Shown here: piece by piece, positions 1 to 64,000 of the stretch
How the letters are laid out: each line of letters opens with the position of its first letter
How positions within the stretch are numbered: position 1 is the first letter of the stretch
IMG/VR virus record: IMGVR_UViG_3300027317_000001
Coordinates: 1,898-65,897 of that record
Strand: one strand, 5' to 3'
Origin: a virus
Length of the DNA stretch: 64,000 nucleotides
Made by a program: the position numbers and the translations under genes
The notes under the pieces: model-generated
The model's database searches: none
Told to the model about the DNA's origin: nothing
What the model saw: the letters and a program-made list of their open reading frames with translations, nothing else

Positions 1-108
1 ATCACGGCCTCTAAGCTCATTCTGGGCGCTCCGCCAAAAACCGTCCAATATGGTACGGTCTAAGCCACCTGCCCAAGAACGCGGAAAAGGGAGAGAAAAC
101 AAAAAAAG

Positions 109-441
109 ATGTTCACACACAGCCAAGTCGTCAAGATCACCGAAGAGCTTCGGCGGCTCACAAACGGCCAACTCGGCCACTTCTACACAAGAAATGACTC
201 ATCTAGAGCATACGTCGATGGCACGTCTCAGGTGGCTTACTACGGTCCGGATTCCGCAGGTCAAGCAGCCTTTTACTACCTTGGCATGCTGCAGCGTGTG
301 TATGAGCACCTGAGCATCTCTGAGGATGCCATGCCTGATTGGGTGCGAGACTTCCTTCAGACTCCGCGTACCGCGCCCAAGTACAGCAAGGCGTTCACCG
401 AAGGCATCGCAACCGCCGACTATTGGAAGGCGAACTTGTAG
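109..441 (+). CDS. hypothetical early-region protein
   Basis: 110-aa ORF with GGAG RBS and A-rich spacer before the ATG; ends just before stem-loop 442-500. Confidence 0.65.
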   Translation: MFTHSQVVKITEELRRLTNGQLGHFYTRNDSSRAYVDGTSQVAYYGPDSAGQAAFYYLGMLQRVYEHLSISEDAMPDWVRDFLQTPRTAPKYSKAFTEGIATADYWKANL

Positions 442-500
442 CCGGACGGCTTTAGCCAGTGACGGGATTTCTCCCGCCACTGGTTATGGTCGGTCGGCTA
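442..500 (+). promoter_or_regulatory. family-1 intergenic stem-loop (TTTAG-hairpin-TTATG)
   Basis: TTTAG 451-455, stem CCAGTGACGGGA/TCCCGCCACTGG, TTATGG 484-489, outer stem TAGCCG/CGGCTA. Confidence 0.75.
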
Positions 501-518
501 AAACAGAAAGGACAAAAA

Positions 519-989
519 ATGGGATTGCGGCCGCGACCGGGAAATAGAACAGCACATAGATTTGCGGCAAGCCTATCACGCAGGCTCAGAAACGCCGGGT
601 ACCGGTTCAAGTACGCCGGAAACATGCTAACCGAAGGAATCAAGATATCACAAGGAATACCCGTAGAAATTCACGCCACGATCACCTTCTGCTACGACTA
701 CTACACAGACTCCATTCGCAAGATCTTCGATTCAATGGTCGAAGATCTTAAAAGCATGGGATATTTCGTCCGGCCAAAAAGAAATGCGCTCTACTGGAAC
801 ATATCCGTGTGGCGCATACCGGCAAAAATTGAGAACATCAATGAAGTTTTGCCGGAAATGTTCGCCGAACTGGAACAGCAAATCGCCAACGGCAGAAGCG
901 AAGAAGAAGCATACAAGGACCTAGCAGGGCAGCTTGGGCTCACCGTTTTTCAAACCGGGATGCTGCAATCCTGTATCGAAGAACAGTAA
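519..989 (+). CDS. hypothetical protein
   Basis: AAAGGA RBS precedes ATG at 519 (likely true start of the 459-989 ORF). Confidence 0.65.
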   Translation: MGLRPRPGNRTAHRFAASLSRRLRNAGYRFKYAGNMLTEGIKISQGIPVEIHATITFCYDYYTDSIRKIFDSMVEDLKSMGYFVRPKRNALYWNISVWRIPAKIENINEVLPEMFAELEQQIANGRSEEEAYKDLAGQLGLTVFQTGMLQSCIEEQ

Positions 990-1015
990 CCAAATCAAGC
1001 GTGCCAACCCCTCAA

Positions 1016-1072
1016 CACTCTGGGCGCTTAACCCGGTACGGATATACGCCGTACCGGGTTAAGCACCCAGTG
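1016..1072 (+). promoter_or_regulatory. long intergenic hairpin, variant of family 1
   Basis: CACTCTGGGCGCTTAACCCGGTACGG-ATATACG-CCGTACCGGGTTAAGCACCCAGTG; TTAA...TAA spacing similar to other members. Confidence 0.6.
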
Positions 1073-1100
1073 CACGCTCCCAAACACGTTAAAGGCAGAG

Positions 1101-1472
1101 ATGCTCATCAACTGCGATAACTGCCGTCAAAAAAGCAACGGTAGCGCGTTTTTCCACAACGGGCATTACTACAACCGGCTCAAACCATTCATGGGATATC
1201 CCCTGTATCGAAACATTTGCGACAACAGCATCCTCACCACTTTCGGTACAGGGGACACCCTGAAGAACGCGCTCGATATCGGGTCCATCAGCCGAATCAG
1301 CCCCACCGAATGGGAAGCCGCAATCTCCTACGGCGAATGCGGCACAGTATGGACTCAAAGATTTCCCCACACCTACCCGGTGCCGGACATTTTCGCTAAG
1401 ATCGTCCGGATCTATGAAATGTACCGTACCATTGATGACGCATTCACGCGCATCATAACAGCCTACTCATGA
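1101..1472 (+). CDS. hypothetical protein (N-terminal CxxC)
   Basis: 123-aa ORF, AAAGG RBS, lies between two hairpins. Confidence 0.65.
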   Translation: MLINCDNCRQKSNGSAFFHNGHYYNRLKPFMGYPLYRNICDNSILTTFGTGDTLKNALDIGSISRISPTEWEAAISYGECGTVWTQRFPHTYPVPDIFAKIVRIYEMYRTIDDAFTRIITAYS

Positions 1473-1473
1473 G

Positions 1474-1530
1474 CTGATCAGCTTTAGTCGGCAGCGGGAC
1501 CAGTCCCGCTGCCGGGTATGGTCGATCAGC
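1474..1530 (+). promoter_or_regulatory. family-1 intergenic stem-loop
   Basis: CTGATC..TTTAG(1483)-TCGGCAGCGGGAC CA GTCCCGCTGCCGG-GTATGG..GATCAG. Confidence 0.8.
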
Positions 1531-1552
1531 AAAAATACAAAGGAGAAAAACC

Positions 1553-1912
1553 ATGGCAAAAATGCCGCCCATTACCCCCAAAGATACAGGCACGTGGGTC
1601 GATGAAGCCATTCACGGACGATTTACTTGCCTTCAAATCCTGGAAATCGCATGGGATTACGGGTGGCGGCCGGGCGCGGGAACTGATCCCCGACCTGAGG
1701 CTGACCGGATCCACGAATACCACAACGTCATCAGCGCATTCCGCGAAGACAAAAGCGAACTTCCCAACGGGATCGACATCGACGAAGCCTTGCATGAATA
1801 CCTTGATGAAGCAGAACAGCACATGAACAGTCTCGCTCCAAAAGGGTACGCCTTCACTTACACGCCAGAAGGTAGCTTCGTGCTGATGGAAGCCGAAACG
1901 GACTGCTTCTGA
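1553..1912 (+). CDS. hypothetical protein
   Basis: AAAGGAG RBS, 119 aa. Confidence 0.7.
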   Translation: MAKMPPITPKDTGTWVDEAIHGRFTCLQILEIAWDYGWRPGAGTDPRPEADRIHEYHNVISAFREDKSELPNGIDIDEALHEYLDEAEQHMNSLAPKGYAFTYTPEGSFVLMEAETDCF

Positions 1913-1961
1913 TCCTTTAGTCCGGCGCGGCCGCCGACCGCGCCGGGGTATAGGCTCAGAA
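1908..1961 (+). promoter_or_regulatory. family-1 intergenic stem-loop
   Basis: TCTGATCC-TTTAG(1916)-TCCGGCGCGG..CCGCGCCGGG-GTATAG-GCTCAGA. Confidence 0.8.
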
Positions 1962-1980
1962 CAAAACAAGGAGAAAAACC

Positions 1981-2634
1981 ATGTGGTTAATCACCGAACT
2001 AGTCAACCATGGCATTATCCCCAGTGTGCACCACTGGAACAGGGCATACACTGATGACAAGCCACTCATCATCAAAGGTCCATGGGAATGGCGCATCCAC
2101 CCCGAGTACGGCACGCTCACTCATATGGCCAACTACTCGTGGCTGAGTCGCCGCTACCCGGATTTCGTGCGACCCACCATAACCACGGACGGAATTCGCA
2201 CTCTTCAAATTTTTCCCCGCGCGTTTTCCCTGCCCCACCTTCGATCTGAGGCTGTAAACCTCACCAACACGCTGATTACCACGGCCAAAAACAATAAACT
2301 CATTAACCCAAATGAGCTTGAACGAGTTATCGAACACCTTGCTATAGACGACTGGTATCAGCGTACCGGTCCCAAATTCCTCAACTCGGTAGCCAAACTC
2401 ACCGGAATTAGATTCCCCGTCAGCAATCGAAGCTACCAAGTCTTTAAAGCCATTCTAGAAAAGTACAAGACATGGACTCTCTTCAAAGGGCTTACCATCA
2501 CCTATCGTGGACTGCCCGACAAGCTAGAGTTTCAGCTGGATTTCGCCAAGCTTGCAATCGAGCGAGGGCTTGACTTCTCCGCAAACCGGGTTACTTCCCG
2601 GGGGCGCGAGATCTTGAGCAAGCTTACACCTTGA
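1981..2634 (+). CDS. hypothetical protein
   Basis: AAGGAG RBS, 217 aa. Confidence 0.7.
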   Translation: MWLITELVNHGIIPSVHHWNRAYTDDKPLIIKGPWEWRIHPEYGTLTHMANYSWLSRRYPDFVRPTITTDGIRTLQIFPRAFSLPHLRSEAVNLTNTLITTAKNNKLINPNELERVIEHLAIDDWYQRTGPKFLNSVAKLTGIRFPVSNRSYQVFKAILEKYKTWTLFKGLTITYRGLPDKLEFQLDFAKLAIERGLDFSANRVTSRGREILSKLTP

Positions 2635-2682
2635 GCATTTAGCGCGGCGCGTTCATGAGAACGCGACGCGTTATATGCTCAG
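2629..2682 (+). promoter_or_regulatory. family-1 intergenic stem-loop
   Basis: TGAGCA-TTTAG(2638)-CGCGGCGCGTTC ATGA GAACGCGACGCG-TTATA-TGCTCA. Confidence 0.8.
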
Positions 2683-2758
2683 GGGCAAGCAAAAAAACCA
2701 AAATTTTCATAACTTCCCTGATATTAAATACCGGCCAAAACTACAAGGAGAGTACCCG

Positions 2759-2971
2759 ATGCGAGAGATCACCGAGCGATTCACCAAGGACGACGGCACC
2801 GTCATCACGGTGAGCGCCATCTTCGCGGGCGAGACCGCCACGCTGTACGAGCACACGCGGAACGGCAGGCGCTCGTTTTTCACAGGCTCCCCGGCTCAGA
2901 TTGAGACGATTATGAAGCACTTCCGCGCCGACATGGAGCGCTACGGCTACCGCGCCGAACGTGTCGGCTGA
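2759..2971 (+). CDS. hypothetical protein
   Basis: AAGGAG RBS before ATG 2759 (likely true start within the 2675-2971 ORF); GC-rich codons. Confidence 0.6.
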   Translation: MREITERFTKDDGTVITVSAIFAGETATLYEHTRNGRRSFFTGSPAQIETIMKHFRADMERYGYRAERVG

Positions 2972-3001
2972 CTACCCGGACCGGACCACATGCCCGGTTA
3001 G

Positions 3002-3048
3002 TTGACGCGCTCCCCTCCCTTCAAGGGGAGGGGAGGGGAGCACGTCAA
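3002..3048. mobile_element. minimal palindromic IS200/IS605-end remnant (head-to-head ends)
   Basis: TTGACGCGCTCCCC...GGGGAGCACGTCAA, each arm resembling the GGGGAG(G/C)ACGTCAA ends at 10611, 17241 and 41536. Confidence 0.5.
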
Positions 3049-3128
3049 TGTCTCCAAGCGGCTCGATCAGCTCAAAAGCCAGTAGAGGGCGAATGGGTTC
3101 CTCCCGCCGGAACCGCGTTAGTGGGAAG

Positions 3129-3308
3129 ATGCCGATTTTCGCCAAAGGAGAAGACATGGCCATCCACATACTGACCATGCGGATCATGGCGGACCCGAAA
3201 ATCAGCACCGAGCAAATCTGCGATGAAATCTACCGGGCCTGCGCGGATGTGCCGTTCGCCTTTGACATCACCAGCATCCAGGAAGAAGACCCCCACACAA
3301 ACGGGTGA
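3129..3308 (+). CDS. small hypothetical protein
   Basis: within the 3048-3308 ORF; start at ATG 3129 or 3157 (AAAGGAG RBS favours 3157). Confidence 0.45.
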   Translation: MPIFAKGEDMAIHILTMRIMADPKISTEQICDEIYRACADVPFAFDITSIQEEDPHTNG

Positions 3309-3360
3309 ACACGCAGAGGTCCGTAATCATTATTCGATACATCAACCCATAGGAGATCAA

Positions 3361-3888
3361 ATGCCGAGATGCACTTACATCACACCTCACGCGACCATCC
3401 CGCTCGACTACATCGACGGTGATCTCCACGAGATCGCCCATGGGTATCGCTACGAAATGGCGGAACTCTGCCGCAAGTACCACATCCCCCACCGCTATAT
3501 CACTCCGTATATCAGCCAGTGGAGCTCCGGTTTCGTCATCCAAAGCAATCAAAACTTCGATGACAACCATGTCACGTTGTTAACCACCGACGGTACGTGG
3601 GTGCGACTCCCGCTGAAAGCTGGGGCTGCCCAGTACAAGACGTTGATGCGCCTCGACGACTACGAGCGGCTCATGCAGGACATCGAGGCGGACTACCCGC
3701 CGGGCAGCATCACCGCCACCCTGTCAGCCACGCTCAAGCAAATTCTTGAGGTCTGGGCAAACGCAAAGGCGAACGGGTGTAACCACCTAGACCTGCGAGT
3801 CTTGGATGAAATCGTGGCCGCTCGTCTCAACCCGTTCGTGCAATCCTGGCTGAAACAGGACGCGGAGGAAATCTCCTACTCGGCTTAG
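3361..3888 (+). CDS. hypothetical protein
   Basis: AGGAG RBS before ATG 3361. Confidence 0.65.
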   Translation: MPRCTYITPHATIPLDYIDGDLHEIAHGYRYEMAELCRKYHIPHRYITPYISQWSSGFVIQSNQNFDDNHVTLLTTDGTWVRLPLKAGAAQYKTLMRLDDYERLMQDIEADYPPGSITATLSATLKQILEVWANAKANGCNHLDLRVLDEIVAARLNPFVQSWLKQDAEEISYSA

Positions 3889-3972
3889 GAAATCACGGTT
3901 CACGTGCATTCCCGGTTTCTGATCTTTTAGTCCGGCGCGGTCGGCGGCCGCGCCGGGGTATGGGATCAGAAC
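3870..3972 (+). repeat. about 103-bp near-identical repeat (copy 1) including a family-1 stem-loop
   Basis: matches 6134-6236 with a few substitutions; TTTAG at 3926. Confidence 0.85.
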
Positions 3973-4126
3973 GCCTAGAGAAAAGAGAGAGAGAGAGAAA
4001 GCCAAAATGGACCACTTCACACTCGTAAGCGCGCTCGATAGGGATGCGCAGCGTGAGGAAGTCGAGCGGTCCGTGCTGCGAATCTCCGAGTGACTCGCGC
4101 GAGTCACCTAGTGAACTGTCGGTAAG

Positions 4127-4179
4127 GGATTCCCCGGCCACCGGTCGGCGGAATCCGTCGCCCGGTGGCCGGGGAATCC
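4127..4179 (+). repeat. family-2 53-nt hairpin (copy 1)
   Basis: GGATTCCCCGGCCACCGG...CCGGTGGCCGGGGAATCC; related copies at 4853 and 5425. Confidence 0.8.
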
Positions 4180-4233
4180 GGCAAAGCCGGAGACACCACC
4201 ACCAACCACCACAACAGGAGTGGAGACTCACCA

Positions 4234-4805
4234 TGTGGCACAACAACACGACTGTCAACCGGGCTAAGGATCTGGCTAAGGAAATCGCCGCGATTCTCGG
4301 CTACGAAGTCGTGATCAAGTCGTTCCCTCCCGCTACCCGTATCGAGCTGATCAGTGGCACAAAGCGTCTGATCCTGCACCAGGATGCACGGGAGTCTAAG
4401 CGGATGACCATCATGGGAGGCTTCCCGGACGGTTACAACCGCTACGTCGTCGGTTACAAGCAGCCGAGCATCGGCGTTTCCCTTTCGCGTAGCGCAGCGT
4501 CCATCGCCCGGGATATTCAGCGACGGCTGCTCGGCACGTATGAGCAGCTGCTGGGTGAGGTTATGGCGGTGATGGACGAAAAGACCAAGAACGCTCAGAC
4601 CATGCGGGAGATCGGCCATGACCTCGCTAGCCGGATCTCGGGAAGCAGCGTTCGCGAGTGGGACGAGCATTCTGCCGACATCCGGACGCCCCACGGCGAT
4701 GTGATCAGCATCCGGCCTAACGGCAGTGCCCGCGTCACAATCACCACGGACAACATCGAGTTTCTGCGGGACCTCGCCGACCTGATCAACAAGCACTTCA
4801 GCTAA
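4234..4805 (+). CDS. hypothetical protein
   Basis: GGAG RBS before ATG 4234 (MWHNNTT). Confidence 0.65.
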
Positions 4806-4852
4806 CCGGTCGCCCCACCCGTTAGCCGGAAATCCGATCGTCGGGTGGGGAC

Positions 4853-4905
4853 GGGTTCTCTGGTCACCGGGCGACAGAATCCGTCGCCCGGTGGCCGGGG
4901 AATCC
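4853..4905 (+). repeat. family-2 53-nt hairpin (copy 2)
   Basis: 3' arm and downstream leader (GGCAAAGCCGGAGAC-ACC-rich-ACAGGAGTGG) shared with 4127-4230. Confidence 0.8.
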
Positions 4906-4955
4906 GGCAAAGCCGGAGACAACACCACCACCACACGAGTACAGGAGTGGCTGAC

Positions 4956-5423
4956 ATGTGGATTCCCGACGGCTGGGGAGTGCAGAGCAGCAGCGAAACC
5001 ATCGGCGGTGACAACCAGATCACCGATAGTTACTCTGTCCGCTATCTACTGGCTGACGACAACGGAAACCCGAAGACACGCATCGACTCCGATGGCCGTA
5101 AGGTCTATGCGGTGCTGACCGTCTATGTCTACGCTGCGGCGCGCATGGATGAGCTCGGCAATTTGGAGCCGGACTCTGACGGTCAGCCGGTTATCTGGCT
5201 GGCTACCCAAGTCGAGCGGATGCTCTGCACTACCCCAGAAGATCCGGGCAGTACGGAGATCTGGTCTGACTACGAGTACACCGATCTTGACCAGTTCTTC
5301 GTCACCCAAGAAGCAGCCGACGTTGCGGCACGTCGCATGGCCGAACTTTACGCGGCTGACGCTCAGCTGTTCCAGCGCGATTTCGATTGGGACGGCCTCG
5401 CTCCGTGGGAGCGGTACGCCTGA
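4956..5423 (+). CDS. hypothetical acidic protein
   Basis: AGGAG RBS before ATG 4956 (MWIPDGW). Confidence 0.65.
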   Translation: MWIPDGWGVQSSSETIGGDNQITDSYSVRYLLADDNGNPKTRIDSDGRKVYAVLTVYVYAAARMDELGNLEPDSDGQPVIWLATQVERMLCTTPEDPGSTEIWSDYEYTDLDQFFVTQEAADVAARRMAELYAADAQLFQRDFDWDGLAPWERYA

Positions 5424-5444
5424 CGGGTTCTCTGGTTACCGGTC
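5339..5444 (+). repeat. 106-bp exact direct repeat (copy 1)
   Basis: identical to 6013-6118. Confidence 0.9.
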
Positions 5445-5477
5445 GGCGGATTCCGCCGACCGGTGGCTGGGGTATCC
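5425..5477 (+). repeat. family-2 53-nt hairpin (copy 3)
   Basis: GGGTTCTCTGGTTACCGGTCGGCGGA T TCCGCCGACCGGTGGCTGGGGTATCC. Confidence 0.8.
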
Positions 5478-5509
5478 GGCAGTACTGTATCCGCTGTTAG
5501 GAGTGATCG

Positions 5510-5680
5510 ATGGTCGCATATGTGGAGCCGGTAGTGGATCGTTTCGGGTTCCTTTACTACGAGATCCGATACGAGGCGAATGGTAAGATCACGGCGGGTC
5601 CCCGGTATTGCTACCGGGAGGTGGCGATCCAGGTTCTCCAGAGCTTGGCTAAGAACCTCGGGTGCACGATTCGCACTTGA
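5510..5680 (+). CDS. small hypothetical protein (56 aa, absent from the ORF track)
   Basis: AGGAG RBS; translates MVAYVEPVVDRFGFLYYEIRY...LGCTIRT*; stop is the TGA within the TTGA end of an IS605-type right end. Confidence 0.6.
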   Translation: MVAYVEPVVDRFGFLYYEIRYEANGKITAGPRYCYREVAIQVLQSLAKNLGCTIRT

Positions 5681-5805
5681 CCTAACTCTGCCCCGGCCGC
5701 GGGGCCGGGGCTTCCTTGTTCATCCGCTGGCGCTCAGCTCCCGATGCAATCCGGCTTATGGTCCGGCTACCCTCACGCCTCGGTCTGTAGCGGAAGGACG
5801 CGGCC
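5677..5805 (-). mobile_element. orphan IS200/IS605 right end / TnpB omega-RNA-like segment
   Basis: minus strand reads ...CGGATGAACAAGGAAGCCCCGGCCCCGCGGCCGGGGCAGAGTTAGGTCAA: subterminal hairpin plus TCAA end typical of tnpB 3' regions. Confidence 0.6.
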
Positions 5806-5806
5806 T

Positions 5807-6012
5807 ATGACCCCCGACCCCACCCGGAAGGAGGGGAGCAACCTTGACGAACTGGCCGCCCGCCGATCGGCTCGGCGCGCAAACACCGCGGGTTAGCAAG
5901 GTCCCCACCTACATCTCCACGGCCGGGCCTGAGTGTGTGGAGCTGGCCGAGGCCGTGGGACTGGTCCTGCACCCGTGGCAGCGCTACGTCCTGAAGCATG
6001 GCCTCGGGGAGC
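5807..6012 (+). pseudogene. 5' fragment resembling an actinobacterial siphovirus/prophage terminase large subunit
   Basis: LGAQTPRV..P....AGPECVELAEAVGLVLHPWQRYVLKHGLGERP resembles the N-terminus before Walker A; sequence then switches into the 106-bp duplication. Confidence 0.6.
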
Positions 6013-6118
6013 GGCCGAACTTTACGCGGCTGACGCTCAGCTGTTCCAGCGCGATTTCGATTGGGACGGCCTCGCTCCGTGGGAGCGGTACGCCTGACGG
6101 GTTCTCTGGTTACCGGTC
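6013..6118 (+). repeat. 106-bp exact direct repeat (copy 2)
   Basis: identical to 5339-5444. Confidence 0.9.
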
Positions 6119-6133
6119 AGCCAGTTATCTGGC

Positions 6134-6236
6134 AATCTCCTACTCGGCTTAAGAAATCACAGTTCACGCGCATTCCCAGTTTCTGATCCTTTAGTCCGGC
6201 GCGGTCGGCGGCCGCGCCGGGGTATGAGATCAGAAA
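6134..6236 (+). repeat. about 103-bp near-identical repeat (copy 2) including a family-1 stem-loop
   Basis: matches 3870-3972; TTTAG at 6190. Confidence 0.85.
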
Positions 6237-6262
6237 CCTAGGTAGAAGAGAGAGATAAAGAA

Positions 6263-6910
6263 ATGGCACGACCTGAGTCTCTTCAAAAACCAGTAGCAAT
6301 AACCTATATGGAATCCCCAGCAAATGCGCTGCTAATCACCACCTGCTCGTACGGCAAAGACTACGCTGTAGGAATCGAAAACACCCAGCCCAACGGGGAA
6401 TGGGGAAAATATGTCTGTATTGGAGTCTATGAAAGGCGTGCCATCGCACTTAACCGCCACAATCGGCTCGTAAACCAATACATCAAGAAAGGCTTCAGCG
6501 TCACCCGGCACGCCGTAGACAACACTACAGAAACCGGACCCCTAACCCGGTGCACCAAGTGCTATTGGCTGTACGAGCGGGAAGGCATCCCCTACGGCAT
6601 CCATCTCTACCGGAGAATCAGCGACCGCCACGGAGCAGAGTGGTATTACAGCATATGCATTGACGTGCACCTCACAACATTCAACACAGCAAAAATCATC
6701 GATCAAAGCCGCATTCTCGGCATCGTCCGCTCGACTCCCAGCGACTACCACGCAGATCTGTACGATCTGAACGTCAACGCGAACATACCAGTACGGTCAA
6801 TAACCTTCTCAAAGACGCGCTCTAAGATCACGAGCGACAACGTGTGCGAAGCGCTCGTCAGCACCTATCACTCGTACAAGGAAGAGCTCAGAGATCACAT
6901 AGTGATCTGA
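6263..6910 (+). CDS. hypothetical protein
   Basis: 215-aa ORF downstream of a family-1 hairpin. Confidence 0.65.
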   Translation: MARPESLQKPVAITYMESPANALLITTCSYGKDYAVGIENTQPNGEWGKYVCIGVYERRAIALNRHNRLVNQYIKKGFSVTRHAVDNTTETGPLTRCTKCYWLYEREGIPYGIHLYRRISDRHGAEWYYSICIDVHLTTFNTAKIIDQSRILGIVRSTPSDYHADLYDLNVNANIPVRSITFSKTRSKITSDNVCEALVSTYHSYKEELRDHIVI

Positions 6911-6919
6911 GCGCTCAAC

Positions 6920-7174
6920 ATGACAAGGAGGTACGGTATGCGGATCATGCACGAGTCCTTCATCCGCGGCGATGAAAAGATCAGCCTAACCGCGCTGCTA
7001 AATGGTGCACATTCAACTCTCACGGTAAACCAGTGGGTACGTGAAATGATCACAAGCTCCGACGTTTGCACAAACGCTGAGCAGGTGATCTCTGCACGGT
7101 TCAACGCTCGTGTCACTTGGCTGAAGAACCGTGGCTACAACCGCATTGGCGGATACGAAAAAACCATCCAGTAG
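6920..7174 (+). CDS. hypothetical protein
   Basis: AAGGAGG RBS favours a start at ATG 6938. Confidence 0.6.
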   Translation: MTRRYGMRIMHESFIRGDEKISLTALLNGAHSTLTVNQWVREMITSSDVCTNAEQVISARFNARVTWLKNRGYNRIGGYEKTIQ

Positions 7175-7231
7175 CCGACCGGATCTAATCGGTAATGGGC
7201 TCAGTCCCATTACCGGTTATGTTCGATCGGA
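7173..7231 (+). promoter_or_regulatory. family-1 intergenic stem-loop variant
   Basis: CCGACCGGA-TCTAAT-CGGTAATGGG..CCCATTACCG-GTTATG-TTCGATCGG. Confidence 0.7.
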
Positions 7232-7243
7232 ACAGGGAAGGCC

Positions 7244-7699
7244 ATGGGAGAGAAAAGGATTACCCACAGCTCAATACTCGCGCTGATAATGACCCTGGAA
7301 AACATCCATCCCAAGCAGATCACAAACGAAATCATCCAGATCAACGGGGAAGAATACCACATCGCTCCAGAAGGCAGCGAAAACAACGTGTACGAAGTCG
7401 AAAACGGTTCCATGGCAGTCAAATGGAACCCCTGCGGTCGTCGCTGCAACGCGGAACAGCACTATTCCAAGATCGACCGCTACGCACCACACTGGTGCCC
7501 TGCCCTGATAATGAGCTGCCCTCATCCCACATTAGCGACAGGCGTTTTCCAAGATTGGCGAAGGGTCATTCAATGGTGCAACGACGAGCAGCGCATCATC
7601 GCCACCATTTACCCGACCGTAGAAGAAGCAACCAACGTCTACAACAAACTAGTTGAACAGTTCACCACGCGTGAACTCTCGCAACCTGTGCTGTTTTAA
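7244..7699 (+). CDS. hypothetical protein, C-terminal QPVLF
   Basis: 151-aa ORF, GGGAAGG RBS. Confidence 0.6.
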   Translation: MGEKRITHSSILALIMTLENIHPKQITNEIIQINGEEYHIAPEGSENNVYEVENGSMAVKWNPCGRRCNAEQHYSKIDRYAPHWCPALIMSCPHPTLATGVFQDWRRVIQWCNDEQRIIATIYPTVEEATNVYNKLVEQFTTRELSQPVLF

Positions 7700-7742
7700 T
7701 CAGTTCCGGAGCTCACCACGCCCGGGGCTGGTTATGACGGCT
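7691..7742 (+). promoter_or_regulatory. family-1 intergenic stem-loop variant
   Basis: TTTAAT-CAGTTCCGG..CCGGGGCTG-GTTATG, two G.U-type pairs. Confidence 0.6.
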
Positions 7743-7759
7743 CAGTGCGGGAGGCCGAA

Positions 7760-8071
7760 ATGAGAAAGATACCAATTGAAGCAAAAATTCACCAAGCATT
7801 AACCGGGGTTCTCAACCTGATGGGATTAAAAGAACCCAAGGACGTTACAATCCGCAACGCCTACCTTTGCCGATACACCGGTAAGGGTTACACCACCGAG
7901 CACACAAAAACAACATGCCAGCCGCTTAACCCGATCGCTGCAGCGAAAATGAAAAGATACCGGGCGCTTTTCGAACAGCGGTTGGAAGACCTAAAAGACT
8001 ACTCAGTTGAGGTAGTCCACGATCCGGAATCCAAGCGCCTACTGCGCATCATCGTAAGCAAGCGAAACTAG
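7760..8071 (+). CDS. hypothetical basic protein
   Basis: GGGAGG RBS before ATG 7760. Confidence 0.6.
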   Translation: MRKIPIEAKIHQALTGVLNLMGLKEPKDVTIRNAYLCRYTGKGYTTEHTKTTCQPLNPIAAAKMKRYRALFEQRLEDLKDYSVEVVHDPESKRLLRIIVSKRN

Positions 8072-8089
8072 CAGAGAAAGGAAGAAAGC

Positions 8090-8743
8090 ATGCTCGAAGA
8101 GATCTACCCGATCAGCATCACCCCGATCGAGGATGGTAAGAAGATCGCCCTCAAGGCGCCCTTCCATCCCGACTGTGCCGACAACGCGAAGTCCATCGGC
8201 GGGCGATACAACCGAGACCGTGGATGGGTTTTCGACGCCCAAGACGAGGCTCGGGTTCGGCAGCTCGCTCGAGAAATCTGGGGAACCGACGGCAGCCACC
8301 CGGTCCCCACATTAACCGTGCTGGTAAACCTTGACGAGATCGACGCCGATATCAGGAGCCAGGAACTCTGGCTCTTCGGACGTAGGATCGCCTACCGTCC
8401 GCGGCGCGATGCAAAGGTCGTACTCGGTGCTGGCGTGATCATCGTCCACGGCGGGTTCCAGTATCGCGGGGGAAGCATGCGCTATCCGGAGCTCGCTCCG
8501 AAGGATGGCACCATCCTGGAGGTGCGGTATGTCCCGCACGAGCACAAGGATCTGAGGCTTCCCGGTATCACCGTCAAGGATGGCGAGATTCCAGACCAGC
8601 TCACCGGAGACGAGCTGATTGCAACTCTCCGGGACCTGGTATGCGACCTGTGGCAGGCAGCCAAGCACGGCCACCCTCTCCCAGAGGACATCACAGCGAG
8701 GATGCAGAGGGCAGGTATCACCCTCCCGGAGAATCACGACTAA
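8090..8743 (+). CDS. conserved phage/plasmid-type hypothetical protein
   Basis: AAAGGAAG RBS; N-terminal APFHP..A.SIGGRY...W.F pattern seen in many phage hypotheticals. Confidence 0.7.
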   Translation: MLEEIYPISITPIEDGKKIALKAPFHPDCADNAKSIGGRYNRDRGWVFDAQDEARVRQLAREIWGTDGSHPVPTLTVLVNLDEIDADIRSQELWLFGRRIAYRPRRDAKVVLGAGVIIVHGGFQYRGGSMRYPELAPKDGTILEVRYVPHEHKDLRLPGITVKDGEIPDQLTGDELIATLRDLVCDLWQAAKHGHPLPEDITARMQRAGITLPENHD

Positions 8744-8794
8744 CCCTCCTGTCCGGCCGGGTGGGCAACCGCCCACCCGGCTCACCAAGACCTC

Positions 8795-8833
8795 CGGATT
8801 CCTCCCCCGCCTTTAGGCCGGGGAGGAATCCGG
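8795..8833. repeat. GC-rich hairpin resembling an IS605-type end / possible terminator
   Basis: CCGGATTCCTCCCCCGCCTTTAGGCCGGGGAGGAATCCGG; core like 56951-56982. Confidence 0.5.
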
Positions 8834-8864
8834 ACTAAAGAATCAACCAGAAAGGAATCAGGCC

Positions 8865-9365
8865 GTGAAGCTGGAAAACGTTCTGACGGAAAGCGGTATC
8901 GAATACAAGGAGGTCGTCACGCGCAGATTGCGCGTGAAGAACCCGCTTATCTGGCTCAAGTTCCGCGCCGCGGACGAGCTGTGGGTCCTTAAGGGCGTTG
9001 CCGCCGAGTACACCACCGTCTGGCACGACTACGACGTTCTGAGCCCAGAAGACCCTACGTTCACCGTAACCGCCGAGTCATCGGACGGCAGCAAGGTGCA
9101 GACCTTCCAGCCACACGAGCTTCCCGGGGACGTCAGGGAGTACATCAAGGACTGGCTGCGGGAGACCCGGCCTGTGCGGCTCGGGGAAACGCTGCGCGCG
9201 CCGATCAGAGAGCAGCTCAAGGCCGAGCGAGAAAAGATTATGCAGCTGGAGCGGGAGCGTGAGCATCTCGTGAACACGATCGCAAGGCTGCGCGGCATAA
9301 TCCACACACTTGAGGCGGAAAACAACAGCCTCAAGAGGCAGCTTCCCGCGGCCGAGGTCGCCTGA
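8865..9365 (+). CDS. hypothetical protein with C-terminal coiled coil
   Basis: AAAGGA RBS, GTG start, heptad-rich C-terminus. Confidence 0.65.
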   Translation: MKLENVLTESGIEYKEVVTRRLRVKNPLIWLKFRAADELWVLKGVAAEYTTVWHDYDVLSPEDPTFTVTAESSDGSKVQTFQPHELPGDVREYIKDWLRETRPVRLGETLRAPIREQLKAEREKIMQLEREREHLVNTIARLRGIIHTLEAENNSLKRQLPAAEVA

Positions 9366-9388
9366 CCAGCGGGAATGGGTGACCTGGT

Positions 9389-9882
9389 ACATGGAGATTA
9401 TGCATCTACTCAATCGGCTGGACCTCTACTGGCGCGTCCACTGGGCAGACTGCCCCGAATTCTCAGCCGACACCGCATACTCGGCCCCCTGGGGAGCCGA
9501 GCGGTGCGAAGATGATCCCTCCCGCTACCGGTGCGTCGCCTGCGACGGCACCGGGATGGACTACACCGATCCCATATGCGGCACTTGCCGGGGGAGTGGC
9601 TGCGCTGACTGCGACCGCACAGGTGTGAGCGCCACCTGTGTCTCATGCACGGGTGAGGGATCAATCGAGTGCGATCCCGGGTACTCGGCATGCACCTCCG
9701 CTGAGGATCTGCGCTCCTATTTTCAGGGTCGGGAGCCAGACCCCGGCGAGCAGGTCCTCATCTTTGAGGGAGAGCTGGCCGGTTACGGCCTAGAAGGGGA
9801 GCCTCTGGTCATCCCCACTCGGACGGTCGCCCGCACCACCTGGGGCGAGCTGACCCGTCTCCTCGAGGAGATGGCGGCGTGA
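9389..9882 (+). CDS. DnaJ-type zinc-finger (CxxCxGxG repeat) protein
   Basis: CVACDGTG, CGTCRGSG, CADCDRTG, CVSCTGEG; start uncertain (9389 or 9398). Confidence 0.65.
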
Positions 9883-10166
9883 CTGTCTCGGGAATCATCT
9901 TCTAGGTCAGCCAGCCGGACGCACGTCGCCGGACGTGCGTCTCCTAGCCGACCTAGGAGGATCTCAGTAGAAATACATGGCTATGTTGCGAGAATCCTCC
10001 TTGATGTTCGTTCAACTATCGCCAGATGAGAGGACGAATTTGATCTCGGCGGTATCGTTGACGAAATTCGGCGGCGCTTTGGAGACACAGTCGATATAAA
10101 TGAACTTTCCGGCGTGAACGCCGGGGAGAACGCCAACCCACGTCAAACAAAAAGAGGTAGGCCCCG

Positions 10167-10562
10167 ATGGAAGACATGATCCTGAACAGCAACACGATGC
10201 CGGGCATCGTTCTTCGCGATTTCTCCATTGACGATCTCCCCCGCAACGCTCGCGACCTGGTGAACCTGGCCGCAAAGGTCTCCTGGAACGTCATCGGCGA
10301 GCGGTTCGCGGACATGGACGGAGCCCCCTTCTTCACCCTCCAGTTCTGGCGACCCATGCCGATCTGGCATGTCATCGCCACCTGGCACAGTCGGCCAACC
10401 GGCGGCCGCGGATACCGACTGACCACGCCGGTCTACAGGCACATCGCACCGGACGGCATTGGCTCCCACTACTGGCGCTATGCGCCGTCCCTGCGGTTCA
10501 TCCGCCAGCTCATGCTCGACAACCCCGTCCGGCCGCTGTCCGGGGAGGGCAACACGGCCTAA
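10167..10562 (+). CDS. hypothetical protein
   Basis: GAGG RBS, GC-rich codons. Confidence 0.6.
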   Translation: MEDMILNSNTMPGIVLRDFSIDDLPRNARDLVNLAAKVSWNVIGERFADMDGAPFFTLQFWRPMPIWHVIATWHSRPTGGRGYRLTTPVYRHIAPDGIGSHYWRYAPSLRFIRQLMLDNPVRPLSGEGNTA

Positions 10563-10574
10563 CCGGTAGTTGGG

Positions 10575-10611
10575 CGGCGAGCCCCAGTCTTCAGGACGGG
10601 GAGGACGTCAA
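10575..10611 (+). mobile_element. orphan IS200/IS605 right-end remnant
   Basis: GAGCCCCAGTCTTCAGGACGGGGAGGACGTCAA; last 14 nt match the 41523-41536 end. Confidence 0.6.
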
Positions 10612-10783
10612 GGCCCAAATGGCGCAAATCGAGGACGAGGTCCTGACCAAGTCCGAGTGATCTTGGCCGGGTGCGGACCCTGGAAATCCGGTCCGCACCC
10701 GGTCATGGCCACTCGGCCAAATCCACCACACCGGGTCATGCGATCCCCTGGAAGATCAGGCATCAGAAAGGAGGAAGAGCAAC

Positions 10784-11089
10784 GTGGTTGCACGGAAAAA
10801 AACCGTATGGGTAAACCCGCGTCTCTTCGAGAATGCGAAAAAGAATCTACCAAAGGGTGTCACCCTATCCACTGCGGTCGAGCTAATACTAGACGCCCTG
10901 CGTGAAAGCAAAATCACATCAACTGACCCGGGCAAGATCAAAGAACGATCTCAAGCCGTCTCTATCTACCTGTACAACCCGGATAACCATAAAGTGTGCG
11001 CATCCCAAATAGCGAAAATCATTCACAGCATCGGTAGCGGTCTACTGGGAGTACGCCTTGAAGTCGAGAACTGCAAGAAGAATCGATAG
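10784..11089 (+). CDS. hypothetical protein
   Basis: AAAGGAGG RBS, GTG start. Confidence 0.6.
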   Translation: MVARKKTVWVNPRLFENAKKNLPKGVTLSTAVELILDALRESKITSTDPGKIKERSQAVSIYLYNPDNHKVCASQIAKIIHSIGSGLLGVRLEVENCKKNR

Positions 11090-11714
11090 GTTAATCAGGA
11101 TAGCCAGAAGCACAAACAACCCGTACGAAAAAGAACTCTACGAGAAAGTCGCCACACTGCTGGCGAAAAAGGTTGGCATGCCGCCCAGCCCAGATGACAT
11201 CGTATGGACCACACTCCCCATGCAGGATGACGCACACCTTAAGCAAAAGTGCGACGCCATCAATTCGGTGATCGAAGCCGTGGGTTGCATCGGGGTACTA
11301 GAACAGTCAGGCAACCAGCCCACCCTGCACATTGTCGGCATTCGATCCTCGGTTGAACTCCTAGAATCACTCCTTCCCACCGTGCTGGGAACCATGGAAT
11401 CCATGCTCGCGATAGCCATCACCGCCTTCGCGAGCGAACTCGCCACCTTAGATGAAAAGTCTTTCGTACAGGAGATGGATATGTTCGCGCGATCATACCG
11501 TCATGGAATCGGGAAGGCGATAGCGGACTGTGTGCGAACACCGATTCCAGACGACAAGCGCAAACAGATTGAGCAAGAGTTCGCAAACCGGTTCCCATGC
11601 ACGGAAGTGATCGAATATGATCTCGACGCCAGAGAATTTAACGCCGGTTACCATGCGGGGAAGGAAGCATGGAGGCGAAAAATCCCTGTTACCCGACGCG
11701 AGATCGAAGGCTGA
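11058..11714 (+). CDS. DUF2786-like domain protein
   Basis: RIDRLIRIARSTNNPYEKEL..KVATLLAKK resembles DUF2786; later IVG..SSVELLE and AGYHAG patterns fit that family. Confidence 0.55.
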   Translation: MKSRTARRIDRLIRIARSTNNPYEKELYEKVATLLAKKVGMPPSPDDIVWTTLPMQDDAHLKQKCDAINSVIEAVGCIGVLEQSGNQPTLHIVGIRSSVELLESLLPTVLGTMESMLAIAITAFASELATLDEKSFVQEMDMFARSYRHGIGKAIADCVRTPIPDDKRKQIEQEFANRFPCTEVIEYDLDAREFNAGYHAGKEAWRRKIPVTRREIEG

Positions 11715-11715
11715 T

Positions 11716-11770
11716 CTGATTGCTGCATAGCCATCTCGGGGTACGCCACCATTCCCGAGGTGGCACTGGA
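11716..11770 (+). promoter_or_regulatory. intergenic stem-loop with family-1 architecture
   Basis: CTGATTGCT-GCATA-GCCATCTCGGG..CCCGAGGTGGC-ACTGG-AGCAATCAG. Confidence 0.55.
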
Positions 11771-11807
11771 GCAATCAGCTTACAAAATCAGCGAAAAAAG
11801 GAAGACA

Positions 11808-12119
11808 ATGGTGCAGGATCATCTCGCCCTGGCCCTAGCGGCCGCCGTGCCCCTGGAAATCGCCCGCCTGCGGGCACTACCCGATGAGGAGCGCGCCCGG
11901 GAGATCAAAGCCCGCACCGGTCAGGCCGTGGCCATGCTGCTCGGCGAGCACGGTGATGATCTCCTGTTCGGTGGGAAGCACTGCGCTGAGGCGTTCGCCG
12001 CCTTGGCCACCGGTCTCGCGTGCCTCGCGTGGCAACCAGGAGGTGTTACCGTCTTTGGTCGGCATTTCTGCGCTGATCACAACCAGTGTCGGGCCGCCGG
12101 GCTGCGGGAGGTGACGTGA
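11808..12119 (+). CDS. actinophage-type hypothetical protein
   Basis: AAAGGAAG RBS before ATG 11808. Confidence 0.65.
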   Translation: MVQDHLALALAAAVPLEIARLRALPDEERAREIKARTGQAVAMLLGEHGDDLLFGGKHCAEAFAALATGLACLAWQPGGVTVFGRHFCADHNQCRAAGLREVT

Positions 12120-12376
12120 TGCCGCGCGAGATCACGCTCGCCGCCGCACTGGGCGTCTACGCGCTCGGGGTTATCATCGTTGCCCCGCTGTTCCGGGTGT
12201 CCAAGGAAGAGGCTGAGTCGGCGGCCCGCCGGGCGTCCATCGTCATGCCGCTTTGGGCTGAGCCGCTATTGCCTGCCCTAGCCGAAATAGCCCGGATCGC
12301 CTACCCGCTGGTCCACGGTCTGCTGTGGCCAGTGCTGCTCGTGCGGGACACCGTGCACAGGATCAGAAGGGTTTAA
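12119..12376 (+). CDS. small membrane protein
   Basis: GGGAGG RBS, two hydrophobic segments, TGATG overlap. Confidence 0.6.
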   Translation: MPREITLAAALGVYALGVIIVAPLFRVSKEEAESAARRASIVMPLWAEPLLPALAEIARIAYPLVHGLLWPVLLVRDTVHRIRRV

Positions 12377-12388
12377 ACCACCATACAG

Positions 12389-12425
12389 AAACCCCTCACC
12401 GACCGGTGAGGGGTTTCTTATTCTT
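12389..12425 (+). terminator. intrinsic terminator ending the early region
   Basis: GAAACCCCTCACCG-A-CCGGTGAGGGGTTTC followed by T-rich TTATTCTTT. Confidence 0.8.
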
Positions 12426-12456
12426 TGCTATCCGCCACACGCACTTAGTTAAGCTA

Positions 12457-12485
12457 TAGGCAGGATCCAGGAAGATAGCTATACT
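12457..12485 (+). promoter_or_regulatory. primary-sigma promoter
   Basis: TAGGCA(12457)-17 bp-TATACT(12480). Confidence 0.6.
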
Positions 12486-12491
12486 AAAGTT

Positions 12492-12663
12492 AGAAGGATC
12501 GCCCAGGAGGTCGCGGGGAAGACGCCTGGTCTGCTGCCAGACCCTTCCGGAATAGCCGGTTGAAGCGCCCCGGATCTCTTGGGATCCGATGAGTGATATC
12601 GGGTACCACCGTACGTGATCCGAAACGCAAGGGGAGCGGGTTATCTCGCTCCCCTTCTTTTTT
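12492..12663 (+). ncRNA. putative ~170-nt multi-stem non-coding RNA
   Basis: promoter upstream, terminator downstream, no credible ORF; closing stem GGATCGC/GTGATCC encloses several hairpins. Confidence 0.55.
12629..12663 (+). terminator. intrinsic terminator
   Basis: AAGGGGAGCG/CGCTCCCCTT stem followed by CTTTTTT. Confidence 0.8.
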
Positions 12664-12706
12664 GATATAAGCCTGATTCCATGCCTCCCCTTAACCGGAG
12701 TAGTTG

Positions 12707-14206
12707 CTACTGCTCTACGAGTTCAGCATCAACGATACCGAGCTGCGCAGCAACATCTTCCATCTTCACCGGGGCTTCCAAAGCCCTAGCCGCTTGGCTT
12801 GCTTCCTTTCCAAAGATCCGGCCGATTAGACCCATTTGTGAGTGCTGTGTGGCTTGAGCTCGCACGGTCAGCGTGAAACCTTCCCGGTCCATATCCTCCT
12901 TGATCTTCAGCATCCGCTGAAGCCTGTCGATCTCCCGGCTCAAGTTCGCATCCAAATAGCCACCATTACATTCCTCGGCGAAACGGGCCAAAAGTATCCT
13001 TTGAGTCTGTATTTCGATCAAAATCTCCTGGATTCGTGCGAGCTGATCACGGGTTCTTGCTTCTACCGGGAGCTCAAAAGCACACTCTGTATCCGGCTGA
13101 TACTGGGGGCACTTATCAGCCAAGAAGCAACCGTCACAAGATCGGATAGGCTGATCATCGATGTCCAAAAGCCGGATGGTCTTAGTGACCTCTCCCGAAT
13201 CCGTAAGCTCCCTCACACGCTTCTCTGCGATCCGTACACCAGGCAGCGGACGACGGCCATCACGACGATTCGACGGCTTTCTAGAACCTCCCAGACGCTT
13301 GCCGGAATTTCCCGATTCAACAGGTTCAATATCAAGTCGATTCGGGGTGAGTTCCGCATTTTCCGCGCCATGCCAATTTTCTGAAGTAGTTACTACTTCT
13401 GATCGACGCTCATTCGCAAACTCCATAAACCTCTGCCAACTCCAAATCGAAAGCCTCAAACACTCCGTGACATCATCCGATTCAATGAGATCCGGATCGA
13501 ACCCAGCATCAAGGAACTGCGTCCGATGCCGCCTACGAGCCTGCTCCTTATACCGGCGCGGGTAACGCTTCAGCTCATTCCCAGTCCACACAATCGTGTC
13601 CCCATACTGGGCAGGAGACAACCAGCTCGTACTCAAAACCGAATCCCATGGGATCTCCATGATCGCATCCATCTGCGTCATGGCCACCCCATGCAAACGC
13701 ACACCCTGCCGGACCAGCGACATCAACAACGGAGTCAGATCCCGGTTCGACGCCACCACCTGTGGCACACCAACACGGCCGTACACAGTGGCGAGCTCAA
13801 CCAGAACCTCAACCCCATCATCCTCATGCCAAATAGGCAGAAACTTGTCCCCGGAAAGCTCGTGAAGCCGATCCCTAAGCTGCTGGCGCATCTCAGGCTC
13901 AAACACCCTGGCATCCAGCTCCGTGACCGTATGAACACGGTCAACATTCGCCTCCACGAACTTCAAATATGAATCCAAAAGAGCAGGCACATCATACTTA
14001 TCCGGGTTCTTGTTAATCGAATGCCCACCCGATTCAACGAAAATGTGAACATCTTCCGGAAACTTTTCAGCAAGCTTCCATCGTTCCGGATAATTTGTGC
14101 GCCTGCTCAATCCCACAAACGACAACGCCATATGGCGTACACCATTTTCATACAACAGTTTCCGCCATCCGGGAATCTCAGCCCCGGCATAAAACAACGT
14201 CGTCAC
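12707..14206 (-). CDS. degenerate TGT/DpdA-like TIM-barrel protein fused to a Cys cluster and coiled coil
   Basis: IFVESGGHS (cf. DSGG), ELD, FLPIWH, LHGV, PWDSVLSTSWL in transglycosylase motif order; C-terminal CDGC..DKCP..C. Confidence 0.55.
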   Translation of the reverse strand: MTTLFYAGAEIPGWRKLLYENGVRHMALSFVGLSRRTNYPERWKLAEKFPEDVHIFVESGGHSINKNPDKYDVPALLDSYLKFVEANVDRVHTVTELDARVFEPEMRQQLRDRLHELSGDKFLPIWHEDDGVEVLVELATVYGRVGVPQVVASNRDLTPLLMSLVRQGVRLHGVAMTQMDAIMEIPWDSVLSTSWLSPAQYGDTIVWTGNELKRYPRRYKEQARRRHRTQFLDAGFDPDLIESDDVTECLRLSIWSWQRFMEFANERRSEVVTTSENWHGAENAELTPNRLDIEPVESGNSGKRLGGSRKPSNRRDGRRPLPGVRIAEKRVRELTDSGEVTKTIRLLDIDDQPIRSCDGCFLADKCPQYQPDTECAFELPVEARTRDQLARIQEILIEIQTQRILLARFAEECNGGYLDANLSREIDRLQRMLKIKEDMDREGFTLTVRAQATQHSQMGLIGRIFGKEASQAARALEAPVKMEDVAAQLGIVDAELVEQ

Positions 14207-15036
14207 GGATTCTTCCTCGTACTTACACGTATATACGAATTTCTCACAGTACCCGTACGCTGCGCAGAAGAAGAGGAAGAAGATTTTTGCGGCTGCTGAC
14301 CAATAACCCCCTGGGCGAACTGCGCTGCCCGCCTAGCCAGCGAAGCCAGCCCAGCAACACGCATATAACGCCGCCTCGGCTGCCCCTGAGCCTGGGACGC
14401 TGACTGCGTCTGCGAGGGGGCAGAAACAGCCGGAAAATTGGCCTGAGGAACGGAAACCGATACCCTGGGGGCGCGAATAAGATGCGGATACTTCTGCTGG
14501 TAGGCGATAATCGTATCCAGGCGAGCCTCAGTACGACGCTTCGTAGTCTCACCAGCCCACTTCGCGCGAAGCTCCAAATCCTTCGCCAGATGATCCCGGG
14601 CCTGCTCCCGGCGCATCCCCTCAAACTTCAACCGCTGCTGCAACCGATCAGCATCGTGCCTCATACGCTGCTTATGCTTCGTCTCAGCAGCGCGAAGCTG
14701 ATGCTGGTGGGCCATGCGCATAATTCGCGCCCTCGTCTTAGCCTGAAGATCAGCCCGGAACTCGTACTCGCTTCGCTTCAAATCCGAAAGACGCTGAGCT
14801 TGTGAAAACGACACATCAGCAGCATCTCGCCGATCCTGCCGACGCCGCTCATACTCGGCTTCACGGCGCTGATGGTAAAACTGCTCACCAAGCTGCTTCT
14901 TCCTCAACCAGCGCCTATCGTCATACTGGCTCTTAGCAATATGCTCAAGAACACGGCCGAAACGGCCACCGCCACCACGACCGGACGAACCCTCGGAAGC
15001 AAGAATCCTAGCGGCGGCCCCAAAATTAATAGCCAT
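14203..15036 (-). CDS. basic R/Q-rich hypothetical protein (possibly virion/DNA-associated)
   Basis: 277 aa, ATGA overlap with the next gene, low complexity. Confidence 0.6.
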   Translation of the reverse strand: MAINFGAAARILASEGSSGRGGGGRFGRVLEHIAKSQYDDRRWLRKKQLGEQFYHQRREAEYERRRQDRRDAADVSFSQAQRLSDLKRSEYEFRADLQAKTRARIMRMAHQHQLRAAETKHKQRMRHDADRLQQRLKFEGMRREQARDHLAKDLELRAKWAGETTKRRTEARLDTIIAYQQKYPHLIRAPRVSVSVPQANFPAVSAPSQTQSASQAQGQPRRRYMRVAGLASLARRAAQFAQGVIGQQPQKSSSSSSAQRTGTVRNSYIRVSTRKNP

Positions 15037-15478
15037 CGATTTCCTCTCTCAGGAGGCGTCGTCTCCGCAACCTATCCTCTTCTATTCTCTTAGTAAGCTC
15101 ACCCCAATTAGGAACCCGTGTGACCTGCCCAAAATGCTTAGGATGCACAAACACCAGCACCGGAACACCCATGTCATACAAATCGTGAACCAAATCCGTC
15201 TCCGGAACAACAACCAAATCAACCACCTGTGAAGCTCGAATCATTCTAATCTGCGTCAACCGATCATCATAACGATTAAAATCAATCGCCAGATGCTTAT
15301 CAAAACCCTCCCGGAAAAGCCACTTATCCAAAAGATCCTTCTTCTGCCGATCAGCTATCAGCGTGATCCGGTACACGGTTGCGAGAGCCTGATAAAGCTC
15401 ACGACCTAGCTCATCAGGCTGACCTGTGACAACATCACGAAGAACCCCATCAACGACAACAAGCGCATGCCGCATCAC
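15026..15478 (-). CDS. HAD-like hypothetical protein
   Basis: N-terminal ALVVVDGVL resembles a degenerate HAD motif I. Confidence 0.45.
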   Translation of the reverse strand: MMRHALVVVDGVLRDVVTGQPDELGRELYQALATVYRITLIADRQKKDLLDKWLFREGFDKHLAIDFNRYDDRLTQIRMIRASQVVDLVVVPETDLVHDLYDMGVPVLVFVHPKHFGQVTRVPNWGELTKRIEEDRLRRRRLLREEIDGY

Positions 15479-16434
15479 GTTCTCCTGATCAATGCCGCAA
15501 TTTTGGAACGATCCGGATCAGGAAGCTCACGACGGTAAAGTGCCCGCTCCGACTCACTAATAGCCCGTTTACGCATGGACACAATCGCCCTCAGAGCGTC
15601 CACAACACCGCTCTTCTTATGCGCCTGCCAGCGATAATTCGCCCAATCCCCATAACCGCCACCGAGTTCAGAAAACGCGGCACTACGACCACCGTGGATC
15701 ATGTCCCACAACGCCTGTGCCTCATCGGCTGCGTGCTCGGCAGCCACCATGGCATTAACCCAGCGTGGGCTACCCGGCCTCTCAGTATCCGCCCGGTGGC
15801 GTGCCTCATTGAACCTGTCCACGATCTGACGCGCGTACGCGACATCCCGGGCAACTTGATCAGACCACGATTGAGGGTAGGTGCGAGCTCGCGGAGCTGG
15901 CGGCCGGACAACCCACATATCCCTGTCCACGTCATACGCCGCGTACGGCCGAATCAGCCGGATATCCGTGGCGGCCGGATTAGCGTACACGGTGAGCTCG
16001 TAAACACCCTGGCCGATTACGGTCCTCGCAGTGAGCGGCCACAGCTCAGTCCGCATCTTCTGGTTGAGAACACTAGCCAGCTCAGAATTGGTTAGCCCCG
16101 AATACCTAGGGTTGTGCTCGCGCAGAGTAGTCCAATCCACGGAGAGCTGACAGTCCAGATCCCGCTCACCACGGCCAGCAGCCCACTGGTAGGAGATCCC
16201 GCTACCTGTCAGGTAGATGCGGCACCACTCTGTGGCACCAGCCCAGTGCTGCGACAGGTAACCATGGACGATGCTAATGATGAGCGCGCGAACCTCTGGG
16301 CGCAAACGATCCCCATTAAACAGGTTTGGATCCAAATGAGTGCTTGGTGGCGAAAAATACCCGGATTCACCTTCGACGATGGTGATGTCCTTATCACCCA
16401 TCGCCCGGCGAAGATAATAGAGACTGCTTGACAT
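15475..16434 (-). CDS. Pol-beta-superfamily nucleotidyltransferase
   Basis: IYLTGS.ISYQW....RDLDCQL (GS and DxD) plus YELTVY third-acidic region. Confidence 0.75.
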   Translation of the reverse strand: MSSSLYYLRRAMGDKDITIVEGESGYFSPPSTHLDPNLFNGDRLRPEVRALIISIVHGYLSQHWAGATEWCRIYLTGSGISYQWAAGRGERDLDCQLSVDWTTLREHNPRYSGLTNSELASVLNQKMRTELWPLTARTVIGQGVYELTVYANPAATDIRLIRPYAAYDVDRDMWVVRPPAPRARTYPQSWSDQVARDVAYARQIVDRFNEARHRADTERPGSPRWVNAMVAAEHAADEAQALWDMIHGGRSAAFSELGGGYGDWANYRWQAHKKSGVVDALRAIVSMRKRAISESERALYRRELPDPDRSKIAALIRRT

Positions 16435-16501
16435 ACATTAATGATACCTTTCGGGAATATATCGGTCAGAACTGAAAATCGTGACCGAAATTCAAAGGGT
16501 A

Positions 16502-16529
16502 TTGACAGCGCTGCTGAGGTGTTTAACAT
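16502..16529 (+). promoter_or_regulatory. primary-sigma promoter for the DUF397 module
   Basis: TTGACA(16502)-16 bp-TAACAT(16524). Confidence 0.5.
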
Positions 16530-16568
16530 AAGGGGTGTCCACGAAAGGTCGCCAACGAGGAGGCAGCA

Positions 16569-16775
16569 ATGAGCGACCTGTACGAGATCCCCCTGGATGG
16601 GGTGAAGTTCCGCCGCGTGTGTGGCGGAAACCAGCAGGAAGAGGAGATGGAGAGCTGCGTCGAGCTCGCCGAAATCCGAGAGGGTATCTACGCGGTGCGG
16701 GACTCCAAGAACCCGAGTGCGGGTACTCTGCGGTTTACTCGTGCCGAGCTCGAAGCGTTTGCTAAGCTCTTCTAA
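16569..16775 (+). CDS. DUF397-family (BldB-like) small protein
   Basis: SCVELA......AVRDSKNP.AGTLRFT.AE.EAF is the DUF397 signature; GAGGAGG RBS. Confidence 0.85.
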   Translation: MSDLYEIPLDGVKFRRVCGGNQQEEEMESCVELAEIREGIYAVRDSKNPSAGTLRFTRAELEAFAKLF

Positions 16776-16787
16776 GAAGAGCACCCG

Positions 16788-16826
16788 ATGACCCCGCCAC
16801 CCCGTATTGGCGGGGTCATTTTTTGA
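16788..16826 (+). terminator. intrinsic terminator
   Basis: ATGACCCCGCCA...TGGCGGGGTCAT followed by a T run. Confidence 0.8.
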
Positions 16827-16839
16827 AAAGGTGACCATT

Positions 16840-17244
16840 ATGCATTATCACACATACCATTGGATCGGGCAGGTATCGGAAATGCGGGACCGATATCGGC
16901 GGCCAACACCACCGCCACACGATCCCGGCATATTCCTCTACTCCAAAGTTCCACCCCTAGTTTTGGGTGATTGGCTGCTCCGGCCAATAGACCAGATCAA
17001 AGCAACATACACTGAACCAGAAGACGTCCTCGCCTGGCTTGAAAAGCACTACCTGGATATGCCGTCACTTCTTCATCCGGACCGAGTAGGATTGGAAGAG
17101 CGGCTGCAAGCGGCTGAAGAGGACATCCGCCAAGGCAAAGACGTGGACTGGTCTTTCTGGCTCAAAGGCCAGGGATGGGTGACCATAGCCGCCATCGCCT
17201 GCCCTAACAAGATCGTCAGGCACCCCTGCCCACTAGGGAATTGA
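16840..17244 (+). CDS. actinobacterial-type hypothetical protein
   Basis: AAAGG RBS before ATG 16840; resembles proteins recalled near DUF397/XRE loci (unverified). Confidence 0.6.
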   Translation: MHYHTYHWIGQVSEMRDRYRRPTPPPHDPGIFLYSKVPPLVLGDWLLRPIDQIKATYTEPEDVLAWLEKHYLDMPSLLHPDRVGLEERLQAAEEDIRQGKDVDWSFWLKGQGWVTIAAIACPNKIVRHPCPLGN

Positions 17245-17291
17245 CGTGCTCCCCGGCCTTCAGGCCGGGGATTCAGCCTGTGCCGCGCGTG
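17241..17291 (-). mobile_element. orphan IS200/IS605 right end
   Basis: reverse complement GCACGCGCGGCACAGGCTGAATCCCCGGCCTGAAGGCCGGGGAGCACGTCAA nearly identical to 41485-41536. Confidence 0.75.
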
Positions 17292-17343
17292 CAGGGAAGG
17301 GTCCTTCCGCATCTACCTGAAGGATGGTAAGGGTCCCCGGGAT

Positions 17344-17646
17344 GTGGTGGACAACCCACGCCACCTGAGCGCGGCCATGCGGAAGCTCAGGCGAGCCCAG
17401 CGCGCCCTGTCCAGAACCCAGCCTGGCAGCAGGCGGCGCGAGCGCGCCCAGCGGAGGGTGGCCCGTTTGCACGCCCTCGTTGCCCAACGGCGCGCCACCT
17501 GGCTGCACCACATTTCCAAGCGCTTGACCACGAGCTTCGGCACAATTGTTATCGAAGACCTGGATGTTGTTAACATGACCAGGTCGGCGCGCGGTACGCG
17601 TGAAAACCCTGGGCGGAACGTCCGCGCCAAGGCTGGGCTCAATCGA
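17344..17646 (+). pseudogene. tnpB: internal tnpB fragment (bridge helix and RuvC-II)
   Basis: LRRAQRALSR..PGS.RR..A..RVARLH..VA..R..WLH..SK.L....IVIEDL.V.NM..SA.GT...PG.NV.AKAGLNR; lacks RuvC-I and RuvC-III. Confidence 0.85.
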
Positions 17647-17690
17647 AACTGTACCGGGGCTGAAGGCCCGTTTGATTGGAAGGATCGGTC

Positions 17691-18026
17691 ATGACCGAAT
17701 TCAAGGCAGGAGATCTCGTTCGGACCGCTGGTTACTCGATCTCTGGAAAGATCCGGTCGATCTTCCGGCTCCGGGGGATCTGGTTCGCGGACGTGGACAC
17801 GGGCGAGATGTACAACCGGCGAATCCCCCTCGATCAGCTCCTCCTGATTGAGCATTGTGATTACTCGGAATGGATCAGGAACATATCGGGCGAGGTCGTC
17901 AAGGCAGTGCCCTGCCGGAACCGGCCGGAGATCCGGCTGAACGGTGGCTACTGGCTTTGCGGGACGTGCTATCGCAACAGAAGGAAGGTCAAGAGTGACC
18001 AAGGCGAGGAAAGCGAGGAAGCATGA
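17691..18026 (+). CDS. hypothetical protein
   Basis: GAAGGA RBS before ATG 17691; C-terminal Cys pairs. Confidence 0.6.
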   Translation: MTEFKAGDLVRTAGYSISGKIRSIFRLRGIWFADVDTGEMYNRRIPLDQLLLIEHCDYSEWIRNISGEVVKAVPCRNRPEIRLNGGYWLCGTCYRNRRKVKSDQGEESEEA

Positions 18027-18073
18027 AGCCTGATTGGATCAAGGACACGGAACTGTGCGAGACGTCTCAGGAA

Positions 18074-18101
18074 GGGTCCGCCCCACGCGTGCAGGGAAGG
18101 G
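18074..18101 (-). repeat. solitary type I-E-like CRISPR repeat unit (degenerate)
   Basis: minus strand CCCTTCCCTGCACGCGTGGGGCGGACCC; partial copies at 18134-18148 and 17285-17302; no cas genes or regular array. Confidence 0.35.
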
Positions 18102-18111
18102 TCGGCATGAA

Positions 18112-18197
18112 AAACCCCACCGGATGACCGGTGGGGTCCGCCCCACGCCCCGCACGCGTAGAGGGGTCCGGAAACCCCGCCGGTAGGCGGGGTTTCC
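18112..18197. terminator. two hairpins at a convergent gene junction
   Basis: ACCCCACCGG/CCGGTGGGGT and GGAAACCCCGCC/GGCGGGGTTTCC. Confidence 0.65.
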
Positions 18198-18204
18198 AGA
18201 TTCT

Positions 18205-18603
18205 CTACTCAATATCAGGTAGAGGTTCGCTCAGCTTACGAGCCTCCTCAACCAGCTTCTCGGCTTTCGCCGTAGCCTCCGGAATCATTTGATCCAGCAA
18301 CCAACGCGCCAGCTTACGAAGCCCGTCCGCCACACCACGCTGATAAGCGGCCTCAGTATCAGCTTTCACCTTAGGAGTCATCGAGGCCTGTTCCAGGTCG
18401 CTCCGATACCTATCGCGCTCCTCAGCCAGGTCGCGAATGGTCTGATTCGCCTCATTGAGCGAACAGCTGAAATCAGCCTGCAACCGCTTGTACTTAGCCC
18501 GCGAAACAAAAGAGATTCGATCCCAAAACGTGATCTCAACTTCGGGCTCAGAGGCACCAGGATTGAAATTGAGCCGTCCCAGCTGACGAATCTGATGCGA
18601 CAT
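18205..18603 (-). CDS. coiled-coil hypothetical protein
   Basis: 132 aa, in operon context. Confidence 0.6.
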   Translation of the reverse strand: MSHQIRQLGRLNFNPGASEPEVEITFWDRISFVSRAKYKRLQADFSCSLNEANQTIRDLAEERDRYRSDLEQASMTPKVKADTEAAYQRGVADGLRKLARWLLDQMIPEATAKAEKLVEEARKLSEPLPDIE

Positions 18604-18629
18604 CCAAACTCCCAGCTACGAATAGTACT

Positions 18630-19202
18630 TCACTTGTAATCGTAATACCCCTGCGCAGCCCTCTTCCGTTGTATCACTATCTGATGATAAGGGCAAAAAT
18701 CGCACAGATAACGCCTCATGTAAGCGGGGCGAGGCGCGAGACCGGCCTCTTTTCGCAGCTCCTTCGTAGGCGGGAGCAGCAACTTCTTATCACTCTGGTA
18801 TTCGTCACAATTCTCAGTCCGATTATGCCTGCGACGCCAACACGCCATGGCATCTTCGGCGAAAGTGTTTCTTGCATTGTAAAACTCAGTACCAAGACCG
18901 GGTGAACCGCCTTCCCGGATCACCTCCATAGCCTTGGCAATAATCGCATCCCGATGCTGCTCCCACTCCTTCTTTGAAACAACGGCCACCCCGTTGAACG
19001 GGCTCACATGGCGAAGACCCGACGGAAACGTGTGCTTCTCGGCAAGGAGATACTCGAGAAGAACGTCATGCTCCGGGGGACCCTCATAGTAGGGGAGCTC
19101 GTCAACCGTCTGGCACGTGGCGCAAAACAGCAACCGGACCTTCTCATCATCCGGCAGCTCCATCGGGTCCACAACATTAGGCTTCGGAACGTCAACCATC
19201 AA
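18630..19202 (-). CDS. Cys-rich hypothetical protein
   Basis: CATC, C..H...NC, CDFCPYH. Confidence 0.7.
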   Translation of the reverse strand: MMVDVPKPNVVDPMELPDDEKVRLLFCATCQTVDELPYYEGPPEHDVLLEYLLAEKHTFPSGLRHVSPFNGVAVVSKKEWEQHRDAIIAKAMEVIREGGSPGLGTEFYNARNTFAEDAMACWRRRHNRTENCDEYQSDKKLLLPPTKELRKEAGLAPRPAYMRRYLCDFCPYHQIVIQRKRAAQGYYDYK

Positions 19203-19208
19203 ATACTC

Positions 19209-20015
19209 CTACTTCTTAGAAACCAATGCGTTCCACGTGATAGGGCCAACCAGACCATCAGCAACAAGACCGTTCTTCTTCTGGAAATCAATCACAGCCG
19301 CCCGGGTCTTCGGCCCATAAATCCCATCAACAGCCAGCTTGTACCCGTGCTTGTTGAGAAGTTCCTGAACCCTCTTAACCTTCGGCCGATCCTCCGCCCA
19401 CGCCCCCGAATGATTCTTCGGATTCGGGGACTCAACACCAAACCAATGCCCCTTAGGCAGGGGGAACTTGGTGTCAGAAGACGAAGTGTTCTGAACCGAC
19501 TTCAGATTAGTGTACGCCTCATCCAACCAGAAAGGATAACCATACCCGTAAATGTAGCTGGGGTGGCGGTACCGCTTCAGGAAAGCATTCGATGTGTTGC
19601 CCTCGTACGTGATAATGCGCCCGTCACTGGTCTTGCCGACAACCACGCCCACGTGGTCAATCCCACCAATGATTCCCGAACGCTGCCAGTCGAAGAACGC
19701 GAACGCGCCAACCCGGGGCGTATTGCCGAAACGCCCATGTTGAGCAAACCACTGGGCATGCCAAACGGTGTAAGCAAACTCCCCGGTCTGCTTCAGCGCC
19801 TGCTCAGCGCCCTCCTTGCCAGCCTTGCGCCGCCCGGTTTCCCAAGCGATCCACGCGAGAGACATGTCACACCAAGGGGCAGCGTAAAAAGACTTATCAT
19901 TCCGGCGGTCACCATACCATTTCCCATACTTAGTGGTTCCATCCTTAGCTTCCGTAACACCAAGCTGCTCCTTGGCAACCGCCAGGAACTCCTTTGCGGT
20001 GATGATTCTCTTCAC
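19209..20015 (-). CDS. endolysin: CHAP domain plus PG_binding_1
   Basis: PWCDMSL, IDHVGVV, TYEGNT; C-terminal VQELL...DGIYGPKT..AV..FQKKNGL.ADG.VGP.TW.AL. Confidence 0.9.
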   Translation of the reverse strand: MKRIITAKEFLAVAKEQLGVTEAKDGTTKYGKWYGDRRNDKSFYAAPWCDMSLAWIAWETGRRKAGKEGAEQALKQTGEFAYTVWHAQWFAQHGRFGNTPRVGAFAFFDWQRSGIIGGIDHVGVVVGKTSDGRIITYEGNTSNAFLKRYRHPSYIYGYGYPFWLDEAYTNLKSVQNTSSSDTKFPLPKGHWFGVESPNPKNHSGAWAEDRPKVKRVQELLNKHGYKLAVDGIYGPKTRAAVIDFQKKNGLVADGLVGPITWNALVSKK

Positions 20016-20139
20016 CTGCTATAACCCTCCCGATATTCGGGAAGCGGCAGCACATCATCATCGGAGTCAAGCTCAGGCTGCGGACCGTCATCCGGAAGGG
20101 CTGCCGCATCATTCCACGGCTTCTGAGGAATCGGCTCCT

Positions 20140-20322
20140 TCAGCACAGCGTGGTCACCCCAAAAACCTGCCGCCGACACTCACGCCACTTCCACGCGGTC
20201 GGGGCGGACACCTCGCCGCCACGATTCGGGGTATCGGACATGTGGTGCCCGTCCCGGTAACCAAGAATAAAATCTGCATTCCAGCTTCGGCTAGGTGCGT
20301 AAGCCATATTCATCACCGCCAA
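20140..20322 (-). CDS. small hypothetical protein
   Basis: 60 aa overlapping the upstream stop. Confidence 0.4.
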   Translation of the reverse strand: MAVMNMAYAPSRSWNADFILGYRDGHHMSDTPNRGGEVSAPTAWKWRECRRQVFGVTTLC

Positions 20323-20816
20323 CTCGGTAGAAGTTCCTTCGCATCCACGGCGCGAACAGACAATGGAGCACTGGCCTGCGTGCCGTACTTTTCCTGCAAT
20401 CGGCCGAGCTCTTCAGGGGTGGCGACACGCCACTTACCGTCATTGACCAGGCGCTCCGTCTCCTTCATCGTCGGCGCGAACTTCTTGCCCTTGAGCTGGA
20501 GCTTCAGCCCGGTCATAGGGTTGAAATCCGGGGGCCAGAAGTAGCTGCGAGGGTCCGCTTTCTCACCGCGATGAACGCCGCGAGTGTAGCTTCGATCAGC
20601 AACTCTTAACTTTACATTGTTAAGGACGCGATCTTCTCTTCTGGACCGGACATTGCCGAGATACCCGGACGGGTACATGGACTCGGGCGTGAAAGCGCCA
20701 GATCGTTTAGCATCAAGAGGGTTCCGGTAGTAGATGTAGCCGCCACCCCCAGTGGTCAGCCCGCCCGGTTGATTGTTGGGCGGCAGGTATTGCCAGGGGT
20801 TAGCGGTATAGTTCAT
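20313..20816 (-). CDS. hypothetical protein
   Basis: 167 aa, operon context. Confidence 0.7.
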   Translation of the reverse strand: MNYTANPWQYLPPNNQPGGLTTGGGGYIYYRNPLDAKRSGAFTPESMYPSGYLGNVRSRREDRVLNNVKLRVADRSYTRGVHRGEKADPRSYFWPPDFNPMTGLKLQLKGKKFAPTMKETERLVNDGKWRVATPEELGRLQEKYGTQASAPLSVRAVDAKELLPSWR

Positions 20817-20994
20817 CGCCTCTATTCCCGGCCTCCCGGCGCTTCATCTCCTGGTACTGCTGAACCAGCGAACTCGTGGCACCACCAACGAAATCACTCA
20901 GCCGATTCCGGGTCGCCTCGCCCGCAGCAAGCCTGCGCATCATCGCGTTAGTAGCCGCCCGGGCGGCGATATTCACTAGGAGAGGCGGAACCAT
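20800..20994 (-). CDS. small hypothetical protein
   Basis: 64 aa, operon context. Confidence 0.45.
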   Translation of the reverse strand: MVPPLLVNIAARAATNAMMRRLAAGEATRNRLSDFVGGATSSLVQQYQEMKRREAGNRGDELYR

Positions 20995-21320
20995 GACGGA
21001 GCATCCCCCGGAAAACCTCGGTTAGCGTTGTAAAAGTCATTCCAGCTCTTCGCGGCAGAAAAGAGCCGCGTGTTCCGCAGATTCGCGTACGCTGCCGGAT
21101 CCTCAATCGGCGCGTACGTAGCCTGTGGCATGCCCACCGCCCCCAGCCGCTCCTTAATGTGGCGGCGGCCCTTCACCTGAAAAGCATCAACCACGGTAGA
21201 AGAAACCGCCCAACCCCTCTTGCGGGTAGGGGTGGTGGGCATGGCTGAAACATTGCGCGGTGCGGCAAGCGACCTGCCGACCTTCGGAAAATTGGTCGTA
21301 ACCTTGTCAGCCATGCCCAT
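20976..21320 (-). CDS. hypothetical protein
   Basis: AAGGGAT RBS, 114 aa. Confidence 0.55.
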   Translation of the reverse strand: MGMADKVTTNFPKVGRSLAAPRNVSAMPTTPTRKRGWAVSSTVVDAFQVKGRRHIKERLGAVGMPQATYAPIEDPAAYANLRNTRLFSAAKSWNDFYNANRGFPGDAPSWFRLS

Positions 21321-21373
21321 CCCTTACACGTGAAGTTTCTACTGCCAGTGTATTTGCAACACAAGAAATCTTT

Positions 21374-21664
21374 TTAGTCCAGCTTAATAACGCGAAGCGT
21401 CATAGCAGTCACATCCCCGTCCTTCATAGGAAGCGTGGTGAACGCGGGGATGACACCCAGGCGAATGCCCCGGCTGCCGACAAAAGAGTTCGAAATGGCC
21501 ACCGCCTTGATGGCCTGATTCACAGACCCGGCACCAATAGTCCGAAGCGTGACTTCCTTGTTGTCATAAATGGCGTGACTGACAGCCGAAGCAAGACGCT
21601 TAGCGTCAGTGGAACCACTGACCTTCAGCAGTGCCTCATTCTGAGTATTCTCTGTCGTACCCAA
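21374..21664 (-). CDS. spoVS: stage V sporulation protein S family protein
   Basis: LKVS.......A.A.......V.L..IGAGSVNQAIKAVAI...FV...GI.L..IPAFT matches SpoVS along its length. Confidence 0.9.
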   Translation of the reverse strand: MGTTENTQNEALLKVSGSTDAKRLASAVSHAIYDNKEVTLRTIGAGSVNQAIKAVAISNSFVGSRGIRLGVIPAFTTLPMKDGDVTAMTLRVIKLD

Positions 21665-21673
21665 AATAAAACC

Positions 21674-21725
21674 CCTAACCTGCTCGAACGGCCGGTTATA
21701 TTCCGGATCGATTTCAGGTTAGGGG
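21674..21725. promoter_or_regulatory. intergenic hairpin
   Basis: CCCCTAACCTG...CAGGTTAGGGG. Confidence 0.45.
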
Positions 21726-21746
21726 AAAACTAGGGAAAGTTTTAAG

Positions 21747-22298
21747 TTATGCTGCGCGGGGCAATTCAGTGTAAGGATTGAGCCGGGCGATCACCTTCCT
21801 CTCGTAATCGTGCTCAGACGTCCTCTCAACCAAATCCTTGGCCATCCGCGCAAGCACGTAAGCGTCGGCCGCATTATGGTTTGATACGACCACACCCCAC
21901 TTGTCCCGGACGGCCTCCATCACCTGCTTCTTGTCGGCTCTGCCGTCACCTGTCGCGTACACGGCGCGCTGCCGTGGAGCCACGATCGTCGGATATTTAG
22001 CAGGGTAGGGGAGCGTGTACCACAACACGCGGCGAACCGCGTACGACATGGCTCCCGCTTCCTCACGCCGCCACTGCGACTGCCTGGAGTACCCCTCCAT
22101 CACCACATGAGAGATAGACTTCGGCCCCACCAGCCTGAGCACCTGTTCCAGCCAACGCTCCACGGCTAGCAGGCGATCAACACCAGTGCCATACTGGCTA
22201 GCTGAGAACGCTCGCACGTACACCTGGTGCTGGTTATCAGATCGCAGGGCGACCACGGCAAAGCCACCGAAGCTCTGATCTATCCCTACATAGGTCAC
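21747..22298 (-). CDS. RuvC-like Holliday junction resolvase
   Basis: YVGIDQS, VVMEGY, ATGDGRADKKQV, NAADAYVLA. Confidence 0.9.
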   Translation of the reverse strand: MTYVGIDQSFGGFAVVALRSDNQHQVYVRAFSASQYGTGVDRLLAVERWLEQVLRLVGPKSISHVVMEGYSRQSQWRREEAGAMSYAVRRVLWYTLPYPAKYPTIVAPRQRAVYATGDGRADKKQVMEAVRDKWGVVVSNHNAADAYVLARMAKDLVERTSEHDYERKVIARLNPYTELPRAA

Positions 22299-22924
22299 GC
22301 TGCGGTATTCGAATTGTTCGTATGGTAGGCGAGAACATCCCCAGGCTGCCCGGCCGCCAGCCGCCTATGGTGCTCCTCAACCATGGCAACAAGGTCATCA
22401 GCCGCCTGGCGCATGTTCCCAAGCGGGTACGGGTCCAGACTGAACGTGATATCCGGGCTGAACTCGGGATCCGGCTGATCATCCTCCACACCGGACCTGG
22501 TAAGGCGGACAAGCGTCATCTGACAGGAAACCTTTCGAAGGGCGCTTACCTCAGGCCAGAAACGCACGTCCGAGACGACCGCCTTCTCACTAAGCCGGAT
22601 CGCGTTGATCACAGAGTTGACCCACACATTGGGGCCAATATGTGTCTTGGCAGCCTCACCCAGGTTCCGAAGAAGCTCCCGGATCTCTGGGAAAATGCGC
22701 TTGGCGTCATTCCATCCCAGTGCTTCGACAATTTCAGCGAGATGGTACTGATCGCCGGTAGTGTCGTTCACCAAGATGAGCGGGTTGATATCCAACGCCA
22801 TGCGCCTGAGCTGATCAGCAAAAGCGTACCTGCGGTATCCGTAGAACAGGTACAGCATCTTCGCCATGGTGTCTTTGCCGACACCGCTCTTGCCTGTGAG
22901 GGCGATAACCTTCGGCATATTCAC
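22295..22924 (-). CDS. deoxynucleoside monophosphate kinase
   Basis: IALTGKSGVGKDT, AFADQLR, RELLRNLG, VVSDVRF. Confidence 0.9.
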   Translation of the reverse strand: MNMPKVIALTGKSGVGKDTMAKMLYLFYGYRRYAFADQLRRMALDINPLILVNDTTGDQYHLAEIVEALGWNDAKRIFPEIRELLRNLGEAAKTHIGPNVWVNSVINAIRLSEKAVVSDVRFWPEVSALRKVSCQMTLVRLTRSGVEDDQPDPEFSPDITFSLDPYPLGNMRQAADDLVAMVEEHHRRLAAGQPGDVLAYHTNNSNTAA

Positions 22925-23223
22925 TGGTTCGACTTGTTGTCAGGAACAACAGTGATGTGCTCCCACCGCCACACCGTGCGGAGGCCACCATTCACGACTT
23001 CAATGGGGCTCCGATCCGAGGTCTCGCGGATAGGCCGGATAGTGAAACGAATACCTGGTGAACCATTACAGGTCCGGTGGAAGGTGATCTTAACCACCTC
23101 CCCTTCCACCAAGGCCTTCCGATCAAGATACTTAATGGGGTAGACGACCCGGGAACCGGGAGTAATGGGCTCGCCACGCCAGTCATGGATAACCACCCTA
23201 TCGGAGAGGTTCACACCACCCAT
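22921..23223 (-). CDS. hypothetical protein
   Basis: AAAGGA RBS; D..G.PI..G.RVVY pattern. Confidence 0.65.
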   Translation of the reverse strand: MGGVNLSDRVVIHDWRGEPITPGSRVVYPIKYLDRKALVEGEVVKITFHRTCNGSPGIRFTIRPIRETSDRSPIEVVNGGLRTVWRWEHITVVPDNKSNQ

Positions 23224-23265
23224 TGTGTTCCTTTCTCTGATCCTATCCGGGTGCAGGGTTTTTCG

Positions 23266-23430
23266 CTACCGTTTCTGGGATTTCTTACCATCCGATACGT
23301 GAACGTTCGCGTACAGAGCGCGAAGCTGTGCCTCAGCTTCCCCCTTGGTTGAATGCCGTCCAACCACCTTACTGGAGCCCTTCTTAACCACCACATACTT
23401 TCCGTCTCGACGCTTAATCTCCCACGGCAT
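23266..23430 (-). CDS. conserved small phage protein (54 aa, absent from the ORF track)
   Basis: GGGGGAA RBS; MPWEIKRRDGKYVVVKKGSSKVVGRHSTKGEAEAQLRALYAN. Confidence 0.7.
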   Translation of the reverse strand: MPWEIKRRDGKYVVVKKGSSKVVGRHSTKGEAEAQLRALYANVHVSDGKKSQKR

Positions 23431-23439
23431 TCATTCCCC

Positions 23440-23978
23440 CTATCGGACGTAGGACCTGCGCTCATACTCGAAGGAACTCAACCGCCTACTCAATTCACGA
23501 CTGTAATACTTGAGCCGATTCTCCAAACCGGTCGCCACCACTGTAGTCAGCTTGTGCAAGGCGTACGCTTCCATGCTGCGCTTCTTAGCCTGCACTACCA
23601 GCGGATCTTCCTCGGCTCGCGCCTTCGTTTCCGTGGCGGTACGAGCCTTGTTCCGCACTCTGGCGGCAGAACGTGCTTCCTCAACGGCTGTCTCGGCTGC
23701 CCGGTCCTGAATCTCGTGAATTGCTAGACGGCCTACGGCGTACTCGTACCAGGCGAGTGTTTCCTGGTACAGATCCATCAGGGCTACGTCGGACAGCTCC
23801 GATATGCGCGGAGGAAGGTCCGGTATCTCGCCCGGCGGTCTCTCCGGTAGCCGTAGCCCTAGCTGAGCCAGTCTCCGCACCCCGTCCTGAACTGCTCTGC
23901 CCAATTCGCTGTCGATCAACTCCGTAACATGCGGAGAAGTAGGGGCACTCTTCGCAGACGTTGGACGTGGGCTCATGA
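23440..23978 (-). CDS. coiled-coil protein, possible recombination mediator
   Basis: helical ORF beside Cas4-like and RecA genes; start uncertain. Confidence 0.5.
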
Positions 23979-24859
23979 GCTCGCTGGGGAATTGGTGCTC
24001 TGCCGTCCAGTGCATCAACTACCGCCTTCGCCTTTTCAAGAAGCGGTGTAAGAACACTCTCATCGGGGGTGATAACAAACTCTTTAGCCGCCTGAGTGGC
24101 TTTGAACTCGTAGAGGAACACCATCTGCCGCACAGGCAGGTTGTTTCTCCTGGCCAGCCACATGTAGATGTTGGCCTGCCTGACATGCGGCAAGAGCGGG
24201 GTGTTCAGCTCCTTCCAGATGGCATACAAATCGGGTACTTCCCGGCCATCCGGCCCGGCGATCGTATACTGCGCTAGAAGATCCGGAACGTCCATGCGCA
24301 GCGTGCCCAGGCCAATAGTCTTAATCTCAATCAGAGTTTCAATGTCCGCGATGTACCCGTCAGCGTGACCGGAAATCAGATGCTCAGCATCAGACAGCGG
24401 AACTTCCGCGTAATCCCATACGCTCTGCCCGCACCGTGGGCACATCTTCGGCGGGCCAACAGTGACCTCGCTAGTTTTCAACTCACACGATAGGCACCGC
24501 CAGCAACCCGCCAAGATCCCCATATCAGCGAGCCAACCTTGCCACTTGCTGTGAACCTCGTGCCCCTCAGCGAAGATGGTGTGCTGCTGGAAGGAGAAGC
24601 TTCGCTGGGGGACAGGCTTACCGGCGCGGACATCGGAAATCTGGTAGTACTCGCGGCGTGGGCACCAGTCGTCTCGTGCCAGCTCACTAGGATGGATGAC
24701 ATCACGGCGGCGCTTCTGATTCTTCGCCTCTTGAAAAACGTGCCGTGCAATGTCGCCCAGCAGGACCGTAGGACGCTTCGTCAGCTCGACCCATTCTGCG
24801 AGGCTTCCAACAAGCGCAGCACCCTGTCTACGGCCGGTTTTTGGCGTTCCCACGTCCAC
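23681..24859 (-). CDS. Cas4-like PD-(D/E)xK exonuclease
   Basis: IHPSE...WCPR, GHADG...IEIKT, QANIYM, CEECPYFSAC. Confidence 0.85.
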   Translation of the reverse strand: MDVGTPKTGRRQGAALVGSLAEWVELTKRPTVLLGDIARHVFQEAKNQKRRRDVIHPSELARDDWCPRREYYQISDVRAGKPVPQRSFSFQQHTIFAEGHEVHSKWQGWLADMGILAGCWRCLSCELKTSEVTVGPPKMCPRCGQSVWDYAEVPLSDAEHLISGHADGYIADIETLIEIKTIGLGTLRMDVPDLLAQYTIAGPDGREVPDLYAIWKELNTPLLPHVRQANIYMWLARRNNLPVRQMVFLYEFKATQAAKEFVITPDESVLTPLLEKAKAVVDALDGRAPIPQRAHEPTSNVCEECPYFSACYGVDRQRIGQSSSGRGAETGSARATATGETAGRDTGPSSAHIGAVRRSPDGSVPGNTRLVRVRRRPSSNSRDSGPGSRDSR

Positions 24860-25191
24860 TCCTCAATCGGTACCTTATCTGGGCGTCTTCGATACTTGGC
24901 ACGCATCAGCCTGCGCATGATGCGGCGTTCCAGCTCATCCATCCCTCCCCAAACACCGAATGCCTCGTTATTGATAGCGGCATAGGCCAGGCATGTATCC
25001 CTCGCCGGGCAAACCTTCCCATCGTAGGTTCCATTACAGATAGCCTTAGCATCCTCGTAATCACCTGGATTGAACCAGGGATCCTCTATGTCATCAATGC
25101 CGCCATCTTTGGGCCGGAAGGGCCGGAACTTAATGCACTTCGCACCAAGGGCTTTCCAATCGATATCCTCAGTGCGAGGACGCATTACCAA
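24781..25191 (-). CDS. whiB: WhiB-family transcription factor
   Basis: four Cys, AKAIC..CP.R..CL.YA, GVWGG...ERR. Confidence 0.9.
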   Translation of the reverse strand: MVMRPRTEDIDWKALGAKCIKFRPFRPKDGGIDDIEDPWFNPGDYEDAKAICNGTYDGKVCPARDTCLAYAAINNEAFGVWGGMDELERRIMRRLMRAKYRRRPDKVPIEEWTWERQKPAVDRVLRLLEASQNGSS

Positions 25192-25197
25192 GGTGAA

Positions 25198-25506
25198 CTA
25201 CTCCCCATGAACTCCTATCCGCTCTTCCCAGTCGGCCTCCGTCATAATCATGTAGGTGTGCCCAGCAATATTCACTTCGAATACCATGGTCCGCCCTTCT
25301 AGAAGGGCGTTCTTCTCTGCCTTCAGCAAATCATCGAGTCGCAGCGTGTAAGAACGCTTAGTCGTAAACTTGCACTCAAACGAAAACTCATCAGTCCGAA
25401 CATCATTCTTTCTAATACCGTTCCCACTGCCAGGAGTTCTACGTCCTCCGGATCGTTCTGCCCTCCGCTTCTCCTGCCGCCGGGATTTCTTTAGGAAATC
25501 ATGCAC
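25198..25506 (-). CDS. small PD-(D/E)xK nuclease (Hjc-like)
   Basis: GGRRTPGSG..KNDV....FECK. Confidence 0.75.
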   Translation of the reverse strand: MHDFLKKSRRQEKRRAERSGGRRTPGSGNGIRKNDVRTDEFSFECKFTTKRSYTLRLDDLLKAEKNALLEGRTMVFEVNIAGHTYMIMTEADWEERIGVHGE

Positions 25507-26593
25507 TCAATGTCTCTCTTTCATCGGGGCTCTTCTTAGCGGCGGCCAGAATCTTTTCATGCAGCTCTTCGCGGAGCTCAGGGGAGTTCCGGATGGCGTT
25601 CAGCGTATTCTCCTGCCCCTGCCATTTGCTGTCACCGTAATAGTAGTAAGCTCCACGCCGCTCAATGATCTTGAACCAAACCGCGTAAGTCAGGCACTCC
25701 TGAGAGAAATCGTATTCCCCAGCCTTGATCCCACGGGATGGGGCATCCGAGAAATAAAAATGAATCGTAGCAACCTGTTGCGGGGGAGCGGTCTTGCTCT
25801 TAACCGTCTTGGCCTTAATGACCATGCCAACGAACTCTTTGCCCCCACCCTCGCGGGATTCGATGATGAACTCATCCCGCCGGACTTCCAAGATGGTACA
25901 AACCGCGTACCGCTTGGCGTTTCCTCCCGGGGTAGTCAGCGCCACACCAGTAGGGGAGAATGCCCCAATGTTTTCGCGGTACTGATTAATGAAGAACCCG
26001 GTTACAGGTCGCCGATCGTCACCTTCCGGCTTGCGCCGCATGGCTGGGCCGACCTTCCTGAAGAACTTGGAGGTGGCCCTTGCACCAGCTGCGACCTGCA
26101 CCTCATCCATGTTCTGCTCTTCCTCAACCCGGGGAATAAGAGCAGGGTAGGAGTCCAGAACAATAGCGTCGAACAGACCGCTTTCGCAGGCGTTGATCAT
26201 AACCGTGTACGCCTGCTCCATATCGTTGATGGCGAGAACGTGGACGCGAGAGTTGTCTACGCCAAGGGTTTCCGCCCGCTTCTCGTCGTAGTCTTCAGAC
26301 GCCACCCACAAGGCGCGGAAATCCGGATTGATCTGCTGGTTGGCGGCAATGGTCTTGAGGGCTACAACCGTCTTCCCATGGCTTTCACGACCGATGATCT
26401 CATGCCACTGGCCAACCTTCCAGCCGCCTCCCAAAATGACATCCAAGGCCAGCGAACCCGACGTGATCATCCCATAGTCGGGAAGCTGGGTAGCGGGCAT
26501 CAGAACGTTAGCGCCAAACTGCTTATTAATCTTGGCAGCGAATGCGTCCACGTCCTCAATCACATCTTTCATGTTATGAGGCCGCTTACCCAA
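25499..26593 (-). CDS. recA: RecA/UvsX-like recombinase
   Basis: SGSLALDVILGGG, EIIGRESHGKT, IVLDS, INQYRE, TPGG.A. Confidence 0.95.
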   Translation of the reverse strand: MGKRPHNMKDVIEDVDAFAAKINKQFGANVLMPATQLPDYGMITSGSLALDVILGGGWKVGQWHEIIGRESHGKTVVALKTIAANQQINPDFRALWVASEDYDEKRAETLGVDNSRVHVLAINDMEQAYTVMINACESGLFDAIVLDSYPALIPRVEEEQNMDEVQVAAGARATSKFFRKVGPAMRRKPEGDDRRPVTGFFINQYRENIGAFSPTGVALTTPGGNAKRYAVCTILEVRRDEFIIESREGGGKEFVGMVIKAKTVKSKTAPPQQVATIHFYFSDAPSRGIKAGEYDFSQECLTYAVWFKIIERRGAYYYYGDSKWQGQENTLNAIRNSPELREELHEKILAAAKKSPDERETLSA

Positions 26594-26713
26594 ACTCCAA
26601 CAGCAGTAGTAACTACGTCTTGAAAGGCAGATTTCTGCTAACGACGAGATTCGACGAACCTACCCCGTGTGATAACGTTCCTGGCACTAGTGGATTTCGT
26701 TGATTAGGCAGTT

Positions 26714-27496
26714 ATGAGAGAAGTCGAGCCCACGGTCTACCTAGTCGCCAAAACGGCAGTTGACTACGACGAGCTCGCCCGCTACCTACAGCAGATCGGC
26801 GGGGAACGCTGGCTGGAACGCCTGGACAAGGGCGAGCTCGACGCGCAGAACTTGACCGAATTCGCCGGGCGGCTGTGCTACCGGTCGTTCGAGCCGGGGC
26901 TGAACCCGAACGTCACCCGGGTCCGCACGAACCAGGAGGACTACCTCCGCAACATCCTCGCCCAGGCGCATGGGAGCGTGCTGGAGCACGTGAGCTTCAG
27001 CTTCGTGCTGCACAACGTCTCCCGGGTACTCACCCACGAGCTGGTACGGCACCGCGTCGGGGTGGCAATCTCGCAGGAGTCGCTGCGCTTCGTCCGGCTC
27101 ACCGACATCCCCTTCTGGTTCCCGGAGTGGGCGCGCGAGGACGCCGAGCTGATGAAGCGGGCGACCGAGATCCTCGACCGGTTGCAGGAGTTCCAGCAGT
27201 GGATGGCCGAGCACTTCGGCCTCGACAAGGAGGGCGTACCGTTCTCCGAGAAGAAACACCGCACGTCGTTCATGCGCCGGTTCGCCCCCGAAGGCGTAGC
27301 CACCAGCGTGGTGTGGACCGCCAACCTCCGCACCCTACGGCACACGATCGAGACCCGGACCGCACCGGGAGCTGAAGAGGAGATCCGCCTGGTCTTCGGC
27401 AAGATCGGCGAGATCATGCGGAAGGAGGCTCCGGCGCTCTTCGGCGACTATGAGATTGAGGACGGTGCGTGGGTGCCCCGGTGGCGAAAGGTTTGA
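26714..27496 (+). CDS. thyX: FAD-dependent thymidylate synthase
   Basis: HGSVLEH, SRVLTHELVRHR..AISQESLRFV, NLRTLRH...R...AEEEIR. Confidence 0.95.
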   Translation: MREVEPTVYLVAKTAVDYDELARYLQQIGGERWLERLDKGELDAQNLTEFAGRLCYRSFEPGLNPNVTRVRTNQEDYLRNILAQAHGSVLEHVSFSFVLHNVSRVLTHELVRHRVGVAISQESLRFVRLTDIPFWFPEWAREDAELMKRATEILDRLQEFQQWMAEHFGLDKEGVPFSEKKHRTSFMRRFAPEGVATSVVWTANLRTLRHTIETRTAPGAEEEIRLVFGKIGEIMRKEAPALFGDYEIEDGAWVPRWRKV

Positions 27497-27705
27497 ACGA
27501 CGTGACCCGCTCTAACGGAAACGACCCGGCAGGCTCCCCTACCCGCCGGGTCTGGTCTCCCTACGCCCAATCCGAGAGAGGTCCGTCAGAGCTCCCCTAT
27601 AGAACACTATTCTACCAATCATCGGATGATTGGTGGTAGTGCTAATCACGCTCCGTATCGGAGCGCCACTCTCCCCCACCGAGCTAGGCACAGCCCCGCT
27701 CGGGG

Positions 27706-28046
27706 CAAAAACTGCCCTGCCTAGGGCAGTTTTGGTGGCTCTCAGGGCAGTTTTAGGGCAGTTTTGGAGGCCCCCCGATTGGGTGTTTCCGCAGGTCAGA
27801 CCACGTTTCCAAGATCGTTTAGGGCAGTTAGGGCAGTTTAGGGGTGTTACCGCTCAACCTATACACCACCCTTCTTCTTCTTGTTTCTCTGCTCCCGCGA
27901 AGTAATGAAAACTGCCCTAACTGCCCTAGATGATCTTGAGATGGCCTCTGACCTGCGGAAACGTCGAGTGAGTTGGAAAACAAAACTGCCCTAAAACTGC
28001 CCTGAGAGGCCTCAAAACTGCCCTGAGAGGCCCCAAAACTGCCCCG
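27706..28046. repeat. inverted iteron array (putative replication origin)
   Basis: AGGGCAGTT x5 on the left arm, AACTGCCC(T) x6 on the right arm, GTTTCCGCAGGTCAGA/TCTGACCTGCGGAAAC pair, pyrimidine-rich centre. Confidence 0.8.
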
Positions 28047-28097
28047 AACATTGTTCTAGTCCGCGTGGCTCGAGCGGCCCCAAACAGCAGTGGTTGG

Positions 28098-28373
28098 TTA
28101 CAGAGCGTGACGGTCGGCGGCAGTTCGCGCTTGGTGCGAACACCAAAAATCGGAGGGGCCGCCCTGCTGGGCGGCCCCTCGACTTCCTCTATCAGCCGTC
28201 TTCAGAAGGCAGCGGAGATATCGACCGGTCGGTCCGGGGACCAGCGGATATCGGGCTTCAGGCTTCCGCAAAGAAACTGGGGCTCGGAAGAGAGTTCCCT
28301 GGGATCCTGGCTTGTCTTTCATATTCGGGCGGAGATCCCAATCCTGTTTTGCTCTCTTCCGAGCCCCAGCCAT
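28098..28373 (-). CDS. hypothetical protein, possibly truncated
   Basis: GGGAAGGG RBS; QGTLF motif; C-terminal half reads like junk next to the iteron element. Confidence 0.4.
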   Translation of the reverse strand: MAGARKRAKQDWDLRPNMKDKPGSQGTLFRAPVSLRKPEARYPLVPGPTGRYLRCLLKTADRGSRGAAQQGGPSDFWCSHQARTAADRHAL

Positions 28374-28450
28374 AACCCTTCCCTAGAAAACACAGACAAC
28401 GATTCATCTGTATTTTCCAGGGAAAGGCGTCAACAATATAAATTCTATTC

Positions 28451-30373
28451 TTAGAGATCGCAATTGCCTGCAACACAGGCGAGGATCTGGGCTCCCTCAG
28501 TGGTGTCATCCCGCTCATAGAACACCAGGTCAGCCCAGCGGACCTCAGGAAACCCGGCAACTAGCTTCTGATAGGTCTCCTTGTCAATCTCCTGGTAGGG
28601 AGCCTGCTTGTAAGTGTGCTCTGAATAGGGAAGGAACGACACACCGGACAGCTCGCCCAAATGCTGCCACACCCACTCGCCAACCTTCTCCCACTCATCC
28701 TTGCGGACATTGATCGTCACACTGGGCTTGTGCTCACACCAGTGACGCTGGAAGTCCAGCCACAGCTCCAGGTGATCAATCGCAGAAATGTCCTCACGAG
28801 TGATCGCACCCTCGGGGGCCTTGATGGGGAAGGAGAAAACCCAGTTGGACTTGTCCGTGATCTCTTCCTCATGGGGAACACCGGAGTCCACCATGAGCTG
28901 GGCCAGCGGATCCATCTTGTCCCCGCGAACGTTACGGATGTAGTAGCGGCTGTGCCACGGGTTGACCCCAGATGAGCAGCCCACAAGCTGGGATGACGTC
29001 CCCTCCGGCTTGACGCACGTGATCGCGGCACTCTCGTTGATCCCCAGGAGCCCCGCCCAGATCCGGTTGATGTGCCGAGCCTCCTGGCGCAACCGGTCGA
29101 GAACCCGCTTCCGGCCCGGCCCATACAGCAGCGAATTGCCATACACCCCGTTCAGCGAGACACCCAGCAGCCTCTCCTCTTCCGCGTTCCGCCGCCACTC
29201 CTCACGGAGCAGCGGGAAATTCGTCAGCGTAGACTGCCAGGTGCCGAGAATGGTCGCCCACGCCACCTTCTCACGCAGCGACTCAACGTCATCCTCAGGT
29301 CGCACCGTAACCGAAGTGAGATTGCAGAAACTCCGAGGACGGAGGATGATCTCACTGCACGGGTTGGTCCCATAATCGGCGTCAGGATCGCGACGCCCGT
29401 ACTTGGCCGCCTGCCGTTGAGCGGCTGACCGGTTGAAAATACCACGCTCACCCGAACCGGATGCGACAAGATGAGCCCACTCGCGATCAAACTGCTCACG
29501 AGTGACACCGTCATAGTAGACGGCGCTGATATTCGCCAATCTGCGCTGCGGGTTGTTCACCCACCACTCACCTGACTTGGCGGTCGCCATCTCCTCATCA
29601 TCAAGATCAGATAGCGCGATCATGGCGGACCGCCGCACACCGCCAACGACCACCACGTTGGCAATGTGGCACATCAGGTCATGAACCTCGATGGGGCGAA
29701 GCTTCCGCCCGCGCGCCTGGCCAAGAATCTGTGCCGTCTTATTGATGAGGTCGCCGAAAGGCTCGGGACCGGACGCCCGGCCGCCAAACGTACGCAGCCG
29801 CGACCCTGCAGGACGAACCTGAGAGAGATCAACAGGGCGCTGCACCCCGTGATACCACAGAGAATAAAGGAATTCCTTGTAGGCGAGAGCCCAGCCCTCC
29901 TTGGAATCCTCAACAACGATCGGATCGAACTTGTGCGTGATCGTTTCAGGAACAGCGGGAAGCTGGTCAACGTACCGGCGCTCAACCGAATACCCAACAC
30001 CGGTACCATTCATCAAGATGTAAAGCGTTTCCCAGAAGCAGTCAACGCTGTCTGCTGGGTGGTAAGCGCAGTTATAAAACGCGATGTTCGATCGCTCTGC
30101 TGCGGGGCCAGCAGTCATAATGCCCCGCATAGACGGCAGCACCTCGTGCTCCCGGACAGCGGTACGCAGAACACTAACAAGATCCTTATGCGGCCGGTAC
30201 CCGAACTTCTTCTCCAGGTGGGACACCATGAACTCGAAGTACCGGTCCACGGTTTCCGCCCATGTCTCACGCCGCTTTTCATCAGGCAGCCAACGCGCGT
30301 AACGGCTCAATGCGATGTAGTTGCGGTACGGGTCAGCAATAGACCCATCCTCAAGGAGAATAGTCACACGCAC
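28451..30373 (-). CDS. nrdJ: class II (B12-dependent) ribonucleotide reductase
   Basis: NCAY, GGVRRSAMI, TNPCSEI, TCVKPEGTSS, C-terminal C..GNC; no R2 subunit gene nearby. Confidence 0.9.
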   Translation of the reverse strand: MRVTILLEDGSIADPYRNYIALSRYARWLPDEKRRETWAETVDRYFEFMVSHLEKKFGYRPHKDLVSVLRTAVREHEVLPSMRGIMTAGPAAERSNIAFYNCAYHPADSVDCFWETLYILMNGTGVGYSVERRYVDQLPAVPETITHKFDPIVVEDSKEGWALAYKEFLYSLWYHGVQRPVDLSQVRPAGSRLRTFGGRASGPEPFGDLINKTAQILGQARGRKLRPIEVHDLMCHIANVVVVGGVRRSAMIALSDLDDEEMATAKSGEWWVNNPQRRLANISAVYYDGVTREQFDREWAHLVASGSGERGIFNRSAAQRQAAKYGRRDPDADYGTNPCSEIILRPRSFCNLTSVTVRPEDDVESLREKVAWATILGTWQSTLTNFPLLREEWRRNAEEERLLGVSLNGVYGNSLLYGPGRKRVLDRLRQEARHINRIWAGLLGINESAAITCVKPEGTSSQLVGCSSGVNPWHSRYYIRNVRGDKMDPLAQLMVDSGVPHEEEITDKSNWVFSFPIKAPEGAITREDISAIDHLELWLDFQRHWCEHKPSVTINVRKDEWEKVGEWVWQHLGELSGVSFLPYSEHTYKQAPYQEIDKETYQKLVAGFPEVRWADLVFYERDDTTEGAQILACVAGNCDL

Positions 30374-30376
30374 CCC

Positions 30377-30820
30377 TTATCCAATACGATCAATCACAAC
30401 ACCCGGCTGGTATGGCGGGGTCTTAATCTGCCTGGTAGGCTGAGCGGGACCCTCCGAACGCACCAAAAGCTGAAGTGAAGGTGAATTATGACCAGTCGTG
30501 AAATTACAGTCTAGACACCGAGGCGCAATATTCGGCTGAGGACTCATAAAGTTCTCAGAATGGCAATTCGGGCAAACACCCTCAAACCTGAAATCCGAAA
30601 CATTCTGAGCAGGTGCCTCATTATTTGCAAGTGCCGTACTCTTAGGAAGCTGAATCCGATCCCCAGGACGCTCAGGAAGCTGCGACCCCGAATCAGGAAC
30701 AGTACGCCACCAAGGCTGAATAGCAGGAACAGGCTGGCTTCTCTGCGACTGCACCTTTTGAAGCTGCTTAAACCAAAAATCACTCAACGAACTTGATCCC
30801 CCTCCCAGTACGACCGTCAT
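30377..30820 (-). CDS. zinc-ribbon hypothetical protein
   Basis: CPNC...CLDC. Confidence 0.65.
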   Translation of the reverse strand: MTVVLGGGSSSLSDFWFKQLQKVQSQRSQPVPAIQPWWRTVPDSGSQLPERPGDRIQLPKSTALANNEAPAQNVSDFRFEGVCPNCHSENFMSPQPNIAPRCLDCNFTTGHNSPSLQLLVRSEGPAQPTRQIKTPPYQPGVVIDRIG

Positions 30821-31205
30821 AGAGCATCGAAGCCAAAATAGCCTTAGTGCACACCGAAATCATGTCGGCATAATTCTGCGTCATCTCTTCGCGCTCTTCA
30901 TCAGACACAGACAGCGGCTGAGCTTCGCCCTCTTCATCATCGTCATCGCCCAGGCCGGGTTTATCTATCATAAGACAAGTAACAACCTCAGCCGCAATCT
31001 GGGACAGCCAATCAATAACCTGCTCCCACGGCTCAATCATCTTCAACCGGATATGGCTGTCCGCATGCTCGGCTTCAATCGCTTCCGGGCTTGGGGGAAC
31101 AAGACCAAGAGCCGACAAAAGCTCCGGCATCTTGTTATGCGGCCCAATATCCCAAGCGAAACGACACTTGTACAAGGGGCGCGCATCAATCATATCGAGA
31201 GACAT
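30780..31205 (-). CDS. acidic hypothetical protein
   Basis: 141 aa, operon context. Confidence 0.65.
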   Translation of the reverse strand: MSLDMIDARPLYKCRFAWDIGPHNKMPELLSALGLVPPSPEAIEAEHADSHIRLKMIEPWEQVIDWLSQIAAEVVTCLMIDKPGLGDDDDEEGEAQPLSVSDEEREEMTQNYADMISVCTKAILASMLYDGRTGRGIKFVE

Positions 31206-31214
31206 AAACGCTTC

Positions 31215-33233
31215 CTACTTAGCCTGATCCCAGGACTCAACAACCTTCAAATCTGACTTTAGAGGCACCCGGATCAAATCTTGGATTCCCTTACCAAGCA
31301 TTGCCTCGCGCATGATTTCTACAACCTGATCAACCACCTCATCGGCGGCTTCCACCACGAGCTCATCATGCACGGTGAGAATAAGCTTCGCCCGGTCGGA
31401 AATACCCGCATCATGAAGCATCTCATGCAACCGGACCATTGCAATCTTGATAAGATCCGCAGCCGATCCCTGAATGTGCGAGTTCACACACTGGCGTTCT
31501 GCGAGAGCTCGTTTAGCATCATCGTCGCTGCTCAGATCCGGGAGCCGCCGCTTCCGGCCGATCAAGGTACGAATGTGGTGCGGGTTCCGTGACCTGGCCA
31601 CACGCAGCAGCCGGGACTTGTACCGGTAAATCTCAGGAAACTGGGTACGGTGCTCCTCCAAGAGCCGCCTAGCCTCATCCACCGTAGATCCGGCCATCTC
31701 AGCCACTTTCGCAGGTCCCGCCCCGTACACCACAGCAAAATTGATGCCCTTAGCGGCTGAGCGCATCTGGCTGGTGACATCCTCTACCGGAACCCCGTAC
31801 ACGTGGGAGGCTGTGATTGTGTGAGGATCGATTCCGGCGTGGAAACCATCGAAGAGGGCTCCAGGCCCGGCGAAATGGGCAAGAATGACAAGCTCAATCT
31901 GCCCATAGTCGGCAACCACCAGCTTATAGCCTGGGGGTGCCTGAAAGACGCGGCGGATCTTCCGGCCCTCTTCAGTGCGAACGCTAACGTTCTGAAGATT
32001 CGGCTCTGAACTGCTGAAACGCCCGGTTACCGTTCCATACTGCTTGAAGGTACCGAAGATCCGGTTCCCGCGTTCCGTCTGGAACACGATACACGGTCGG
32101 CCCTTCTCAGGATTACCCAGGTAACCGTCCACGTACGTGGACAGGAGCTTGAAAGTTTCCTGGTAGGCGAGGATCGCTTGCGCGACCTTGTTGTTCTTAT
32201 AGCTGCTCAGGGAAGCCGCGTCCGTGGAATAGTCGGAAAACCCGAGCTCTTCCCCCGCCTCCAGCTTTTTCTTTCCACTATCCGTCAAATGGGTAGGCTT
32301 CAGCCCTTGGCCGCCCTTGGACTTGGGGGAGTAGAGAACCTCAGCCTTCTGCGAGGGAGACGCAATGTTGAACACCCGGCCAGCAGCCCGGTACACCTCG
32401 GCTTCACGCCGCTCCAGTTCAGCGGTGAGCTCAACCTTGAGCTGCTGAAGCCACTCCAGGGACACTGGTGCACCCGTCAACCCAGCCTCCAACAGGACCG
32501 GGATGATCTGCGTCTCCAGACGATGCACCTGGTGGAGCTCTTGCTCGTCAATACGCGGCCGATCACAGTGGTACAGGAGCCACGTGTACCGGGCATCCAA
32601 CCGGGAGTATCGTGCGGCGACGCTAAACGGCCGCGTCTCAATGCTCTTCCCGGTCTTATCCTTGTCGTAGTCGAACGAGAACTCCTGCTTGATCCGCTCC
32701 TTCAAACCGTTACGGCGATTCTCGTCAAGCAGCCAGCTATTGACCAGGGTGTCCTGGTATGGGGGTGGTGGGACCTGTCCACCGTAATACTTAGCGACTG
32801 AAAGCAGGTCAAAAATGATGTTGTGACCGATCTTCAACCGGTCGGAAAAGAAAAGCGGTCGAAGCGCGGAAAAGACCTCAAACCGGCGAAGCTGGGCAGG
32901 CGGCTTCTCCCACACAGGCACCTTGTAATACCTGGTCTTGCCATCCTTGCCGACACGGGGAACCTTCTCCACGCGCTCAATCGCATCCCCGATAGGGTGC
33001 CCCATTGGGATGGTGACAGCAGCCCCATAAGTGGCCAGGGACAACCAGATGACCTCGTTTTGGGTCGGAATGTTCCGGTGCTCGCCGACGGTCTCAACGT
33101 CGAAAACGAACGCATCAAACTGAGAAAAGTATTCAACTACTTCGGCGAGCTGCTTCTCGTCCAGAATTACGGAATGCCGAAGCAATGCCCCGATATTGTG
33201 ACAGGAGACCCTGCCCTCCCACTCCAATGGCAT
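31215..33233 (-). CDS. polA: family A DNA polymerase with 3'-5' exonuclease
   Basis: FDVET, GHNIIFD, TGRFSSSEPNLQN, ADYGQIE, R..AKGINF...YG, VHDEL. Confidence 0.95.
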   Translation of the reverse strand: MPLEWEGRVSCHNIGALLRHSVILDEKQLAEVVEYFSQFDAFVFDVETVGEHRNIPTQNEVIWLSLATYGAAVTIPMGHPIGDAIERVEKVPRVGKDGKTRYYKVPVWEKPPAQLRRFEVFSALRPLFFSDRLKIGHNIIFDLLSVAKYYGGQVPPPPYQDTLVNSWLLDENRRNGLKERIKQEFSFDYDKDKTGKSIETRPFSVAARYSRLDARYTWLLYHCDRPRIDEQELHQVHRLETQIIPVLLEAGLTGAPVSLEWLQQLKVELTAELERREAEVYRAAGRVFNIASPSQKAEVLYSPKSKGGQGLKPTHLTDSGKKKLEAGEELGFSDYSTDAASLSSYKNNKVAQAILAYQETFKLLSTYVDGYLGNPEKGRPCIVFQTERGNRIFGTFKQYGTVTGRFSSSEPNLQNVSVRTEEGRKIRRVFQAPPGYKLVVADYGQIELVILAHFAGPGALFDGFHAGIDPHTITASHVYGVPVEDVTSQMRSAAKGINFAVVYGAGPAKVAEMAGSTVDEARRLLEEHRTQFPEIYRYKSRLLRVARSRNPHHIRTLIGRKRRLPDLSSDDDAKRALAERQCVNSHIQGSAADLIKIAMVRLHEMLHDAGISDRAKLILTVHDELVVEAADEVVDQVVEIMREAMLGKGIQDLIRVPLKSDLKVVESWDQAK

Positions 33234-33255
33234 GGGAAGGACAGGGTCTACGCCT

Positions 33256-34041
33256 TCAGTCCTGGAAAAGCGAGTTGAGGAGTTCCTCTATAGCAGAGAC
33301 AGGATCAACCTTCACAATGTCCTTGGTGTAGAGCTGGCTAGCCAGCTCTTCTCGCTCCTCATCCGTGAGCGGAGACACACGATAATACTTCTCGAGATCC
33401 GCCTCGCCCACCGGGGAAATCGTCCACACGTACGTCTCCCGGCCACCACGCTGAATCTTCTTCCGGGAGACCGCCCAATACACCTCAGGCTTGCTGATCG
33501 GGCTCGTCCGAGGCTGCTTAGCGTACTCCGCAAGCTGCGAGGCTACAGTACTCCCGCATTCGAGCACCTTAACCTCAAGAGGGCCATCCTCCCAAACCTC
33601 GCGCAGCTTGACCACGTTAAACATAAACTTGGGGGTAGTGCGGGCGATCTGCCGACGCGCCTCATCCGGGATATGGGACGGAGGGTCGCAAAGAGGGCAA
33701 TCCTCGCGAAGACACACAAAACTCTTCCGCCCCTTGGCCCACTCAACCCAGTGCTGCTTGTAGGCTACGAAGGGCGCTTCCTCCAGGAAGGCGACGACGA
33801 TGGGCTCCGGTGAGACCTCAAGGCGAGGATAGTAGCCGTCAGCTCGCGTCTTCCCCTGCTCGTATGTATCATTAAGCACATCCCATCCACTCTGGACAGG
33901 ATCGACCGCGCGCTCAACACGCGGCTGGATGGGCTTCTGGCGTCCGGAAACCGGCAAATCTCGCCGAATCGGCGGACGCTCAGGTACACCATCAGAAGAA
34001 CGGGAAGCAGCAGAATCGAAGTTACGCCTGATTACTCTCAT
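33256..34041 (-). CDS. gp32-like single-stranded DNA-binding protein
   Basis: YKQHWV....FVCL..DCPLC, FMFNVV; next to the polymerase. Confidence 0.7.
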   Translation of the reverse strand: MRVIRRNFDSAASRSSDGVPERPPIRRDLPVSGRQKPIQPRVERAVDPVQSGWDVLNDTYEQGKTRADGYYPRLEVSPEPIVVAFLEEAPFVAYKQHWVEWAKGRKSFVCLREDCPLCDPPSHIPDEARRQIARTTPKFMFNVVKLREVWEDGPLEVKVLECGSTVASQLAEYAKQPRTSPISKPEVYWAVSRKKIQRGGRETYVWTISPVGEADLEKYYRVSPLTDEEREELASQLYTKDIVKVDPVSAIEELLNSLFQD

Positions 34042-34294
34042 CAGATGACACGTAGATGTAGTGAATGACCGAATCCTTAGGTGCGACTTGACGCAGCTCT
34101 TCCGCGCGTGCAGTCAAGAAGACATCGGCAGCCTGGTTGGCGCGTTCCGCCAGAACCTCAGGCTCTACAGGCTCCCCATAAGCGGCATCCGACACGCGGA
34201 CGGAAATCTTAATCGAACCGCCCTCATAGTTGCCGAAGTTGACCCGAAGTTCCTTTTCAACCGTGACCTCAACAGTTCCAGAATCGAACGCCAT
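34022..34294 (-). CDS. hypothetical protein
   Basis: 90 aa, TGATG coupling. Confidence 0.6.
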   Translation of the reverse strand: MAFDSGTVEVTVEKELRVNFGNYEGGSIKISVRVSDAAYGEPVEPEVLAERANQAADVFLTARAEELRQVAPKDSVIHYIYVSSDESNQA

Positions 34295-34599
34295 CAGGCG
34301 GCCTTTCCCATCTTCTGAACAGCGGCAGCCTCGGATGCAAAAAGCTCAGCAACACGCGCGGTGAAGTTCGTGCGCTTAGGATCGCCAGAGTAGGGGATGA
34401 GAATCCCCTCTTCCCGGGCGATCTGAACAGTGCCCAGGATCATTCCCCGGGTGTAAAGGCGCAAGGCACCAAAACCCTCGCCGAGCTTCTTGGTGATAGG
34501 AGTCATCGGCAGAATGCCTTCAGACTCCCACTTGCGCATAGTGACAGCCTGCCGACCCAGCATCCACGCCAGATCGCCAATGAGATAGAAGTAGAGCAT
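34294..34599 (-). CDS. MerR-like HTH DNA-binding protein
   Basis: IGDLA.MLGR..VTMRKWE..GILP.....RLYT. Confidence 0.75.
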   Translation of the reverse strand: MLYFYLIGDLAWMLGRQAVTMRKWESEGILPMTPITKKLGEGFGALRLYTRGMILGTVQIAREEGILIPYSGDPKRTNFTARVAELFASEAAAVQKMGKAA

Positions 34600-34744
34600 A
34601 ATGCCCCACTGCTCGAACTCACGTGGAGTGAGCTCACTGAGCCGCTCTTCATCCTTCGCCGGATCAAAAATCCGGGGATCAAGCGGCCTGCGTCGTGACG
34701 ACGATGAAACCGGGTCGAAGTTCAGCCTAACCCCATGTGGATTC

Positions 34745-35188
34745 CTAGAAAGGAACGAGAGAAACCGATTCTGTGCGGATGAGAATCCGGTTCAGCTCCT
34801 CTTCCGTGATCAGCCCCTCCCAGAAGCACGCCATCAGCTCATCCTGATCAAGATCCTCTCTGATCTTGATCACGCGGTCAGCCAAACCCTTTTCCCGTAC
34901 CAGGGCATAGGCTGCCTCTGTGTCAAGGGTCACCCGAATGCTAGTCTGACACCGGTAACCCTTCCGTGTCTTATTGCCGACACGTACGGGCTCGTCAAGA
35001 CGAACAACCTTATGCCCCTTATGGCTTACCTTTCCATATTGTTCGACGAAGCGTTGAATACGCTCCCGGATAGCCTGTCGGCGCTCCGCGAGCTTGTCGA
35101 TCTCAGCCTCTAGAAACGCTGCCTGCTTGACCAGCTCCCGGAACTCATCCAGCTCGCACTCGTGACGCTCGCCTCCCAGCTCACTCAC
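34745..35188 (-). CDS. coiled-coil hypothetical protein (Gam/Gp157-like, uncertain)
   Basis: 147 aa, GAGG RBS, GTG start. Confidence 0.55.
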   Translation of the reverse strand: MSELGGERHECELDEFRELVKQAAFLEAEIDKLAERRQAIRERIQRFVEQYGKVSHKGHKVVRLDEPVRVGNKTRKGYRCQTSIRVTLDTEAAYALVREKGLADRVIKIREDLDQDELMACFWEGLITEEELNRILIRTESVSLVPF

Positions 35189-35293
35189 CTCAGACCTGCC
35201 TGCCCAGGGCTAATCCGTGTGGACAGATTAGCCCCTTTAGGACGAACTTTAAAGTACCTGAAGAGCTCGTTGATAACGATAGTATAACGAAAG

Positions 35294-36853
35294 TCACGAC
35301 TTGATTGACAAGCCCCCAATGGCTGAGAGCACATGCTCACGAAGGGTGTCACCTGCAACAATTAGACGATCAGTCCAATCAATTCCAATCCCATCCACCC
35401 CGGCGTCAACGATCCGATTCTTCAAACCAAGCCGCCGATAGGCGCGATCCTCAACCGTGTCCAGGGTGACGAGATCGGCAACACCCACACTGGAAAACGA
35501 CGATGACGCACGAACATGACGCGCGTTGATCTGCCGAGCCTGCCCCGCTGAACGTGCGATGTCGTAGTTGACAATCAGCTGAGCTTGTGGCAGATCAAGC
35601 CCGTATGCCCCCGCATGCGACATGATGAGTACCCGGATACCGGGATCTGTCTGAAATGCGTGAACCGCCGATTGCTGAGCCGCTCGTGACATACCCCCGT
35701 GGTATATGACATGGCCCACCCCCTTTAGGCGGTCCGCAATCCTGGTCAGCATCCCCACATAGCGGGAGACGATGATGATCTTACAACCGTCCTGTGACAA
35801 GTACGGTTGCAAGCGCTCGACGAGAACATCCAGCTTGGGTGTGGCGGTCAAACCGTTCAACCGGCCGGACGCGACGAGCTCGGCTGCGTACTCACTGCCG
35901 CCGGTACCGCGAAGGTACTCCTCAGCCGAGTCATGGAGCAAGCCCGGATGATCCAGGAGCATAAGGGCCGCCTGGTGGATGGACATAGCCCGGCCAACCG
36001 GTAGCTCGTCCTCGTCCACCCGGCCGTACTCCCGCTCCAAGTCCTCCATGATGGAGCGATACACGGCCATAGTGGCGGCATCCAACCGCACATCCCACCG
36101 CACATGGCGTACCGAGGGCATAAAGGGGGCGACATCCGGGTCCGTGGCCCGCTTTCGATAGGACGCCTTGCTCAACTCCTGGTGGAACCAAGACAAATTC
36201 TTATAGCCGATGATCCACCCCCGGCCGTTGCGGATAATATGCCGCTTCTCGAAGACGGGCCAAGGACCAAAGAGATCCGGGTCAACCCATTTCATGATCG
36301 TAAAGGCTTCTTCAAGCCGATTCTCAATGGGTGTACCGGTGAGAGCAATCCGGTAATCCGTGACAATCTTGTGAAGCCCACGGGCACGTTGCGCCTTCGG
36401 ATTCTTCAAACATGTGGCTTCATCAATAATCGTCAAATCACCCAGCTCACGGAACTTACGCCAGCTGGCGGCGGCAATATCGTGGCTGGCGATCACATAA
36501 TTCGGCCGTTTCTCGAACGCCTGCTCGAGAAGCTTCTCCCGGCGTTTCGGAGAACCATCAATAATCAAACACCAATCTTCAGTTGGGATCGCAAACGTCC
36601 GTCCCTCGTGGCTGACCAGCTTAGTTTCAACATCAGTAACGCTGGCAATTGATGCCGCCCATTGCATGATCAGCCCGGCCGGGCAGATGATAACACACGT
36701 TCGAATCCTACCATCACCGAGCAATTGCTCAGCGCACGCAAGCGATGTCGTTGTTTTCCCAAGGCCCATATCCATGTCAATCAGCAAATTGCCCCGGGAA
36801 AGAAACAAATCTAGAGCAGGCGACTGGTATGGATACAGGTCAACGGTCAGCAC
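35294..36853 (-). CDS. SNF2-family helicase
   Basis: MGLGKT, IIDEAT, LTGTPIENRLEE, GAYGLDL. Confidence 0.9.
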   Translation of the reverse strand: MLTVDLYPYQSPALDLFLSRGNLLIDMDMGLGKTTTSLACAEQLLGDGRIRTCVIICPAGLIMQWAASIASVTDVETKLVSHEGRTFAIPTEDWCLIIDGSPKRREKLLEQAFEKRPNYVIASHDIAAASWRKFRELGDLTIIDEATCLKNPKAQRARGLHKIVTDYRIALTGTPIENRLEEAFTIMKWVDPDLFGPWPVFEKRHIIRNGRGWIIGYKNLSWFHQELSKASYRKRATDPDVAPFMPSVRHVRWDVRLDAATMAVYRSIMEDLEREYGRVDEDELPVGRAMSIHQAALMLLDHPGLLHDSAEEYLRGTGGSEYAAELVASGRLNGLTATPKLDVLVERLQPYLSQDGCKIIIVSRYVGMLTRIADRLKGVGHVIYHGGMSRAAQQSAVHAFQTDPGIRVLIMSHAGAYGLDLPQAQLIVNYDIARSAGQARQINARHVRASSSFSSVGVADLVTLDTVEDRAYRRLGLKNRIVDAGVDGIGIDWTDRLIVAGDTLREHVLSAIGGLSIKS

Positions 36854-37842
36854 TTAAACATGATTGCAGATTTTGCGTTCGCAATCCTATTCCGCAACTC
36901 CTCCCGGGATAGATCGCCCGGATCAACCCCACGCCGCAAACCAGCATAAGAAACAATCCGCAAGCGCACCGGACTGCTTCTCAAAGCACTCACCAGCTTG
37001 CGTGTCGCCTTCCACCCTGCCGGGTCGTTATCCATGAACAAGATGGCAATCTCACAATGAATTCTCAGCCAATTGATCTGTGCTTCTGAAACAGCCGATC
37101 CGAACAAAGCACAGGCAGGCCAGCCAACCCCAAAAATGCGCGCCCCTTCCAACGGTGATTCCACAATGACAAGTGGGCCACCGTCGTAAAGATGCGACCC
37201 GAAAATTGCCTGAGAAGTCCTCACCCCGCGCGGATAGTTGTACACAGAGGTGCGGGTTTTCTCCTGCCATCCGACAAGGTTGCCGGTATCTAGATCGTGT
37301 ATAGGCAGTATCCAACCACCGTGGGGGTTCCACCTGATCCCATAGTGCATCGCTTCCTCGCGACGGAGGTCGCGTTGGCGCAACGCCTCTTCCGGTGGTT
37401 CAGTGAAGAGCGCGAGTTTCGCCTCCGATAGGAAGCTTTCGTTCTGCCGCACTCGCCTTGAGCGAGAAACGACGCGCCGTGCCACACCGCCCCCGGGTAG
37501 ACGTTGCACCCACCCCGTGGCGGTCGATCTATCCCAATCGCACACATATTGCACGAGTGAAACAAAATCCCCACCAAACCCGCAGGAAAAACAATGAAAC
37601 AGGCCGGTTTCTGTATTGATGCTGAAAGACGGGTTGTAATCCGGCTTCCCAGTACGCTCCTCGTGAGCCGGGCAGTGGCAGTAAACCTCGTCACCGACGA
37701 CCTTTGCCACATGCAAGCCAAGCTCGCGCACGGCACTCTCAACATCAGCAGGAACAAAAACCTCCCCCTGCTGATCAAAAGGTTGAGACGAAATCGACCT
37801 CACCGAATTCGTCACCGTCTTCAGCAAACGCATCAGAATCAC
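36847..37842 (-). CDS. DNA primase (CHC2 zinc finger plus Toprim)
   Basis: HCPAH..PSFSIN..FHCFSC; VIVES; FMDNDPAG; DPGD; true start probably downstream of 37842. Confidence 0.9.
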   Translation of the reverse strand: MILMRLLKTVTNSVRSISSQPFDQQGEVFVPADVESAVRELGLHVAKVVGDEVYCHCPAHEERTGKPDYNPSFSINTETGLFHCFSCGFGGDFVSLVQYVCDWDRSTATGWVQRLPGGGVARRVVSRSRRVRQNESFLSEAKLALFTEPPEEALRQRDLRREEAMHYGIRWNPHGGWILPIHDLDTGNLVGWQEKTRTSVYNYPRGVRTSQAIFGSHLYDGGPLVIVESPLEGARIFGVGWPACALFGSAVSEAQINWLRIHCEIAILFMDNDPAGWKATRKLVSALRSSPVRLRIVSYAGLRRGVDPGDLSREELRNRIANAKSAIMFKC

Positions 37843-39049
37843 CGAACGGGTCTGTGGTCAATTCGGTAATAGTGCCGTTCTGGAAATCCCGGGACACCCA
37901 GAACTCAAACGGTCCACACGCCCGGCCAGCCAAACGGATAACATGAGTGATATTCGGCTTCACCGTAGGCTCAAGACCGATAAGAAGATCAGCATCCTCG
38001 CCGAAACTGCCACTATAACCGATGCTGCCCAGGCTGAGCTTACCGCCAAACATCTTGCTGATCTTCGACTGAGTTGTGCAAATGATCGGAATCTCTAGCT
38101 TCTTTGTAGCCTGCTTCAGCCCACGGCTGATATTCGTGTACGCCTGCCACGAACCCGGCTTTTCCCCATACTCGTCCTGCATGAAGTAGATGCCGTCAAT
38201 GTAGCAAGCGTTAGGCTCATACTTTTCGATCTTGGCGCAAACCTCGGACACCGTCAGAGTCGGTTCCTGGCTGAGCCAGAAGTTGGGCCGCAACTTCATA
38301 GACCTGGTGGCCTGCTCAAGCTTGTCGAAATCCTGCTTGGTCAGCCGCCCATCACGAAGAGCAGCTAGATCGATGTTCGCGATCAACGCATCAAGCCGCT
38401 CTTCTTGCTCCTCGTTGCTCATCTCAAACCCGATATAGAGCACTTTCCGAGCCGCATACCAGGCGGCAATGGCAGACCACAGCAGGTAAAGGCTTTTACC
38501 GGCCTTCGGCGGTCCGGTGAAGATGATCAACTGGCCCGGCCGGAAACCACCGGTCACCTCATCCAAAGTCCAGAACCCGGTGGGGATGCCGATGAGAGAA
38601 CCATCTCGTTCAGCGAGCTCACGGTACCGTGCCAGTCGTTCCGGACCGGTGACGGTAATGTCAACGTCGTTCCCCTTAGGGATCTCGTAGGTGAGCTTGG
38701 CGAGCGTGGAGTTCAGCACCGTCACGACACTTTCAAGATCCCCCTGGTCAAGGAGGTCGCTCGCCTCATAGACCCCCTGGTTGAGGATCGCTTGTGTGCG
38801 TGCCTGGCGAAGCCTGTCAAGCACGTAGTCGATCGGCGCGGGCTCGACCAGGCGGTAAGTGGGAAACTCGCTTGCAAGGACTTCCTGACTTGGGACGCTC
38901 CGGAAGTCCTTGTAATAGTCGGTAATGAACCGCCAAACGCTACGTCCGACCGGATCGATCAGCCAATCCGGCCGGACGCCAGCGTCAAGAACCTTGACCA
39001 GATCCCCGTTCAGAACAACGTGTGAAATGAGATGACGTGCTAGATCCAC
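37775..39049 (-). CDS. DnaB-like replicative helicase
   Basis: IPTGFWTLD..TGG..PGQL.I..GPPKAGKS, FEMS, IDGIY, LKQ..K.L.IPI. Confidence 0.95.
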   Translation of the reverse strand: MDLARHLISHVVLNGDLVKVLDAGVRPDWLIDPVGRSVWRFITDYYKDFRSVPSQEVLASEFPTYRLVEPAPIDYVLDRLRQARTQAILNQGVYEASDLLDQGDLESVVTVLNSTLAKLTYEIPKGNDVDITVTGPERLARYRELAERDGSLIGIPTGFWTLDEVTGGFRPGQLIIFTGPPKAGKSLYLLWSAIAAWYAARKVLYIGFEMSNEEQEERLDALIANIDLAALRDGRLTKQDFDKLEQATRSMKLRPNFWLSQEPTLTVSEVCAKIEKYEPNACYIDGIYFMQDEYGEKPGSWQAYTNISRGLKQATKKLEIPIICTTQSKISKMFGGKLSLGSIGYSGSFGEDADLLIGLEPTVKPNITHVIRLAGRACGPFEFWVSRDFQNGTITELTTDPFGDSDAFAEDGDEFGEVDFVSTF

Positions 39050-39537
39050 TATTTAAACTCGGCAATAGGTTGGCAGTCGTCTGGGCTGATAAGACGTCCT
39101 AGATGCCCGTAAAGCTGGGCGTATTGTTCATGTGGGTGGTACACCCGAACCACGTTCTTCCGCCCCTTAAGATCATCGGCCAACCCCTTCGGCGTGGTCG
39201 CCTTAACCGCTGTGAAAGGAAAACGTTCCCTAGCCAGAATCTTAGACACCAAGGGGGCGGAGTCAAACGTGGCGACCTCAATCCCCACGTCTCGCGTCAA
39301 ACTCAATGTGGTGCATGCGGCAGCACACTCCGGATTGATACGCCACTTCGGAGCATAGCTGCCTATAAGCTTCCAAGCCCCTTTCGGGTGAAGCCCGATG
39401 AGATCGTCAAACACCACGATTACCGTGGTCGGATGGCTGGGAAGAAATCTAGCTTGCATAGGGAAGGACCCATCCTGCGAGCGAGACCTGGGGAAACGCG
39501 GTCTCAGCGAACTTAGGAAGCGAAGAACTGTACTCAC
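39049..39537 (-). CDS. hypothetical protein
   Basis: operon context, start uncertain. Confidence 0.55.
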   Translation of the reverse strand: MSTVLRFLSSLRPRFPRSRSQDGSFPMQARFLPSHPTTVIVVFDDLIGLHPKGAWKLIGSYAPKWRINPECAAACTTLSLTRDVGIEVATFDSAPLVSKILARERFPFTAVKATTPKGLADDLKGRKNVVRVYHPHEQYAQLYGHLGRLISPDDCQPIAEFK

Positions 39538-40159
39538 CCCACGTGTGAATAGGGTGCTGGCTGATCACCAGGGTTGGGCGATGGGCGTTGTAACGCCGCC
39601 GAAGAAAGGAGATCAACCAGGCGAGCTCCTTGTTGCTCGCTGAGTGTTCTTCCTCACCGAACCCATCCAAGGCGAGAAGACTCACCTGATGCGCCCTAGT
39701 GTAATGCCGTCTATGCCACTCGGTGAGCTCTTCGGCGTTCTTCTTGATAAGTTGTCCAAGTTTGATGAGATTATCCGCTGTTATGTAGCAAATGCTGGCG
39801 TCATAACGCTTGTGAATCTCCATGAGGACAGCACAAGCCAGTGCGGTCTTACCAGCACCCTCGGTACCCACCAGAGCGGCACCGACGCCGATCAGCCTGG
39901 GATTCGCGAGATCAAACCGGCGGCGGGCCGGAAACGTGTCAACGAACGTCTGTGCCCAGCTGATCACCCGGCGAGCGTGAGAATGCTCAGCGGTCAGTCC
40001 CTCAAGGGACCGAATCATCTGATCAAGCGATATTCCCCTATACCAGCTAGGGATTCCCGCATACTCCCAGCGAAGGTTGTAATCAATGCTGTGATCGCGA
40101 ATGTCAATCCTCGTCATCGCCTGATTCTTCATCCGTTTCGTCCAAGCCCCAGTATTCAC
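39449..40159 (-). CDS. DnaC/IstB-like helicase loader ATPase
   Basis: G.EGAGKT, LLALD.FG.E, RRYN..RPT.VIS. Confidence 0.8.
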   Translation of the reverse strand: MNTGAWTKRMKNQAMTRIDIRDHSIDYNLRWEYAGIPSWYRGISLDQMIRSLEGLTAEHSHARRVISWAQTFVDTFPARRRFDLANPRLIGVGAALVGTEGAGKTALACAVLMEIHKRYDASICYITADNLIKLGQLIKKNAEELTEWHRRHYTRAHQVSLLALDGFGEEEHSASNKELAWLISFLRRRYNAHRPTLVISQHPIHTWGEYSSSLPKFAETAFPQVSLAGWVLPYAS

Positions 40160-41144
40160 GGAATGCTTGCGACGTGGGGTCCTGCATGATGGACTGCCGC
40201 TTCATCTCCTGGAGCACTGCCCTCGCCTTTTCGGCAAGCCTGACCCGGCATGACAAGAAGTGCTTCCACGGAGGTACGCCCTGCCGGGCAAGATCGTCTG
40301 GCACAACGTAGAGGTCGATCATTGTCTTGATCAGTTCCGGGGTGATCCGGTCTTCAGGTCTAGCGACCTTCTGGCGCATCCACCGGTTGAAGGTGGTGGC
40401 CAGCGCACCGATGTTCAACGTATCCGGAACCCACGCCAGAGCGTTCAGCCCGGAATCGAACTTCTGGATGTGATCCCGGAAGTAGAGGGCAAGTTCCCGG
40501 CCATTACGTGGTGTAGAGCCCTCAGAAGCTTCCTGAGGCTCGTTCTCGCCTCCCCATAGCTCTTTATCCGGATCTATCACCACGGTGGTCTCTCCGGCCT
40601 TCTGAGCCCTTCCTCCGGGTCTCTTCGAAGAAGGCCTTCCTCTCCTCCGACCGCCGCCCTGCGGCGTGTCGGAAGAAAAGGAAAGTACGTTAGTACTTTC
40701 CTTTTCGAACGCATTAGAACTACTAGTACTTATATAAGTACTAATACTTATATTCGGATCCGGCTTTTCCGGATCCGGAACTTCCGGATCCTGAATCTCC
40801 GGATCCTGAAAATCAGGATCCCGGGTAGTTACTACTTCTCGGGGCTTCCGGGTGGTCCGATCCGCGTCCACCACATACCGGGTACGCTTCAGGTTGCCAT
40901 GCTCGTACATCTCAACCAGATCGATGTACCCGGCATCCGCAAGCTCTCTTAGCGCTTTGTACAAGCTGTCCCGGCCTTCGCGAAACCACTTGCGAAGCTC
41001 CTCAATGTCGCACTGCCACCCATCTGGCCGGGAGCGGAGGAAGCAAAGCACGCCCCAGGCGCGGGCTGAGATCACACCAGGTTCAAGAAGTCCGCTGGGG
41101 ATGATGGTGGGGATATCACGCCTCTGAACAGTTACGACAGACAC
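40104..41144 (-). CDS. replication initiator (HTH) with internal iterons
   Basis: ISARAWGVL.FL.SRPDGW.....L....EGRD....AL.EL...GY; DPxxx x5 linker; directly upstream of the loader and DnaB. Confidence 0.8.
   Translation of the reverse strand: MSVVTVQRRDIPTIIPSGLLEPGVISARAWGVLCFLRSRPDGWQCDIEELRKWFREGRDSLYKALRELADAGYIDLVEMYEHGNLKRTRYVVDADRTTRKPREVVTTRDPDFQDPEIQDPEVPDPEKPDPNISISTYISTSSSNAFEKESTNVLSFSSDTPQGGGRRRGRPSSKRPGGRAQKAGETTVVIDPDKELWGGENEPQEASEGSTPRNGRELALYFRDHIQKFDSGLNALAWVPDTLNIGALATTFNRWMRQKVARPEDRITPELIKTMIDLYVVPDDLARQGVPPWKHFLSCRVRLAEKARAVLQEMKRQSIMQDPTSQAFREYWGLDETDEESGDDED
40680..40822. repeat. five GGATCC-core iterons at a 15-bp period plus an AT-rich AGTACT palindromic tract (lambda-type ori candidate)
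   Basis: GGATCC at 40756, 40771, 40786, 40801, 40816; AGTACTTATATAAGTACT adjacent. Confidence 0.7.
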
Positions 41145-41202
41145 TAAGGCAACCCCAATTGCTCAGATCGCCAAGTACTGATAGGATTCAGCGCTAGTTT
41201 AG

Positions 41203-41392
41203 CGGCACAAGCCCGCGGCCTTCAGGCCGCGGTAAGCCGCACCCTCACCGCTGGGCTAGCGGAGAGGTAAAACGCCTGTGGAGCTGGTGTAAGACCTTAA
41301 GGGCTTAAGCCCGGCGGGCAACCGGCTGTGAAGCAGGAAGATCCAACCCGCAAGGGTTGGAATCCCCCTCGTAAACGAGGGAAGGACGTCAA
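41203..41392 (+). mobile_element. 190-bp non-autonomous IS200/IS605 element (left end plus omega-RNA-like right end)
   Basis: follows TTTAG; left hairpin CCGCGGCCTTCAGGCCGCGG; GTGGAGCTGGTGTAAGACC..GTGAAGCAGGAA..GGAATCCCC..GGACGTCAA. Confidence 0.75.
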
Positions 41393-41536
41393 CTCCCAGG
41401 TCTGCGTGTAGAGCCTTGGACGGCCCCAAGCCCCTGCACCGGTCGTGGACCTGCCCCTGCGGGGCAGGAAGCCACAGAAGTGTCGCATGCGCGGCACAGG
41501 CTGAATCCCCGGCCTGAAGGCCGGGGAGGACGTCAA
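41393..41536 (+). mobile_element. second IS605 right-end / omega-RNA-like segment in tandem
   Basis: ends ATCCCCGGCCTGAAGGCCGGGGAGGACGTCAA; last ~50 nt match the reverse complement of 17241-17291. Confidence 0.7.
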
Positions 41537-41551
41537 AAGTTTGGAGGGCCG

Positions 41552-43546
41552 ATGAGGGATAGACGCCGCTTCAATACCCGCGAGAAGGTCGCGCTCTATC
41601 TCGCCGCTGAAGGCAAGTGCACCAACTGCGGCACAGAACTGGGCCCGGGCTGGCACGCTGACCACGTCATCCCCTACTCGCGCGGCGGCAATACCGACGT
41701 GATCAACGGGCAGGCCCTCTGCCCAACCTGCAATATCAAGAAGGGATCGAGCGTGTCCTACAGCGATACTTTCAAGCCGCGCCGATTCCAGCGCGAAGTC
41801 ATCAAGACGGTCCTCGACGGCATGGCCTCCGGTCGCGACGTCTCGATCGTCCTGGCCTGCCCCGGCTCCGGCAAGACCCTCGCCTACCAGGCCGCGGCCA
41901 CCTACCTCTACCGGGAAGGCCTCATCGACTACGTGGCCGTGTTCGTCCCCCGCGTCATCCTCGCCCGCCAGTGCGAGACCTCATGGATCCACCGGACCGC
42001 GACCGGCTTCGACGGCAACCACACCCTGTTCGACCCGCGCCGCAGGATGGGCCCGATCCGGCATGTCCTCAACAACCCGCCGCTTACCCCACCCGGGCAG
42101 CACGGCGTCGGCTTCGTCACGACCTACTCGGCGCTGGTGTCCAACCCGGTGATCTACGAGGCGTGGGCCAAGCAGCACCAGGGCCGGTTCCTCCTGGTTG
42201 CCGACGAAGCCCAGTTCTGTGGTGCCAGCGACGAACGCAACTCCGGGACCCGGGCCGGGGCGCTCATCGAGACGCTGCACCAGTACGCGGCGCACACACT
42301 GCTGCTGACCGGCACGCCCTACCGGTCCGACGGCAACCCCCTCATCCTCGCCGACTACGACGAACCGAACGCGGACGGCAAGCGCCCCCTCCTTTGCCAC
42401 GCTGAAGCGACCTACTTCGACGGGGTCGCCGACGGGTACCTGCGCCGGTTCGAGGCGACCATGCACGACGCCCGGGTGCGCTGGCGGCAGATCGACAACA
42501 CCGCGATCGAATACGACCTGTCCGCGGACGGGGGAAACCTCGCCGATGTGCTCCGCAAGCCGGACGTGTGGCAGCCGATCGTCGATATGGTCGTGGACGC
42601 GGTCAAGGACAAGCAGAAGATCCACCCCGATTACCGTGGCCTGATTTCCTGCATGGAGCAGAGGGACGCCAAGCAGGTCGCCTCCTACCTCCAGCAGGCA
42701 TACCCCGGGCTGCGTGTTTCTCTGGCCATTTCCGAAGACGGCCCGGAGGCTGAGCGGGCGCTGCGGGACTATCAGGTCAAGGGCGGCGACATCCTTGTCA
42801 CCGTCCGCAAGGCCTTCATCGGCTACGATTGCCCGCAGATCACCGTGGTCGGTATTCTCACCCATTACCGGGACCCCGGCCACCTGATGCAGCTCGTCGG
42901 CCGTGGATTGCGGACCTGGAGCGGGGTCGAGGCCCGCTCGCAGTCGTGCCGGGTCATCGCACCTGATGACCCGCGGATGCAGAAGTTCATCGAGGTCATG
43001 CGCGGCGAGTCTGAGGAAGGCCTTCGCGAGCGGCGTCGCCGTGAACAGGAGGAAGCCTCCCGCGGGCCCGGTGCGCCCTCGCAGGCACCGCTGGGATGGG
43101 TCGAGTCTGCTCATGCCACGACCGCCCGCGTGGTCAGCAACGACATTGAGCTGGACAACGACGAGCGCCTCCTGTACGAGGCGATCAAGCGTGAGATCGG
43201 TGCCGCCGATGATGTGAGCGTGCTGGCCAAGTTCGCTGAGGCGCTCAACCTGCGTCTCAACCGGTCGAAGCCTGAACCGGAGGTCCTACGGGCGGAGCAC
43301 AAGAGCACGCCGCTCACCGAGCAGGAGCAGATCGAGGCCATCAACGCCCGGGTGGCTGAGGTCATCCGCAAGGGGTTGGCCGACCGGGGCATCCTGCCCT
43401 TCGACCCCGGCTATAGCGAGCAGGTCAAGCGCGCCACGTACGCGGTCAACTCGGTCGCGGGGCGCAAGGCTGGTGAGTGCCGCACGGTCGAAGAGGCCGA
43501 GGCCCGGCTGCGTGCGGCGCTGTCGCTGTGGGAGCGGGTTTCGTGA
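41552..43546 (+). CDS. HNH endonuclease fused to an SF2 (DEAD/Res-like) helicase
   Basis: CTNC..HADHVIPYSRGG...NGQALC..CNIKK; GSGKT, DEAQ, LTGTPYRSD, GYD, QLVGRGLR; GGAGG RBS before ATG 41552. Confidence 0.85.
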   Translation: MRDRRRFNTREKVALYLAAEGKCTNCGTELGPGWHADHVIPYSRGGNTDVINGQALCPTCNIKKGSSVSYSDTFKPRRFQREVIKTVLDGMASGRDVSIVLACPGSGKTLAYQAAATYLYREGLIDYVAVFVPRVILARQCETSWIHRTATGFDGNHTLFDPRRRMGPIRHVLNNPPLTPPGQHGVGFVTTYSALVSNPVIYEAWAKQHQGRFLLVADEAQFCGASDERNSGTRAGALIETLHQYAAHTLLLTGTPYRSDGNPLILADYDEPNADGKRPLLCHAEATYFDGVADGYLRRFEATMHDARVRWRQIDNTAIEYDLSADGGNLADVLRKPDVWQPIVDMVVDAVKDKQKIHPDYRGLISCMEQRDAKQVASYLQQAYPGLRVSLAISEDGPEAERALRDYQVKGGDILVTVRKAFIGYDCPQITVVGILTHYRDPGHLMQLVGRGLRTWSGVEARSQSCRVIAPDDPRMQKFIEVMRGESEEGLRERRRREQEEASRGPGAPSQAPLGWVESAHATTARVVSNDIELDNDERLLYEAIKREIGAADDVSVLAKFAEALNLRLNRSKPEPEVLRAEHKSTPLTEQEQIEAINARVAEVIRKGLADRGILPFDPGYSEQVKRATYAVNSVAGRKAGECRTVEEAEARLRAALSLWERVS

Positions 43547-44214
43547 TGGCCCGCGAGGTTTCGTTCCCGCACCTGTCGGAGGAGCAGATGCGGGTCATCC
43601 GGGCGGGGGAGGCGTTGCACCGTGATGGTGCCTCCCCGGCCGGGGCGCTTGAGCTGCTGGCCGCGATCGTTGAGGACCGCACCTGGGAGCGCCTGGCGGA
43701 TGCTAAGGGCCGCTCGTTCAAGGGCCGGTTTCGTGACTTCGTCGAGGCCCGGTCGCCGTACGGGCTTGGTTACGATCCGGACCAGCTCCCGAAGGTGCTT
43801 CAGCTTCGGCATCCGCACGAGTCGGTGCCGAAGATCGCCTACCGCATGGCTGCCATGCGCGAGCAGGTGAAGCGGCTGCTGCTCGAGGAGATCCCGGAGT
43901 CGCAGAGCCACGGTGGCGATCGGAGATCCAACGAAGTTCAAGTTCGTGTCACGAACTTGAAGGCTCAGACGGACACCGCCGAGTACATCGTCGCCCGGTT
44001 GAAGCGGGACGCGCCCGAGCTCGCCGAGAAGGTGATCCGTGGCGAGCTCACCCCCAACGCCGCCGCCCGGCAAATGGGTTGGCGAAAACCCCGCATCGTC
44101 GTCTCTACCCCAGAAGCCGTCGCCAAAGCCCTCCGCAAGCACATGACCCCCGACGAGATCCAGGTCCTCGTGCGCCTGCTCTCACAAACAGACAGCAAGG
44201 AGGCGCGTATCTGA
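43546..44214 (+). CDS. helicase-associated hypothetical protein (ParB/KorB-like C-terminus)
   Basis: TGATG coupling; RLKRDAPELAEKV..GELTPNAAA..MG pattern. Confidence 0.6.
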   Translation: MAREVSFPHLSEEQMRVIRAGEALHRDGASPAGALELLAAIVEDRTWERLADAKGRSFKGRFRDFVEARSPYGLGYDPDQLPKVLQLRHPHESVPKIAYRMAAMREQVKRLLLEEIPESQSHGGDRRSNEVQVRVTNLKAQTDTAEYIVARLKRDAPELAEKVIRGELTPNAAARQMGWRKPRIVVSTPEAVAKALRKHMTPDEIQVLVRLLSQTDSKEARI

Positions 44215-44295
44215 TGGGCTGGGCACGCATCGACGACGGTTTCGACGACCACCCGAAGGTGCTCGCGCTGCTCGACATGGAGGACGGCGCATTGT
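44214..44295 (+). pseudogene. 5' stub resembling an actinobacterial prophage replication protein
   Basis: AAGGAGG RBS, MGWARIDDGFDDHPKVLALL; coding-like composition ends after about 26 codons. Confidence 0.55.
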
Positions 44296-44410
44296 GGTTG
44301 TGCCGCCGCCCCCCCGCAGGTGCGCGGTAGTTTGGCGGCGCAAGCCCCGGTCTTCCGGGGAGCACGTTAATTCCTTCCCGCCTAAAGGCAGTGGCACCAA
44401 TACACCTCCA

Positions 44411-44451
44411 TCTAGCCCCCGGCCTCCTGGCAGGCCGGGGGCTAGCTTTTT
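44411..44451. terminator. hairpin terminator at a convergent junction
   Basis: CTAGCCCCCGGCCT/AGGCCGGGGGCTAG plus T run. Confidence 0.75.
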
Positions 44452-45625
44452 AGGCGCTCAACAGGTGGGTGGGAACCTGGTCCCTCGGCACAATCTTGCG
44501 CACCGTTCCCTTACGCGGCCGACCGCGCCCGGCCAGTGCGACAATGTTGCCTTCCTCATCGCACAGCACCGCCACCTCGTCATTCTTGGGGCGCGGGCTG
44601 CCGATCTGCTGCGCAGATTCCCTAGACGCGGCCTGCGCGGCAGGTTCCGGATCATCCGGCATCTGCGCAATGTAGAGCGCCAATTCCAAGGTGAGAGGGC
44701 AGTAATCCACAAACGATTCCATGAAGAGGGCGGCATTCCGAAGATCGGCGGCTGCAACGATCTCCAGCACAGAGGACAGCACCTTCTTCAAAGGAACCGT
44801 AGGCTTTGTTTCTCCCAGGTTGAGCTTAGCCGCCCAATCCGGGCGCATCTGAGCAAGGTGAGCGCGCACCTCGCTCGTGAGCTCACTCACATCCCACGCT
44901 GCGATGTTCCGGTAGTTCTCCAGGTATTGCAGGGCGAAATACAGAACATGGGAGAGCGGCTCTTCGGGTTCACCTTCAGTAGGAAGACCGCGCATGAAAG
45001 GCTGCTCGTCATCATCCGGCTGCTCTTCCTTCGGCTCGGTCTCCTGCGCTTCGCCGGAGCGCTCGCCCTTCCCAGAAGGAAGATTCTGCTCCAGTTCCTC
45101 TTCCGTAGGAAGAACAAGCTCGTCTAGCCCTTCACTGGCGATTTCCAGGATAGGGAACCCGGCGTCGTACGCGGTGACCAGCAGCTTCTCCGTAAACGGG
45201 TCTGGTGCGTCCTCTTCCGGTCCCCAAGCCAAGATCACGTAAGGGTCGTACCCTTCATCCTTGGCATCGTTCAAGGCGGCCACCAGTGCATGGGGGATCT
45301 CATCCGGCGAGTCCACCGTGTACATGCAAGAGGCAAGCGGGGTGAGAATCTTGTCGATCTTCTCAGGGTCCTCACTGGAAAGGGTGATGATGTTGCAGGT
45401 CAGCCCATAACCAATCACCAGGTCGGCTGCCGCCCTAACCAACTCGTTATAGGTGCCCCCGGTAATCGGCAGGATCATCAGGGGATCAACCGGCTGATTG
45501 CTCTTTATGCGCAGCCAGTCACCCAGCAATGACACAGCGTGGTCGTATGTGATTTCGCCGCTTCCCGCGACGATCGCGGCGATACGTTCACGCGTCTTAG
45601 TCTGATCCGTCTTTGAGGCAACCAT
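44450..45625 (-). CDS. hypothetical protein
   Basis: 391 aa, GGGAG RBS, C-terminal RGRPRKG basic motif. Confidence 0.75.
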   Translation of the reverse strand: MVASKTDQTKTRERIAAIVAGSGEITYDHAVSLLGDWLRIKSNQPVDPLMILPITGGTYNELVRAAADLVIGYGLTCNIITLSSEDPEKIDKILTPLASCMYTVDSPDEIPHALVAALNDAKDEGYDPYVILAWGPEEDAPDPFTEKLLVTAYDAGFPILEIASEGLDELVLPTEEELEQNLPSGKGERSGEAQETEPKEEQPDDDEQPFMRGLPTEGEPEEPLSHVLYFALQYLENYRNIAAWDVSELTSEVRAHLAQMRPDWAAKLNLGETKPTVPLKKVLSSVLEIVAAADLRNAALFMESFVDYCPLTLELALYIAQMPDDPEPAAQAASRESAQQIGSPRPKNDEVAVLCDEEGNIVALAGRGRPRKGTVRKIVPRDQVPTHLLSA

Positions 45626-45679
45626 CGTGCTCCCGAGATTGAACCAGTTGAGGCTATCTTGCCACAGCCGGGAGGGTTA

Positions 45680-45724
45680 ATCCTATCCCTACCCGGAGTG
45701 AAATGCCCCAGGTAGGGATAGGAA
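45680..45724. terminator. hairpin after the tail/lysis operon
   Basis: ATCCTATCCCTACC/GGTAGGGATAGGA. Confidence 0.55.
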
Positions 45725-45949
45725 TCATCGCTTAAGGGAGATCACCGCCGCTCGAAGAATTGCCACGGCAGCGGATGCGGCCAGCCCATCAACGAGTGGC
45801 CAAGGAAGATACAGCAAGCCGACTGATAGCAGGGCTACGGCGATGGTTTGCACCGAATCGTGGAGCTTGTAGGTGAATGGCCGGGAGACGATTTCCCAGG
45901 TGATCCATGCCGCTAGAACGATTTTGAAGAACGTGAAAAGGTCAGTCAC
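45725..45949 (-). CDS. small membrane protein
   Basis: two to three hydrophobic segments, GTGA overlap. Confidence 0.65.
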   Translation of the reverse strand: MTDLFTFFKIVLAAWITWEIVSRPFTYKLHDSVQTIAVALLSVGLLYLPWPLVDGLAASAAVAILRAAVISLKR

Positions 45950-46250
45950 GGATCAGAGTGTCCTTAGCAGCCTCGCTGGCCTTGGTTCCCTTCCAGATGC
46001 CCAGGTACGCGCACACGCCGATGAGGAAGCTCTCAAGGCTGGTGAGAAGCGCCATAACCCAATCAAATGACGCGTTCTCCTGGAGAGCAACCACGTAGTT
46101 ACCGATGAACAGAGAAACTGCCGAGAAGGCGAGGTTCATCACCTTCTTGACACCAGAGGGCCAGCTTCGGCGGCTGAACAGGTCAACGAGGATCGGAATA
46201 ACAAGACCGGTGATGATGGACCAGAACTGGATAGTGTGTGCAGTAGTCAC
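45942..46250 (-). CDS. holin-like membrane protein
   Basis: three hydrophobic segments, charged C-terminus; AGGAGAG RBS. Confidence 0.7.
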   Translation of the reverse strand: MTTAHTIQFWSIITGLVIPILVDLFSRRSWPSGVKKVMNLAFSAVSLFIGNYVVALQENASFDWVMALLTSLESFLIGVCAYLGIWKGTKASEAAKDTLIRD

Positions 46251-46258
46251 GTTCTCTC

Positions 46259-48886
46259 CTAATCCGCATACGGGAGAATTCCGAACTCTGGCTCAGTAAC
46301 CCCGATACCGGTAGGAACGTGGTCTTCCAGAGCTCGCTTCAAAATATAAGTTCTTTTCTCCCGATTCTTGTAGTAGAACAGGCCGTTGTAGGGGTTATTG
46401 GAACCCTTGCGGTAAGTGACGTCCTGGGAACCGTCAGGCCAGAAGTAGGGCAGTACTTCAAGTCCTTCTTCGACCAGGATCCCGGCTACCTCGAATTCCT
46501 CGTCTTCCTCCTGAGCCCAGAAGCGCGGATCCCAGATGAGGACAGCCTTACCGTCGCCGGGTGCGACGAATGTGATGTGCAGGCGACGCCACCCGTCCAG
46601 TTCCCGATCATCCGGCACCTGGGACCAGTAGCAAGTCTTAGAAATAGGCTCGAGGACACCCTCTCGGGAAGCAAAGATCCCGAGATCGATCATGCGGCCG
46701 CCGCTGATTTTCACATACGCGGACGCGGTGTACGTTGCCCCAGGTCGAAGCGGGTTCAGCGGTGTCACAATAAGAAGCTGCTGGCCAACCTTCACCGGAA
46801 CCAGGAGACCTGGCGTGGTATCGCCGGGAATAGGAGATGGGATGTTCTGGGCGATGTAGTTAGGCCCGGGTTCCGCAAGAACGGCAATAGTTCCGGTCGA
46901 AACGTTGATACGGTCAGCGTAGACGATCGGGCGAAGACTGGCACCAGGTTCGAAAGTGCTAGACGGGTTGATATTCACTTGAACGTATGTGAATTCCTGG
47001 TAGGTTTCCGGCGGCATGTTGGAGAACTTGATTCCCGGTACCACGTATGCGGCGCGCTTCCACAGCACACCATCGGAGGATTCCTGGGTGTTTGGTACGA
47101 GAAAGCTGCCCTGAACGTAAACCCAGTCTTGCCCAGAAGCGCCAGTGAGGATGCCACCATTCCCGCTTACGGTTGCGCTCTTAAGCGGGTCATTCTCTCC
47201 GATACCAAAAATGGCGAAATTGTCGAACGCCCCAGCGGGAATTCTCGATCCGGCATCCAATGAACCGGTTGCCGTGGCCTCACCACTGGCTGAGGTCACG
47301 CCAGCAATGACCATCTCCACGCTACCGGTGGCGGTCGCGGTGCCCACGATGGGGGTATCCTGGAGTTCCGGCGGAACGGAGAACTCAATAGAACCGTTAG
47401 CGCTCGCCAAACCGGTGGAGAAGGTGAGCACAGCGATGTCGGCACGCGCACTACCGGAGGCGGTAACCGATCCTGTGAGTTCACCGAGATCGATCAAGAT
47501 ATACGCTTCAAGGCCGCCTGTAGCTTGCGCGATACCACTGGTAGATGCGGGACCATACGGCCACAGCTGCAGCTCACCGGTTGCTACCGCTTCGCCGTGG
47601 GCTTCAACCCCGGTAAGCCAGATTTCCAAGTAACCGGTAGCCGTGGCGGTACCAGAAAGCTCAACCACGGAATAGGTGCGCGGCTCGATGCTACCGGTAG
47701 CGGTAGCGTTACCGGTCGCCGTGGTCTTGACGGCCGCGATCGTCGCGGAGTTGTTTGGCTGTCCCTTCCACCCGTAACCGGGGGTGTCACCATCGATGTA
47801 GTTCGTTTCGTTTTGTGTCGCAAGCCGGATGTGGTTGAACGTCGCGGTTACGGTGTGGGAAGAGCTGCTATAGCCGCTGGGTGTGAGGATGTGGAACGCG
47901 ATTGAAGCGTATACCGCACCGGAAGGGACTGTGACCGGACCACCGCCACGGCCACCGCTTCGCGGCAGAATACCTGTAGAGGACGACAGGAGGGTTTGGC
48001 TAGAGTTGTAGAACCGGATTATGGCCCGGATGTCATCGTTTTGTCCCAAACCGTTCAGGTTGGAGACGGTCACGGACAGGTACGCGGTCCCGGCGGGCAG
48101 GTTATCAAGAGGTAGGATCGGGGACTGTGCGCCGATATCTCTGTAGGTGCTACCGGAACGGCTGACAGCACCGCTGACCGTTACACCATTGGCCCCATTG
48201 GTGACGGTCATCCCGCTGGCGTTTTGCCCGGATGCCTCCCAGTATGGAGACCAGGTGTGGTCATGCAGTTGCGGGCGCGGCCAGTAGTTCCAGACACCGT
48301 TGTAGGTCACGCTGGGGGCAGAAAGCGTCCTGGAAAGGTGCGGAGTTCCCTCCCAGATGAAACCGGCGGTGCTGCCGTCCACATAGTCGGTCTCGGTTCC
48401 CTCACACAACCGGAGGGAGTCGATAACCATTTCACACTTGTCACCAACATCCAGTAGCGTTGTGTAGAATTCGAATAGGATGTAGGTGACACCCGGCCGC
48501 TGGGTGAATCGAACGTAGTTGCGGCCGGAGCCGATGGTGATGGTGGCCAGGATTGAACTGTCATCGTATACCTTGCACCGCCATGGTTGGCCATCGGTGG
48601 AAGAGCGCAGGCGGTCAAATGAGAATGTCCACGTCTTTGAAGTGGACGTTGACGGCAGCGAAAGCTGCAGATCGAAATACGAATAAATCTGGAACGGGGT
48701 CTGGTTCTGCTCAATGAACTGGAGAGCGTACGTTCCCCTCGTCCCAGAAATGCCGCTCTGACGGCGGAATGTGATAGAAACAAACGGGTCATCCGGGTCC
48801 TTGTAAGTCAACCACGTTTGACCTCCAGCATTTTTCCAGCTGGAATGCTCAAAGCTCGGGCAGACGATATAGTTTGCGACAGTCAT
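46259..48886 (-). CDS. minor tail/receptor-binding protein with CBM-like domains and G-x-A-T-A-T-G repeats
   Basis: two related YVDG..GFIW.G modules; central Ala/Thr/Gly repeat. Confidence 0.7.
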   Translation of the reverse strand: MTVANYIVCPSFEHSSWKNAGGQTWLTYKDPDDPFVSITFRRQSGISGTRGTYALQFIEQNQTPFQIYSYFDLQLSLPSTSTSKTWTFSFDRLRSSTDGQPWRCKVYDDSSILATITIGSGRNYVRFTQRPGVTYILFEFYTTLLDVGDKCEMVIDSLRLCEGTETDYVDGSTAGFIWEGTPHLSRTLSAPSVTYNGVWNYWPRPQLHDHTWSPYWEASGQNASGMTVTNGANGVTVSGAVSRSGSTYRDIGAQSPILPLDNLPAGTAYLSVTVSNLNGLGQNDDIRAIIRFYNSSQTLLSSSTGILPRSGGRGGGPVTVPSGAVYASIAFHILTPSGYSSSSHTVTATFNHIRLATQNETNYIDGDTPGYGWKGQPNNSATIAAVKTTATGNATATGSIEPRTYSVVELSGTATATGYLEIWLTGVEAHGEAVATGELQLWPYGPASTSGIAQATGGLEAYILIDLGELTGSVTASGSARADIAVLTFSTGLASANGSIEFSVPPELQDTPIVGTATATGSVEMVIAGVTSASGEATATGSLDAGSRIPAGAFDNFAIFGIGENDPLKSATVSGNGGILTGASGQDWVYVQGSFLVPNTQESSDGVLWKRAAYVVPGIKFSNMPPETYQEFTYVQVNINPSSTFEPGASLRPIVYADRINVSTGTIAVLAEPGPNYIAQNIPSPIPGDTTPGLLVPVKVGQQLLIVTPLNPLRPGATYTASAYVKISGGRMIDLGIFASREGVLEPISKTCYWSQVPDDRELDGWRRLHITFVAPGDGKAVLIWDPRFWAQEEDEEFEVAGILVEEGLEVLPYFWPDGSQDVTYRKGSNNPYNGLFYYKNREKRTYILKRALEDHVPTGIGVTEPEFGILPYAD

Positions 48887-48889
48887 CCA

Positions 48890-50878
48890 TTACTCCACGG
48901 CAAGTCCGAATATTGTCGAACTTGAATTGAGCGTTGAAGACGCGGTTGCTACAACCGTATTGTTGCGCATCACCGTGTAATTGCTGCCATTTACGGTCAC
49001 CGTCAACCGGTCCCCATCCTGAATAGGGGTGGAGTAGGTGACCAGGGTTGTGACCGTGCTGCCGTTGACAGTTTGAAGCTGGGTCCGGGTAGCGCGCACA
49101 TAGGATGTTGGCGAGGCGTAACGCAGAACGATAGCCTGTACCTGTCCCTGTGGTGCGTCGCTCACGAAGGTTACAGCTACCTGCGCGTTCGGGCTGCCGT
49201 AGTTGATCGTGGCAATAGCACGCTGTCCCTCAACAGCCGGGTGAGCGACACCATAGGCGTACCCGTCACGCACAAACTGCCCAACCTGATTCGTCCACTG
49301 CTTACCACCAAGATCAGTGAGCAATGCGTCAATGCTCTGATTCGGATTGTCCTGCAGGTAACGGGTAAACGTATCAAGCACCCGGTTATCGGTTACGCCG
49401 AACTCACGTCCAAGGTAGTTTCCGAATTCGTCATAGAATTCCAGGAACACTGAGGCTGGAACTGGTGAGACGCCCGGGTTCAGGTGCGGCTGGTGGGTGT
49501 ACGCGCTAACGTTGATGACGTACCTAGTGTCCTTGCCGACTGCAAACCAGGGGCTTTCACTGGTTGCCGGGAATATTCCTGCGGGGATCGGCTTGGTGGC
49601 GTAGTAGAGCCTTCCGTTGTAGAGCACCACGGAACCGGCCGGGTAGGCGCGTTCAGGATCCCACTGCTGGGGTTCCTCAAGCGGGATCCCATGCAAGATC
49701 GGGATCATCGGATCATTTTCACGCCCGATAGGAATGGGAAGACACCGCGCCCCAATGTCTGCGGTAGTCGAGGACGTGTTGCGAACACCTATCGCGTTGC
49801 AGTCGAAACGGGTGTCCCCCGGGCGTGGCGGACCCTGAATCAGAGTGGTCCTAACCTGGTTGTTCGACACGCCGGAGGTGAACGAGATCCCCTGCCAACC
49901 GTGCTGGGAGCGGGAATCCGGGTCATAAGCTGCCGTATTGCCATCCTCAACCAGTAGCGGCTCCCACCACTGGTTGGCGCGGCGCTCACCATCCGGGCAC
50001 TGCTCCCACCCGTACGCGGGCGCGATGCACTTGTAGCTCACGTCATAGAAGCGCACCACGTCACCCGGTTGGTACCGCTTAGAAGGCTCCCAGTTGAACG
50101 GGAGTGGATGCAGTATCTGGGAGCGGTCCACGGTGAGCATCAGGTTGTTGGTGCGCCTGAGCTCAATCTCCCACCCGGAGATGATCTTTCCAGCAGCCTC
50201 AATCGTGGCCTGGGTGCCACGGGTGGCCGCGATGGCCGCGCCCTCCTTGGCCAGGGAGCGTTTACGCAGTGCCTGAATCCCCGGATACTCAGGGAAGCCA
50301 AGCTGGGCGATGATGTTGTCAACCAGGTCAATGTGGGTGACGTGGGGGTCTGCTGCGAATCTGGCCGCCTGAATGGAGGTGCGAACCCGGTCAAGCCCCC
50401 AGCCGATCACCGCCATGAATTTGGCAAGCTCAACGTTATCCGGGGCCTCTAGGGTGAGCTGGCTGCCACGGAGCATCCGGTAGTGGATGGGCAGACGGGA
50501 CCACAACCAGGCACCCGAGTTGTGGTCCACGATGTGCAGGCAGCTTGTGTAAGCGGCCGGAACCCACACGCCGGAAATTTTGATGTAGATCGCGTAGTAG
50601 TAGATCTCACCCGGCCGTACACCACTGTCCTGGAAGCTGCTTTCCGGGGTAACGGAATCGATCAAGATCAGGCCATCGGTTTCCGAAGACGGGTACCCGT
50701 AGGGTGATTTGAGCAAACGAAAGCCCTCAATCTCACCAGTGGGCTGGTTCCAGGTGAGCTCAATCGTACGGTAGTTGATGCTCCGGGCTGAGAAGCTATC
50801 AACATCGAAACCCGGGTTGAATTCCGGGTCAGGACCATAGAATCGGGTACCGTACAGGCTAGAAAGGTAGATGGCCAT
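48890..50878 (-). CDS. baseplate wedge/tail protein (FN3, gpI-like and CBM5/12-like domains)
   Basis: IELTW.QP..YY.IY FN3 pattern; WEPSKRYQPGDVV and WDPERAYPAGSVV chitin-binding-type motifs. Confidence 0.75.
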   Translation of the reverse strand: MAIYLSSLYGTRFYGPDPEFNPGFDVDSFSARSINYRTIELTWNQPTGEIEGFRLLKSPYGYPSSETDGLILIDSVTPESSFQDSGVRPGEIYYYAIYIKISGVWVPAAYTSCLHIVDHNSGAWLWSRLPIHYRMLRGSQLTLEAPDNVELAKFMAVIGWGLDRVRTSIQAARFAADPHVTHIDLVDNIIAQLGFPEYPGIQALRKRSLAKEGAAIAATRGTQATIEAAGKIISGWEIELRRTNNLMLTVDRSQILHPLPFNWEPSKRYQPGDVVRFYDVSYKCIAPAYGWEQCPDGERRANQWWEPLLVEDGNTAAYDPDSRSQHGWQGISFTSGVSNNQVRTTLIQGPPRPGDTRFDCNAIGVRNTSSTTADIGARCLPIPIGRENDPMIPILHGIPLEEPQQWDPERAYPAGSVVLYNGRLYYATKPIPAGIFPATSESPWFAVGKDTRYVINVSAYTHQPHLNPGVSPVPASVFLEFYDEFGNYLGREFGVTDNRVLDTFTRYLQDNPNQSIDALLTDLGGKQWTNQVGQFVRDGYAYGVAHPAVEGQRAIATINYGSPNAQVAVTFVSDAPQGQVQAIVLRYASPTSYVRATRTQLQTVNGSTVTTLVTYSTPIQDGDRLTVTVNGSNYTVMRNNTVVATASSTLNSSSTIFGLAVE

Positions 50879-50881
50879 AGA

Positions 50882-51862
50882 TCACCGTGCCCCAAAACCG
50901 AAATCGCGCTCCCAGTCAGTCGAATACCGGTACCTGTCTCTGGCTACCTCGTCCACCCACCGAACCCCATCCTCGTGAGTCCGGAATGTTGGCGCATTCC
51001 TGTTCGACGGGTAGTACCACCTTGGGTCATCAGGTTGGATGTGGATGAAATCAATGATCCGCCAACCATTCCGTTCATGCCCGCCATAAATGGGGAGGAC
51101 CATGCAATCGTCGAAGTTTCGCCGATCCGGGATATTGGTAGGCTGATCGATTGGACGGGTGCCCGACGGTCTGTCGGGCGGTGACTCAAAAGGGATGCTC
51201 GTCCCCTCCCCGTTGTACGCATCCTGGCATCGCACCAGGTGGGCACGCAGGTACACGTGGGCGAGCAGAATGTGATCCGGTGCCTGAACCTCGGTTCGAA
51301 TGCCCAGGCTGATCGTGGTCCCAGCCTGGAAGGTGTCCTCCCAGGTCAGATTGTTGTGCAGCGCGTAGGAGTTCGTGTCATCTTCCCGGATCACGTCCCG
51401 GACACCCACGTCGTTTCCGTTGACCTGAAGCCTGAGCAGCCGGGCCGCGTTCTGCTGGCGTGTGTACGTGGTGGACGCCCAGTCGCACTTCGCGGTGATC
51501 ATCCAAAGACCGGTCTCATTGATCCGGAAACCGGTACCCGTGGACATGCCGAACGGGTCATCGTCCGCGCGCAGCTGGGGCGTGTGCCACTGGTTAGGGC
51601 TGGCCCGGAAATTATGGTGTGAGCCCCGGAAGTAGGGGATGTGCTCACCGCGTGCCACGGACTGAATCCGGGCAGCAACAGTCCCATGATCCGGGGTGAG
51701 ACCACCCGGGTTATTAGTTGCCCGCTGCGGAATGACACCAAGGGTTTCCTGGATTGCCTTGGTCTCTTCCTGCATGCGGTTCATGTGGTCTGCCCAAACG
51801 ATGTCAATGTAGTTTCGCTTGGTCGTCCACTCGGGAATTTCGTAAGGATACGAGGCTGCCAA
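50882..51862 (-). CDS. minor tail protein (paralog of 51877-52827)
   Basis: shared N-terminal YP..KR..ID..WA.H.N..Q.E..A.Q.TLGV.PQ. Confidence 0.7.
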   Translation of the reverse strand: MAASYPYEIPEWTTKRNYIDIVWADHMNRMQEETKAIQETLGVIPQRATNNPGGLTPDHGTVAARIQSVARGEHIPYFRGSHHNFRASPNQWHTPQLRADDDPFGMSTGTGFRINETGLWMITAKCDWASTTYTRQQNAARLLRLQVNGNDVGVRDVIREDDTNSYALHNNLTWEDTFQAGTTISLGIRTEVQAPDHILLAHVYLRAHLVRCQDAYNGEGTSIPFESPPDRPSGTRPIDQPTNIPDRRNFDDCMVLPIYGGHERNGWRIIDFIHIQPDDPRWYYPSNRNAPTFRTHEDGVRWVDEVARDRYRYSTDWERDFGFGAR

Positions 51863-51876
51863 TCAAAGTCTCCTTC

Positions 51877-52827
51877 CTACCGGAGCGGGTACATGCCACC
51901 GGAGGATTCCCAGCGCGAGAAGTACTTGTCCAACGCGGGTTGCGAGTAGTAGCCGCCTTGAAGATCCGGGTAGTAGATCGTGTGATCCGGGTTGACCAGA
52001 ATGATGTTGATACCAGGGTCATAGGGGGTGTAGCTTGGTGCGGGTCGTGGTTCAATTCGTGGTTTCGGGATTTCCGGTTTGGGACCGGGTTCCGGTTTAG
52101 GCTCTGGTTCGGGTTCGGGAAGCCGCTCAAACGCGGTAGTCAAATTGAGTTCAGCCCGGCCTAGGCAGCGTACCAGGTGAGCGCGCAAATAAACGTTGAC
52201 CTCGCACTCGTAGTTGCTTGGCGGCTGCTGAATGTCGGCGCGAACCGCGACACTGATATTCGTGCCCTTGGCCAGCGCTTCTTGCCAAACCACGCGCGTC
52301 GTTGGAGTGGAGGACGTGTACTCGTCCTCAATCAAGCTTCTCCGCAGGCCAACATCCTCACCGTTGATCTCGATACAGACAAGCCGCACTGCGTTCTTCT
52401 GTTTGGAGACACTGTCAGACTTCCAGTCAGCCTTGGCGGTGAGCACCCAGTACCCGGTTTCCGGGATGGTCAACCCGGCGGGGTATGCCGCACTATGCGA
52501 GTCCGCGATCGGGGTCTCAAAGGACACCCGGTACCACCGGTTAGCCGGGATAGTGACCGCAGTGTTCGCGGCCACATAGGAGATCATCTGCTCGGCACGT
52601 GCGACCTTGGTGATCCGGTTCGCGACCGTGCCGTAATCGTTCACCCGGTCGGCGGGATCCCTGGTTGCCACCTGCGGGAGAACGCCAAGCGTCTTTTGAG
52701 TAGCCTGAATTTCGTTTTGCTGAATGTTGAAATGAGCCGCCCAAATCGGGTCAATGAAGTCCCGCTTTTCAAGCTCGTGCCGAATTCGTGCGGGATAGGT
52801 TGCGTCTGCGGTGGGGAAGTCCGTCAC
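51877..52827 (-). CDS. minor tail protein (paralog of 50882-51862)
   Basis: same architecture, PE/PK-rich linker. Confidence 0.7.
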   Translation of the reverse strand: MTDFPTADATYPARIRHELEKRDFIDPIWAAHFNIQQNEIQATQKTLGVLPQVATRDPADRVNDYGTVANRITKVARAEQMISYVAANTAVTIPANRWYRVSFETPIADSHSAAYPAGLTIPETGYWVLTAKADWKSDSVSKQKNAVRLVCIEINGEDVGLRRSLIEDEYTSSTPTTRVVWQEALAKGTNISVAVRADIQQPPSNYECEVNVYLRAHLVRCLGRAELNLTTAFERLPEPEPEPKPEPGPKPEIPKPRIEPRPAPSYTPYDPGINIILVNPDHTIYYPDLQGGYYSQPALDKYFSRWESSGGMYPLR

Positions 52828-54299
52828 GTGGTGATACCCCCCATGGTTTGGATGAAAATGTTGCCGACGTCCGGCAGCTCGTAAGGGGAGAAGGTGATGT
52901 CATCAACCCCGATTTGTGGAGCGTCTGCCCTGGCCATGAGGGGAATCGTGATATTGACAACACCCGGGACAGCGGTAAGCGCGCTGTAGACGGCACCAAC
53001 GGTGAGCCGGGAACCAAAACCAAGCTCAGGGCTGCGAATCAGATTCGTAAGGGTGGTGCGTACCTGGTTTTCGACGACAATGTTTCGCTGGTTGGGGCCG
53101 ACCGTGAGCCGCATCGGCGTGGTCTCGGTACCGAAATTCACTGGGACCTTGGCGTGACCCTGCACGGTCACAGTCACCCCACCCATGGCGGCAGCCTGCA
53201 GCTCATCCTTAACGGCCGCGATGAGATCCGGTGTCGGCTGGCTGCGGTTTGGCCCGGCGATGAAAACGGTGACGCTGGTGCTGACAGCCGACACCGCGTA
53301 GGCGTGGGTGACACCGGGTACGGTGAGCGCGATACGCGCGTAGTCCTGGGTGGTCACCGCGCGACCGTAGCTGCCGAACGCAATGGCCGCGTTACGCCGG
53401 ATGGTGTCCAGATCCTCAGGATCAGAGCCACCAGTTGTTGCGGAGGACAGCGGAACCCCGGCACCATCCGTGGCCACGGTTACCCCGGTGAGCTCACCGG
53501 ATGGGTCCGAAATATACGCAATCTTTCCAGCGACTATGTTCCCCGCTGCACCAACCCCGTGCCGGTATGTTGCAAAAATGCGCGCACCCATCGGGGGAAC
53601 GGCACCAGAAGTACCATCCCCGAAAACGATCATCGTCGTATTGTCTGCCGTGGGGCGTAGCGTGAATACCATGTCATACGGGCGGGCGAACAGCAGCCGG
53701 GGAACCGGGGTCCACTCAGTAATCCCGTCCGTGGTCTCCACGTACACCCGGACACTGTCATCAATCACACCCGTTTGGGGGATAGCAAACCGCTGATTTG
53801 CCATCCCGGTGCTGACGCCGATTTCCACCATGCGCCGGGTACGCCCCTCGGCTACCGCCACCGTTGCGGTGCCGCCATCACCGGGGACGACAACATCCTC
53901 AACGGTTTCGAAAATGAGCGGCGAATCAATCGCCTCAATATAATCCGTTGTAAGCTGCGTACCAGCGGGCACGGTAACCGACGGGCCACCAGGGCTGGTG
54001 GTAAGAGTCACCGTTCCGGTAGCGGCAATAGTTCCGTGCGGGACGTAGCCGAGCATTTCCGCAAGCAGCAGAACACTGGCCCTGGTAAGCGCGGTTGGCA
54101 GAAACGCCTCGCGCAAAAGGCGGTCAATCGCGTAATTATTCAGGTCCGCTGCGTGCGCGAACAGCTCGGTCAGAACAACACCGAAGTCCGCCTCCGACCG
54201 GGAGGTCCACTCAGGCATGATCGCCTCAGCGCGCCTGAGAATGTCCTCCTTGATGGCGTAGAAATCGGCTGCGGTGTAATCAATAGGCGGATCAGCCAC
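52824..54299 (-). CDS. baseplate J-like protein
   Basis: DYTA.DF..I, EAFLPTA, TGGSDPE.LD.IRR.A, RAVT..DY...A. Confidence 0.9.
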   Translation of the reverse strand: MADPPIDYTAADFYAIKEDILRRAEAIMPEWTSRSEADFGVVLTELFAHAADLNNYAIDRLLREAFLPTALTRASVLLLAEMLGYVPHGTIAATGTVTLTTSPGGPSVTVPAGTQLTTDYIEAIDSPLIFETVEDVVVPGDGGTATVAVAEGRTRRMVEIGVSTGMANQRFAIPQTGVIDDSVRVYVETTDGITEWTPVPRLLFARPYDMVFTLRPTADNTTMIVFGDGTSGAVPPMGARIFATYRHGVGAAGNIVAGKIAYISDPSGELTGVTVATDGAGVPLSSATTGGSDPEDLDTIRRNAAIAFGSYGRAVTTQDYARIALTVPGVTHAYAVSAVSTSVTVFIAGPNRSQPTPDLIAAVKDELQAAAMGGVTVTVQGHAKVPVNFGTETTPMRLTVGPNQRNIVVENQVRTTLTNLIRSPELGFGSRLTVGAVYSALTAVPGVVNITIPLMARADAPQIGVDDITFSPYELPDVGNIFIQTMGGITT

Positions 54300-54717
54300 G
54301 CAGCACCTCCCTCACGCCGGAAGAATTCACAGTGGCGGTGTGCACGTGGCGTGCCCTAAGCGAATCGCTATCCTCCGTGTCCGTGCGCTGGTAGAAAACG
54401 TCGATTCGGGACACATTCCCGTCATCCTCGTGCACGGGAATCACGGTTTCCACATTTAGACCGGGCTCCCACATGTCCGCCTGCTGGGCGACCAGGCGGG
54501 AAAGCTCCTGCTCGACGTAGAGAGGGTCTGGGTGGAACAGGTAGTCGGCAACCGGCACCCCGAATTCGGGCAGCATGACACGCTCACCCGGAATAGTGCC
54601 GATAATTGAAATCAAGCGCTGCCGGACCTGCCTGTCCACGTCACGGGTGGTCTGAACCGCACCATCCGGCCCAATGCGGAAAGGCAGGTCTATAGCAACA
54701 GGCTGGGGAGTGGGCAT
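54292..54717 (-). CDS. gp25/GPW-like baseplate wedge protein
   Basis: LPFRI..DG, IIGT.PGERVM.PEFG, WEP; start at 54717 preferred. Confidence 0.9.
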   Translation of the reverse strand: MPTPQPVAIDLPFRIGPDGAVQTTRDVDRQVRQRLISIIGTIPGERVMLPEFGVPVADYLFHPDPLYVEQELSRLVAQQADMWEPGLNVETVIPVHEDDGNVSRIDVFYQRTDTEDSDSLRARHVHTATVNSSGVREVLRG

Positions 54718-54824
54718 CAGCTCCCACCCCCAGTCACATGGTGTACTGTAAGGAAAATTAGCGCCTTCATCATCATCACTGGAGAACTGCAATATAAACT
54801 TCATTCTCCAGTGTATTTGGGGCG

Positions 54825-55538
54825 CTAATTATTCTGTGATTCGCTGATTTGCTGCTCTAGCTTTTCGACTTTCTTCGCGAGTTCTGAAACCGCAGCCCAT
54901 AGGATGCCGATCAAAGCCTGAGTGCTTACGTTCTCCCCAGATCGGGCGAGTTCAGGCAGGTCATCAAGCATTGGCCCAATCCGATCCCGCTGATCAGGGG
55001 AGTGTTCGTGCTTGTATTTCCACAGTTTTGCCGGGGCGTTCTTAACCGCCTCTACCGGGTCGAAATCCACATCACGGATATCGTGCTTCAAACCCGGGTT
55101 TGAAGCAACCTCAAACTCGCTCGCAACCGAGGGCACGTACCCGCTGCCGTTCGGACCCATGTTGTGAACCTTGCCCCCGGTGGTCACCACGGATGAGGAT
55201 GACCCGGTTACGGTGACAGTTGTGCCATCAATCGTGATTCTCCCGCTCGGGTTTTTTACGAGCATGTTTTCGGGGGCATTCCAGATAAACCCGCGCTTCC
55301 GGTCGTAAGGAATGTGATAGATTGGGTGCCGGAAGTCCCCGCCAAGGTAGCGAATCCACACCTTGTCACCCGGCTTCAAAGGGGCGAGGATCATAGAATC
55401 CGGTTCAGCCCACTCCGTCAGCTCTTCACCCTGAACATCGGGAACCCGGCACTCAACCCGATACCGGTTCTCCGGATCATTCGCTGAGTTCACAATGCCC
55501 CAGAAAACGCCTTCACGATCGCCATGCTGCATTCTCAT
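54825..55538 (-). CDS. baseplate spike (gp5/gpV OB-fold) with a C-terminal S74-like intramolecular chaperone
   Basis: GIV....DPE..YRV..VP, P.PGD.VW..Y.GGD..PI; S..LK.DI......WKYK..IGPM....L..AV.EL..KVE.LE. Confidence 0.8.
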   Translation of the reverse strand: MRMQHGDREGVFWGIVNSANDPENRYRVECRVPDVQGEELTEWAEPDSMILAPLKPGDKVWIRYLGGDFRHPIYHIPYDRKRGFIWNAPENMLVKNPSGRITIDGTTVTVTGSSSSVVTTGGKVHNMGPNGSGYVPSVASEFEVASNPGLKHDIRDVDFDPVEAVKNAPAKLWKYKHEHSPDQRDRIGPMLDDLPELARSGENVSTQALIGILWAAVSELAKKVEKLEQQISESQNN

Positions 55539-56680
55539 AGCGTGATATGCCTCATTACCGAAGACTTCCAGCCGTTATTGGACGGCGTGCAACTGTCATC
55601 AATCAACGGCACCGCCTTGTCTGAGAACTCGTAGTCCGTCTTAGTGTTCCGGGCGAGCTCTACCTGGGTGCTGAACACCGGGTACCCCAACCCAGTGACC
55701 TTGTAAGAGCGCAGGTAGTGGGATGCGGTGTTGATGACCCACACGCCCCGTAGCGGGTTTGGGATGGCCCGCCCCTTCAGCTCAATGGGCTGACCTGGGA
55801 CCAGTCTTGAGGAACCAACCAGCAAGGTTTTGGCCGTCACCCATTCCTGGGTCTTCGTGGAGTGCCCGCTCAACCGGTACTCCAGGTCAGCGAACGAGTC
55901 TGGGCGATCATCAGCCAGGTACAGGGCGCGGGCTTTAGCAGTGTCCTGTTTGCGGCTCGTGATCATCTTCCCGGATGCGTGATCGACACCATAGATGGCT
56001 CGCCGAAGCTGACGGCCGAAAGCCTCGGGCAAGTCACCACCGACCTGGGCTTCAAACCGCAGGATGTTCGTAGGACGAGTTGGATCCTTGTGGTGCTCGT
56101 ACGTGGGCGCGTACGGCATCTTCGCGGCCGCCCAAGCGGCCACGTCGATGAAATAGAGGACACCGTTCTCGATGTGGAGCTTCCGGCCGCTCTTCAAAGC
56201 CCGCTCGTGCAGGAAATCAAAATCACTCAAATTGTCCTGGTACAGGTACTTGTGCACGTAGCTGGTCTTGTGCACCACTGAACTCAGCCCGTGCTTTTGG
56301 GCGATCTCGCGAGCAATGCCCGAGTCCGTAATGTTCCGCCAAACCTTACGAACCTGGTCGGTGAGCAGGTAACCAGTCCCAACAAGCAGGTAGCGGATTT
56401 CCACGTTTCCAGGGCGCTGCGGGCTGGCAGTATCTACGTCAGCGTGGTGCACATACCCGTACCAGGTTGCTACCTCGTCTGGTTTATTGCCCCATTCAAT
56501 CTCGACCAGGCTGTCTTCCTCATATAGCCTTGGGTCATCCGCTTGATAGTACGGGATTTGTGCCCGAACGTGTGCAATAGTGTTCCAGCCGAGGTGCTGT
56601 TCGATCAGCACGTCGGCGGTGGTGGGATCCATTCTTTGCCCACCAATAGTTATCTTGAAATGGATGTTACGCCAGGACAT
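55535..56680 (-). CDS. baseplate hub (gpD/gp27-like)
   Basis: IA.KHGL, Q...SDFDFL..RA...G; position in the module. Confidence 0.8.
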   Translation of the reverse strand: MSWRNIHFKITIGGQRMDPTTADVLIEQHLGWNTIAHVRAQIPYYQADDPRLYEEDSLVEIEWGNKPDEVATWYGYVHHADVDTASPQRPGNVEIRYLLVGTGYLLTDQVRKVWRNITDSGIAREIAQKHGLSSVVHKTSYVHKYLYQDNLSDFDFLHERALKSGRKLHIENGVLYFIDVAAWAAAKMPYAPTYEHHKDPTRPTNILRFEAQVGGDLPEAFGRQLRRAIYGVDHASGKMITSRKQDTAKARALYLADDRPDSFADLEYRLSGHSTKTQEWVTAKTLLVGSSRLVPGQPIELKGRAIPNPLRGVWVINTASHYLRSYKVTGLGYPVFSTQVELARNTKTDYEFSDKAVPLIDDSCTPSNNGWKSSVMRHITL

Positions 56681-56933
56681 TCGGGATCCTGATCACCTGC
56701 CCGATCTTAAGATTCCATGGTTCAATAATTTCCGGATTGGCATCCAAAATGTACCACCACAAATCCTTATTCTTCAGAAATTTGTGCGCCAAAAAATCAA
56801 TCCGATCGCCTTCTTTGATTCGGTAGTACGTGAAGTTGAATGTCCAGTCCGGGTTTGGGCGGAGCTCACGACCGCGAACTACCCCGCCACGGAACGGCGA
56901 GGAAACCGGTGCTATACCCTCATAACGATTCAT
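56667..56933 (-). CDS. LysM/gpX-like baseplate protein
   Basis: YRIKEGDRIDFLA.......WW.I.DANP......L.IGQVIRIP. Confidence 0.85.
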   Translation of the reverse strand: MNRYEGIAPVSSPFRGGVVRGRELRPNPDWTFNFTYYRIKEGDRIDFLAHKFLKNKDLWWYILDANPEIIEPWNLKIGQVIRIPNVLA

Positions 56934-56946
56934 CGGATCCCTCCGA

Positions 56947-56982
56947 GGAGACCCCCGCCTTTAGGCGGGGGAGGAAGCCAAG
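56947..56982. mobile_element. IS605-type end hairpin remnant in the tail operon spacer
   Basis: CCCCCGCCTTTAGGCGGGGGAGGAAGCCAA between stop 56986 and the RBS of the next gene. Confidence 0.5.
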
Positions 56983-56985
56983 GCA

Positions 56986-57720
56986 TCACCAAGTCCAGAT
57001 TCTCTGGGTGAGCACGTGTGGCATACCTCGCTCGGTTCTACGCATCAGTCCCGACAGGTCTTGGCTCTGCTGACGGCTTCCACCACCACCACCACCGCCG
57101 CCACTGCTACCGGAGCTGCCTGAGCTCTCACCAGGTGCTTGAGTAGTCGGTGGCCTCAGGCGGGCGCTGATCTGCACACTGCACCGCATAGGAACCTGTT
57201 GAGATGAGAAAAGTTCCCACGTAATATCAAAATTCTCAATGAACCCGTAGAGTCTAAGTGCTCCCATGTTGTTAGAGAACACAAACCAAACGGGGGAATA
57301 CATCATGACCCCGTCACTATTCGCTGGGCGTGATTGATTATAAGAATCTTCCTTCAACCCAACGATCGCCTTCAGCACCTCGATATCATGTTGAACCCCG
57401 TTCGCCAGTGTTCCTTCATTAACTTCATAGGTGCGATCAAACATGATTGCGAAATTAATCCGCTGATTTGGCACTGTCACATAATTGCCTGAACCTCGCG
57501 GATCATTTCCGTAACTGATGTTGATATTATCAAGCGTCCCATCTATTCCATAACTCGTACTAATAGCGGATGGGTTATAGAGGAAGTTCAGCTTATGCTT
57601 TTCGCGAAGCGGGCTGGTACCGCTCTCATTGTCCGTCACAATGTATCCACGGGCAATGTTTCTAATACGGCCCATTGGGGCTATATTGAGCAGATTTCTG
57701 TGAGGCGGCATGTTTTCCAT
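56986..57720 (-). CDS. tail tube initiator/baseplate protein (CIS tube-like)
   Basis: FLYNPS.I, I.F..MFDR, V.M.C.V.I. Confidence 0.75.
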   Translation of the reverse strand: MENMPPHRNLLNIAPMGRIRNIARGYIVTDNESGTSPLREKHKLNFLYNPSAISTSYGIDGTLDNINISYGNDPRGSGNYVTVPNQRINFAIMFDRTYEVNEGTLANGVQHDIEVLKAIVGLKEDSYNQSRPANSDGVMMYSPVWFVFSNNMGALRLYGFIENFDITWELFSSQQVPMRCSVQISARLRPPTTQAPGESSGSSGSSGGGGGGGGSRQQSQDLSGLMRRTERGMPHVLTQRIWTW

Positions 57721-57723
57721 AAA

Positions 57724-60700
57724 TTACATCCCCTGAGCAATCCGCTTGTGCTGAAGCAAACGGTCAATCTCCTGCATGAGATCGCGGGCGAGTTGACGTG
57801 CAGCCTGCCGGGTGCCAAAGTTGCCGCCGGAGTTCGGGTTCGCGTTGATCGTGATCTGAATCGAGTTCGGACCGAATGTGATATTGTGGTTCGTATTATT
57901 CGTGGTCGTGTTGTGACTGACGTTCTCCCGGAGGAGCACGTCACGGATCTTCTCCGCCTGCTTGGCGGGAATGATCATCTCACCCTTGTGAACAACCGCT
58001 GGCTGATCGTGTGGGATTTCCCACGCGCCCCGGTCATACCAGTTCTTGGCAAGGTGGTGCGCCCACGCACGCTTTGGAGTCCCATAACGCTGGGCAATAT
58101 AGTTAAGACCCCACTCAATCTGAGCGCGAGGACTATTCTGCCACTTCGGGTCCAGGGCAACCTTATGCCCCGACCCGGGAGCCGGGTTAGCCTGAGGAAT
58201 ACCGTACGCCCCAGAACTCGGATTCCTGGCCTTATCGTTCCACCCCGACTCCTTCATCCACAGCATGTAGAGGGCGTCCCACTCATCATTAGCGTCCGTC
58301 CACCCCCGGGCATAAGCCATCTCCTTGCCCAGCTTGATATTCCGCCGAATACGGGCGCTCTTCGGAAGAGGCGGAATCTTGCCACGGACACCCTTACCAG
58401 CCTTGCCGGGAAGCAAGCCCTCACCTTCAGGAATCTGCGCGGCCCCGGTGTCCTTCTTCGTCTTCTCCTTCTTCGGTTTCTCCCGCGTGGACTCCTTGGT
58501 CTCCTCGTGCTGAGTGGACTCACCACCTACATTGATGAAATGTGATCGAAGAGGCGAGTTCGAACCGAAAATAGCTTCAACGATGTCGATCTCTTCGACA
58601 CTGCCAAGCTGGTTGGCGACACTGAACACAACGTTACCGGTGATCGGGTCACCGGACACCTCATCGCCACCAGTACCAGTCTGCTCAGTGGGAAGCTTTT
58701 CAACCTCTTCCTGCTGCTGCTTGAACTCGGCAGCACCAATACCGTTGGAAGCAGGTCCCGAGCTTCTGATGAATCGAAGAATCCTGTGAATACCCGAAGG
58801 CCACGCGCGAACCTCACGGATACGCTTACCCGTACCCGGTGCTTCGATATAGCTGCCACCGGTCCAAAGAGAAACGTGGCCACCAGCATTGGTGTAAATC
58901 AGGTCACCAGGAAGTACCGCCTTCCTGCTGATCGGAACATTCTGGGCTTTCGGATTCCTCAGCTGATCCCACGTGGTTCGGCCGATGTTTATATTTGCAC
59001 CAGTTTTATAGGCCATCCACACCAGGCCGCTACAGTCAAACCGGTCCGGCCCCGCACCACCCCACTGGTACCATTTACCAATCTGAGCACGAGCATAATT
59101 GATGACACGCGCAATAGTTGAAGCGCCACCAATTACATCATCCTGATTCCTGCTAGTCTTCTTGTCCTGAACGATCTTATCCCCGGATCCCTTGTTCTTC
59201 TTATCGGTTCTCTTAGGCTTTTGGTCACTCTTCCGGGAAGAACTGAGTGCTGAAGACAGAAGCGATTCGCCACCCTGGCTAGTAGAGTGGCGGTTACGCA
59301 TGTCATTAGCGTTGGAATACTGACCGGTGCGCCGGACCAGGTCAAGGACGTTCTGTGCGCTCTGCGAGGTGGGCTGCTGGTTTGAACCGGTGTCGAACTC
59401 ACCCCAGTTCAGCCAACCCAGGATGGTCCGCAGCGGGCGGCGCAGGAATTCCCAAAGACCACCCGACTTCGACAGGATACCCGTGGCGTCCTCGAGAGCC
59501 TTCCTGAAACTGTTTATGGCCTCGGTACCCTGCCGGGTTTCCTCGATTACCGCCTTCCACGATTCAATGAATTCCTTGTTGAGCTCGGCATCAAAGCTGC
59601 GCTCAATAGCCTGGATATCCTTCTTCTGCTGCAGAACGGTGTTAACCGGGATGTTGTAGCGTTGCAGAGTCTCGCGAGCTCGCAAAGCCTCGGGACCCGT
59701 TTGAGCAGCCTGAACCAGAAGGCGGTCAAACTCTTCACCGGAAAGTCCCGATGAGGTAGCGGTAGCGTAGGCGCGAGCGTACTCAGCAAACGCCTCAGCC
59801 GCCTCATCGCTGAGACCAAGCGCACGCAGGTTGAAATACAACGGCTGGCCCTGCGCTAGGGCAGCCTGAACACGCTTGGGATCCACACGGTCCGTGCCGA
59901 ACGTGCGCCGGAACAGTCTGCGCACGAACTCGGCATTACCAATATAGGCGTGGTCGCGAGTGAACAGCTCACCATAGCCGAGCAGTATGGCACGGTTAGC
60001 AACCCTGGGTGACAAAAGCTCAGCGATGACACGCATGGAGCGCTCATCGCCCATCGTCGAATTGATCATTGCCAGAGCCCGCCATGCCGCATCAACGCTG
60101 CGGTCACGGGCCGAGTCCAGGGACCAGCCGCCGGATACCCGCATACGAAGGAATTCGGCGGACAGCGTGTCTTCTAGCGACAATGCCGTAGCGGACCTGG
60201 CAGCCGTGTGCGGGCCGAAAACATTTCGCAACCACGTTTGGGACGCCTGCGAATACGGTAGCCCGGAACCGAGAGAGGCACTAGCAGCGGCAAGCTCCAT
60301 GAGCATCTGGGGCAGCCGCTCACGTTCACCAAAACGCCGAAGAGCGGACACCCCAGACAGCACGGCAGCAGTGCCGACATAACCGGCTAGAGCAGCCCGG
60401 CTGTGCCCACCATTACCAACCAAATTGATCAGACTGCCCCCACCCGACCCACCGGGTGGGAGAGCGGGAAAACCACCACCAGGCGGCAGACCACCACCGC
60501 CACCGTAACCACCGTGACCACCATTACCAGCCCTGGCTAGCAGGGAGCCAGGCTGCTGGGGCGAGCCACCCGGGGGGACTTTCGCAGCCCAATAAAAGGG
60601 CGGGGAACCACCACCCTGCCAGCTACCAGCACCACCAGCCGCGGGGGAGGAACCGTACCCGGTCGGCCCCTTTACATGACCCCCCAGCCCCTTACCCCCG

Positions 60701-60927
60701 TACATGGCCGTGATGGCGGCCTGAAGATTGGACTGGGGCTGACCAGAAGCACCCTTAGCTCCCCACGACATAAACGTCGTGGGGATCTTCTGAAACTGCT
60801 TCCCAAAGTTCTCGAATAGCTTATTAAGCTTATCGATCTGGGAAATCAGCTTATCAGTCTTACGGGCGCTCTGGTCAATACTCCACTGAAGCGGTCGCCA
60901 GCCCATCACTAGCGCTTCAGTTGCCAC
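57724..60927 (-). CDS. tape measure protein with NlpC/P60 and lytic transglycosylase domains
   Basis: YQWGG.GPD.FDCSGLV..GDL..HV; LW.KESGWN.KA.NPSSGAYGIPQA; AAAGGAG RBS favours GTG 60927. Confidence 0.9.
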   Translation of the reverse strand: MATEALVMGWRPLQWSIDQSARKTDKLISQIDKLNKLFENFGKQFQKIPTTFMSWGAKGASGQPQSNLQAAITAMYGGKGLGGHVKGPTGYGSSPAAGGAGSWQGGGSPPFYWAAKVPPGGSPQQPGSLLARAGNGGHGGYGGGGGLPPGGGFPALPPGGSGGGSLINLVGNGGHSRAALAGYVGTAAVLSGVSALRRFGERERLPQMLMELAAASASLGSGLPYSQASQTWLRNVFGPHTAARSATALSLEDTLSAEFLRMRVSGGWSLDSARDRSVDAAWRALAMINSTMGDERSMRVIAELLSPRVANRAILLGYGELFTRDHAYIGNAEFVRRLFRRTFGTDRVDPKRVQAALAQGQPLYFNLRALGLSDEAAEAFAEYARAYATATSSGLSGEEFDRLLVQAAQTGPEALRARETLQRYNIPVNTVLQQKKDIQAIERSFDAELNKEFIESWKAVIEETRQGTEAINSFRKALEDATGILSKSGGLWEFLRRPLRTILGWLNWGEFDTGSNQQPTSQSAQNVLDLVRRTGQYSNANDMRNRHSTSQGGESLLSSALSSSRKSDQKPKRTDKKNKGSGDKIVQDKKTSRNQDDVIGGASTIARVINYARAQIGKWYQWGGAGPDRFDCSGLVWMAYKTGANINIGRTTWDQLRNPKAQNVPISRKAVLPGDLIYTNAGGHVSLWTGGSYIEAPGTGKRIREVRAWPSGIHRILRFIRSSGPASNGIGAAEFKQQQEEVEKLPTEQTGTGGDEVSGDPITGNVVFSVANQLGSVEEIDIVEAIFGSNSPLRSHFINVGGESTQHEETKESTREKPKKEKTKKDTGAAQIPEGEGLLPGKAGKGVRGKIPPLPKSARIRRNIKLGKEMAYARGWTDANDEWDALYMLWMKESGWNDKARNPSSGAYGIPQANPAPGSGHKVALDPKWQNSPRAQIEWGLNYIAQRYGTPKRAWAHHLAKNWYDRGAWEIPHDQPAVVHKGEMIIPAKQAEKIRDVLLRENVSHNTTTNNTNHNITFGPNSIQITINANPNSGGNFGTRQAARQLARDLMQEIDRLLQHKRIAQGM

Positions 60928-61099
60928 GCGCTCTCCTTTCCGCACGCCAACGCGCCATCTCAAGGAAGAAGCGGCGCTCAGCCACGGTTAGTGAGCGCGC
61001 ATCCTCAAGCCGCCATCCCGGGTAAGCCACAATCAGTGATTCATAAACTGCGTAGAGCGCCGCAATATCAGTAGCGAAACAGTGCGTTAATTGCCACAA
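60917..61099 (-). CDS. tail assembly chaperone downstream ORF (possible frameshift extension)
   Basis: Y..L...YPGW.LED..SL...ERRFF; overlaps the upstream gene end in the +1 frame. Confidence 0.6.
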   Translation of the reverse strand: MWQLTHCFATDIAALYAVYESLIVAYPGWRLEDARSLTVAERRFFLEMARWRAERRARGN

Positions 61100-61925
61100 T
61101 AAAGTCCGAAGTGTGCCCGCAGTCCGGGCATGTGACCTTCACCTCATTCAACCTGGGGCCAGGACGCTTATTCGTGAGCTCGTCAAGGATCTTGGCCCGG
61201 TCCGCCAAACCGAGATCCCGCATGGCCTGCTTGTTGCCGTGCACCAGGCGCTCGTTACCTTGAGGGTCAATAAGCGCGAGCACGCATCGGGCAAGCCACG
61301 CGGTATCACGCTCTGCCGGGGTGAGCTTTTCCTGGCGTTCCAGGGCCATAATCGCCAGATGGTCGGCACCAGTAACATGACGAACTCGCGCCCGGCGGCC
61401 ATGCTTGAGCTCAACAAAGAACTCCAGATTCCCGGGATTCTCCGCCCGCACCACAGGAATCTCATCGATCGAAATCGTGAGCTCAAACTTGGCCCGACAC
61501 TGTTCGCAGGTATACTCCTCGTACTCGATTTCAGGGCCGTAGGTGACCTTACGGATTCCGAGCATGATGGCTTCACGGTCACCAAGGACCATGCGCTCAA
61601 CGAGTGCCTCGTCCGGCTCATGACCGCCGATGTCCACCAACCCGCCCAAAAGAAGCACGTTGAACATGCGCTCAGGGTTGTTGGACATCTGAGCGCGAGC
61701 CATCTGCTCCTCAACAGCCCCGGTAAGCTCCTTGACACGTGCCGTCCGAACAAGCTGCCCGTCAACCATAAGCCCGCACGGCAGCTCAACCTCATCCGGT
61801 TGCGGCTGCTCCATAACCGGAGGAGGCGTATCCGGGTTCAGCACCTTGTTCACTAGCGCGGCCGTGCGGGCCGGGTTGTCGGTAGCATTAATCAGCTCAG
61901 AAAACTCAGCCACTGTTTGCTCCAA
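61068..61925 (-). CDS. tail assembly chaperone/baseplate hub assembly protein (T4 gp51-like)
   Basis: VELPCG, VKELTG..EE, two CxxC, between tube and tape measure. Confidence 0.8.
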   Translation of the reverse strand: MEQTVAEFSELINATDNPARTAALVNKVLNPDTPPPVMEQPQPDEVELPCGLMVDGQLVRTARVKELTGAVEEQMARAQMSNNPERMFNVLLLGGLVDIGGHEPDEALVERMVLGDREAIMLGIRKVTYGPEIEYEEYTCEQCRAKFELTISIDEIPVVRAENPGNLEFFVELKHGRRARVRHVTGADHLAIMALERQEKLTPAERDTAWLARCVLALIDPQGNERLVHGNKQAMRDLGLADRAKILDELTNKRPGPRLNEVKVTCPDCGHTSDFIVAINALFRY

Positions 61926-61994
61926 TTCTTAAACCAGTCCTGAAACCAAATTATCGGGTTTTCTGATGTGATTTATAGCTACCGACAACCCTAC

Positions 61995-62561
61995 TTAGGC
62001 GGCGATGGCACCGCTAATGCGGACACCGGTGTTGTTCAGGTTGTCGGCAACCTGGAACCGGAAACCCTCGTGGACAATCGTCATCGACTGGACCACAACA
62101 CTCTGGGCACCAGCATCCAGGTCAGTGAACGAGATGGCGCTAGGCCAGGCGTTGTACAGGATGAAACTGGCCATGGGCACACCAACACCGCCCTTGACCG
62201 GGTGCGACAGAACATCCACCTGGATAGTGCCACGGAAATCGTTAGTGGAATCACCGACCGTGGTGCCCTCACCATTCATATAGTCGAACAGGTCGGTCAT
62301 CCACTTCATGAACCCGTTGTCACCAACGCACAGGCCGCGCGAGAAAGTCACGGGCGGGAAATCCGCCTGACCAGGCAGCTTGTGCGGGGTGGTGTTATAA
62401 CCACCCTCACGGTAGGGGATCACATCAATATTAATGCTCCCCAGACCGCTGACGCTCATGAACCCCATTCCGCCAAGCCCATAGGTGCTGGCGTTACCAA
62501 AGGTGACTCTGAACTTAAATGACCGCAGAGGGTCACTCTCAAGACGCTTAAGCTCAGCCAT
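61995..62561 (-). CDS. tail tube protein (T4 gp19-like)
   Basis: DPLRSFKF.V, YREGG....KLPG......VTFSRG, L.NAWP. Confidence 0.95.
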   Translation of the reverse strand: MAELKRLESDPLRSFKFRVTFGNASTYGLGGMGFMSVSGLGSINIDVIPYREGGYNTTPHKLPGQADFPPVTFSRGLCVGDNGFMKWMTDLFDYMNGEGTTVGDSTNDFRGTIQVDVLSHPVKGGVGVPMASFILYNAWPSAISFTDLDAGAQSVVVQSMTIVHEGFRFQVADNLNNTGVRISGAIAA

Positions 62562-62575
62562 TCAGCACTCCCCAA

Positions 62576-64000
62576 TTAGCGGCGAACAAACTCAGTGATC
62601 TCAGTGCCCTGATCCGTCTGGCCAAGGCGAATAACCACGAATTCGGCCGGGTAGCGAAGAGCCACCATGACCTCGACATTCACACGCCCGGCCGCCACCT
62701 CCGACGGCGGATTGATGTCCGCATCACATTTGACCGAGAAAGCCTCAGCCTCATTGGTGCCACCAAGAACACCAGCCCTGGCCAGGGTGCCGAGGTACTG
62801 GCTGACCCGAAGCGTGATTTCCTGCCAAAGGTCCGGCCCGTTCGGCTCAAACACCGCGAACCGCGTGAGATCAGACAGCTGCTTGCGCAGGTAAATCACG
62901 GTTCTGCGGGCGCTGATGTACCGCATGGGGAGCTCACGGTGCAGCGTCCGGCCACCCATGATGCAAATGCCGTAACCCGGCACGTTGCGAATGATATTGA
63001 TGTGGTTCTCGGCAGCCTCATCAAGCTCGGCCTGGCTAAACCTGGTCTCAGCCGCAACAACCCCATCGAGAACCGTCTCAACACCAGCCGGGGTCTTGCC
63101 CACGTGACGCACCGCGTCATTCCGGGCGAACTTAGCCAGAACAGCACCACCCGGCGGGATCATTCGCACCGCACCGTACATGCGGCTAGACGGGTCGGAA
63201 ATCATGATCCACGGGCCGTAAATCGCCGCATAGGAAGACGCCAGAAGCGGGGTAGCACCACTGACCATTGCGGTGTAACCGGTGAGCACCTGGCCACTGG
63301 TCGCGTTTTCCGCAGCGCGCGGCCCGTCAACAACAACAAAGACCTTCTTGGTCTCCTCAGCCCAGGCAATAACCTCGTTGAGGATCTGAATTGAGGTTTC
63401 ACCGGGCAGGTTCAGGTCAATATTGACATCCAGATCGGCCAGCTTCTTCGCGGCGGCGACGAAATCGTACGGACCCTCACCATCCTCGCCGCCGGAGAAG
63501 ACAGCGGTCTGAGCGGGCAGATAATCCGTGTCCGGGTTGTAGGTGTACTCCGGGTTCTCAACCTTGAGGTTGTACATACGGACCAGTCGTGACCCGGTGG
63601 CCGGGGAGTCAATAATGGACTCCATGTAGCGGCCGTCATTCGGGTCCGCGCTCAGGTCCTCAAACCGCTCAACCTCGACACCGTCCTCGAGGATGAAAAC
63701 GTTGAAGCGCCCGGAAGCACCAGTGGGAGTGATCCGGATACTGAGCTTGTTACCGAGGGAACCGGGTGCCTGCGCAACAAACCGGACAGCTGGCTGCGGG
63801 CCACCCTGATCAGCGGGGGTGTTGTCCGTAACAGTGGTCTCAGCCGGAACCGCGTCAGCGCGGACAGCGCGGACGATGTAGCACCGGGCACCACCGTTGC
63901 GGAAATAGGTGTGAACTGCGTACGGGAGATAGTTGCGCGGGCCAGCGAAACCGCCAAAGATCCGCTCAAACTGATTCCACGACGTAATCAGGGTTGGCTC
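62576..64000 (-). CDS. tail sheath protein (5' part outside the window)
   Basis: frame open to the window edge: PTLITSW.QF..IFGG..YAV..YF.NGG; C-terminal VFEPN..LW..I...V..YL. Confidence 0.95.
   Translation of the reverse strand, partial: EPTLITSWNQFERIFGGFAGPRNYLPYAVHTYFRNGGARCYIVRAVRADAVPAETTVTDNTPADQGGPQPAVRFVAQAPGSLGNKLSIRITPTGASGRFNVFILEDGVEVERFEDLSADPNDGRYMESIIDSPATGSRLVRMYNLKVENPEYTYNPDTDYLPAQTAVFSGGEDGEGPYDFVAAAKKLADLDVNIDLNLPGETSIQILNEVIAWAEETKKVFVVVDGPRAAENATSGQVLTGYTAMVSGATPLLASSYAAIYGPWIMISDPSSRMYGAVRMIPPGGAVLAKFARNDAVRHVGKTPAGVETVLDGVVAAETRFSQAELDEAAENHINIIRNVPGYGICIMGGRTLHRELPMRYISARRTVIYLRKQLSDLTRFAVFEPNGPDLWQEITLRVSQYLGTLARAGVLGGTNEAEAFSVKCDADINPPSEVAAGRVNVEVMVALRYPAEFVVIRLGQTDQGTEITEFVRR

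Follow-up and report, generated by a model that had tools for sequence, protein, structure and literature searches.

The closest described counterparts of the hairpins analysed here are the RNase III signals of the T7 and T3 early mRNA (R0.3, R0.5, R1, R1.1 and R1.3), which separate the cistrons of an early gene array as sense-strand hairpins. Folded around cleavage sites whose positions we take to be those of Dunn and Studier (1983), R0.3, R0.5, R1.1 and R1.3 of T7 show an upper stem of 9–13 bp, an irregular region with UUAUGAU on its 3' side and a lower stem. The promoters of the N4 virion RNA polymerase are likewise strand-specific hairpins ahead of early genes, present three times per genome, with a stem of 5–7 bp, a loop of 3 nt and conserved loop and stem bases. 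Stable, GC-rich hairpins lacking a U-tract are known as "I-shaped" actinobacterial terminators, and poly-U-less terminators are reportedly present in the early region of the actinophage phiC31, according to the title of the paper describing them. Integron attC sites are imperfect, strand-specific hairpins that keep their structure while varying in sequence and that follow each promoterless ORF of a one-way array. For RNase III, the idealised substrate has 22 bp with the target in a central position, and mismatches in the target permit cleavage of a single strand, leaving stabilising 3' hairpins (PMC3867540). In T4-type phages, promoter-early stem-loops (PeSLs) are short repeated regulatory motifs between small non-essential ORFans in plastic regions, and it is at these motifs that close relatives differ by insertions, deletions and replacements (PMC2839356, PMC4122927).

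The window analysed here comprises 64,000 nt and belongs to a phage contig of 67.8 kb that is 66% complete; coordinates are window positions unless marked as genome. The analysis used an alignment of nine copies (A1), a later alignment (A2) and two covariance models (R1 and R2). Scanning with a covariance model yielded 11 strong hairpin copies (49–67 bits), all on the + strand, which they share with the genes of the early array, and all within the first 12.6 kb of the contig, as opposed to zero strong copies along the 51 kb of minus-strand genes. The hairpin family of the early array is real, and no matching family was found for it in Rfam. Eight sites carrying TTTAG or a variant had been named in a sequence-only reading of the window (451, 1483, 1916, 2638, 3926, 6190, 7184 and 7695) and all are present; a ninth core copy is located immediately outside the left edge of the window (genome 1697; L014:1684-1746). 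The spacing of 28–29 nt between TTAG and TAT given there holds for eight of the nine copies, the copy at 7695 having 33 nt.

Each hairpin has about 25 pair positions, corresponding to about two helical turns, with stems of about 11–14 and 11 bp. The nine core copies fold into single hairpins of -32 to -43 kcal/mol (z -5.0 to -8.8; 0 of 200 shuffles as stable), and z-scores across the family are about -5 to -9. The proposed design of an outer stem, an irregular middle and an inner stem is found throughout, with stems that differ among the copies and pairing that is kept. The distortion of the core sits 11 pairs from the stem base and 12–14 pairs from the loop and is asymmetric and conserved, a U.G wobble and a U.U mismatch being followed by two pairs and then by G.G, G.U or A-U. 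Two subtypes of the core occur, UUUAG opposite GUAUG and UUUGG opposite UCAUG. The irregularities are symmetric mismatches without extrahelical bases, and the loops, with between 3 and about 20 unpaired nt, vary in sequence as well as in length.

In A1, 90% of the cells are paired and changes on both sides are seen in 18 of the 25 pairs, whereas pairing falls to 34–45% when the registers are slid by 1–3 columns. With 20 copies drawn from the three lineages, the paired cells amount to 87.6%, with compensatory changes in 22 of the 25 pairs and 35–42% pairing in slid registers. The covariation extends from copies within the genome to strains and to three unrelated phage lineages, which bears out the idea of a fold-recognised signal, and the hairpin fold is under selection. 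Sense-strand scores are about twice the antisense ones, with 55–74 bits from R1 and R2 for the + strand and 10–38 bits for the - strand of the same sites. It had also been noted that many mismatches are G.U-compatible on the + strand. This is true of the full set (59 G.T against 19 A.C), but the excess shrinks to 28 against 18 when the core columns 15, 19 and 20 with both conserved wobble pairs are excluded, and the strand asymmetry is therefore owed mainly to the conserved core and the orientation.

The individual copies differ in how closely they follow this design. E1 (438–501) has the core UUUAG opposite UUAUG, scores 68.5 bits with R1 and 57.5 bits with R2 and folds with -40.2 kcal/mol (z -7.0); its stem base holds the stop TAG of the gene at 109–441, and the next start lies at 519. 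E2 (1014–1076; R2 48.9 bits, z -8.9), previously counted as a looser member, proved to be a true one: drift has made it an almost perfect palindrome in this strain (CUUAAC opposite GUUAAG), and its variant in strain NODE-78 (L161:1804-1866) still has GUUAUA on the 3' side. E3 (1470–1533; R1 74.2 bits, -41.3 kcal/mol, z -8.2) is flanked by the genes at 1101–1472 and 1553–1912, and E4 (1903–1965; R1 69.7 bits, z -5.0), which is identical in strain L020, contains the stop TGA of the latter gene in its 5' outer arm. E5 (2625–2688; R1 63.9 bits) shows a U.G to C-G change in L020 with the pairing kept, and a compensatory change between strains was found in a neighbouring hairpin. E6 (3913–3975; R1 71.2 bits) and E7 (6177–6239; R1 72.8 bits) belong to the left and right copies (3867–3971 and 6131–6235) of a 105-nt direct repeat, D4, with 93% identity. 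E8 (7171–7234; R1 65.2 bits, z -6.6) has UCUAA opposite UUAUG. E9 (7682–7749; R1 58.4 bits) has a longer loop than the other copies, its core itself contains the stop TAA of the gene at 7244–7699, and its - strand folds 15.7 kcal/mol weaker. A hairpin at 10649–10720 that had been overlooked represents the second subtype, with CUUGG opposite UCAUG (R1 44.2 bits, R2 61 bits; -50.1 kcal/mol, z -9.0), which is also present in G001, L167 and L169. The other supposed looser member, at 11716–11777 on the + strand (centre CAUAG opposite CACUG, about -41.2 kcal/mol), is alike in layout but appeared neither among the R1 matches listed to E=10 nor among the R2 matches listed to E=0.05.

The placement between a stop codon and the next ribosome-binding site holds for most elements: in 9 of 13 the upstream stop begins no more than 4 nt ahead of the first paired base and no more than 11 nt beyond it, and in 11 of 13 the next start codon follows the stem end by 13–35 nt. 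In nearly all copies and lineages the stop lies within the 5' arm, and 5–20 nt separate the 3' arm from the ribosome-binding site that follows. A canonical intrinsic terminator, a hairpin with a T-tract, closes the + strand array at 12387–12418, and another is present in the relative L016; the phage employs U-tract terminators where termination is needed. The hairpins themselves appear not to be terminators, since their tails are A-rich with 0–2 U, canonical U-tract terminators stand elsewhere and purified mycobacterial RNA polymerase, which requires a U-tract, does not stop at hairpins without one, the status of U-less hairpins as true terminators being disputed (PMC3993855). On the + strand of the 14.4-kb array, no sigma-70-like promoter was found ahead of 12425. 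This gap fits one long transcript in need of processing; alternatively, it might indicate that transcription starts at the elements themselves.

Outside this phage, the family recurs in a Streptomyces provirus (G001) and in an unrelated metagenomic contig (L167), each with three copies, all on the gene strand. The family is thus known from three phage lineages that have no detectable early genes in common, and as unrelated phages of different actinomycetes carry the same core, this points to a putative shared host factor. In the relatives that are closest in the DpdA-like protein (45–56% identity), the family is absent from the 6–10 kb of early array analysed beside that gene and other hairpins are found instead. 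The early proteins belong to no Pfam family, and the few that were searched further have homologues only in near-identical strains.

We tentatively take the hairpins for signals between cistrons that act at the RNA level in the processing and stability of one long, co-directional early transcript, the likeliest of the readings weighed here. Their geometry suits RNase III substrates, and among the options of the sequence-only reading, RNase III-type sites fit best because of the two-turn helix, the central irregularity, the sense-strand intercistronic position, the lack of a U-tract and the T7-like layout. As in T7, an upper stem of about 10–13 bp, an irregular centre and a lower stem that differ from site to site are combined with a conserved 3'-side sequence, UUAUGAU in T7 and G/U-UAUG here. 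However, actinomycetes serve as hosts here, the larger asymmetric internal loop of T7 is replaced in the centre by symmetric 1x1 mismatches (U.U, G.G) together with wobbles, there are at least 11 copies as opposed to five, the stop codon lies systematically inside the 5' arm, and cleavage is predicted. The helix would be bound by an endoribonuclease specific for double strands, most likely host RNase III (in actinomycetes AbsB/Rnc), with cleavage in the distorted centre, where the mismatches would probably confine it to a single strand. This would leave a protective hairpin at the end of the upstream message, and the message downstream would start about 30 nt ahead of its ribosome-binding site, as at the five T7 sites. 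That the hairpins act in the RNA and are cleaved, and by which enzyme, is what we infer. We know of no requirement of bacterial RNase III for a fixed UUU/AUG centre, and the invariant core could therefore instead reflect another binding partner.

Such a partner might be a dedicated protein, for instance an endoribonuclease encoded by the phage, an anti-Rho or antitermination factor, or one that couples the termination of a cistron to the initiation of the following one, with the hairpin setting the stop codon beside the ribosome-binding site. A fixed core between free stems is typical of protein-recognised RNA hairpins, and the regular placement of stop and ribosome-binding site agrees with it, but no candidate protein was found, and the lack of detectable common early genes disfavours a phage-encoded partner and favours a host one; overall we regard this as rather improbable. 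Somewhat less doubtful, though still unlikely, is that the structures remain uncut and delimit or stabilise the upstream cistron as 3'-exonuclease barriers, pause or attenuation sites or U-tract-less terminators. The hairpins are highly stable and start at the stop codon, relatives L016 and L018 hold hairpins of another design in the equivalent positions, and the phiC31 terminators would offer a precedent. Nevertheless, a pure stability role leaves the invariant, asymmetric mismatched centre in three lineages unexplained, and neither this centre nor the fixed two-turn length is a feature of the phiC31 or I-shaped terminators. Efficient termination ahead of every gene would moreover demand a promoter per gene, and none is visible. 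Least probable of all are hairpin promoters of the N4 type, read by an RNA polymerase of the phage or a modified one of the host, with each early gene as its own transcription unit. In favour are the lack of sigma-70-like promoters on the + strand and the distance of about 30–45 nt from UAUG to the start codon, which suits a promoter-leader layout. However, the 66%-complete contig yielded neither a single-subunit RNA polymerase nor a sigma factor, the loops are unconserved, the stems are twice as long as those of N4, and most UAUGNN hexamers in A2 lack T at position 6 or A at position 2 of a -10 element. One member resides in a Streptomyces provirus, an unlikely polymerase injector.

It is also very unlikely that the hairpins are recombination or transposition sites in the DNA, recognised by a structure-specific enzyme on the extruded or single-stranded + strand as in attC, REP/RAYT or IS200/IS605 systems, although the one-way promoterless array resembles an integron and the earlier suggestion of cassette shuffling holds insofar as strains gain, lose and replace cassettes beside the hairpins. 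An insert of about 2.1 kb with a high GC content (3976–6130, + strand; 61–62% GC as opposed to 51–54% in the flanks; repeats D1, D2 and D4) is flanked by E6 and E7. It contains a terminase-like stub as well as three hairpins that belong to a second family, and it is missing from NODE-78, where a single repeat copy remains and L142 joins genome 5897 to 8028. Strain L020 is collinear with the window to about 10 nt beyond E5 (breakpoint 2695) and continues with a different cassette. No integrase, tyrosine or IntI-type recombinase, Y1 transposase or convincing TnpB frame was found in the 66%-complete contig, and the supposed link to an IS605/HUH element is not supported, a single shared 5-mer being weak evidence. 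In contrast to attC sites, the hairpins lack the GTTRRRY/RYYYAAC (R''/R') cores and extrahelical bases, and their sequences vary among copies, unlike REP or IS ends. They also differ from PeSLs, which are conserved in sequence and consist of a terminator stem-loop together with a strong sigma-70 promoter, whereas the elements here have neither promoter nor U-tract and are conserved in fold, with a core of just 5–6 nt. Since the strain junctions are marked by long direct repeats of 105 and 109 nt and by microhomologies instead of a fixed crossover point, ordinary homologous or illegitimate recombination explains the cassette data. As a by-product of the favoured processing role, the repeated elements double as places of cassette exchange, similar to the gains, losses and replacements at PeSLs. 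The hairpins are individually dispensable between strains: one hairpin of about 100 nt separates two genes in some strains and is missing in others, and the loop and stem of E9 are remodelled in NODE-78.

The IMG/VR contig of 67,807 bp belongs to the linear class and is 66% complete according to the CheckV estimate. Its left 14 kb hold small genes on the + strand and end at a canonical terminator (window 12387-12418). To the right lie larger genes, almost all on the minus strand, including those for a DpdA/TGT-like protein, a family A DNA polymerase, a ribonucleotide reductase, SNF2 and DnaB helicases, baseplate J and tail proteins; one large + strand gene is located in a high-GC island at 41-45 kb. 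The phage occurs in metagenomes of compost, bioreactor, manure and soil, and none of the listed sequencing runs containing this stretch is recorded as RNA. Its DNA polymerase is at most 49% identical to that of the Streptomyces phages BRock, pSt2308 and GiJojo. No DNA-level match to the whole region was found among 50,697 phage records in either the near or the distant search mode, Pfam gave no family for any of the ten early proteins scanned, and three early proteins that were searched further have homologues only in near-identical strains. Actinophage early and anti-defence regions contain small ORFan genes with fast turnover, and their gene expression is, to our knowledge, largely unstudied.

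The early array carries a family of hairpins that is real, strand-specific and conserved in its fold, that is found in early or accessory gene arrays of actinophages and that has no Rfam entry. A motif scan for TTTAG...(G/T)TAT(G/A) returned nine sites on the + strand (genome 1697-9633, in coordinates of the whole contig) and none on the minus strand; eight of these had been recognised in the sequence-only reading, and the ninth is located to the left of the window, at a distance of 200 nt. One further match, at genome 37145, is unrelated and without support from either of the covariance models R1 (built from nine copies) and R2 (built from 20). Each of the nine sites forms one hairpin, with folding energies between -32 and -43 kcal/mol and z-scores between -5.0 and -8.8, and in their alignment one common register of 25 pairs has 90% of its cells paired, with changes on both sides in 18 pairs. 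When this register is slid by 1-3 columns, pairing drops to 34-45%, which bears out the earlier statement that the stems differ while the pairing is kept. R1 scores the nine copies at 58-74 bits on the + strand as opposed to 10-38 bits on the minus strand; R2 gives 11 matches of 49-67 bits, which all fall on the + strand within the leftmost 12.6 kb, the 51 kb of minus-strand genes being free of matches. These results uphold and widen the earlier observation. R1 also picks up 10649-10720, 1016-1074 and a palindromic variant at genome 1215-1257. The looser members that had been proposed at 1028 and 11716 fared differently: the former corresponds to the R1 match at 1016-1074, whereas the latter shares the layout of the family, has a different core and is found by neither model. 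With an exact 15-mer from the commonest hairpin, only chance matches were obtained in IMG/VR. Rfam 15 yielded nothing at gathering thresholds over the whole window and, in E-value mode, weak matches to microRNA-precursor hairpins and nothing else.

Left of the window, at genome 1150-1270, lies a branched variant in which the usual outer stem surrounds two hairpins. The right one is the palindromic relative of hairpin E4 (window 1903-1965), and the left one shows a compensatory C-G to U-A change and a longer stem in the strains L026 and L027.

The helix comprises 25 pair positions, 11 outer and 14 inner, with 88-90% of the cells paired. The outer stem of about 11 pairs is variable in sequence, and its arms contain the stop codon (CTGA...TCAG, CTAG...CTAG); the inner stem has 11-14 pairs and closes on a loop that varies freely in both sequence and length (3 to ~20 unpaired nt). 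The irregularities of the element are symmetric mismatches. Between the two stems lies the centre, whose U.U mismatch is located 11 pairs from the base and 12-14 from the loop. Read inwards over the 20 copies, a U.G wobble (14 copies) is followed by the U.U mismatch (18 copies), the 3' U of this position being invariant, then by U-A in 19 copies, by A-U (15) or G-C (4), by G.G, G.U or A-U and usually by a further U.G. The core subtypes UUUAG/GUAUG and UUUGG/UCAUG are related by a compensatory A-U to G-C change within the core. In 9 of 13 elements, the upstream stop codon starts at -4 to +11 nt relative to the first paired base, and the next start codon follows 13-35 nt past the stem in 11 of 13, with an A-rich leader and a ribosome-binding site between. 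The first ten bases past the stem are A-rich with 0-2 T, and a U-tract stands behind no copy.

A degenerate pattern derived from the alignment gave one IMG/VR match and 39 metagenome loci, in which true members were told from chance matches by their covariance-model score. The family is present in the strain variants NODE-78 of ERZ795042 (L161, L142), L143, L144, L165 and L020. It also occurs in a complete provirus of 55 kb (G001), the proteins of which are identical to those of Streptomyces sp. NPDC001407, with three elements on its gene strand, and in an unrelated metagenomic contig of 5.7 kb (L167), where three elements separate small co-directional genes. All true members have a stop codon in the 5' arm and a ribosome-binding site past the 3' arm. 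Building a covariance model and searching relatives with it had been suggested as a check: the 20 copies from three lineages have 87.6% of cells paired and compensatory changes in 22 of 25 pairs. A low-sensitivity sampling of 151 Streptomyces genomes added two more plausible members, a number that gives no frequency estimate since the pre-filter scored 35 of ~12,000 candidates per genome.

Judged by the DpdA-like protein, the nearest relatives (45-56% identity) show the same synteny, with this gene converging on a small-gene array that includes ArdA in two of the three. The TTTAG family is absent from the 6-10 kb of array beside the gene, the best score being 20 bits in L019. At equivalent positions these phages have other long hairpins without a U-tract, beside true U-tract terminators. 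A second hairpin family could be defined, in which the conserved outer arms GGRTYCTCYGG and CYGGGGNRTCC enclose a variable stem, with 24-28 bp and U.G pairs on the sense strand; it is common to phages that are only 48-56% identical in the DpdA-like protein, and its inner stems are wholly different. Copies are located in the high-GC insert of the window (4127-4204, 4853-4930 and 5425-5502), on the minus strand of the relatives L016 (~14960-15015 and 17330-17385) and L018 (20184-20290 and ~21190-21275), and in L020 (1336-1390). Since other hairpin families occupy equivalent positions in relatives, this phage group habitually has long hairpins on the sense strand between its early genes, drawn from at least two sequence families.

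Two kinds of cassette make up the mosaic of the early region: low-GC ones (51-54%) with the TTTAG family and high-GC ones (60-63%) with the second family. The high-GC parts have a roughly six-fold higher depth in one metagenome and are therefore shared with another abundant phage. The hairpins E6 and E7 (window 3913-3975 and 6177-6239) lie within a 105-nt direct repeat flanking a 2.1-kb insert, in place of which NODE-78 has an empty site with a single repeat copy, and L144 has a different right junction to this insert. L020 is collinear with the window to ~10 nt past E5 (window 2625-2688), after which it switches to a different cassette with a TTAG/TTATG hairpin of its own. In one soil strain, the gene separating two second-family copies has been lost (joint 4193 to 4926), and NODE-78 carries an extra hairpin of ~100 nt and the UCAUG subtype between the genes 6263-6910 and 6938-7174, of which the window keeps a remnant only. 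Such indels and replacements between close relatives at hairpins are reminiscent of the PeSLs of T4-type phages, for which the same exchange behaviour at the motifs has been described (PMC2839356, PMC4122927). However, a PeSL combines a strong sigma-70 promoter with a terminator stem-loop, whereas the elements described here have no promoter-like site at or beside them and no U-tract.

The orientation of the elements always follows the genes, their core is asymmetric, they are tied to a stop codon and a ribosome-binding site, and their wobble pairs would be A.C mismatches on the opposite strand, all of which argues for action on the transcript. We tentatively read them as intercistronic processing and stability signals, putatively cut by RNase III, and hold this reading with a confidence that falls a little short of even. 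A long early transcript, starting from a promoter upstream of the array, would be cut at the hairpin centres, and host RNase III would act as the cutting enzyme; a host enzyme is argued for by the occurrence of the same core in phages of different actinomycetes without shared early genes. The cleavage, the enzyme and the polycistronic transcript itself are all what we infer from these features. As in T7-type sites, a two-turn helix (at least 20 bp, coaxial) and a central irregularity are both present, and the position and strand of the elements fit an intercistronic signal on the sense strand. The T7 early sites, folded here with what we take to be their cleavage coordinates, have the same three-part build, with UUAUGAU on the 3' side. 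With this build, the helix geometry and the missing U-tract, RNase III-type sites are the best supported of the options put forward in the sequence-only reading. A described RNase III substrate has 22 bp with the target at the dyad, where mismatches allow a cut of one strand that leaves a stabilising 3' hairpin (PMC3867540); the 25-pair helix with central distortion found here matches this description. In the 16S rRNA processing stem of one Streptomyces genome, a search for the core motif gave no interpretable stem. On the + strand of the 14.4-kb array (genome 1-14400), no TTGAC-N16-19-TANNNT site precedes window 12425, and the array continues for at least 900 nt left of the contig, as seen in L143. 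The absence of a promoter-like site would fit one long transcript and would equally leave room for unconventional promoters, so that the early promoter or promoters would be either left of the contig or unconventional.

This room for unconventional promoters is also what speaks for the elements being hairpin promoters of the N4 type, an option of the earlier reading that is not supported by the remaining evidence. Their loops are not conserved, most UAUGNN hexamers are without bases that a -10 element requires, and N4 promoters have a stem of 5-7 bp, a 3-nt loop and conserved bases, whereas the inner stems here have 11-14 bp and the loops vary. No sigma factor gene was found in the 66%-complete contig, and neither was the single-subunit RNA polymerase (PF00940), for which the control genomes were uninformative. 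Canonical intrinsic terminators were rejected as well: the terminator scan, which shows that the phage uses U-tract terminators elsewhere, contains none of the elements, and their tails are A-rich with few T. In a study of purified mycobacterial RNA polymerase, the enzyme failed to stop at hairpins lacking a U-tract, and the authors suggested that contaminating nucleases might lie behind earlier reports (PMC3993855). A repressor operator or "stoperator" was discarded on account of the asymmetric half-sites and variable stems, a ribozyme on account of the simple hairpin without an Rfam match, and translational bypassing because each downstream gene is equipped with a ribosome-binding site and start codon of its own.

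Recombination sites for cassette shuffling had also been considered, and cassettes are indeed gained and lost at the hairpins between strains. This exchange is treated here as a consequence of repetition and not as the function, because the junctions between strains are long repeats or microhomologies and no tyrosine recombinase, Y1 transposase or convincing TnpB frame was found. The IntI-type tyrosine recombinase (PF00589) is absent from the 66%-complete contig, with positive controls in 14 of 14 genomes, as is the Y1 HUH transposase (PF01797), and the sole TnpB domain match in the contig has 12.9 bits and two stops. Integron attC sites have RYYYAAC...GTTRRRY cores and extrahelical bases, whereas the elements have neither and show symmetric mismatches instead. 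The hairpins of IS200/IS605 or REP/RAYT systems are conserved in sequence, in contrast to the wholly different stems seen here, and the link once drawn from the TTTAG 5-mer to an IS605 element finds no support without a Y1 transposase or a convincing TnpB frame. We know of no need of RNase III for a fixed UUU/AUG centre, so another binding partner is conceivable. In that case, the elements could represent a previously undescribed class of strand-specific, fold-recognised signal in actinophages, in which a dedicated host or phage factor other than RNase III reads the invariant U.U/U.G centre and which punctuates expression as well as marking the borders of mobile cassettes; we regard this as improbable, and if true, cassettes would be handled as in an integron or PeSL system, yet with no recognisable recombinase.

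Pending RNA-end mapping, we would class the elements with the known intercistronic processing hairpins of phages. Their strong covariation, fixed core and fixed relation to stop codon and ribosome-binding site offer a testable handle on the expression of the array, and the family is found in the provirus of a cultured Streptomyces strain yet missing from Rfam. If RNase III does cut them, the processing pattern of the T7 early mRNA would be extended to high-GC Gram-positive hosts, the sequence and structure preference of actinomycete RNase III would be defined, and a compact insulator or processing part would become available for operon engineering in Streptomyces. The strain comparisons also add an unambiguous example, from a phage not of the T4 type, of cassettes being exchanged at repeated regulatory hairpins.

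Several other features were observed. An element of 120 nt with a long hairpin (TTGACG...CGTCAA) at window 3001-3120 is precisely missing in one soil strain (joint 3000 to 3121) and may be a small mobile or deletable element. A motif consisting of a short hairpin followed by GGAGGACGTCAA recurs at window 41190-41540, 3006-3050 and 10585-10612 and on the minus strand of L019 (17148-17447); no TnpA/TnpB gene was found in the contig for these sites, nor any Rfam match. The island at window 41000-45000 has a GC content of 63-67% and lies on the + strand within the minus-strand replication module; its gene product of 688 aa is an HNH nuclease fused to a DEAD/ResIII helicase, and the 350-nt non-coding stretch before this gene looks similar, on visual inspection, to part of a distant relative's sequence.

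Spacers that target the early region match window 1136-1165, 1226-1258, 2424-2456, 5169-5202 and 8842-8880 and are flanked by the type I-E CRISPR repeat GTGCTCCCCGCGCACGCGGGGATGATCC (Logan contigs, two metagenomes), which is widespread in actinomycetes (Thermoactinospora, Saccharopolyspora, Nocardia, Microbispora, Thermobifida). A matching spacer is absent from all 80 fetched loci that were compared, so that the CRISPR comparison pointed to no host. The strain contig NODE-78 (L161 and L142; 87,907 bp) shares 94-98% identity with the window; it begins at genome position 1106, should extend ~23 kb past the right end of this contig and probably holds the missing third of the genome. The DpdA/TGT-like protein (PHROG 887) is encoded at window 12707-14206 on the minus strand, and relatives with 42-48% identity are encoded on 100-112 kb contigs from Streptosporangium, Nonomuraea, Microbispora and Herbidospora assemblies, which suggests extrachromosomal or co-cultured phages of the same group in Streptosporangiaceae.

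Follow-up and report, generated by a model that had tools for sequence, protein, structure and literature searches.

IS608 (ISHp608) of Helicobacter pylori reportedly moves by single-strand 'peel and paste' transposition with a Y1 transposase (TnpA). It is said to insert 3' of TTAC without duplicating its target, to carry TCAA at its right end, and to use a 4-nt guide located 5' of each hairpin to specify the cleavage site. The sotRNA and HgcC RNAs are now understood as omega-RNAs. They map to the 3' ends of tnpB genes of the IS1341 type, and one sotRNA is antisense to the 3' UTR of its neighbour with anticorrelated expression (PMC4615843), which is the nearest precedent for the antisense guide considered below. 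In TnpB/omega-RNA homing, as presented by Meers et al. (bioRxiv 10.1101/2023.03.14.532601), the DNA next to the right end serves as guide and the left-end target as TAM. The protein-less PATEs of Haloquadratum walsbyi stem from deletion between two near-identical terminal palindromes (Dyall-Smith et al. 2011, PMC3119063). They have a 4-5-nt targeting sequence outside the element, and the palindrome is set farther in from the 5' end than its counterpart is from the 3' end (PMC3119063). Stop-codon placement is not discussed in that paper, and our literature search found no paper on IS605 elements, including IS608, and stop-codon replacement, an absence that is not proof of novelty.

Here we describe a remnant of an IS605-family element in a 64,000-nt stretch of viral DNA (the window), where the complement of its right-end tip serves as the stop codon of a phage gene. 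The locus comprises the following features.

16840-17244, plus strand: gene134, a 134-aa phage ORFan ending GGG AAT TGA, with its stop from the transposon tip
17242-17244, plus strand: TGA stop of gene134, formed opposite the TCAA tip of the right end (TTGA at 17241-17244)
17241-17292, minus strand: 52 nt left of an IS605-family element of type 'B2' (right end with omega-RNA 3' tail), a 96% match to 41485-41536
17221-17240, minus strand: would-be omega-RNA guide stretch, by geometry only antisense to the final 6-7 codons of gene134
17691-18026, plus strand: 111-aa phage ORF 3' of the transposon debris, called in all sister contigs and with no family match in Pfam or PHROG

The B2 remnant consists of a GAAT guide, an 8-bp hairpin with a UUCA-type loop and a 10-nt tail ending in TCAA at 17241. 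The subterminal hairpin, which stops about 10 nt short of the end, the terminal TCAA and the 4-nt GAAT guide 5' of the hairpin are all found at 17241-17276, and this layout recurs in all aligned copies, in every one of which homology ends exactly after TCAA. With a covariance model trained on the 3' ends of eight omega-RNAs, 17241-17347 on the minus strand scores 41 bits (E 2e-9), with the match reaching 17347 weakly. A 20-mer of the remnant is found in approximately 26 Streptosporangiales IS605 copies ending ...CGTCAA, and the remnant is about 90% identical to right ends linked to TnpA/TnpB in bacterial genomes; a blastn search of the phage GenBank collection gave no match. Judged by these sequence comparisons, the minus strand carries a genuine IS200/IS605 right end at 17241. 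It resembles IS608, as that element is reported, in the GAAT-TCAA arrangement of the right ends, to which the AAAG-TTAC of one left end (L158) can be added, and differs in that the 17241 type uses YTAC and a sister type TCAT, and in that the copy in the window is a remnant of 52-100 nt lacking left end, TnpA and TnpB. The right-end hairpin with its UUCA tetraloop is also like that of the sotRNA and HgcC RNAs, although the scaffold at 17241 is truncated.

It could be argued that this hairpin and a second one near position 5677 are both terminator or punctuation hairpins of the phage itself, with a convergent likeness to an insertion sequence. Repeated intergenic hairpins do occur throughout the phage, and a hairpin of this kind is our preferred reading for 5677, but at 17241 the 96% match over 52 nt to an omega-RNA stub, the 41-bit score, the approximately 90% identity to TnpA/TnpB-linked ends and the missing T run after the hairpin make a common phage origin of the two improbable. 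We thus keep to a transposon right end at 17241. No left end for this copy was found anywhere in the 64,000-nt window, and next to the remnant a tnpB in the same orientation is absent, with only a foreign TnpB fragment lying there in the opposite orientation. Therefore, the copy is a remnant rather than an element: the B2 element is dead, and 52-100 nt of its right end are left.

The same junction between gene134 and the tip, reading TTGAC, is present in 12 sister contigs (L002, L003 and L296-L305), in all of which gene134 is identical or 98% identical. The gene has no match to any Pfam or PHROG family. In comparison with L002, third codon positions take 12 of the 14 substitutions, and 9 of the 11 relative to metagenome relatives (X4/X5), a bias that persists up to the last codons and indicates purifying selection. 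The TGA complementary to the tip is the in-frame stop of this real, selected gene. The phage is present in runs from compost, manure and soil (X1-X6). In the metagenome comparison, which used contigs only and in which uncovered parts and the X3 joint at 17642>18066 carry no interpretation, a 97%-identical relative in two metagenomes (X4/X5) has GTCAC in place of TTGAC at the junction, without an in-frame stop. The exact C-terminus of gene134 is therefore not strictly conserved, and the history of the junction may be more complex than a simple swap.

This variant is what a different origin of the junction would draw on, in which the element landed within a longer gene and the TGA of its tip fell in frame by chance (1/3), so that the ORF was truncated or re-tailed. 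A B1-type left end with a TTGAC target predicts GGG AAG TCA A... with no stop, and the X4/X5 relative has exactly AAG TCA C there, its frame continuing beyond; moreover, the searches described below recovered neither an empty allele nor a homolog beyond the phage lineage by which the native length could be judged. The 17241 right-end subtype, however, matches the genomic family with the YTAC target, several tip-ended genes elsewhere are full length by profile or orthologs, and the substitutions in gene134 are concentrated at third positions as far as its last codons. We consider insertion into a longer gene rather unlikely, and continue with insertion at the native stop.

Several searches were made for a gene134 free of the insertion. 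With gene134 as query, the IMG/VR proteins contained no relative, hence no empty allele, while a search of 5.8 billion proteins yielded one gene134 cluster with the same end and no empty allele. Homologs outside this phage lineage were found in neither. Identity look-ups with the neighbouring proteins led to 12 contigs, all with TTGAC and none an empty allele, and a metagenome scan for any non-T base after ...GGGAA produced 41 chance matches without a homolog. Since no empty allele was recovered and the left end has been lost, we infer a G-TAR ancestor of the gene134 site from the relatives of the element, rather than having seen it.

These relatives are informative. Genomic copies of the cognate B2 family carry a Y1_Tnp domain (E 2e-41) and a full TnpB. 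Five left ends in differing contexts (L363, L354, L360, L373 and L014) converge exactly at (G)CTAC, 17 nt ahead of the hairpin, and the family inserts 3' of YTAC, the complement of which, GTAR, holds a stop. An upstream search for a left hairpin identical to the right hairpin failed at most loci because the two hairpins differ. In L360, the right end closes a SIS-domain gene as ...CA|T TGA, and CTAC stands at the left junction. An IS-free ortholog in L385 ends ...CAG TAA and has TTAC exactly there, and three more orthologs have Gln followed by the stop. The change from CAG to CAT replaces Gln with His and is not synonymous. Similarly, the Der/EngA gene of Nonomuraea lactucae ends AAG AAT TGA on a right end and its orthologs end GAC AAG TAA or TGA. 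IS-free alleles end at the same codon for the SIS gene and der, and within one codon for a YCII gene. The ancestral end of gene134 was probably GGG-AAG-TAR, with Lys changed to Asn, and not AAC-TAA.

A second type, represented by an element that we call IS-A, has a true empty site in the window, located within a TnpB gene fragment beside the remnant.

17305-17652, plus strand: 'IS-C', the middle fragment of a different TnpB gene (Pfam OrfB_IS605, E 1e-17, profile positions 40-119 of 120)
17574-17575, no strand assigned: exact empty site of 'IS-A', a 1.38-kb TnpB-only element that occupies 7158-8537 of L002

The flanks at the empty site read ...GTTAAC|ATGACC, a junction that gives TCAT on the minus strand as the IS-A target with zero duplication. 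The initial annotation had taken insertion without duplication as established, and both this site and the cognate genomic family show it. The complement of TCAT, ATGA, has a stop in the same frame. Among the TCAT-type copies, reconstructed empty sites give ACA TGA>ACT TGA in L081 and CCA TGA>CCT TGA in L181; a further reconstruction, ATA TGA>ATT TGA in L115, was discounted as proof due to a 2-nt boundary doubt. With a stop in the target complement and an in-frame TGA in the complement of TCAA, an element that lands antisense on a stop codon leaves the protein as long as before. The initial annotation had proposed this as a principle, and the real and reconstructed empty sites, together with the enrichment test below, confirm it.

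The particular version proposed there took TTAG as the target, so that the empty site would be AAC TAA and the C>T change always synonymous, at 5677 as well as at 17241. Both ORFs do end in N-T TGA, and TTAG is present at 41199-41202, where it was thought to precede a left end at 41203. This TTAG lies inside the left end, however, since in nine independent copies the shared sequence extends about 10 bases farther leftward. The measured targets are YTAC for the 17241 type and TCAT for the second type, so the cognate left ends follow a tetranucleotide other than TTAG, which the initial annotation had named as counting against its model, and the wobble change is G>T or A>T, not C>T: Gln to His in L360 and, as predicted, Lys to Asn in gene134. 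One candidate TTAG left end, L192, breaks the guide-target rule of all other copies, which predicts a TGAC-like target for it; its boundary is known from a single copy and its ORF is without a family match, and it was rejected as a TTAG-target element. With the measured targets already contradicting it and 5677 not being an IS end, a TTAG target is highly improbable, and we retain YTAC for the 17241 type.

The remaining site concerns a second ORF to which an IS605 right end had been assigned.

5510-5680, plus strand: 56-aa ORF ending CGC ACT TGA, followed by a GC hairpin (5690-5711) that is not an IS605 right end

Both this ORF and gene134 end in TTGA as the initial annotation had noted, yet only 17241 holds as a right end. 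At 5682-5770 on the minus strand the covariance model scores 16 bits, which comes from the hairpin alone and equals the score of ordinary hairpins. The spacing from hairpin to end is 14 nt, compared with 10 nt in right ends, and GAAG, found at the guide position, would not specify TCAA. The 160 nt behind the site hold conserved intergenic sequence of the phage and the first part of a terminase gene. Gene and hairpin are both shared by the one relative, L001, where the sequence is ...ATC CGC TGA CC, that is, CTGA in place of TTGA, because the window has one extra codon; the minus strand of the counterpart is TCAG, so the TCAA tip is not conserved. In addition, no other copy of the hairpin sequence was found in IMG/VR. 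Based on the low score, the 14-nt spacing, the CTGA of L001 and the lack of another copy, we rejected 5677 as a right end and prefer to read it as an ordinary hairpin behind a stop codon.

Among 69 unique phage right ends, 18 (26%) supply the end of an antisense ORF with 100 codons or more, compared with an expectation of 5.5% derived from every TTGA in these loci (binomial p 2e-8). Antisense genes with Pfam support, including der, are closed by 6 of the 24 genomic copies. In actinophages and Streptosporangiales genomes, roughly one copy in four sits on a stop codon. Many of the ORFs closed by right ends are real genes. Some of those on tips end near the end of their profile (holin at 138/141, baseplate wedge at 141/148 and minor tail at 670/681), and others stop earlier in it (recombinase at 203/254 and methyltransferase at 198/244). 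The enrichment may reflect the survival of harmless insertions, not a preference for such sites.

The window harbors further IS605 pieces away from the gene134 locus.

41192-41392, plus strand: gene-less mini element with left end, last TnpB codons, omega-RNA scaffold and right end (model 94.9 bits)
41393-41536, plus strand: 144-nt stub of a B2-type omega-RNA and right end (model 98.8 bits), with the 52-nt partner of 17241-17292
10564-10611, plus strand: 48-nt terminal-only mini with left-end start, one hairpin and right-end tip
56934-56981, plus strand: 48-nt terminal-only mini of IS-A type, preceded by TTCAT

The mini element at 41192 is a 91% match to the 3' part of the L002 IS-A, and its flanking target position is 41187-41191 (TTCAG). 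A weak match to Rfam HgcC covers 41441-41549. The 10564 mini begins one base past the TAA stop of the sense gene 10167-10562, and L026 and L044 have the same architecture. It shares with another mini, at 44325, a related left-end type with a TTGAC-like target, the complement of which is without a stop; with this type as the partner at 17241, insertion would have interrupted a longer ORF. At 56934, the right end of the mini and the stop codon of antisense gene 56986-57720 are 4 nt apart. The three minis and the 41192 element are like PATEs and terminal-only IS605 derivatives, although they occur here in a bacterial phage context. Repeated intergenic hairpins are abundant in this phage. Next to gene134, IS-C is opposite in orientation to the 17241 remnant, and its identity is only 47% with the TnpB of IS-A and 40% with that of B2. 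It was considered as an inverted piece of the 17241 element itself and rejected, given only 40% identity to the cognate B2 TnpB.

We consider it reasonably probable that a B2 element inserted on a YTAC opposite the TAR stop of gene134, exchanged the stop without a change of length and then decayed, with 5677 being an ordinary hairpin. An IS605-family element of the Y1 TnpA and TnpB type known from Streptosporangiales would have integrated as single-stranded DNA into the minus strand, just 3' of YTAC, where the plus strand would read GTAR with TAR as the gene134 stop. The TCAA of its right end would then present T-TGA on the plus strand, keeping the ORF length, turning the stop into TGA and changing the wobble base of the last codon from G to T, which for gene134 predicts AAG (Lys) to AAT (Asn). 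In a packed genome, stop sites would be among the few places where insertion is free of cost, and since it costs nothing there, copies would accumulate at such sites. Decay would have kept 52-100 nt of the right end and joined it to the fragment of another TnpB gene in opposite orientation, after which a third TnpB element, IS-A, would have landed in this IS-C fragment at TCAT in one sister lineage.

The initial annotation had further expected the omega-RNA guide to be antisense to the 3' end of the gene. The geometry at 17241 agrees with this; the scaffold is truncated and the window contains no intact TnpB, unlike the homing system of Meers et al. By the guide and TAM rule of that preprint, the homing site of stop-codon copies would be the 3' end of the gene plus its stop.

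The object in the window is ordinary, being decayed IS605-family debris in a phage. The rule is neat and, in the data within reach, general: GTAR or ATGA before insertion and TTGA after it put a stop in the same frame. We tentatively suggest that the grammar of target and tip (T/C-Y-A-N on the left and TCAA on the right) provides an antisense safe harbour on the stops of intact, even essential genes, and perhaps has itself been shaped by it. If this is true, guide and TAM together would spell the 3' end and stop of the IS-free allele, and TnpB homing would be aimed at a sequence that the host cannot freely delete or change. If the grammar was shaped by this advantage and is not a by-product of survival, it would explain why the targets so often hide a stop. 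Elements of this family can occupy gene ends with at most the last residue changed, including that of the GTPase gene der, which is essential in model bacteria. For annotation, it means that many 'intergenic' IS605 copies own the stop codon of their neighbour. For TnpB biology, the natural guide of stop-codon copies would target the 3' end of a gene, and the finding as a whole bears on how such elements persist in packed phage genomes.

An IS605 right end lies on the stop codon of gene134, a 134-aa phage ORF, as the initial annotation had proposed for this site. The features concerned are as follows.

16840-17244, plus strand: gene134, ending GGG AAT TGA, with the TGA inside TTGA and followed by a GC hairpin
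17241-17292: right-end remnant, 96% complementary to 41485-41536
17241-17347, minus strand: covariance model match (41 bits, E 2e-9)
41485-41536: tail of a 144-nt omega-RNA stub that weakly matches Rfam HgcC

The covariance model was built from eight aligned omega-RNA 3' ends (IMG/VR loci, the sister contig L002 and the window), and TCAA, the complement of TTGA, is the exact limit of likeness in every copy compared. Gene134 is a real gene by its substitution pattern, as third codon positions hold 12 of the 14 substitutions relative to L002 and 9 of 11 in metagenome runs X4 and X5. The junction between gene and right end is unchanged across 12 sister contigs. An omega-RNA from this end is predicted to carry a guide antisense to the last gene134 codons, as had been suggested, with its scaffold cut short; no intact TnpB gene was found in the window. 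In the 97%-identical relative from X4 and X5 (two metagenomes), the junction reads GTCAC where the window has TTGAC, and 1 nt is deleted (window 17241-17250), leaving no in-frame stop there, so that the ORF would continue through the hairpin. These two changes fall inside 4 nt, compared with 3% divergence over gene134.

The second right end in the initial annotation, on the stop of ORF 5510-5680 (CGC ACT TGA, with the TGA inside TTGA and a GC hairpin after it), is rejected. The covariance model recognizes only the hairpin (16 bits), the spacing from hairpin to end is 14 nt as opposed to 10 in right ends, a conserved intergenic region and then a terminase 5' stub follow, and no second copy of the hairpin was found in IMG/VR. 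The sole relative, IMG/VR contig L001, reads CGC TGA CC, so the T of the window's TTGA belongs to a codon that is extra relative to L001. The small gene, hairpin and terminase stub form a foreign segment (5448-6012), 85-95% like L001 and bracketed by a 109-nt direct repeat (region 5339-6121); the terminase start in L001 is likewise partly duplicated.

The proposed target, TTAG before a left end at 41203, does not hold. Nine left-end copies of the 41192 type in unlike contexts (window 10564, 44325 and 41192; L016, L026, L033, L044, L052 and L062) share about 10 further bases left of that boundary and diverge only before a TTGAC-like pentamer, so in this alignment TTAG (41199-41202) is internal to the left end. 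Taking the guide (g1-g4) as the 4 nt 5' of the hairpin foot, one rule fits all ends read: the target is T or C, the complement of g1, A, and the complement of g4. The guide-target scheme of IS608 is consistent with this rule.

Guides and motifs at element ends
Guide; motif; end
AAAG; TTAC; left (L158)
GAGA or GAAA; TCAT; left
CAAG; TGAC; left
CAGA; TGAT; left
AGTG; YTAC; left
GAAT; TCAA; right

A 20-mer of the omega-RNA subtype at 17241 (element type B2) occurs in about 26 copies, all terminating in CGTCAA, in Thermoactinospora, Thermopolyspora, Nonomuraea, Actinomadura, Microbispora and relatives. Full copies encode a divergent Y1 transposase (Pfam Y1_Tnp, E 2e-41) and a 386-aa TnpB. B2 left ends in different contexts (four plus L014) begin to agree precisely at (G)CTAC, which lies 17 nt ahead of the hairpin; the complement is GTAG.

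A natural before-and-after pair exists for IS-A, a 1.38-kb TnpB-only element. Behind 17292 lies a middle fragment of a TnpB gene (Pfam OrfB_IS605) on the strand opposite to the remnant; at only 47% identity to the L002 TnpB and 40% to the cognate B2 TnpB, it is judged a piece of a third element and not the rest of the 17241 element, for which no left end survives in the window. In L002, from a 97%-identical sister phage, complete IS-A (7158-8537) is inserted within this fragment, and window 17574-17575 is the exact empty site (GTTAAC/ATGACC), which gives a TCAT target without duplication; the right end reads AAGTCAA. An 18-nt direct repeat (17286-17303 and 18086-18103) flanks the fragment and a 111-aa gene, overlaps the inner edge of the remnant and may be a trace of how the debris came together. 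In run X3, the fragment (window 17315-17642) is matched at 98% by a 2-kb contig whose depth is about eight times that of the phage, so the source element is common in that community, with the host genome as its probable location.

Terminal-only mini elements (46-48 nt: left-end start, one hairpin and right-end tip) occur with palindromic units built of two right-end tips.

10564-10611: mini, one base past the TAA stop of a sense gene
44325-44370: mini
56934-56981: 48-nt terminal-only IS-A copy, TTCAT immediately 5', with the stop of an antisense gene 4 nt away
3004-3048: mini or related palindrome
8800-8830: mini or related palindrome

Other loci document the stop swap, in which an antisense insertion on a stop codon supplies a new TGA. 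In Nonomuraea salmonea, a SIS-domain gene ends CA/T TGA on a right end with CTAC at the left junction, while in the IS-free ortholog L385 the gene closes with CAG TAA and the corresponding position reads TTAC; three further orthologs end in Gln plus stop. Compared with these orthologs, the gene has kept its length, with Gln changed to His and the stop to TGA; the expected preservation of length is borne out, and the idea that the last codon always changes synonymously is not. N. lactucae Der/EngA ends AAG AAT TGA on a right end, where orthologs end GAC AAG TAA or TGA. Empty sites reconstructed for the TCAT type show the changes ACA TGA > ACT TGA in L081 (tail completion protein) and CCA TGA > CCT TGA in L181 (methyltransferase). 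Two species have a right end on the stop of their YCII gene, and in a third, IS-free species the gene ends one codon later (N. maritima, T. rubra and N. salmonea; two genera occupied). The occupied orthologs are 79% identical with B2 right ends at slightly different positions on the stop; one gene end may have been hit more than once independently, or the insertion may be old.

Among 69 unique hairpin-bearing right ends from IMG/VR loci and the window, 18 have a tip TGA closing an antisense ORF of at least 100 codons (p 2e-8 against a baseline of 5.5% of 4761 TTGA in the same loci). These ORFs include real genes, given their PHROG matches, some almost reaching the profile end (holin, baseplate wedge, minor tail) and others ending earlier (invertase, methyltransferase, tail completion, head morphogenesis); 6 of 24 genomic copies terminate Pfam-supported genes. 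A preference for such sites could account for the enrichment, as could the survival of harmless copies alone.

Terminal-only minis (PMC3119063) and RNAs (PMC4615843) of such elements, like the elements themselves, are known; no description of the stop swap was found in the literature searched. At 17241, the most likely history is an insertion at GGG AAG TAR on the gene strand, after which the element decayed; the insertion would have produced GGG AAT TGA, replacing Lys by Asn at unchanged length. We infer this history, since the left end is lost, the 97%-identical relative has GTCAC and no stop, and IMG/VR proteins, a 5.8-billion-protein set, sister contigs and metagenomes yielded no IS-free gene134 allele.

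The window covers nearly all of the 67.8-kb virus record and encodes DNA polymerase A, a DnaB-type helicase, ribonucleotide reductase, baseplate J and a tail lysin. L002 nt 1-165 resemble a LacI-type bacterial gene fused to phage DNA near window ~10649, which could mean a chimeric assembly or a left neighbour unlike that in the window. Compost, manure, bioreactor and soil metagenomes contain near-identical contigs. The B2 right-end subtype is confined to Streptosporangiales genomes (L347-L376), barring three to four chance 20-mer matches in unrelated genomes. This distribution and the origin of contigs in compost and manure indicate that the phage host is a thermophile of the Streptosporangiales.

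Follow-up and report, generated by a model that had tools for sequence, protein, structure and literature searches.

Protein-less derivatives of IS200/IS605-family transposons, described as PATEs or MITE-like elements (Dyall-Smith et al. 2011, PMC3119063; Gomes-Filho et al. 2015, PMC4615843; Meers et al. 2023, PMC10055086), have hairpin-bearing ends with no gene between them, insert after a short motif and terminate in TCAA. PATEs with omega-RNAs have already been described (PMC10055086, PMC4615843); these keep the omega-RNA scaffold and would need TnpB in trans. In the omega-RNA (reRNA) of ISDra2, the scaffold overlaps the 3′ end of tnpB and the right end (RE) of the transposon, while the guide is taken from the flanking DNA (Karvelis et al. 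2021, PMC8612924; Nakagawa et al. 2023, PMC10097598). HgcC (RF00062) and the sotRNAs of IS1341-type tnpB genes (PMC4615843) are likewise RE-derived RNAs with a GC-rich terminal hairpin. TnpB-derived scaffolds also form the guide RNAs of TldRs, nuclease-dead TnpB-like repressors, a use beyond transposon retention according to a preprint (bioRxiv 10.64898/2026.09.22.753285).

We analysed a 64,000-nt stretch of DNA (the window) from an uncultured actinomycete phage in which two tandem modules of this kind, here called modules 1 and 2, lie upstream of an HNH-helicase gene (Table 1). The 408-bp gap that holds them separates two divergent gene blocks and is probably a small graveyard of IS200/IS605-family (TnpB-type) transposons, with the actinomycete host community as their source. 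Except for ~60 nt of left flank and a 15-nt spacer, all of the DNA between the two start codons is IS-derived. The contents of the gap are a known and common sort of selfish DNA, rather than a new guide system, and the best reading of both modules is nested or adjacent transposon debris. The main value of this result is annotation: it shows that TnpB transposons from the host community have repeatedly struck a thermophilic-compost actinophage and that their debris makes up most of the gap between the replication operon and the helicase gene.

Table 1. Positions of IS-derived features and adjoining genes in the window.
Feature	Position	Strand	Details and basis
Terminal IS-end hairpin and GGAGGACGTCAA only	10582-10611	+	LE/RE assignment not possible
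Solo right-end tail	17241-17300	-	50/52 nt identical to module 2 tail
tnpB pseudogene fragment, central RuvC part	17317-17730	+	~130 aa, in-frame stop; tblastn
HTH_36-domain gene	40104-41144	-	Pfam; first gene of the replication block, with DnaB, primase and SNF2 helicase genes downstream
TTTAG target/transposon-adjacent motif (TAM-like)	41198-41202	+	Sequence; directly 5′ of module 1 left end
Module 1 left end (LE)	41203-41243	+	Subterminal hairpin 41213-41232 (stem-TTCA-stem), then GGTAAGCCGC
Module 1 right-end/omega-RNA scaffold, complete	41229-41392	+	TCAA at 41389-41392; covariance model R1
Last tnpB codons in module 1 (..LTAGLAER)	41244-41270	+	Stop TAA 41268-41270; aligned to tnpB 3′ ends of P1312, L009 and L012
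Would-be module 1 guide	41393-41408	+	Itself tnpB-derived (codons SSQVC); sequence, alignment to tnpB genes
Module 2 tnpB pseudogene fragment, zinc-ribbon region	41393-41465	+	Reads SACRALDGPKPLHRSWTCPCG in one frame; small frame-breaking indels
Module 2 deletion junction	41464-41465	+	~125 nt lost, GC microhomology; last tnpB codons and 5′ half of scaffold removed
Module 2 right-end tail	41464-41536	+	3′-terminal 73 nt of a second, distinct RE; terminal hairpin 41507-41526; TCAA 41533-41536
Module 2 flank/would-be guide 2	41537-41554	+	Spacer, RBS GGAGGG 41543-41548, helicase ATG
HNH-SF2 helicase gene	41552-43546	+	Pfam HNH, ResIII/DEAD and Helicase_C; ATG at 41552

Module 1 (window positions 41198-41392, ~190 bp) is a protein-less IS200/IS605-family mini-element of the PATE/MITE type. 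Both of its ends bear hairpins and are homologous to the ends of full elements, there is no transposase or tnpB coding capacity between them, and the element lies 3′ of a short motif without target duplication and ends in the conserved TCAA. The initial annotation had picked out a TTTAG, a left-end hairpin, a tnpB-3′-type scaffold and a TCAA at 41392; the sequence confirms each of these, and the RE homology to Thermobifida phage P1312 and the covariance-model match described below exclude chance. Along 39 nt, the module 1 LE has 90% identity to the left end (L015:6440-6477) of another gene-less element, with the hairpin and GGTAAGCCGC common to both. It resembles the left end of the P1312 IS in its layout and is fused straight onto tnpB 3′ codons, the rest of tnpB having been deleted. 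The RE is 87% identical over 126 nt (E 1e-34) to that of the IS605-orfB element of P1312 (tnpB-only, IS1341-type; KT021004, 29.4-30.7 kb), and the copy of that element on viral contig L015 was likewise matched. This identity spans the tnpB 3′ end and the RE scaffold, with stems laid out as in module 1 and compensatory differences between them. The P1312 IS, however, retains a 369-aa tnpB and its upstream region, where module 1 has only ~9 terminal codons, and module 1 is of another subtype in its left end and in the sequence of its terminal hairpin.

The gene-less L015 element with the similar LE is an LE+RE mini-element in another phage (L015:6436-6641) and also lies after a TTAG-type motif; the motif is GTTAG there and TTTAG for a related left end on a metagenome contig of run X2. 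P1312 is without the L015 mini-element and has an unrelated ~150-nt insert at the equivalent spot. Unlike PATEs, module 1 occurs as a single copy in the phage genome, and its LE and RE hairpins differ in sequence. This dissimilarity, which is not seen in the P1312 or L015 element, argues against recent mobility. Neither multiple copies nor a pair of occupied and empty sites was found for module 1: the covariance-model scan gave no full copy beyond module 1 itself within the window, the LE consensus pattern had no match in viral contigs, and the 20-mer across its LE-RE junction occurred only at its own locus, in the phage and in strain L140 (five other metagenome-contig matches were unrelated chance ones).

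We characterized the scaffolds with a family covariance model (R1) of 54 right ends and covarying stems, in which 8 of the 23 modelled pairs show compensatory change among family members. With R1, intact elements give 100-166 bits. All 54 right ends in the alignment finish in an invariant TCAA, directly after which the flanks diverge. Module 1 scored 127 bits (E 5.6e-28) across model positions 1-170 and has a fold z-score of -4.6. It thus places a covariation-supported scaffold 5′ of the transposon boundary with every pair kept, which is the structure of an omega-RNA; module 2, at 44.7 bits, does not, as it lacks the P1, P3 and P4 stems. Module 2 is also without the invariant GUAAGACC block, and in its alignment a single nucleotide stands in for 43 model positions. 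By the ISDra2 structure (PMC10097598), the GUAAGACC block is probably one strand of a pseudoknot, in which an invariant GAC ~100 nt upstream could pair with the GUC at -5 to -3; both strands are invariant and thus show no covariation. There is no detectable sequence similarity between ISDra2 and the modules. The actinobacterial family consensus has a UUCA loop followed by GGAGGA.GUCA. An Rfam scan of the window gave no gathering-level family; HgcC scored 29.8 bits (41441-41549) and 12.5 bits (41271-41405) against a gathering threshold of 50, and neither module is therefore an HgcC member by the Rfam criterion.

Judged by its sequence, module 2 (41393-41536) is a truncated stub and not a second scaffold. 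It had been described as a different right-end scaffold ending in TCAA at 41536; the TCAA end and the RE tail before it are real, but the first half of the module is tnpB coding sequence and ~125 nt have been deleted between the two. The coding half has 67% amino-acid identity to residues 393-425 of the L012 TnpB (tblastn, E 2e-5), and the tail matches, at 92-95% identity, the REs of the tnpB elements carried by L009-L013 and L050 (Actinomadura keratinilytica). By blastn, both halves are collinear with tnpB and the RE in L012 and L050, where the spacing between them is 123-129 nt greater, and the undeleted joining sequence is present on a run X2 metagenome contig. The deletion junction made a new 8-bp hairpin (41450-41468).

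These alignments suggest an order of events. Module 2 would be the remnant of a tnpB-bearing element whose right end came to lie 15 bp upstream of the helicase ATG; the 5′ portion of that element would have been lost, and an internal deletion would have joined the zinc-ribbon codons to the final stretch of the right end. Module 1, a complete protein-less mini-element (left end, last tnpB codons and right end), would be younger than the stub, placed after the TTTAG motif and abutting it. The reading across the junction of the two modules, ..R*F-SS QVC, would suit a tnpB stub that continues to the left of module 1, with the mini-element inserted inside the pseudogene. The left flank, however, was no more tnpB-like than shuffled controls in either unanchored or anchored comparison, and we therefore do not claim such an insertion; the contact of the modules may just as well stem from a deletion ending exactly at the right end of module 1. 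The modules would persist because a divergent intergenic gap tolerates insertions.

The flanks proposed as guides, CTCCCAGGTCTGCGTG and AAGTTTGGAGGGCCGATG, had been read correctly from the sequence, and the second does cover the RBS and start codon of the HNH-helicase. A functional importance of that overlap nevertheless lacks a mechanistic basis, because guide 2 is preceded by a ..GTCAA right end and not by a TTAG-type TAM. The matches to the guides inside the window were at chance level, with 3 mismatches and no TAM, and neither guide 2 nor the empty site predicted for module 1 had an exact counterpart in viral contigs. No second copy of the guide 2 sequence was found in viral contigs or in the window. 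Consensus promoters and terminators in the gap did not exceed shuffled expectation, and a relaxed scan yielded two 7-of-12 candidates only. Since nearly the whole gap is IS-derived, the most likely place for the promoters is within this DNA or beside it. The modules would at most be co-transcribed passively within the helicase leader, and neither is likely to have a dedicated use in the phage. For module 1 to give a usable omega-RNA, a host IS or a co-infecting P1312-like phage would have to provide the cognate TnpB, which would benefit the element's own retention and not the phage.

We compared the locus with those of related phages. In the closest helicase relative (L004, 90% amino-acid identity), the upstream region is unrelated, without modules or an R1 match, and homology to the helicase locus starts only at the RBS/ATG. 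The modules are almost unchanged in L140, a sister strain with 96.8% identity across 4.2 kb, where the 392-nt intergenic region has 1 difference compared to 1.85% in the helicase gene; the HTH_36 gene of L140 starts with ATG at the position of the GTG used here. The tract of low divergence reaches into the coding sequence on either side, with 3 differences over 600 nt. Constraint could account for it, but a recent recombination or co-conversion tract would explain the two-strain comparison equally well. Because the tract enters both neighbouring coding regions and there are only two strains, we do not interpret this low divergence as evidence of selection on the modules. Such scaffolds are found without a full tnpB in 18 of 91 cases (~20%) in actinobacterial genomes, and related TnpB elements also occur in thermophilic Streptosporangiales. 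The host is likely an actinomycete of that order, as the nearest right ends are those of Actinomadura keratinilytica, Thermoactinospora rubra and Microbispora. In metagenome contigs from the phage's habitats, the repeat family of the modules is present at 10-20x phage depth, and donors are therefore abundant there. Metagenome runs X2-X6 contain the phage, and no RNA run was found to carry this stretch.

The initial annotation had raised guides acting in trans as one reading, which could apply to module 1, with its intact scaffold and the published view of PATEs (PMC10055086), but not to module 2 or the shorter tails. Module 1 would then be transcribed from its left flank, and a TnpB encoded by an IS of the host or by a co-infecting phage would load the RNA and cut alleles without the mini-element (TTTAG then CTCCCAGG...). 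Recombinational repair would recopy the element, amounting to homing or retention and incidentally to a weapon against sibling phages without it. Besides a scaffold with no broken pairs, this account has in its favour that the mechanism is established for IS605 elements, that TnpB use in trans was proposed for PATEs (PMC10055086), that the same metagenomes, and thermophilic Streptosporangiales, are very rich in related TnpB elements, and that a low-divergence tract centred on the modules would fit co-conversion. However, the stretch between hairpin and tnpB start in the P1312 left end, the expected promoter site, is deleted in module 1, which has no recognisable promoter beyond the weak 7-of-12 matches; neither an empty-site allele in viral contigs nor another target in the window turned up, the dissimilar end hairpins speak against recent mobility, and the gene for the partner nuclease is absent from the record. 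An active trans-guide is thus unlikely, and it is very doubtful that the phage keeps module 1 as a working one on the TnpBs of its host or of P1312-like phages, cutting siblings that lack the insertion. If the reading were true, repair-mediated spread would shape competition between phage strains, and the low divergence around the modules would be a co-conversion footprint; borrowing of TnpB in trans during infection would constitute natural RNA-guided homing between phage genomes.

Alternatively, the IS-derived DNA could have been co-opted for regulation, carrying the promoters of both divergent operons or forming a structured 5′ leader with a stabilising or tuning effect on the helicase mRNA. 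The GC-rich end hairpins, like those at 10611 and 17241, would then stabilise RNA or act as terminators. The strong predicted folds (z-scores of -4.6 and -3.4), the near-identity of the modules in a 3%-diverged strain and the position of end hairpins beside a stop codon (10611, 17241) or an RBS (41536) are consistent with such a role. We consider it quite unlikely, as no consensus promoter or terminator was detected, the closest helicase relative functions with a wholly different upstream region, and the placement of the hairpins would follow just as well from insertions persisting only between genes. Far more improbable is the suggestion that the scaffolds are decoys (sponges) for host TnpB or TldR, or guide cassettes for a TldR-type repressor; beyond the general fact of one intact scaffold and several fragments without a nuclease gene, we found nothing in support of it. 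In TldR systems, the guide adjoins the tldR gene and matches a distant target. Unlike them, the record has neither a tldR nor a tnpB gene, and the would-be guides are plain local flanks that match only themselves (window, viral contigs). There is a single full copy and no array, and by analogy with ISDra2 (PMC10097598), the protein-binding parts are present in one copy only.

Transposon debris, our preferred reading of the gap, is also seen elsewhere in the phage. About five potential scaffolds had been counted, while we find one complete scaffold and short tails. The 17241(-) tail matches only the last ~55 positions of R1 (32.9 bits) and the 10611(+) tail the last ~40 (26.3 bits). For both tails and for module 2, the debris reading already offered by the initial annotation holds, as each lacks the GUAAGACC block along with the rest of the scaffold's 5′ half. 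An end proposed at 5677 has a minus-strand hairpin and then ..GGTCAA, but no R1 match at E<=10, and is unproven. The statement that there is no intact TnpB stands: a PF07282 search of the whole 67.8-kb record gave no match, and only tnpB pseudogene pieces are present. The record is ~66% complete, and a tnpB may therefore lie elsewhere in the phage. The pseudogene fragment beside the 17241 tail is 38-41% identical to the TnpBs of P1312 and L009 (E 2e-11 to 2e-13). Altogether, 64 kb of this phage hold at least 6 IS-end remnants and 2 tnpB pseudogene pieces. Several IS-end hairpins lie right at gene boundaries (10611, 17241 and 41536), where they could be reused as terminators or leaders.

The 67.8-kb IMG/VR viral record, most of which is the window (estimated completeness about 66%), belongs to a GC-rich, actinophage-like virus of compost and bioreactor metagenomes with only distant relatives among isolated phages. 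Two tandem pieces derived from TnpB transposons, modules 1 and 2, sit within the 408-bp gap separating two divergent genes (table). Our most likely reading, which we consider probable, is that both are inert remains of transposons, lodged where the intergenic DNA tolerates insertions.

Features of the module locus and other TnpB-element remnants (window coordinates)
Feature	Position	Strand	Description
HTH_36 gene	40104-41144	leftward	left of gap; first gene of block with DnaB, primase, SNF2 helicase
Module 1	41198-41392		TTTAG, TTCA-loop hairpin, GGTAAGCCGC, last tnpB codons, structured stretch
Module 1 hairpin	41213-41232		TTCA loop
Module 2	41393-41536		73 nt tnpB coding piece + 73 nt right-end tail
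HNH + SF2-helicase gene	41552-43546	rightward	right of gap
Right-end tail	17241	minus	52 nt; 96% identity to module 2 tail; model 32.9 bits
Terminal hairpin alone	10611	plus	model 26.3 bits
tnpB pseudogene piece	17317-17730	plus	roughly 130 aa, central RuvC region, in-frame stop
Weaker hairpin remnants	56894-56981; 3002-3062

To judge intactness, we took 120 sequences that match the conserved core of the scaffold in actinobacterial genomes (mainly Streptosporangiales and Micromonospora) and built a covariance model on an alignment of 54 non-redundant right ends. RNAalifold finds 23 pairs in this family, and compensatory changes occur in eight. Module 1 covers the full length of the model (127 bits, E 6e-28) with zero broken pairs; elements with intact tnpB score 100-166 bits. 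Its tnpB remnant, preceded by GGTAAGCCGC, comprises the terminal codons (..AGLAER, stop), and the structured stretch runs for roughly 125 nt to the 3' terminus ..GGACGTCAA. Positions 41243-41368 share 87% identity (E 1e-34) with the end of a gene annotated 'transposase IS605 orfB' in Thermobifida phage P1312 and with the approximately 100 nt that follow; the same element is present on the P1312-like viral contig L015. That contig also carries a second, gene-less element with both ends (6436-6641), preceded by GTTAG and flanked by divergent ORFs, which P1312 proper lacks. The left end of module 1 is real as well, being 90% identical to the left end of this element. Because of the P1312 right-end identity, the full model match and the L015-like left end, we read module 1 as a PATE/MITE-type IS200/IS605 mini-element that encodes no protein and retains its whole predicted omega-RNA scaffold, in keeping with the TTTAG, left-end hairpin and tnpB-3'-type scaffold of the initial annotation. 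In the bacterial sample, a full tnpB is absent at 18 of the 91 scaffolds with enough upstream sequence (13 partial, 5 none), and at least one Nocardia copy has a left-end hairpin like that of module 1. Within L015:6400-6660, an inverted repeat (GGTTTACCG / CGGTAAACT) separates the divergent ORFs, and the mini-element occupies its loop; at exactly its place P1312 has an unrelated insert of roughly 150 nt (L136:3265-3416), which makes this look like a hot spot for insertions.

Module 2 had been described as a second, different right-end scaffold, which our analysis contradicts. Its first 73 nt, small indels included, encode SACRALDGPKPLHRSWTCPCG, a TnpB zinc-ribbon segment (67% identity to the TnpB of contig L012, E 2e-5), and over its last 73 nt it shares 92-95% identity with right-end tails of tnpB elements from contigs L009-L013 and Actinomadura keratinilytica. 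The spacing between the two pieces is 123-129 nt greater in these intact elements, and the undeleted joining sequence is visible on one metagenome contig. Lost in the deletion are the final codons of tnpB and the 5' scaffold half, with stems P1, P3 and P4 and the invariant block GUAAGACC; in the model alignment one nucleotide stands for 43 positions, and the score drops to 44.7 bits. The functional ISDra2 scaffold is 116 nt long, and its pseudoknot pairs -5..-3 with -105..-103 (PMC10097598). This family has a GAC within GUAAGACC, about 100 nt upstream of the GUC at -5..-3. We infer by analogy that the pseudoknot partner is gone from module 2, which is therefore very unlikely to yield a competent guide RNA.

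The right end of module 1 directly adjoins the point where module 2 becomes recognisable as tnpB codons, and ..R*F-SSQVC can be read through the junction, resembling the conserved TnpB DRWFPSS(K/Q)xC. This reading would mean that the mini-element inserted into a tnpB pseudogene; however, the left flank of module 1 alone has a tnpB likeness no higher than shuffled sequence. On one contig of metagenome run X6, a right-end terminus is followed immediately by sequence resembling 41136-41190, and another lacks 5 nt immediately after 41536, which suggests more structural variants of this junction among related phages.

Within the debris reading, module 1 could still potentially supply a guide RNA to a TnpB in trans, which would serve to retain the element itself. 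The adjoining tnpB-derived flank would be its guide. No TnpB domain was found anywhere in the 67.8-kb record, and the initial annotation had likewise noted no intact TnpB in the window. The would-be guide of module 2 does span the helicase RBS and start, as had been pointed out, but the overlap comes only from the chance landing place of the parent element; the sequence is not a possible self-target because a right end, and not a TAM, precedes it. The suggested search for guide matches near a TAM gave no other target in the window or viral contigs. None of the three rival readings gained positive evidence; of these, we consider active trans-guiding or homing by module 1 unlikely. The sole Rfam family approaching a match is HgcC, which the modules resemble only below the Rfam threshold; Gomes-Filho et al. 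tied this family, the UUCA tetraloop and a PATE-derived RNA to tnpB 3' ends (PMC4615843). A decoy or TldR cassette, close to the proposed guide cassettes or sponges, is highly improbable; of that proposal, debris fits best and trans-guide potential applies to module 1 alone.

We hold it to be rather improbable that the DNA was co-opted as a promoter, leader or terminator. The sister strain L140, from another metagenome and 96.8% identical across 4.2 kb, keeps both modules, with one substitution in the 392 nt of the module region; the helicase gene differs by 1.85%, mostly at third codon positions. The low-divergence tract extends into the near ends of the two flanking genes (3 differences/600 nt), beyond which there are about 4 differences per 200 nt; in this comparison of two strains, it could reflect either constraint or a recent recombination tract. 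In the nearest helicase relative (L004, 90% amino-acid identity), homology begins at the helicase RBS, and the completely different upstream region has no model match. Contigs of two further metagenome studies bridge or hold the modules. Across 41017-45192, divergence from L140 is very uneven, from the 3 differences in the initial 600 nt to about 2% over the helicase gene, and 43817-44016, in the gene downstream, has 56 differences, a hypervariable or replaced patch.

The about five potential scaffolds counted initially reduce to module 1 and debris; the proposed end at 5677 gave no match in the model search. IS-end-like hairpins at 56952-56981 and 8804-8831, which read CCCCCGCC-TTTA-GG.. and then GGAGGAA, add to the others and bring the remnants in this phage to at least six. 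The former is P1312 left-end-like and terminates in CCAA, not TCAA. In the subfamily of the L012 tnpB, the left end, about 40 nt upstream of the ATG, looks nearly right-end-like (GGAAT-hairpin-GGGGAGGAAGTCAA) and provides the tnpB RBS; therefore, isolated hairpin remnants are not always assignable to one end. The long palindrome at 3002-3062 can be read as a right-end tail on either strand, TTGACGCGCT..hairpin..AGCACGTCAA (model matches of 17.4 bits on the minus and 11.2 bits on the plus strand). The tnpB pseudogene piece and the minus-strand tail at 17241-17300 are arranged head-to-head; GC-rich shadow coding probably accounts for the long ORF on the minus strand at 17313-18002, and a 14-nt minus-strand repeat, CTTCCCTGCACGCG, has copies at about 17299 and 18099.
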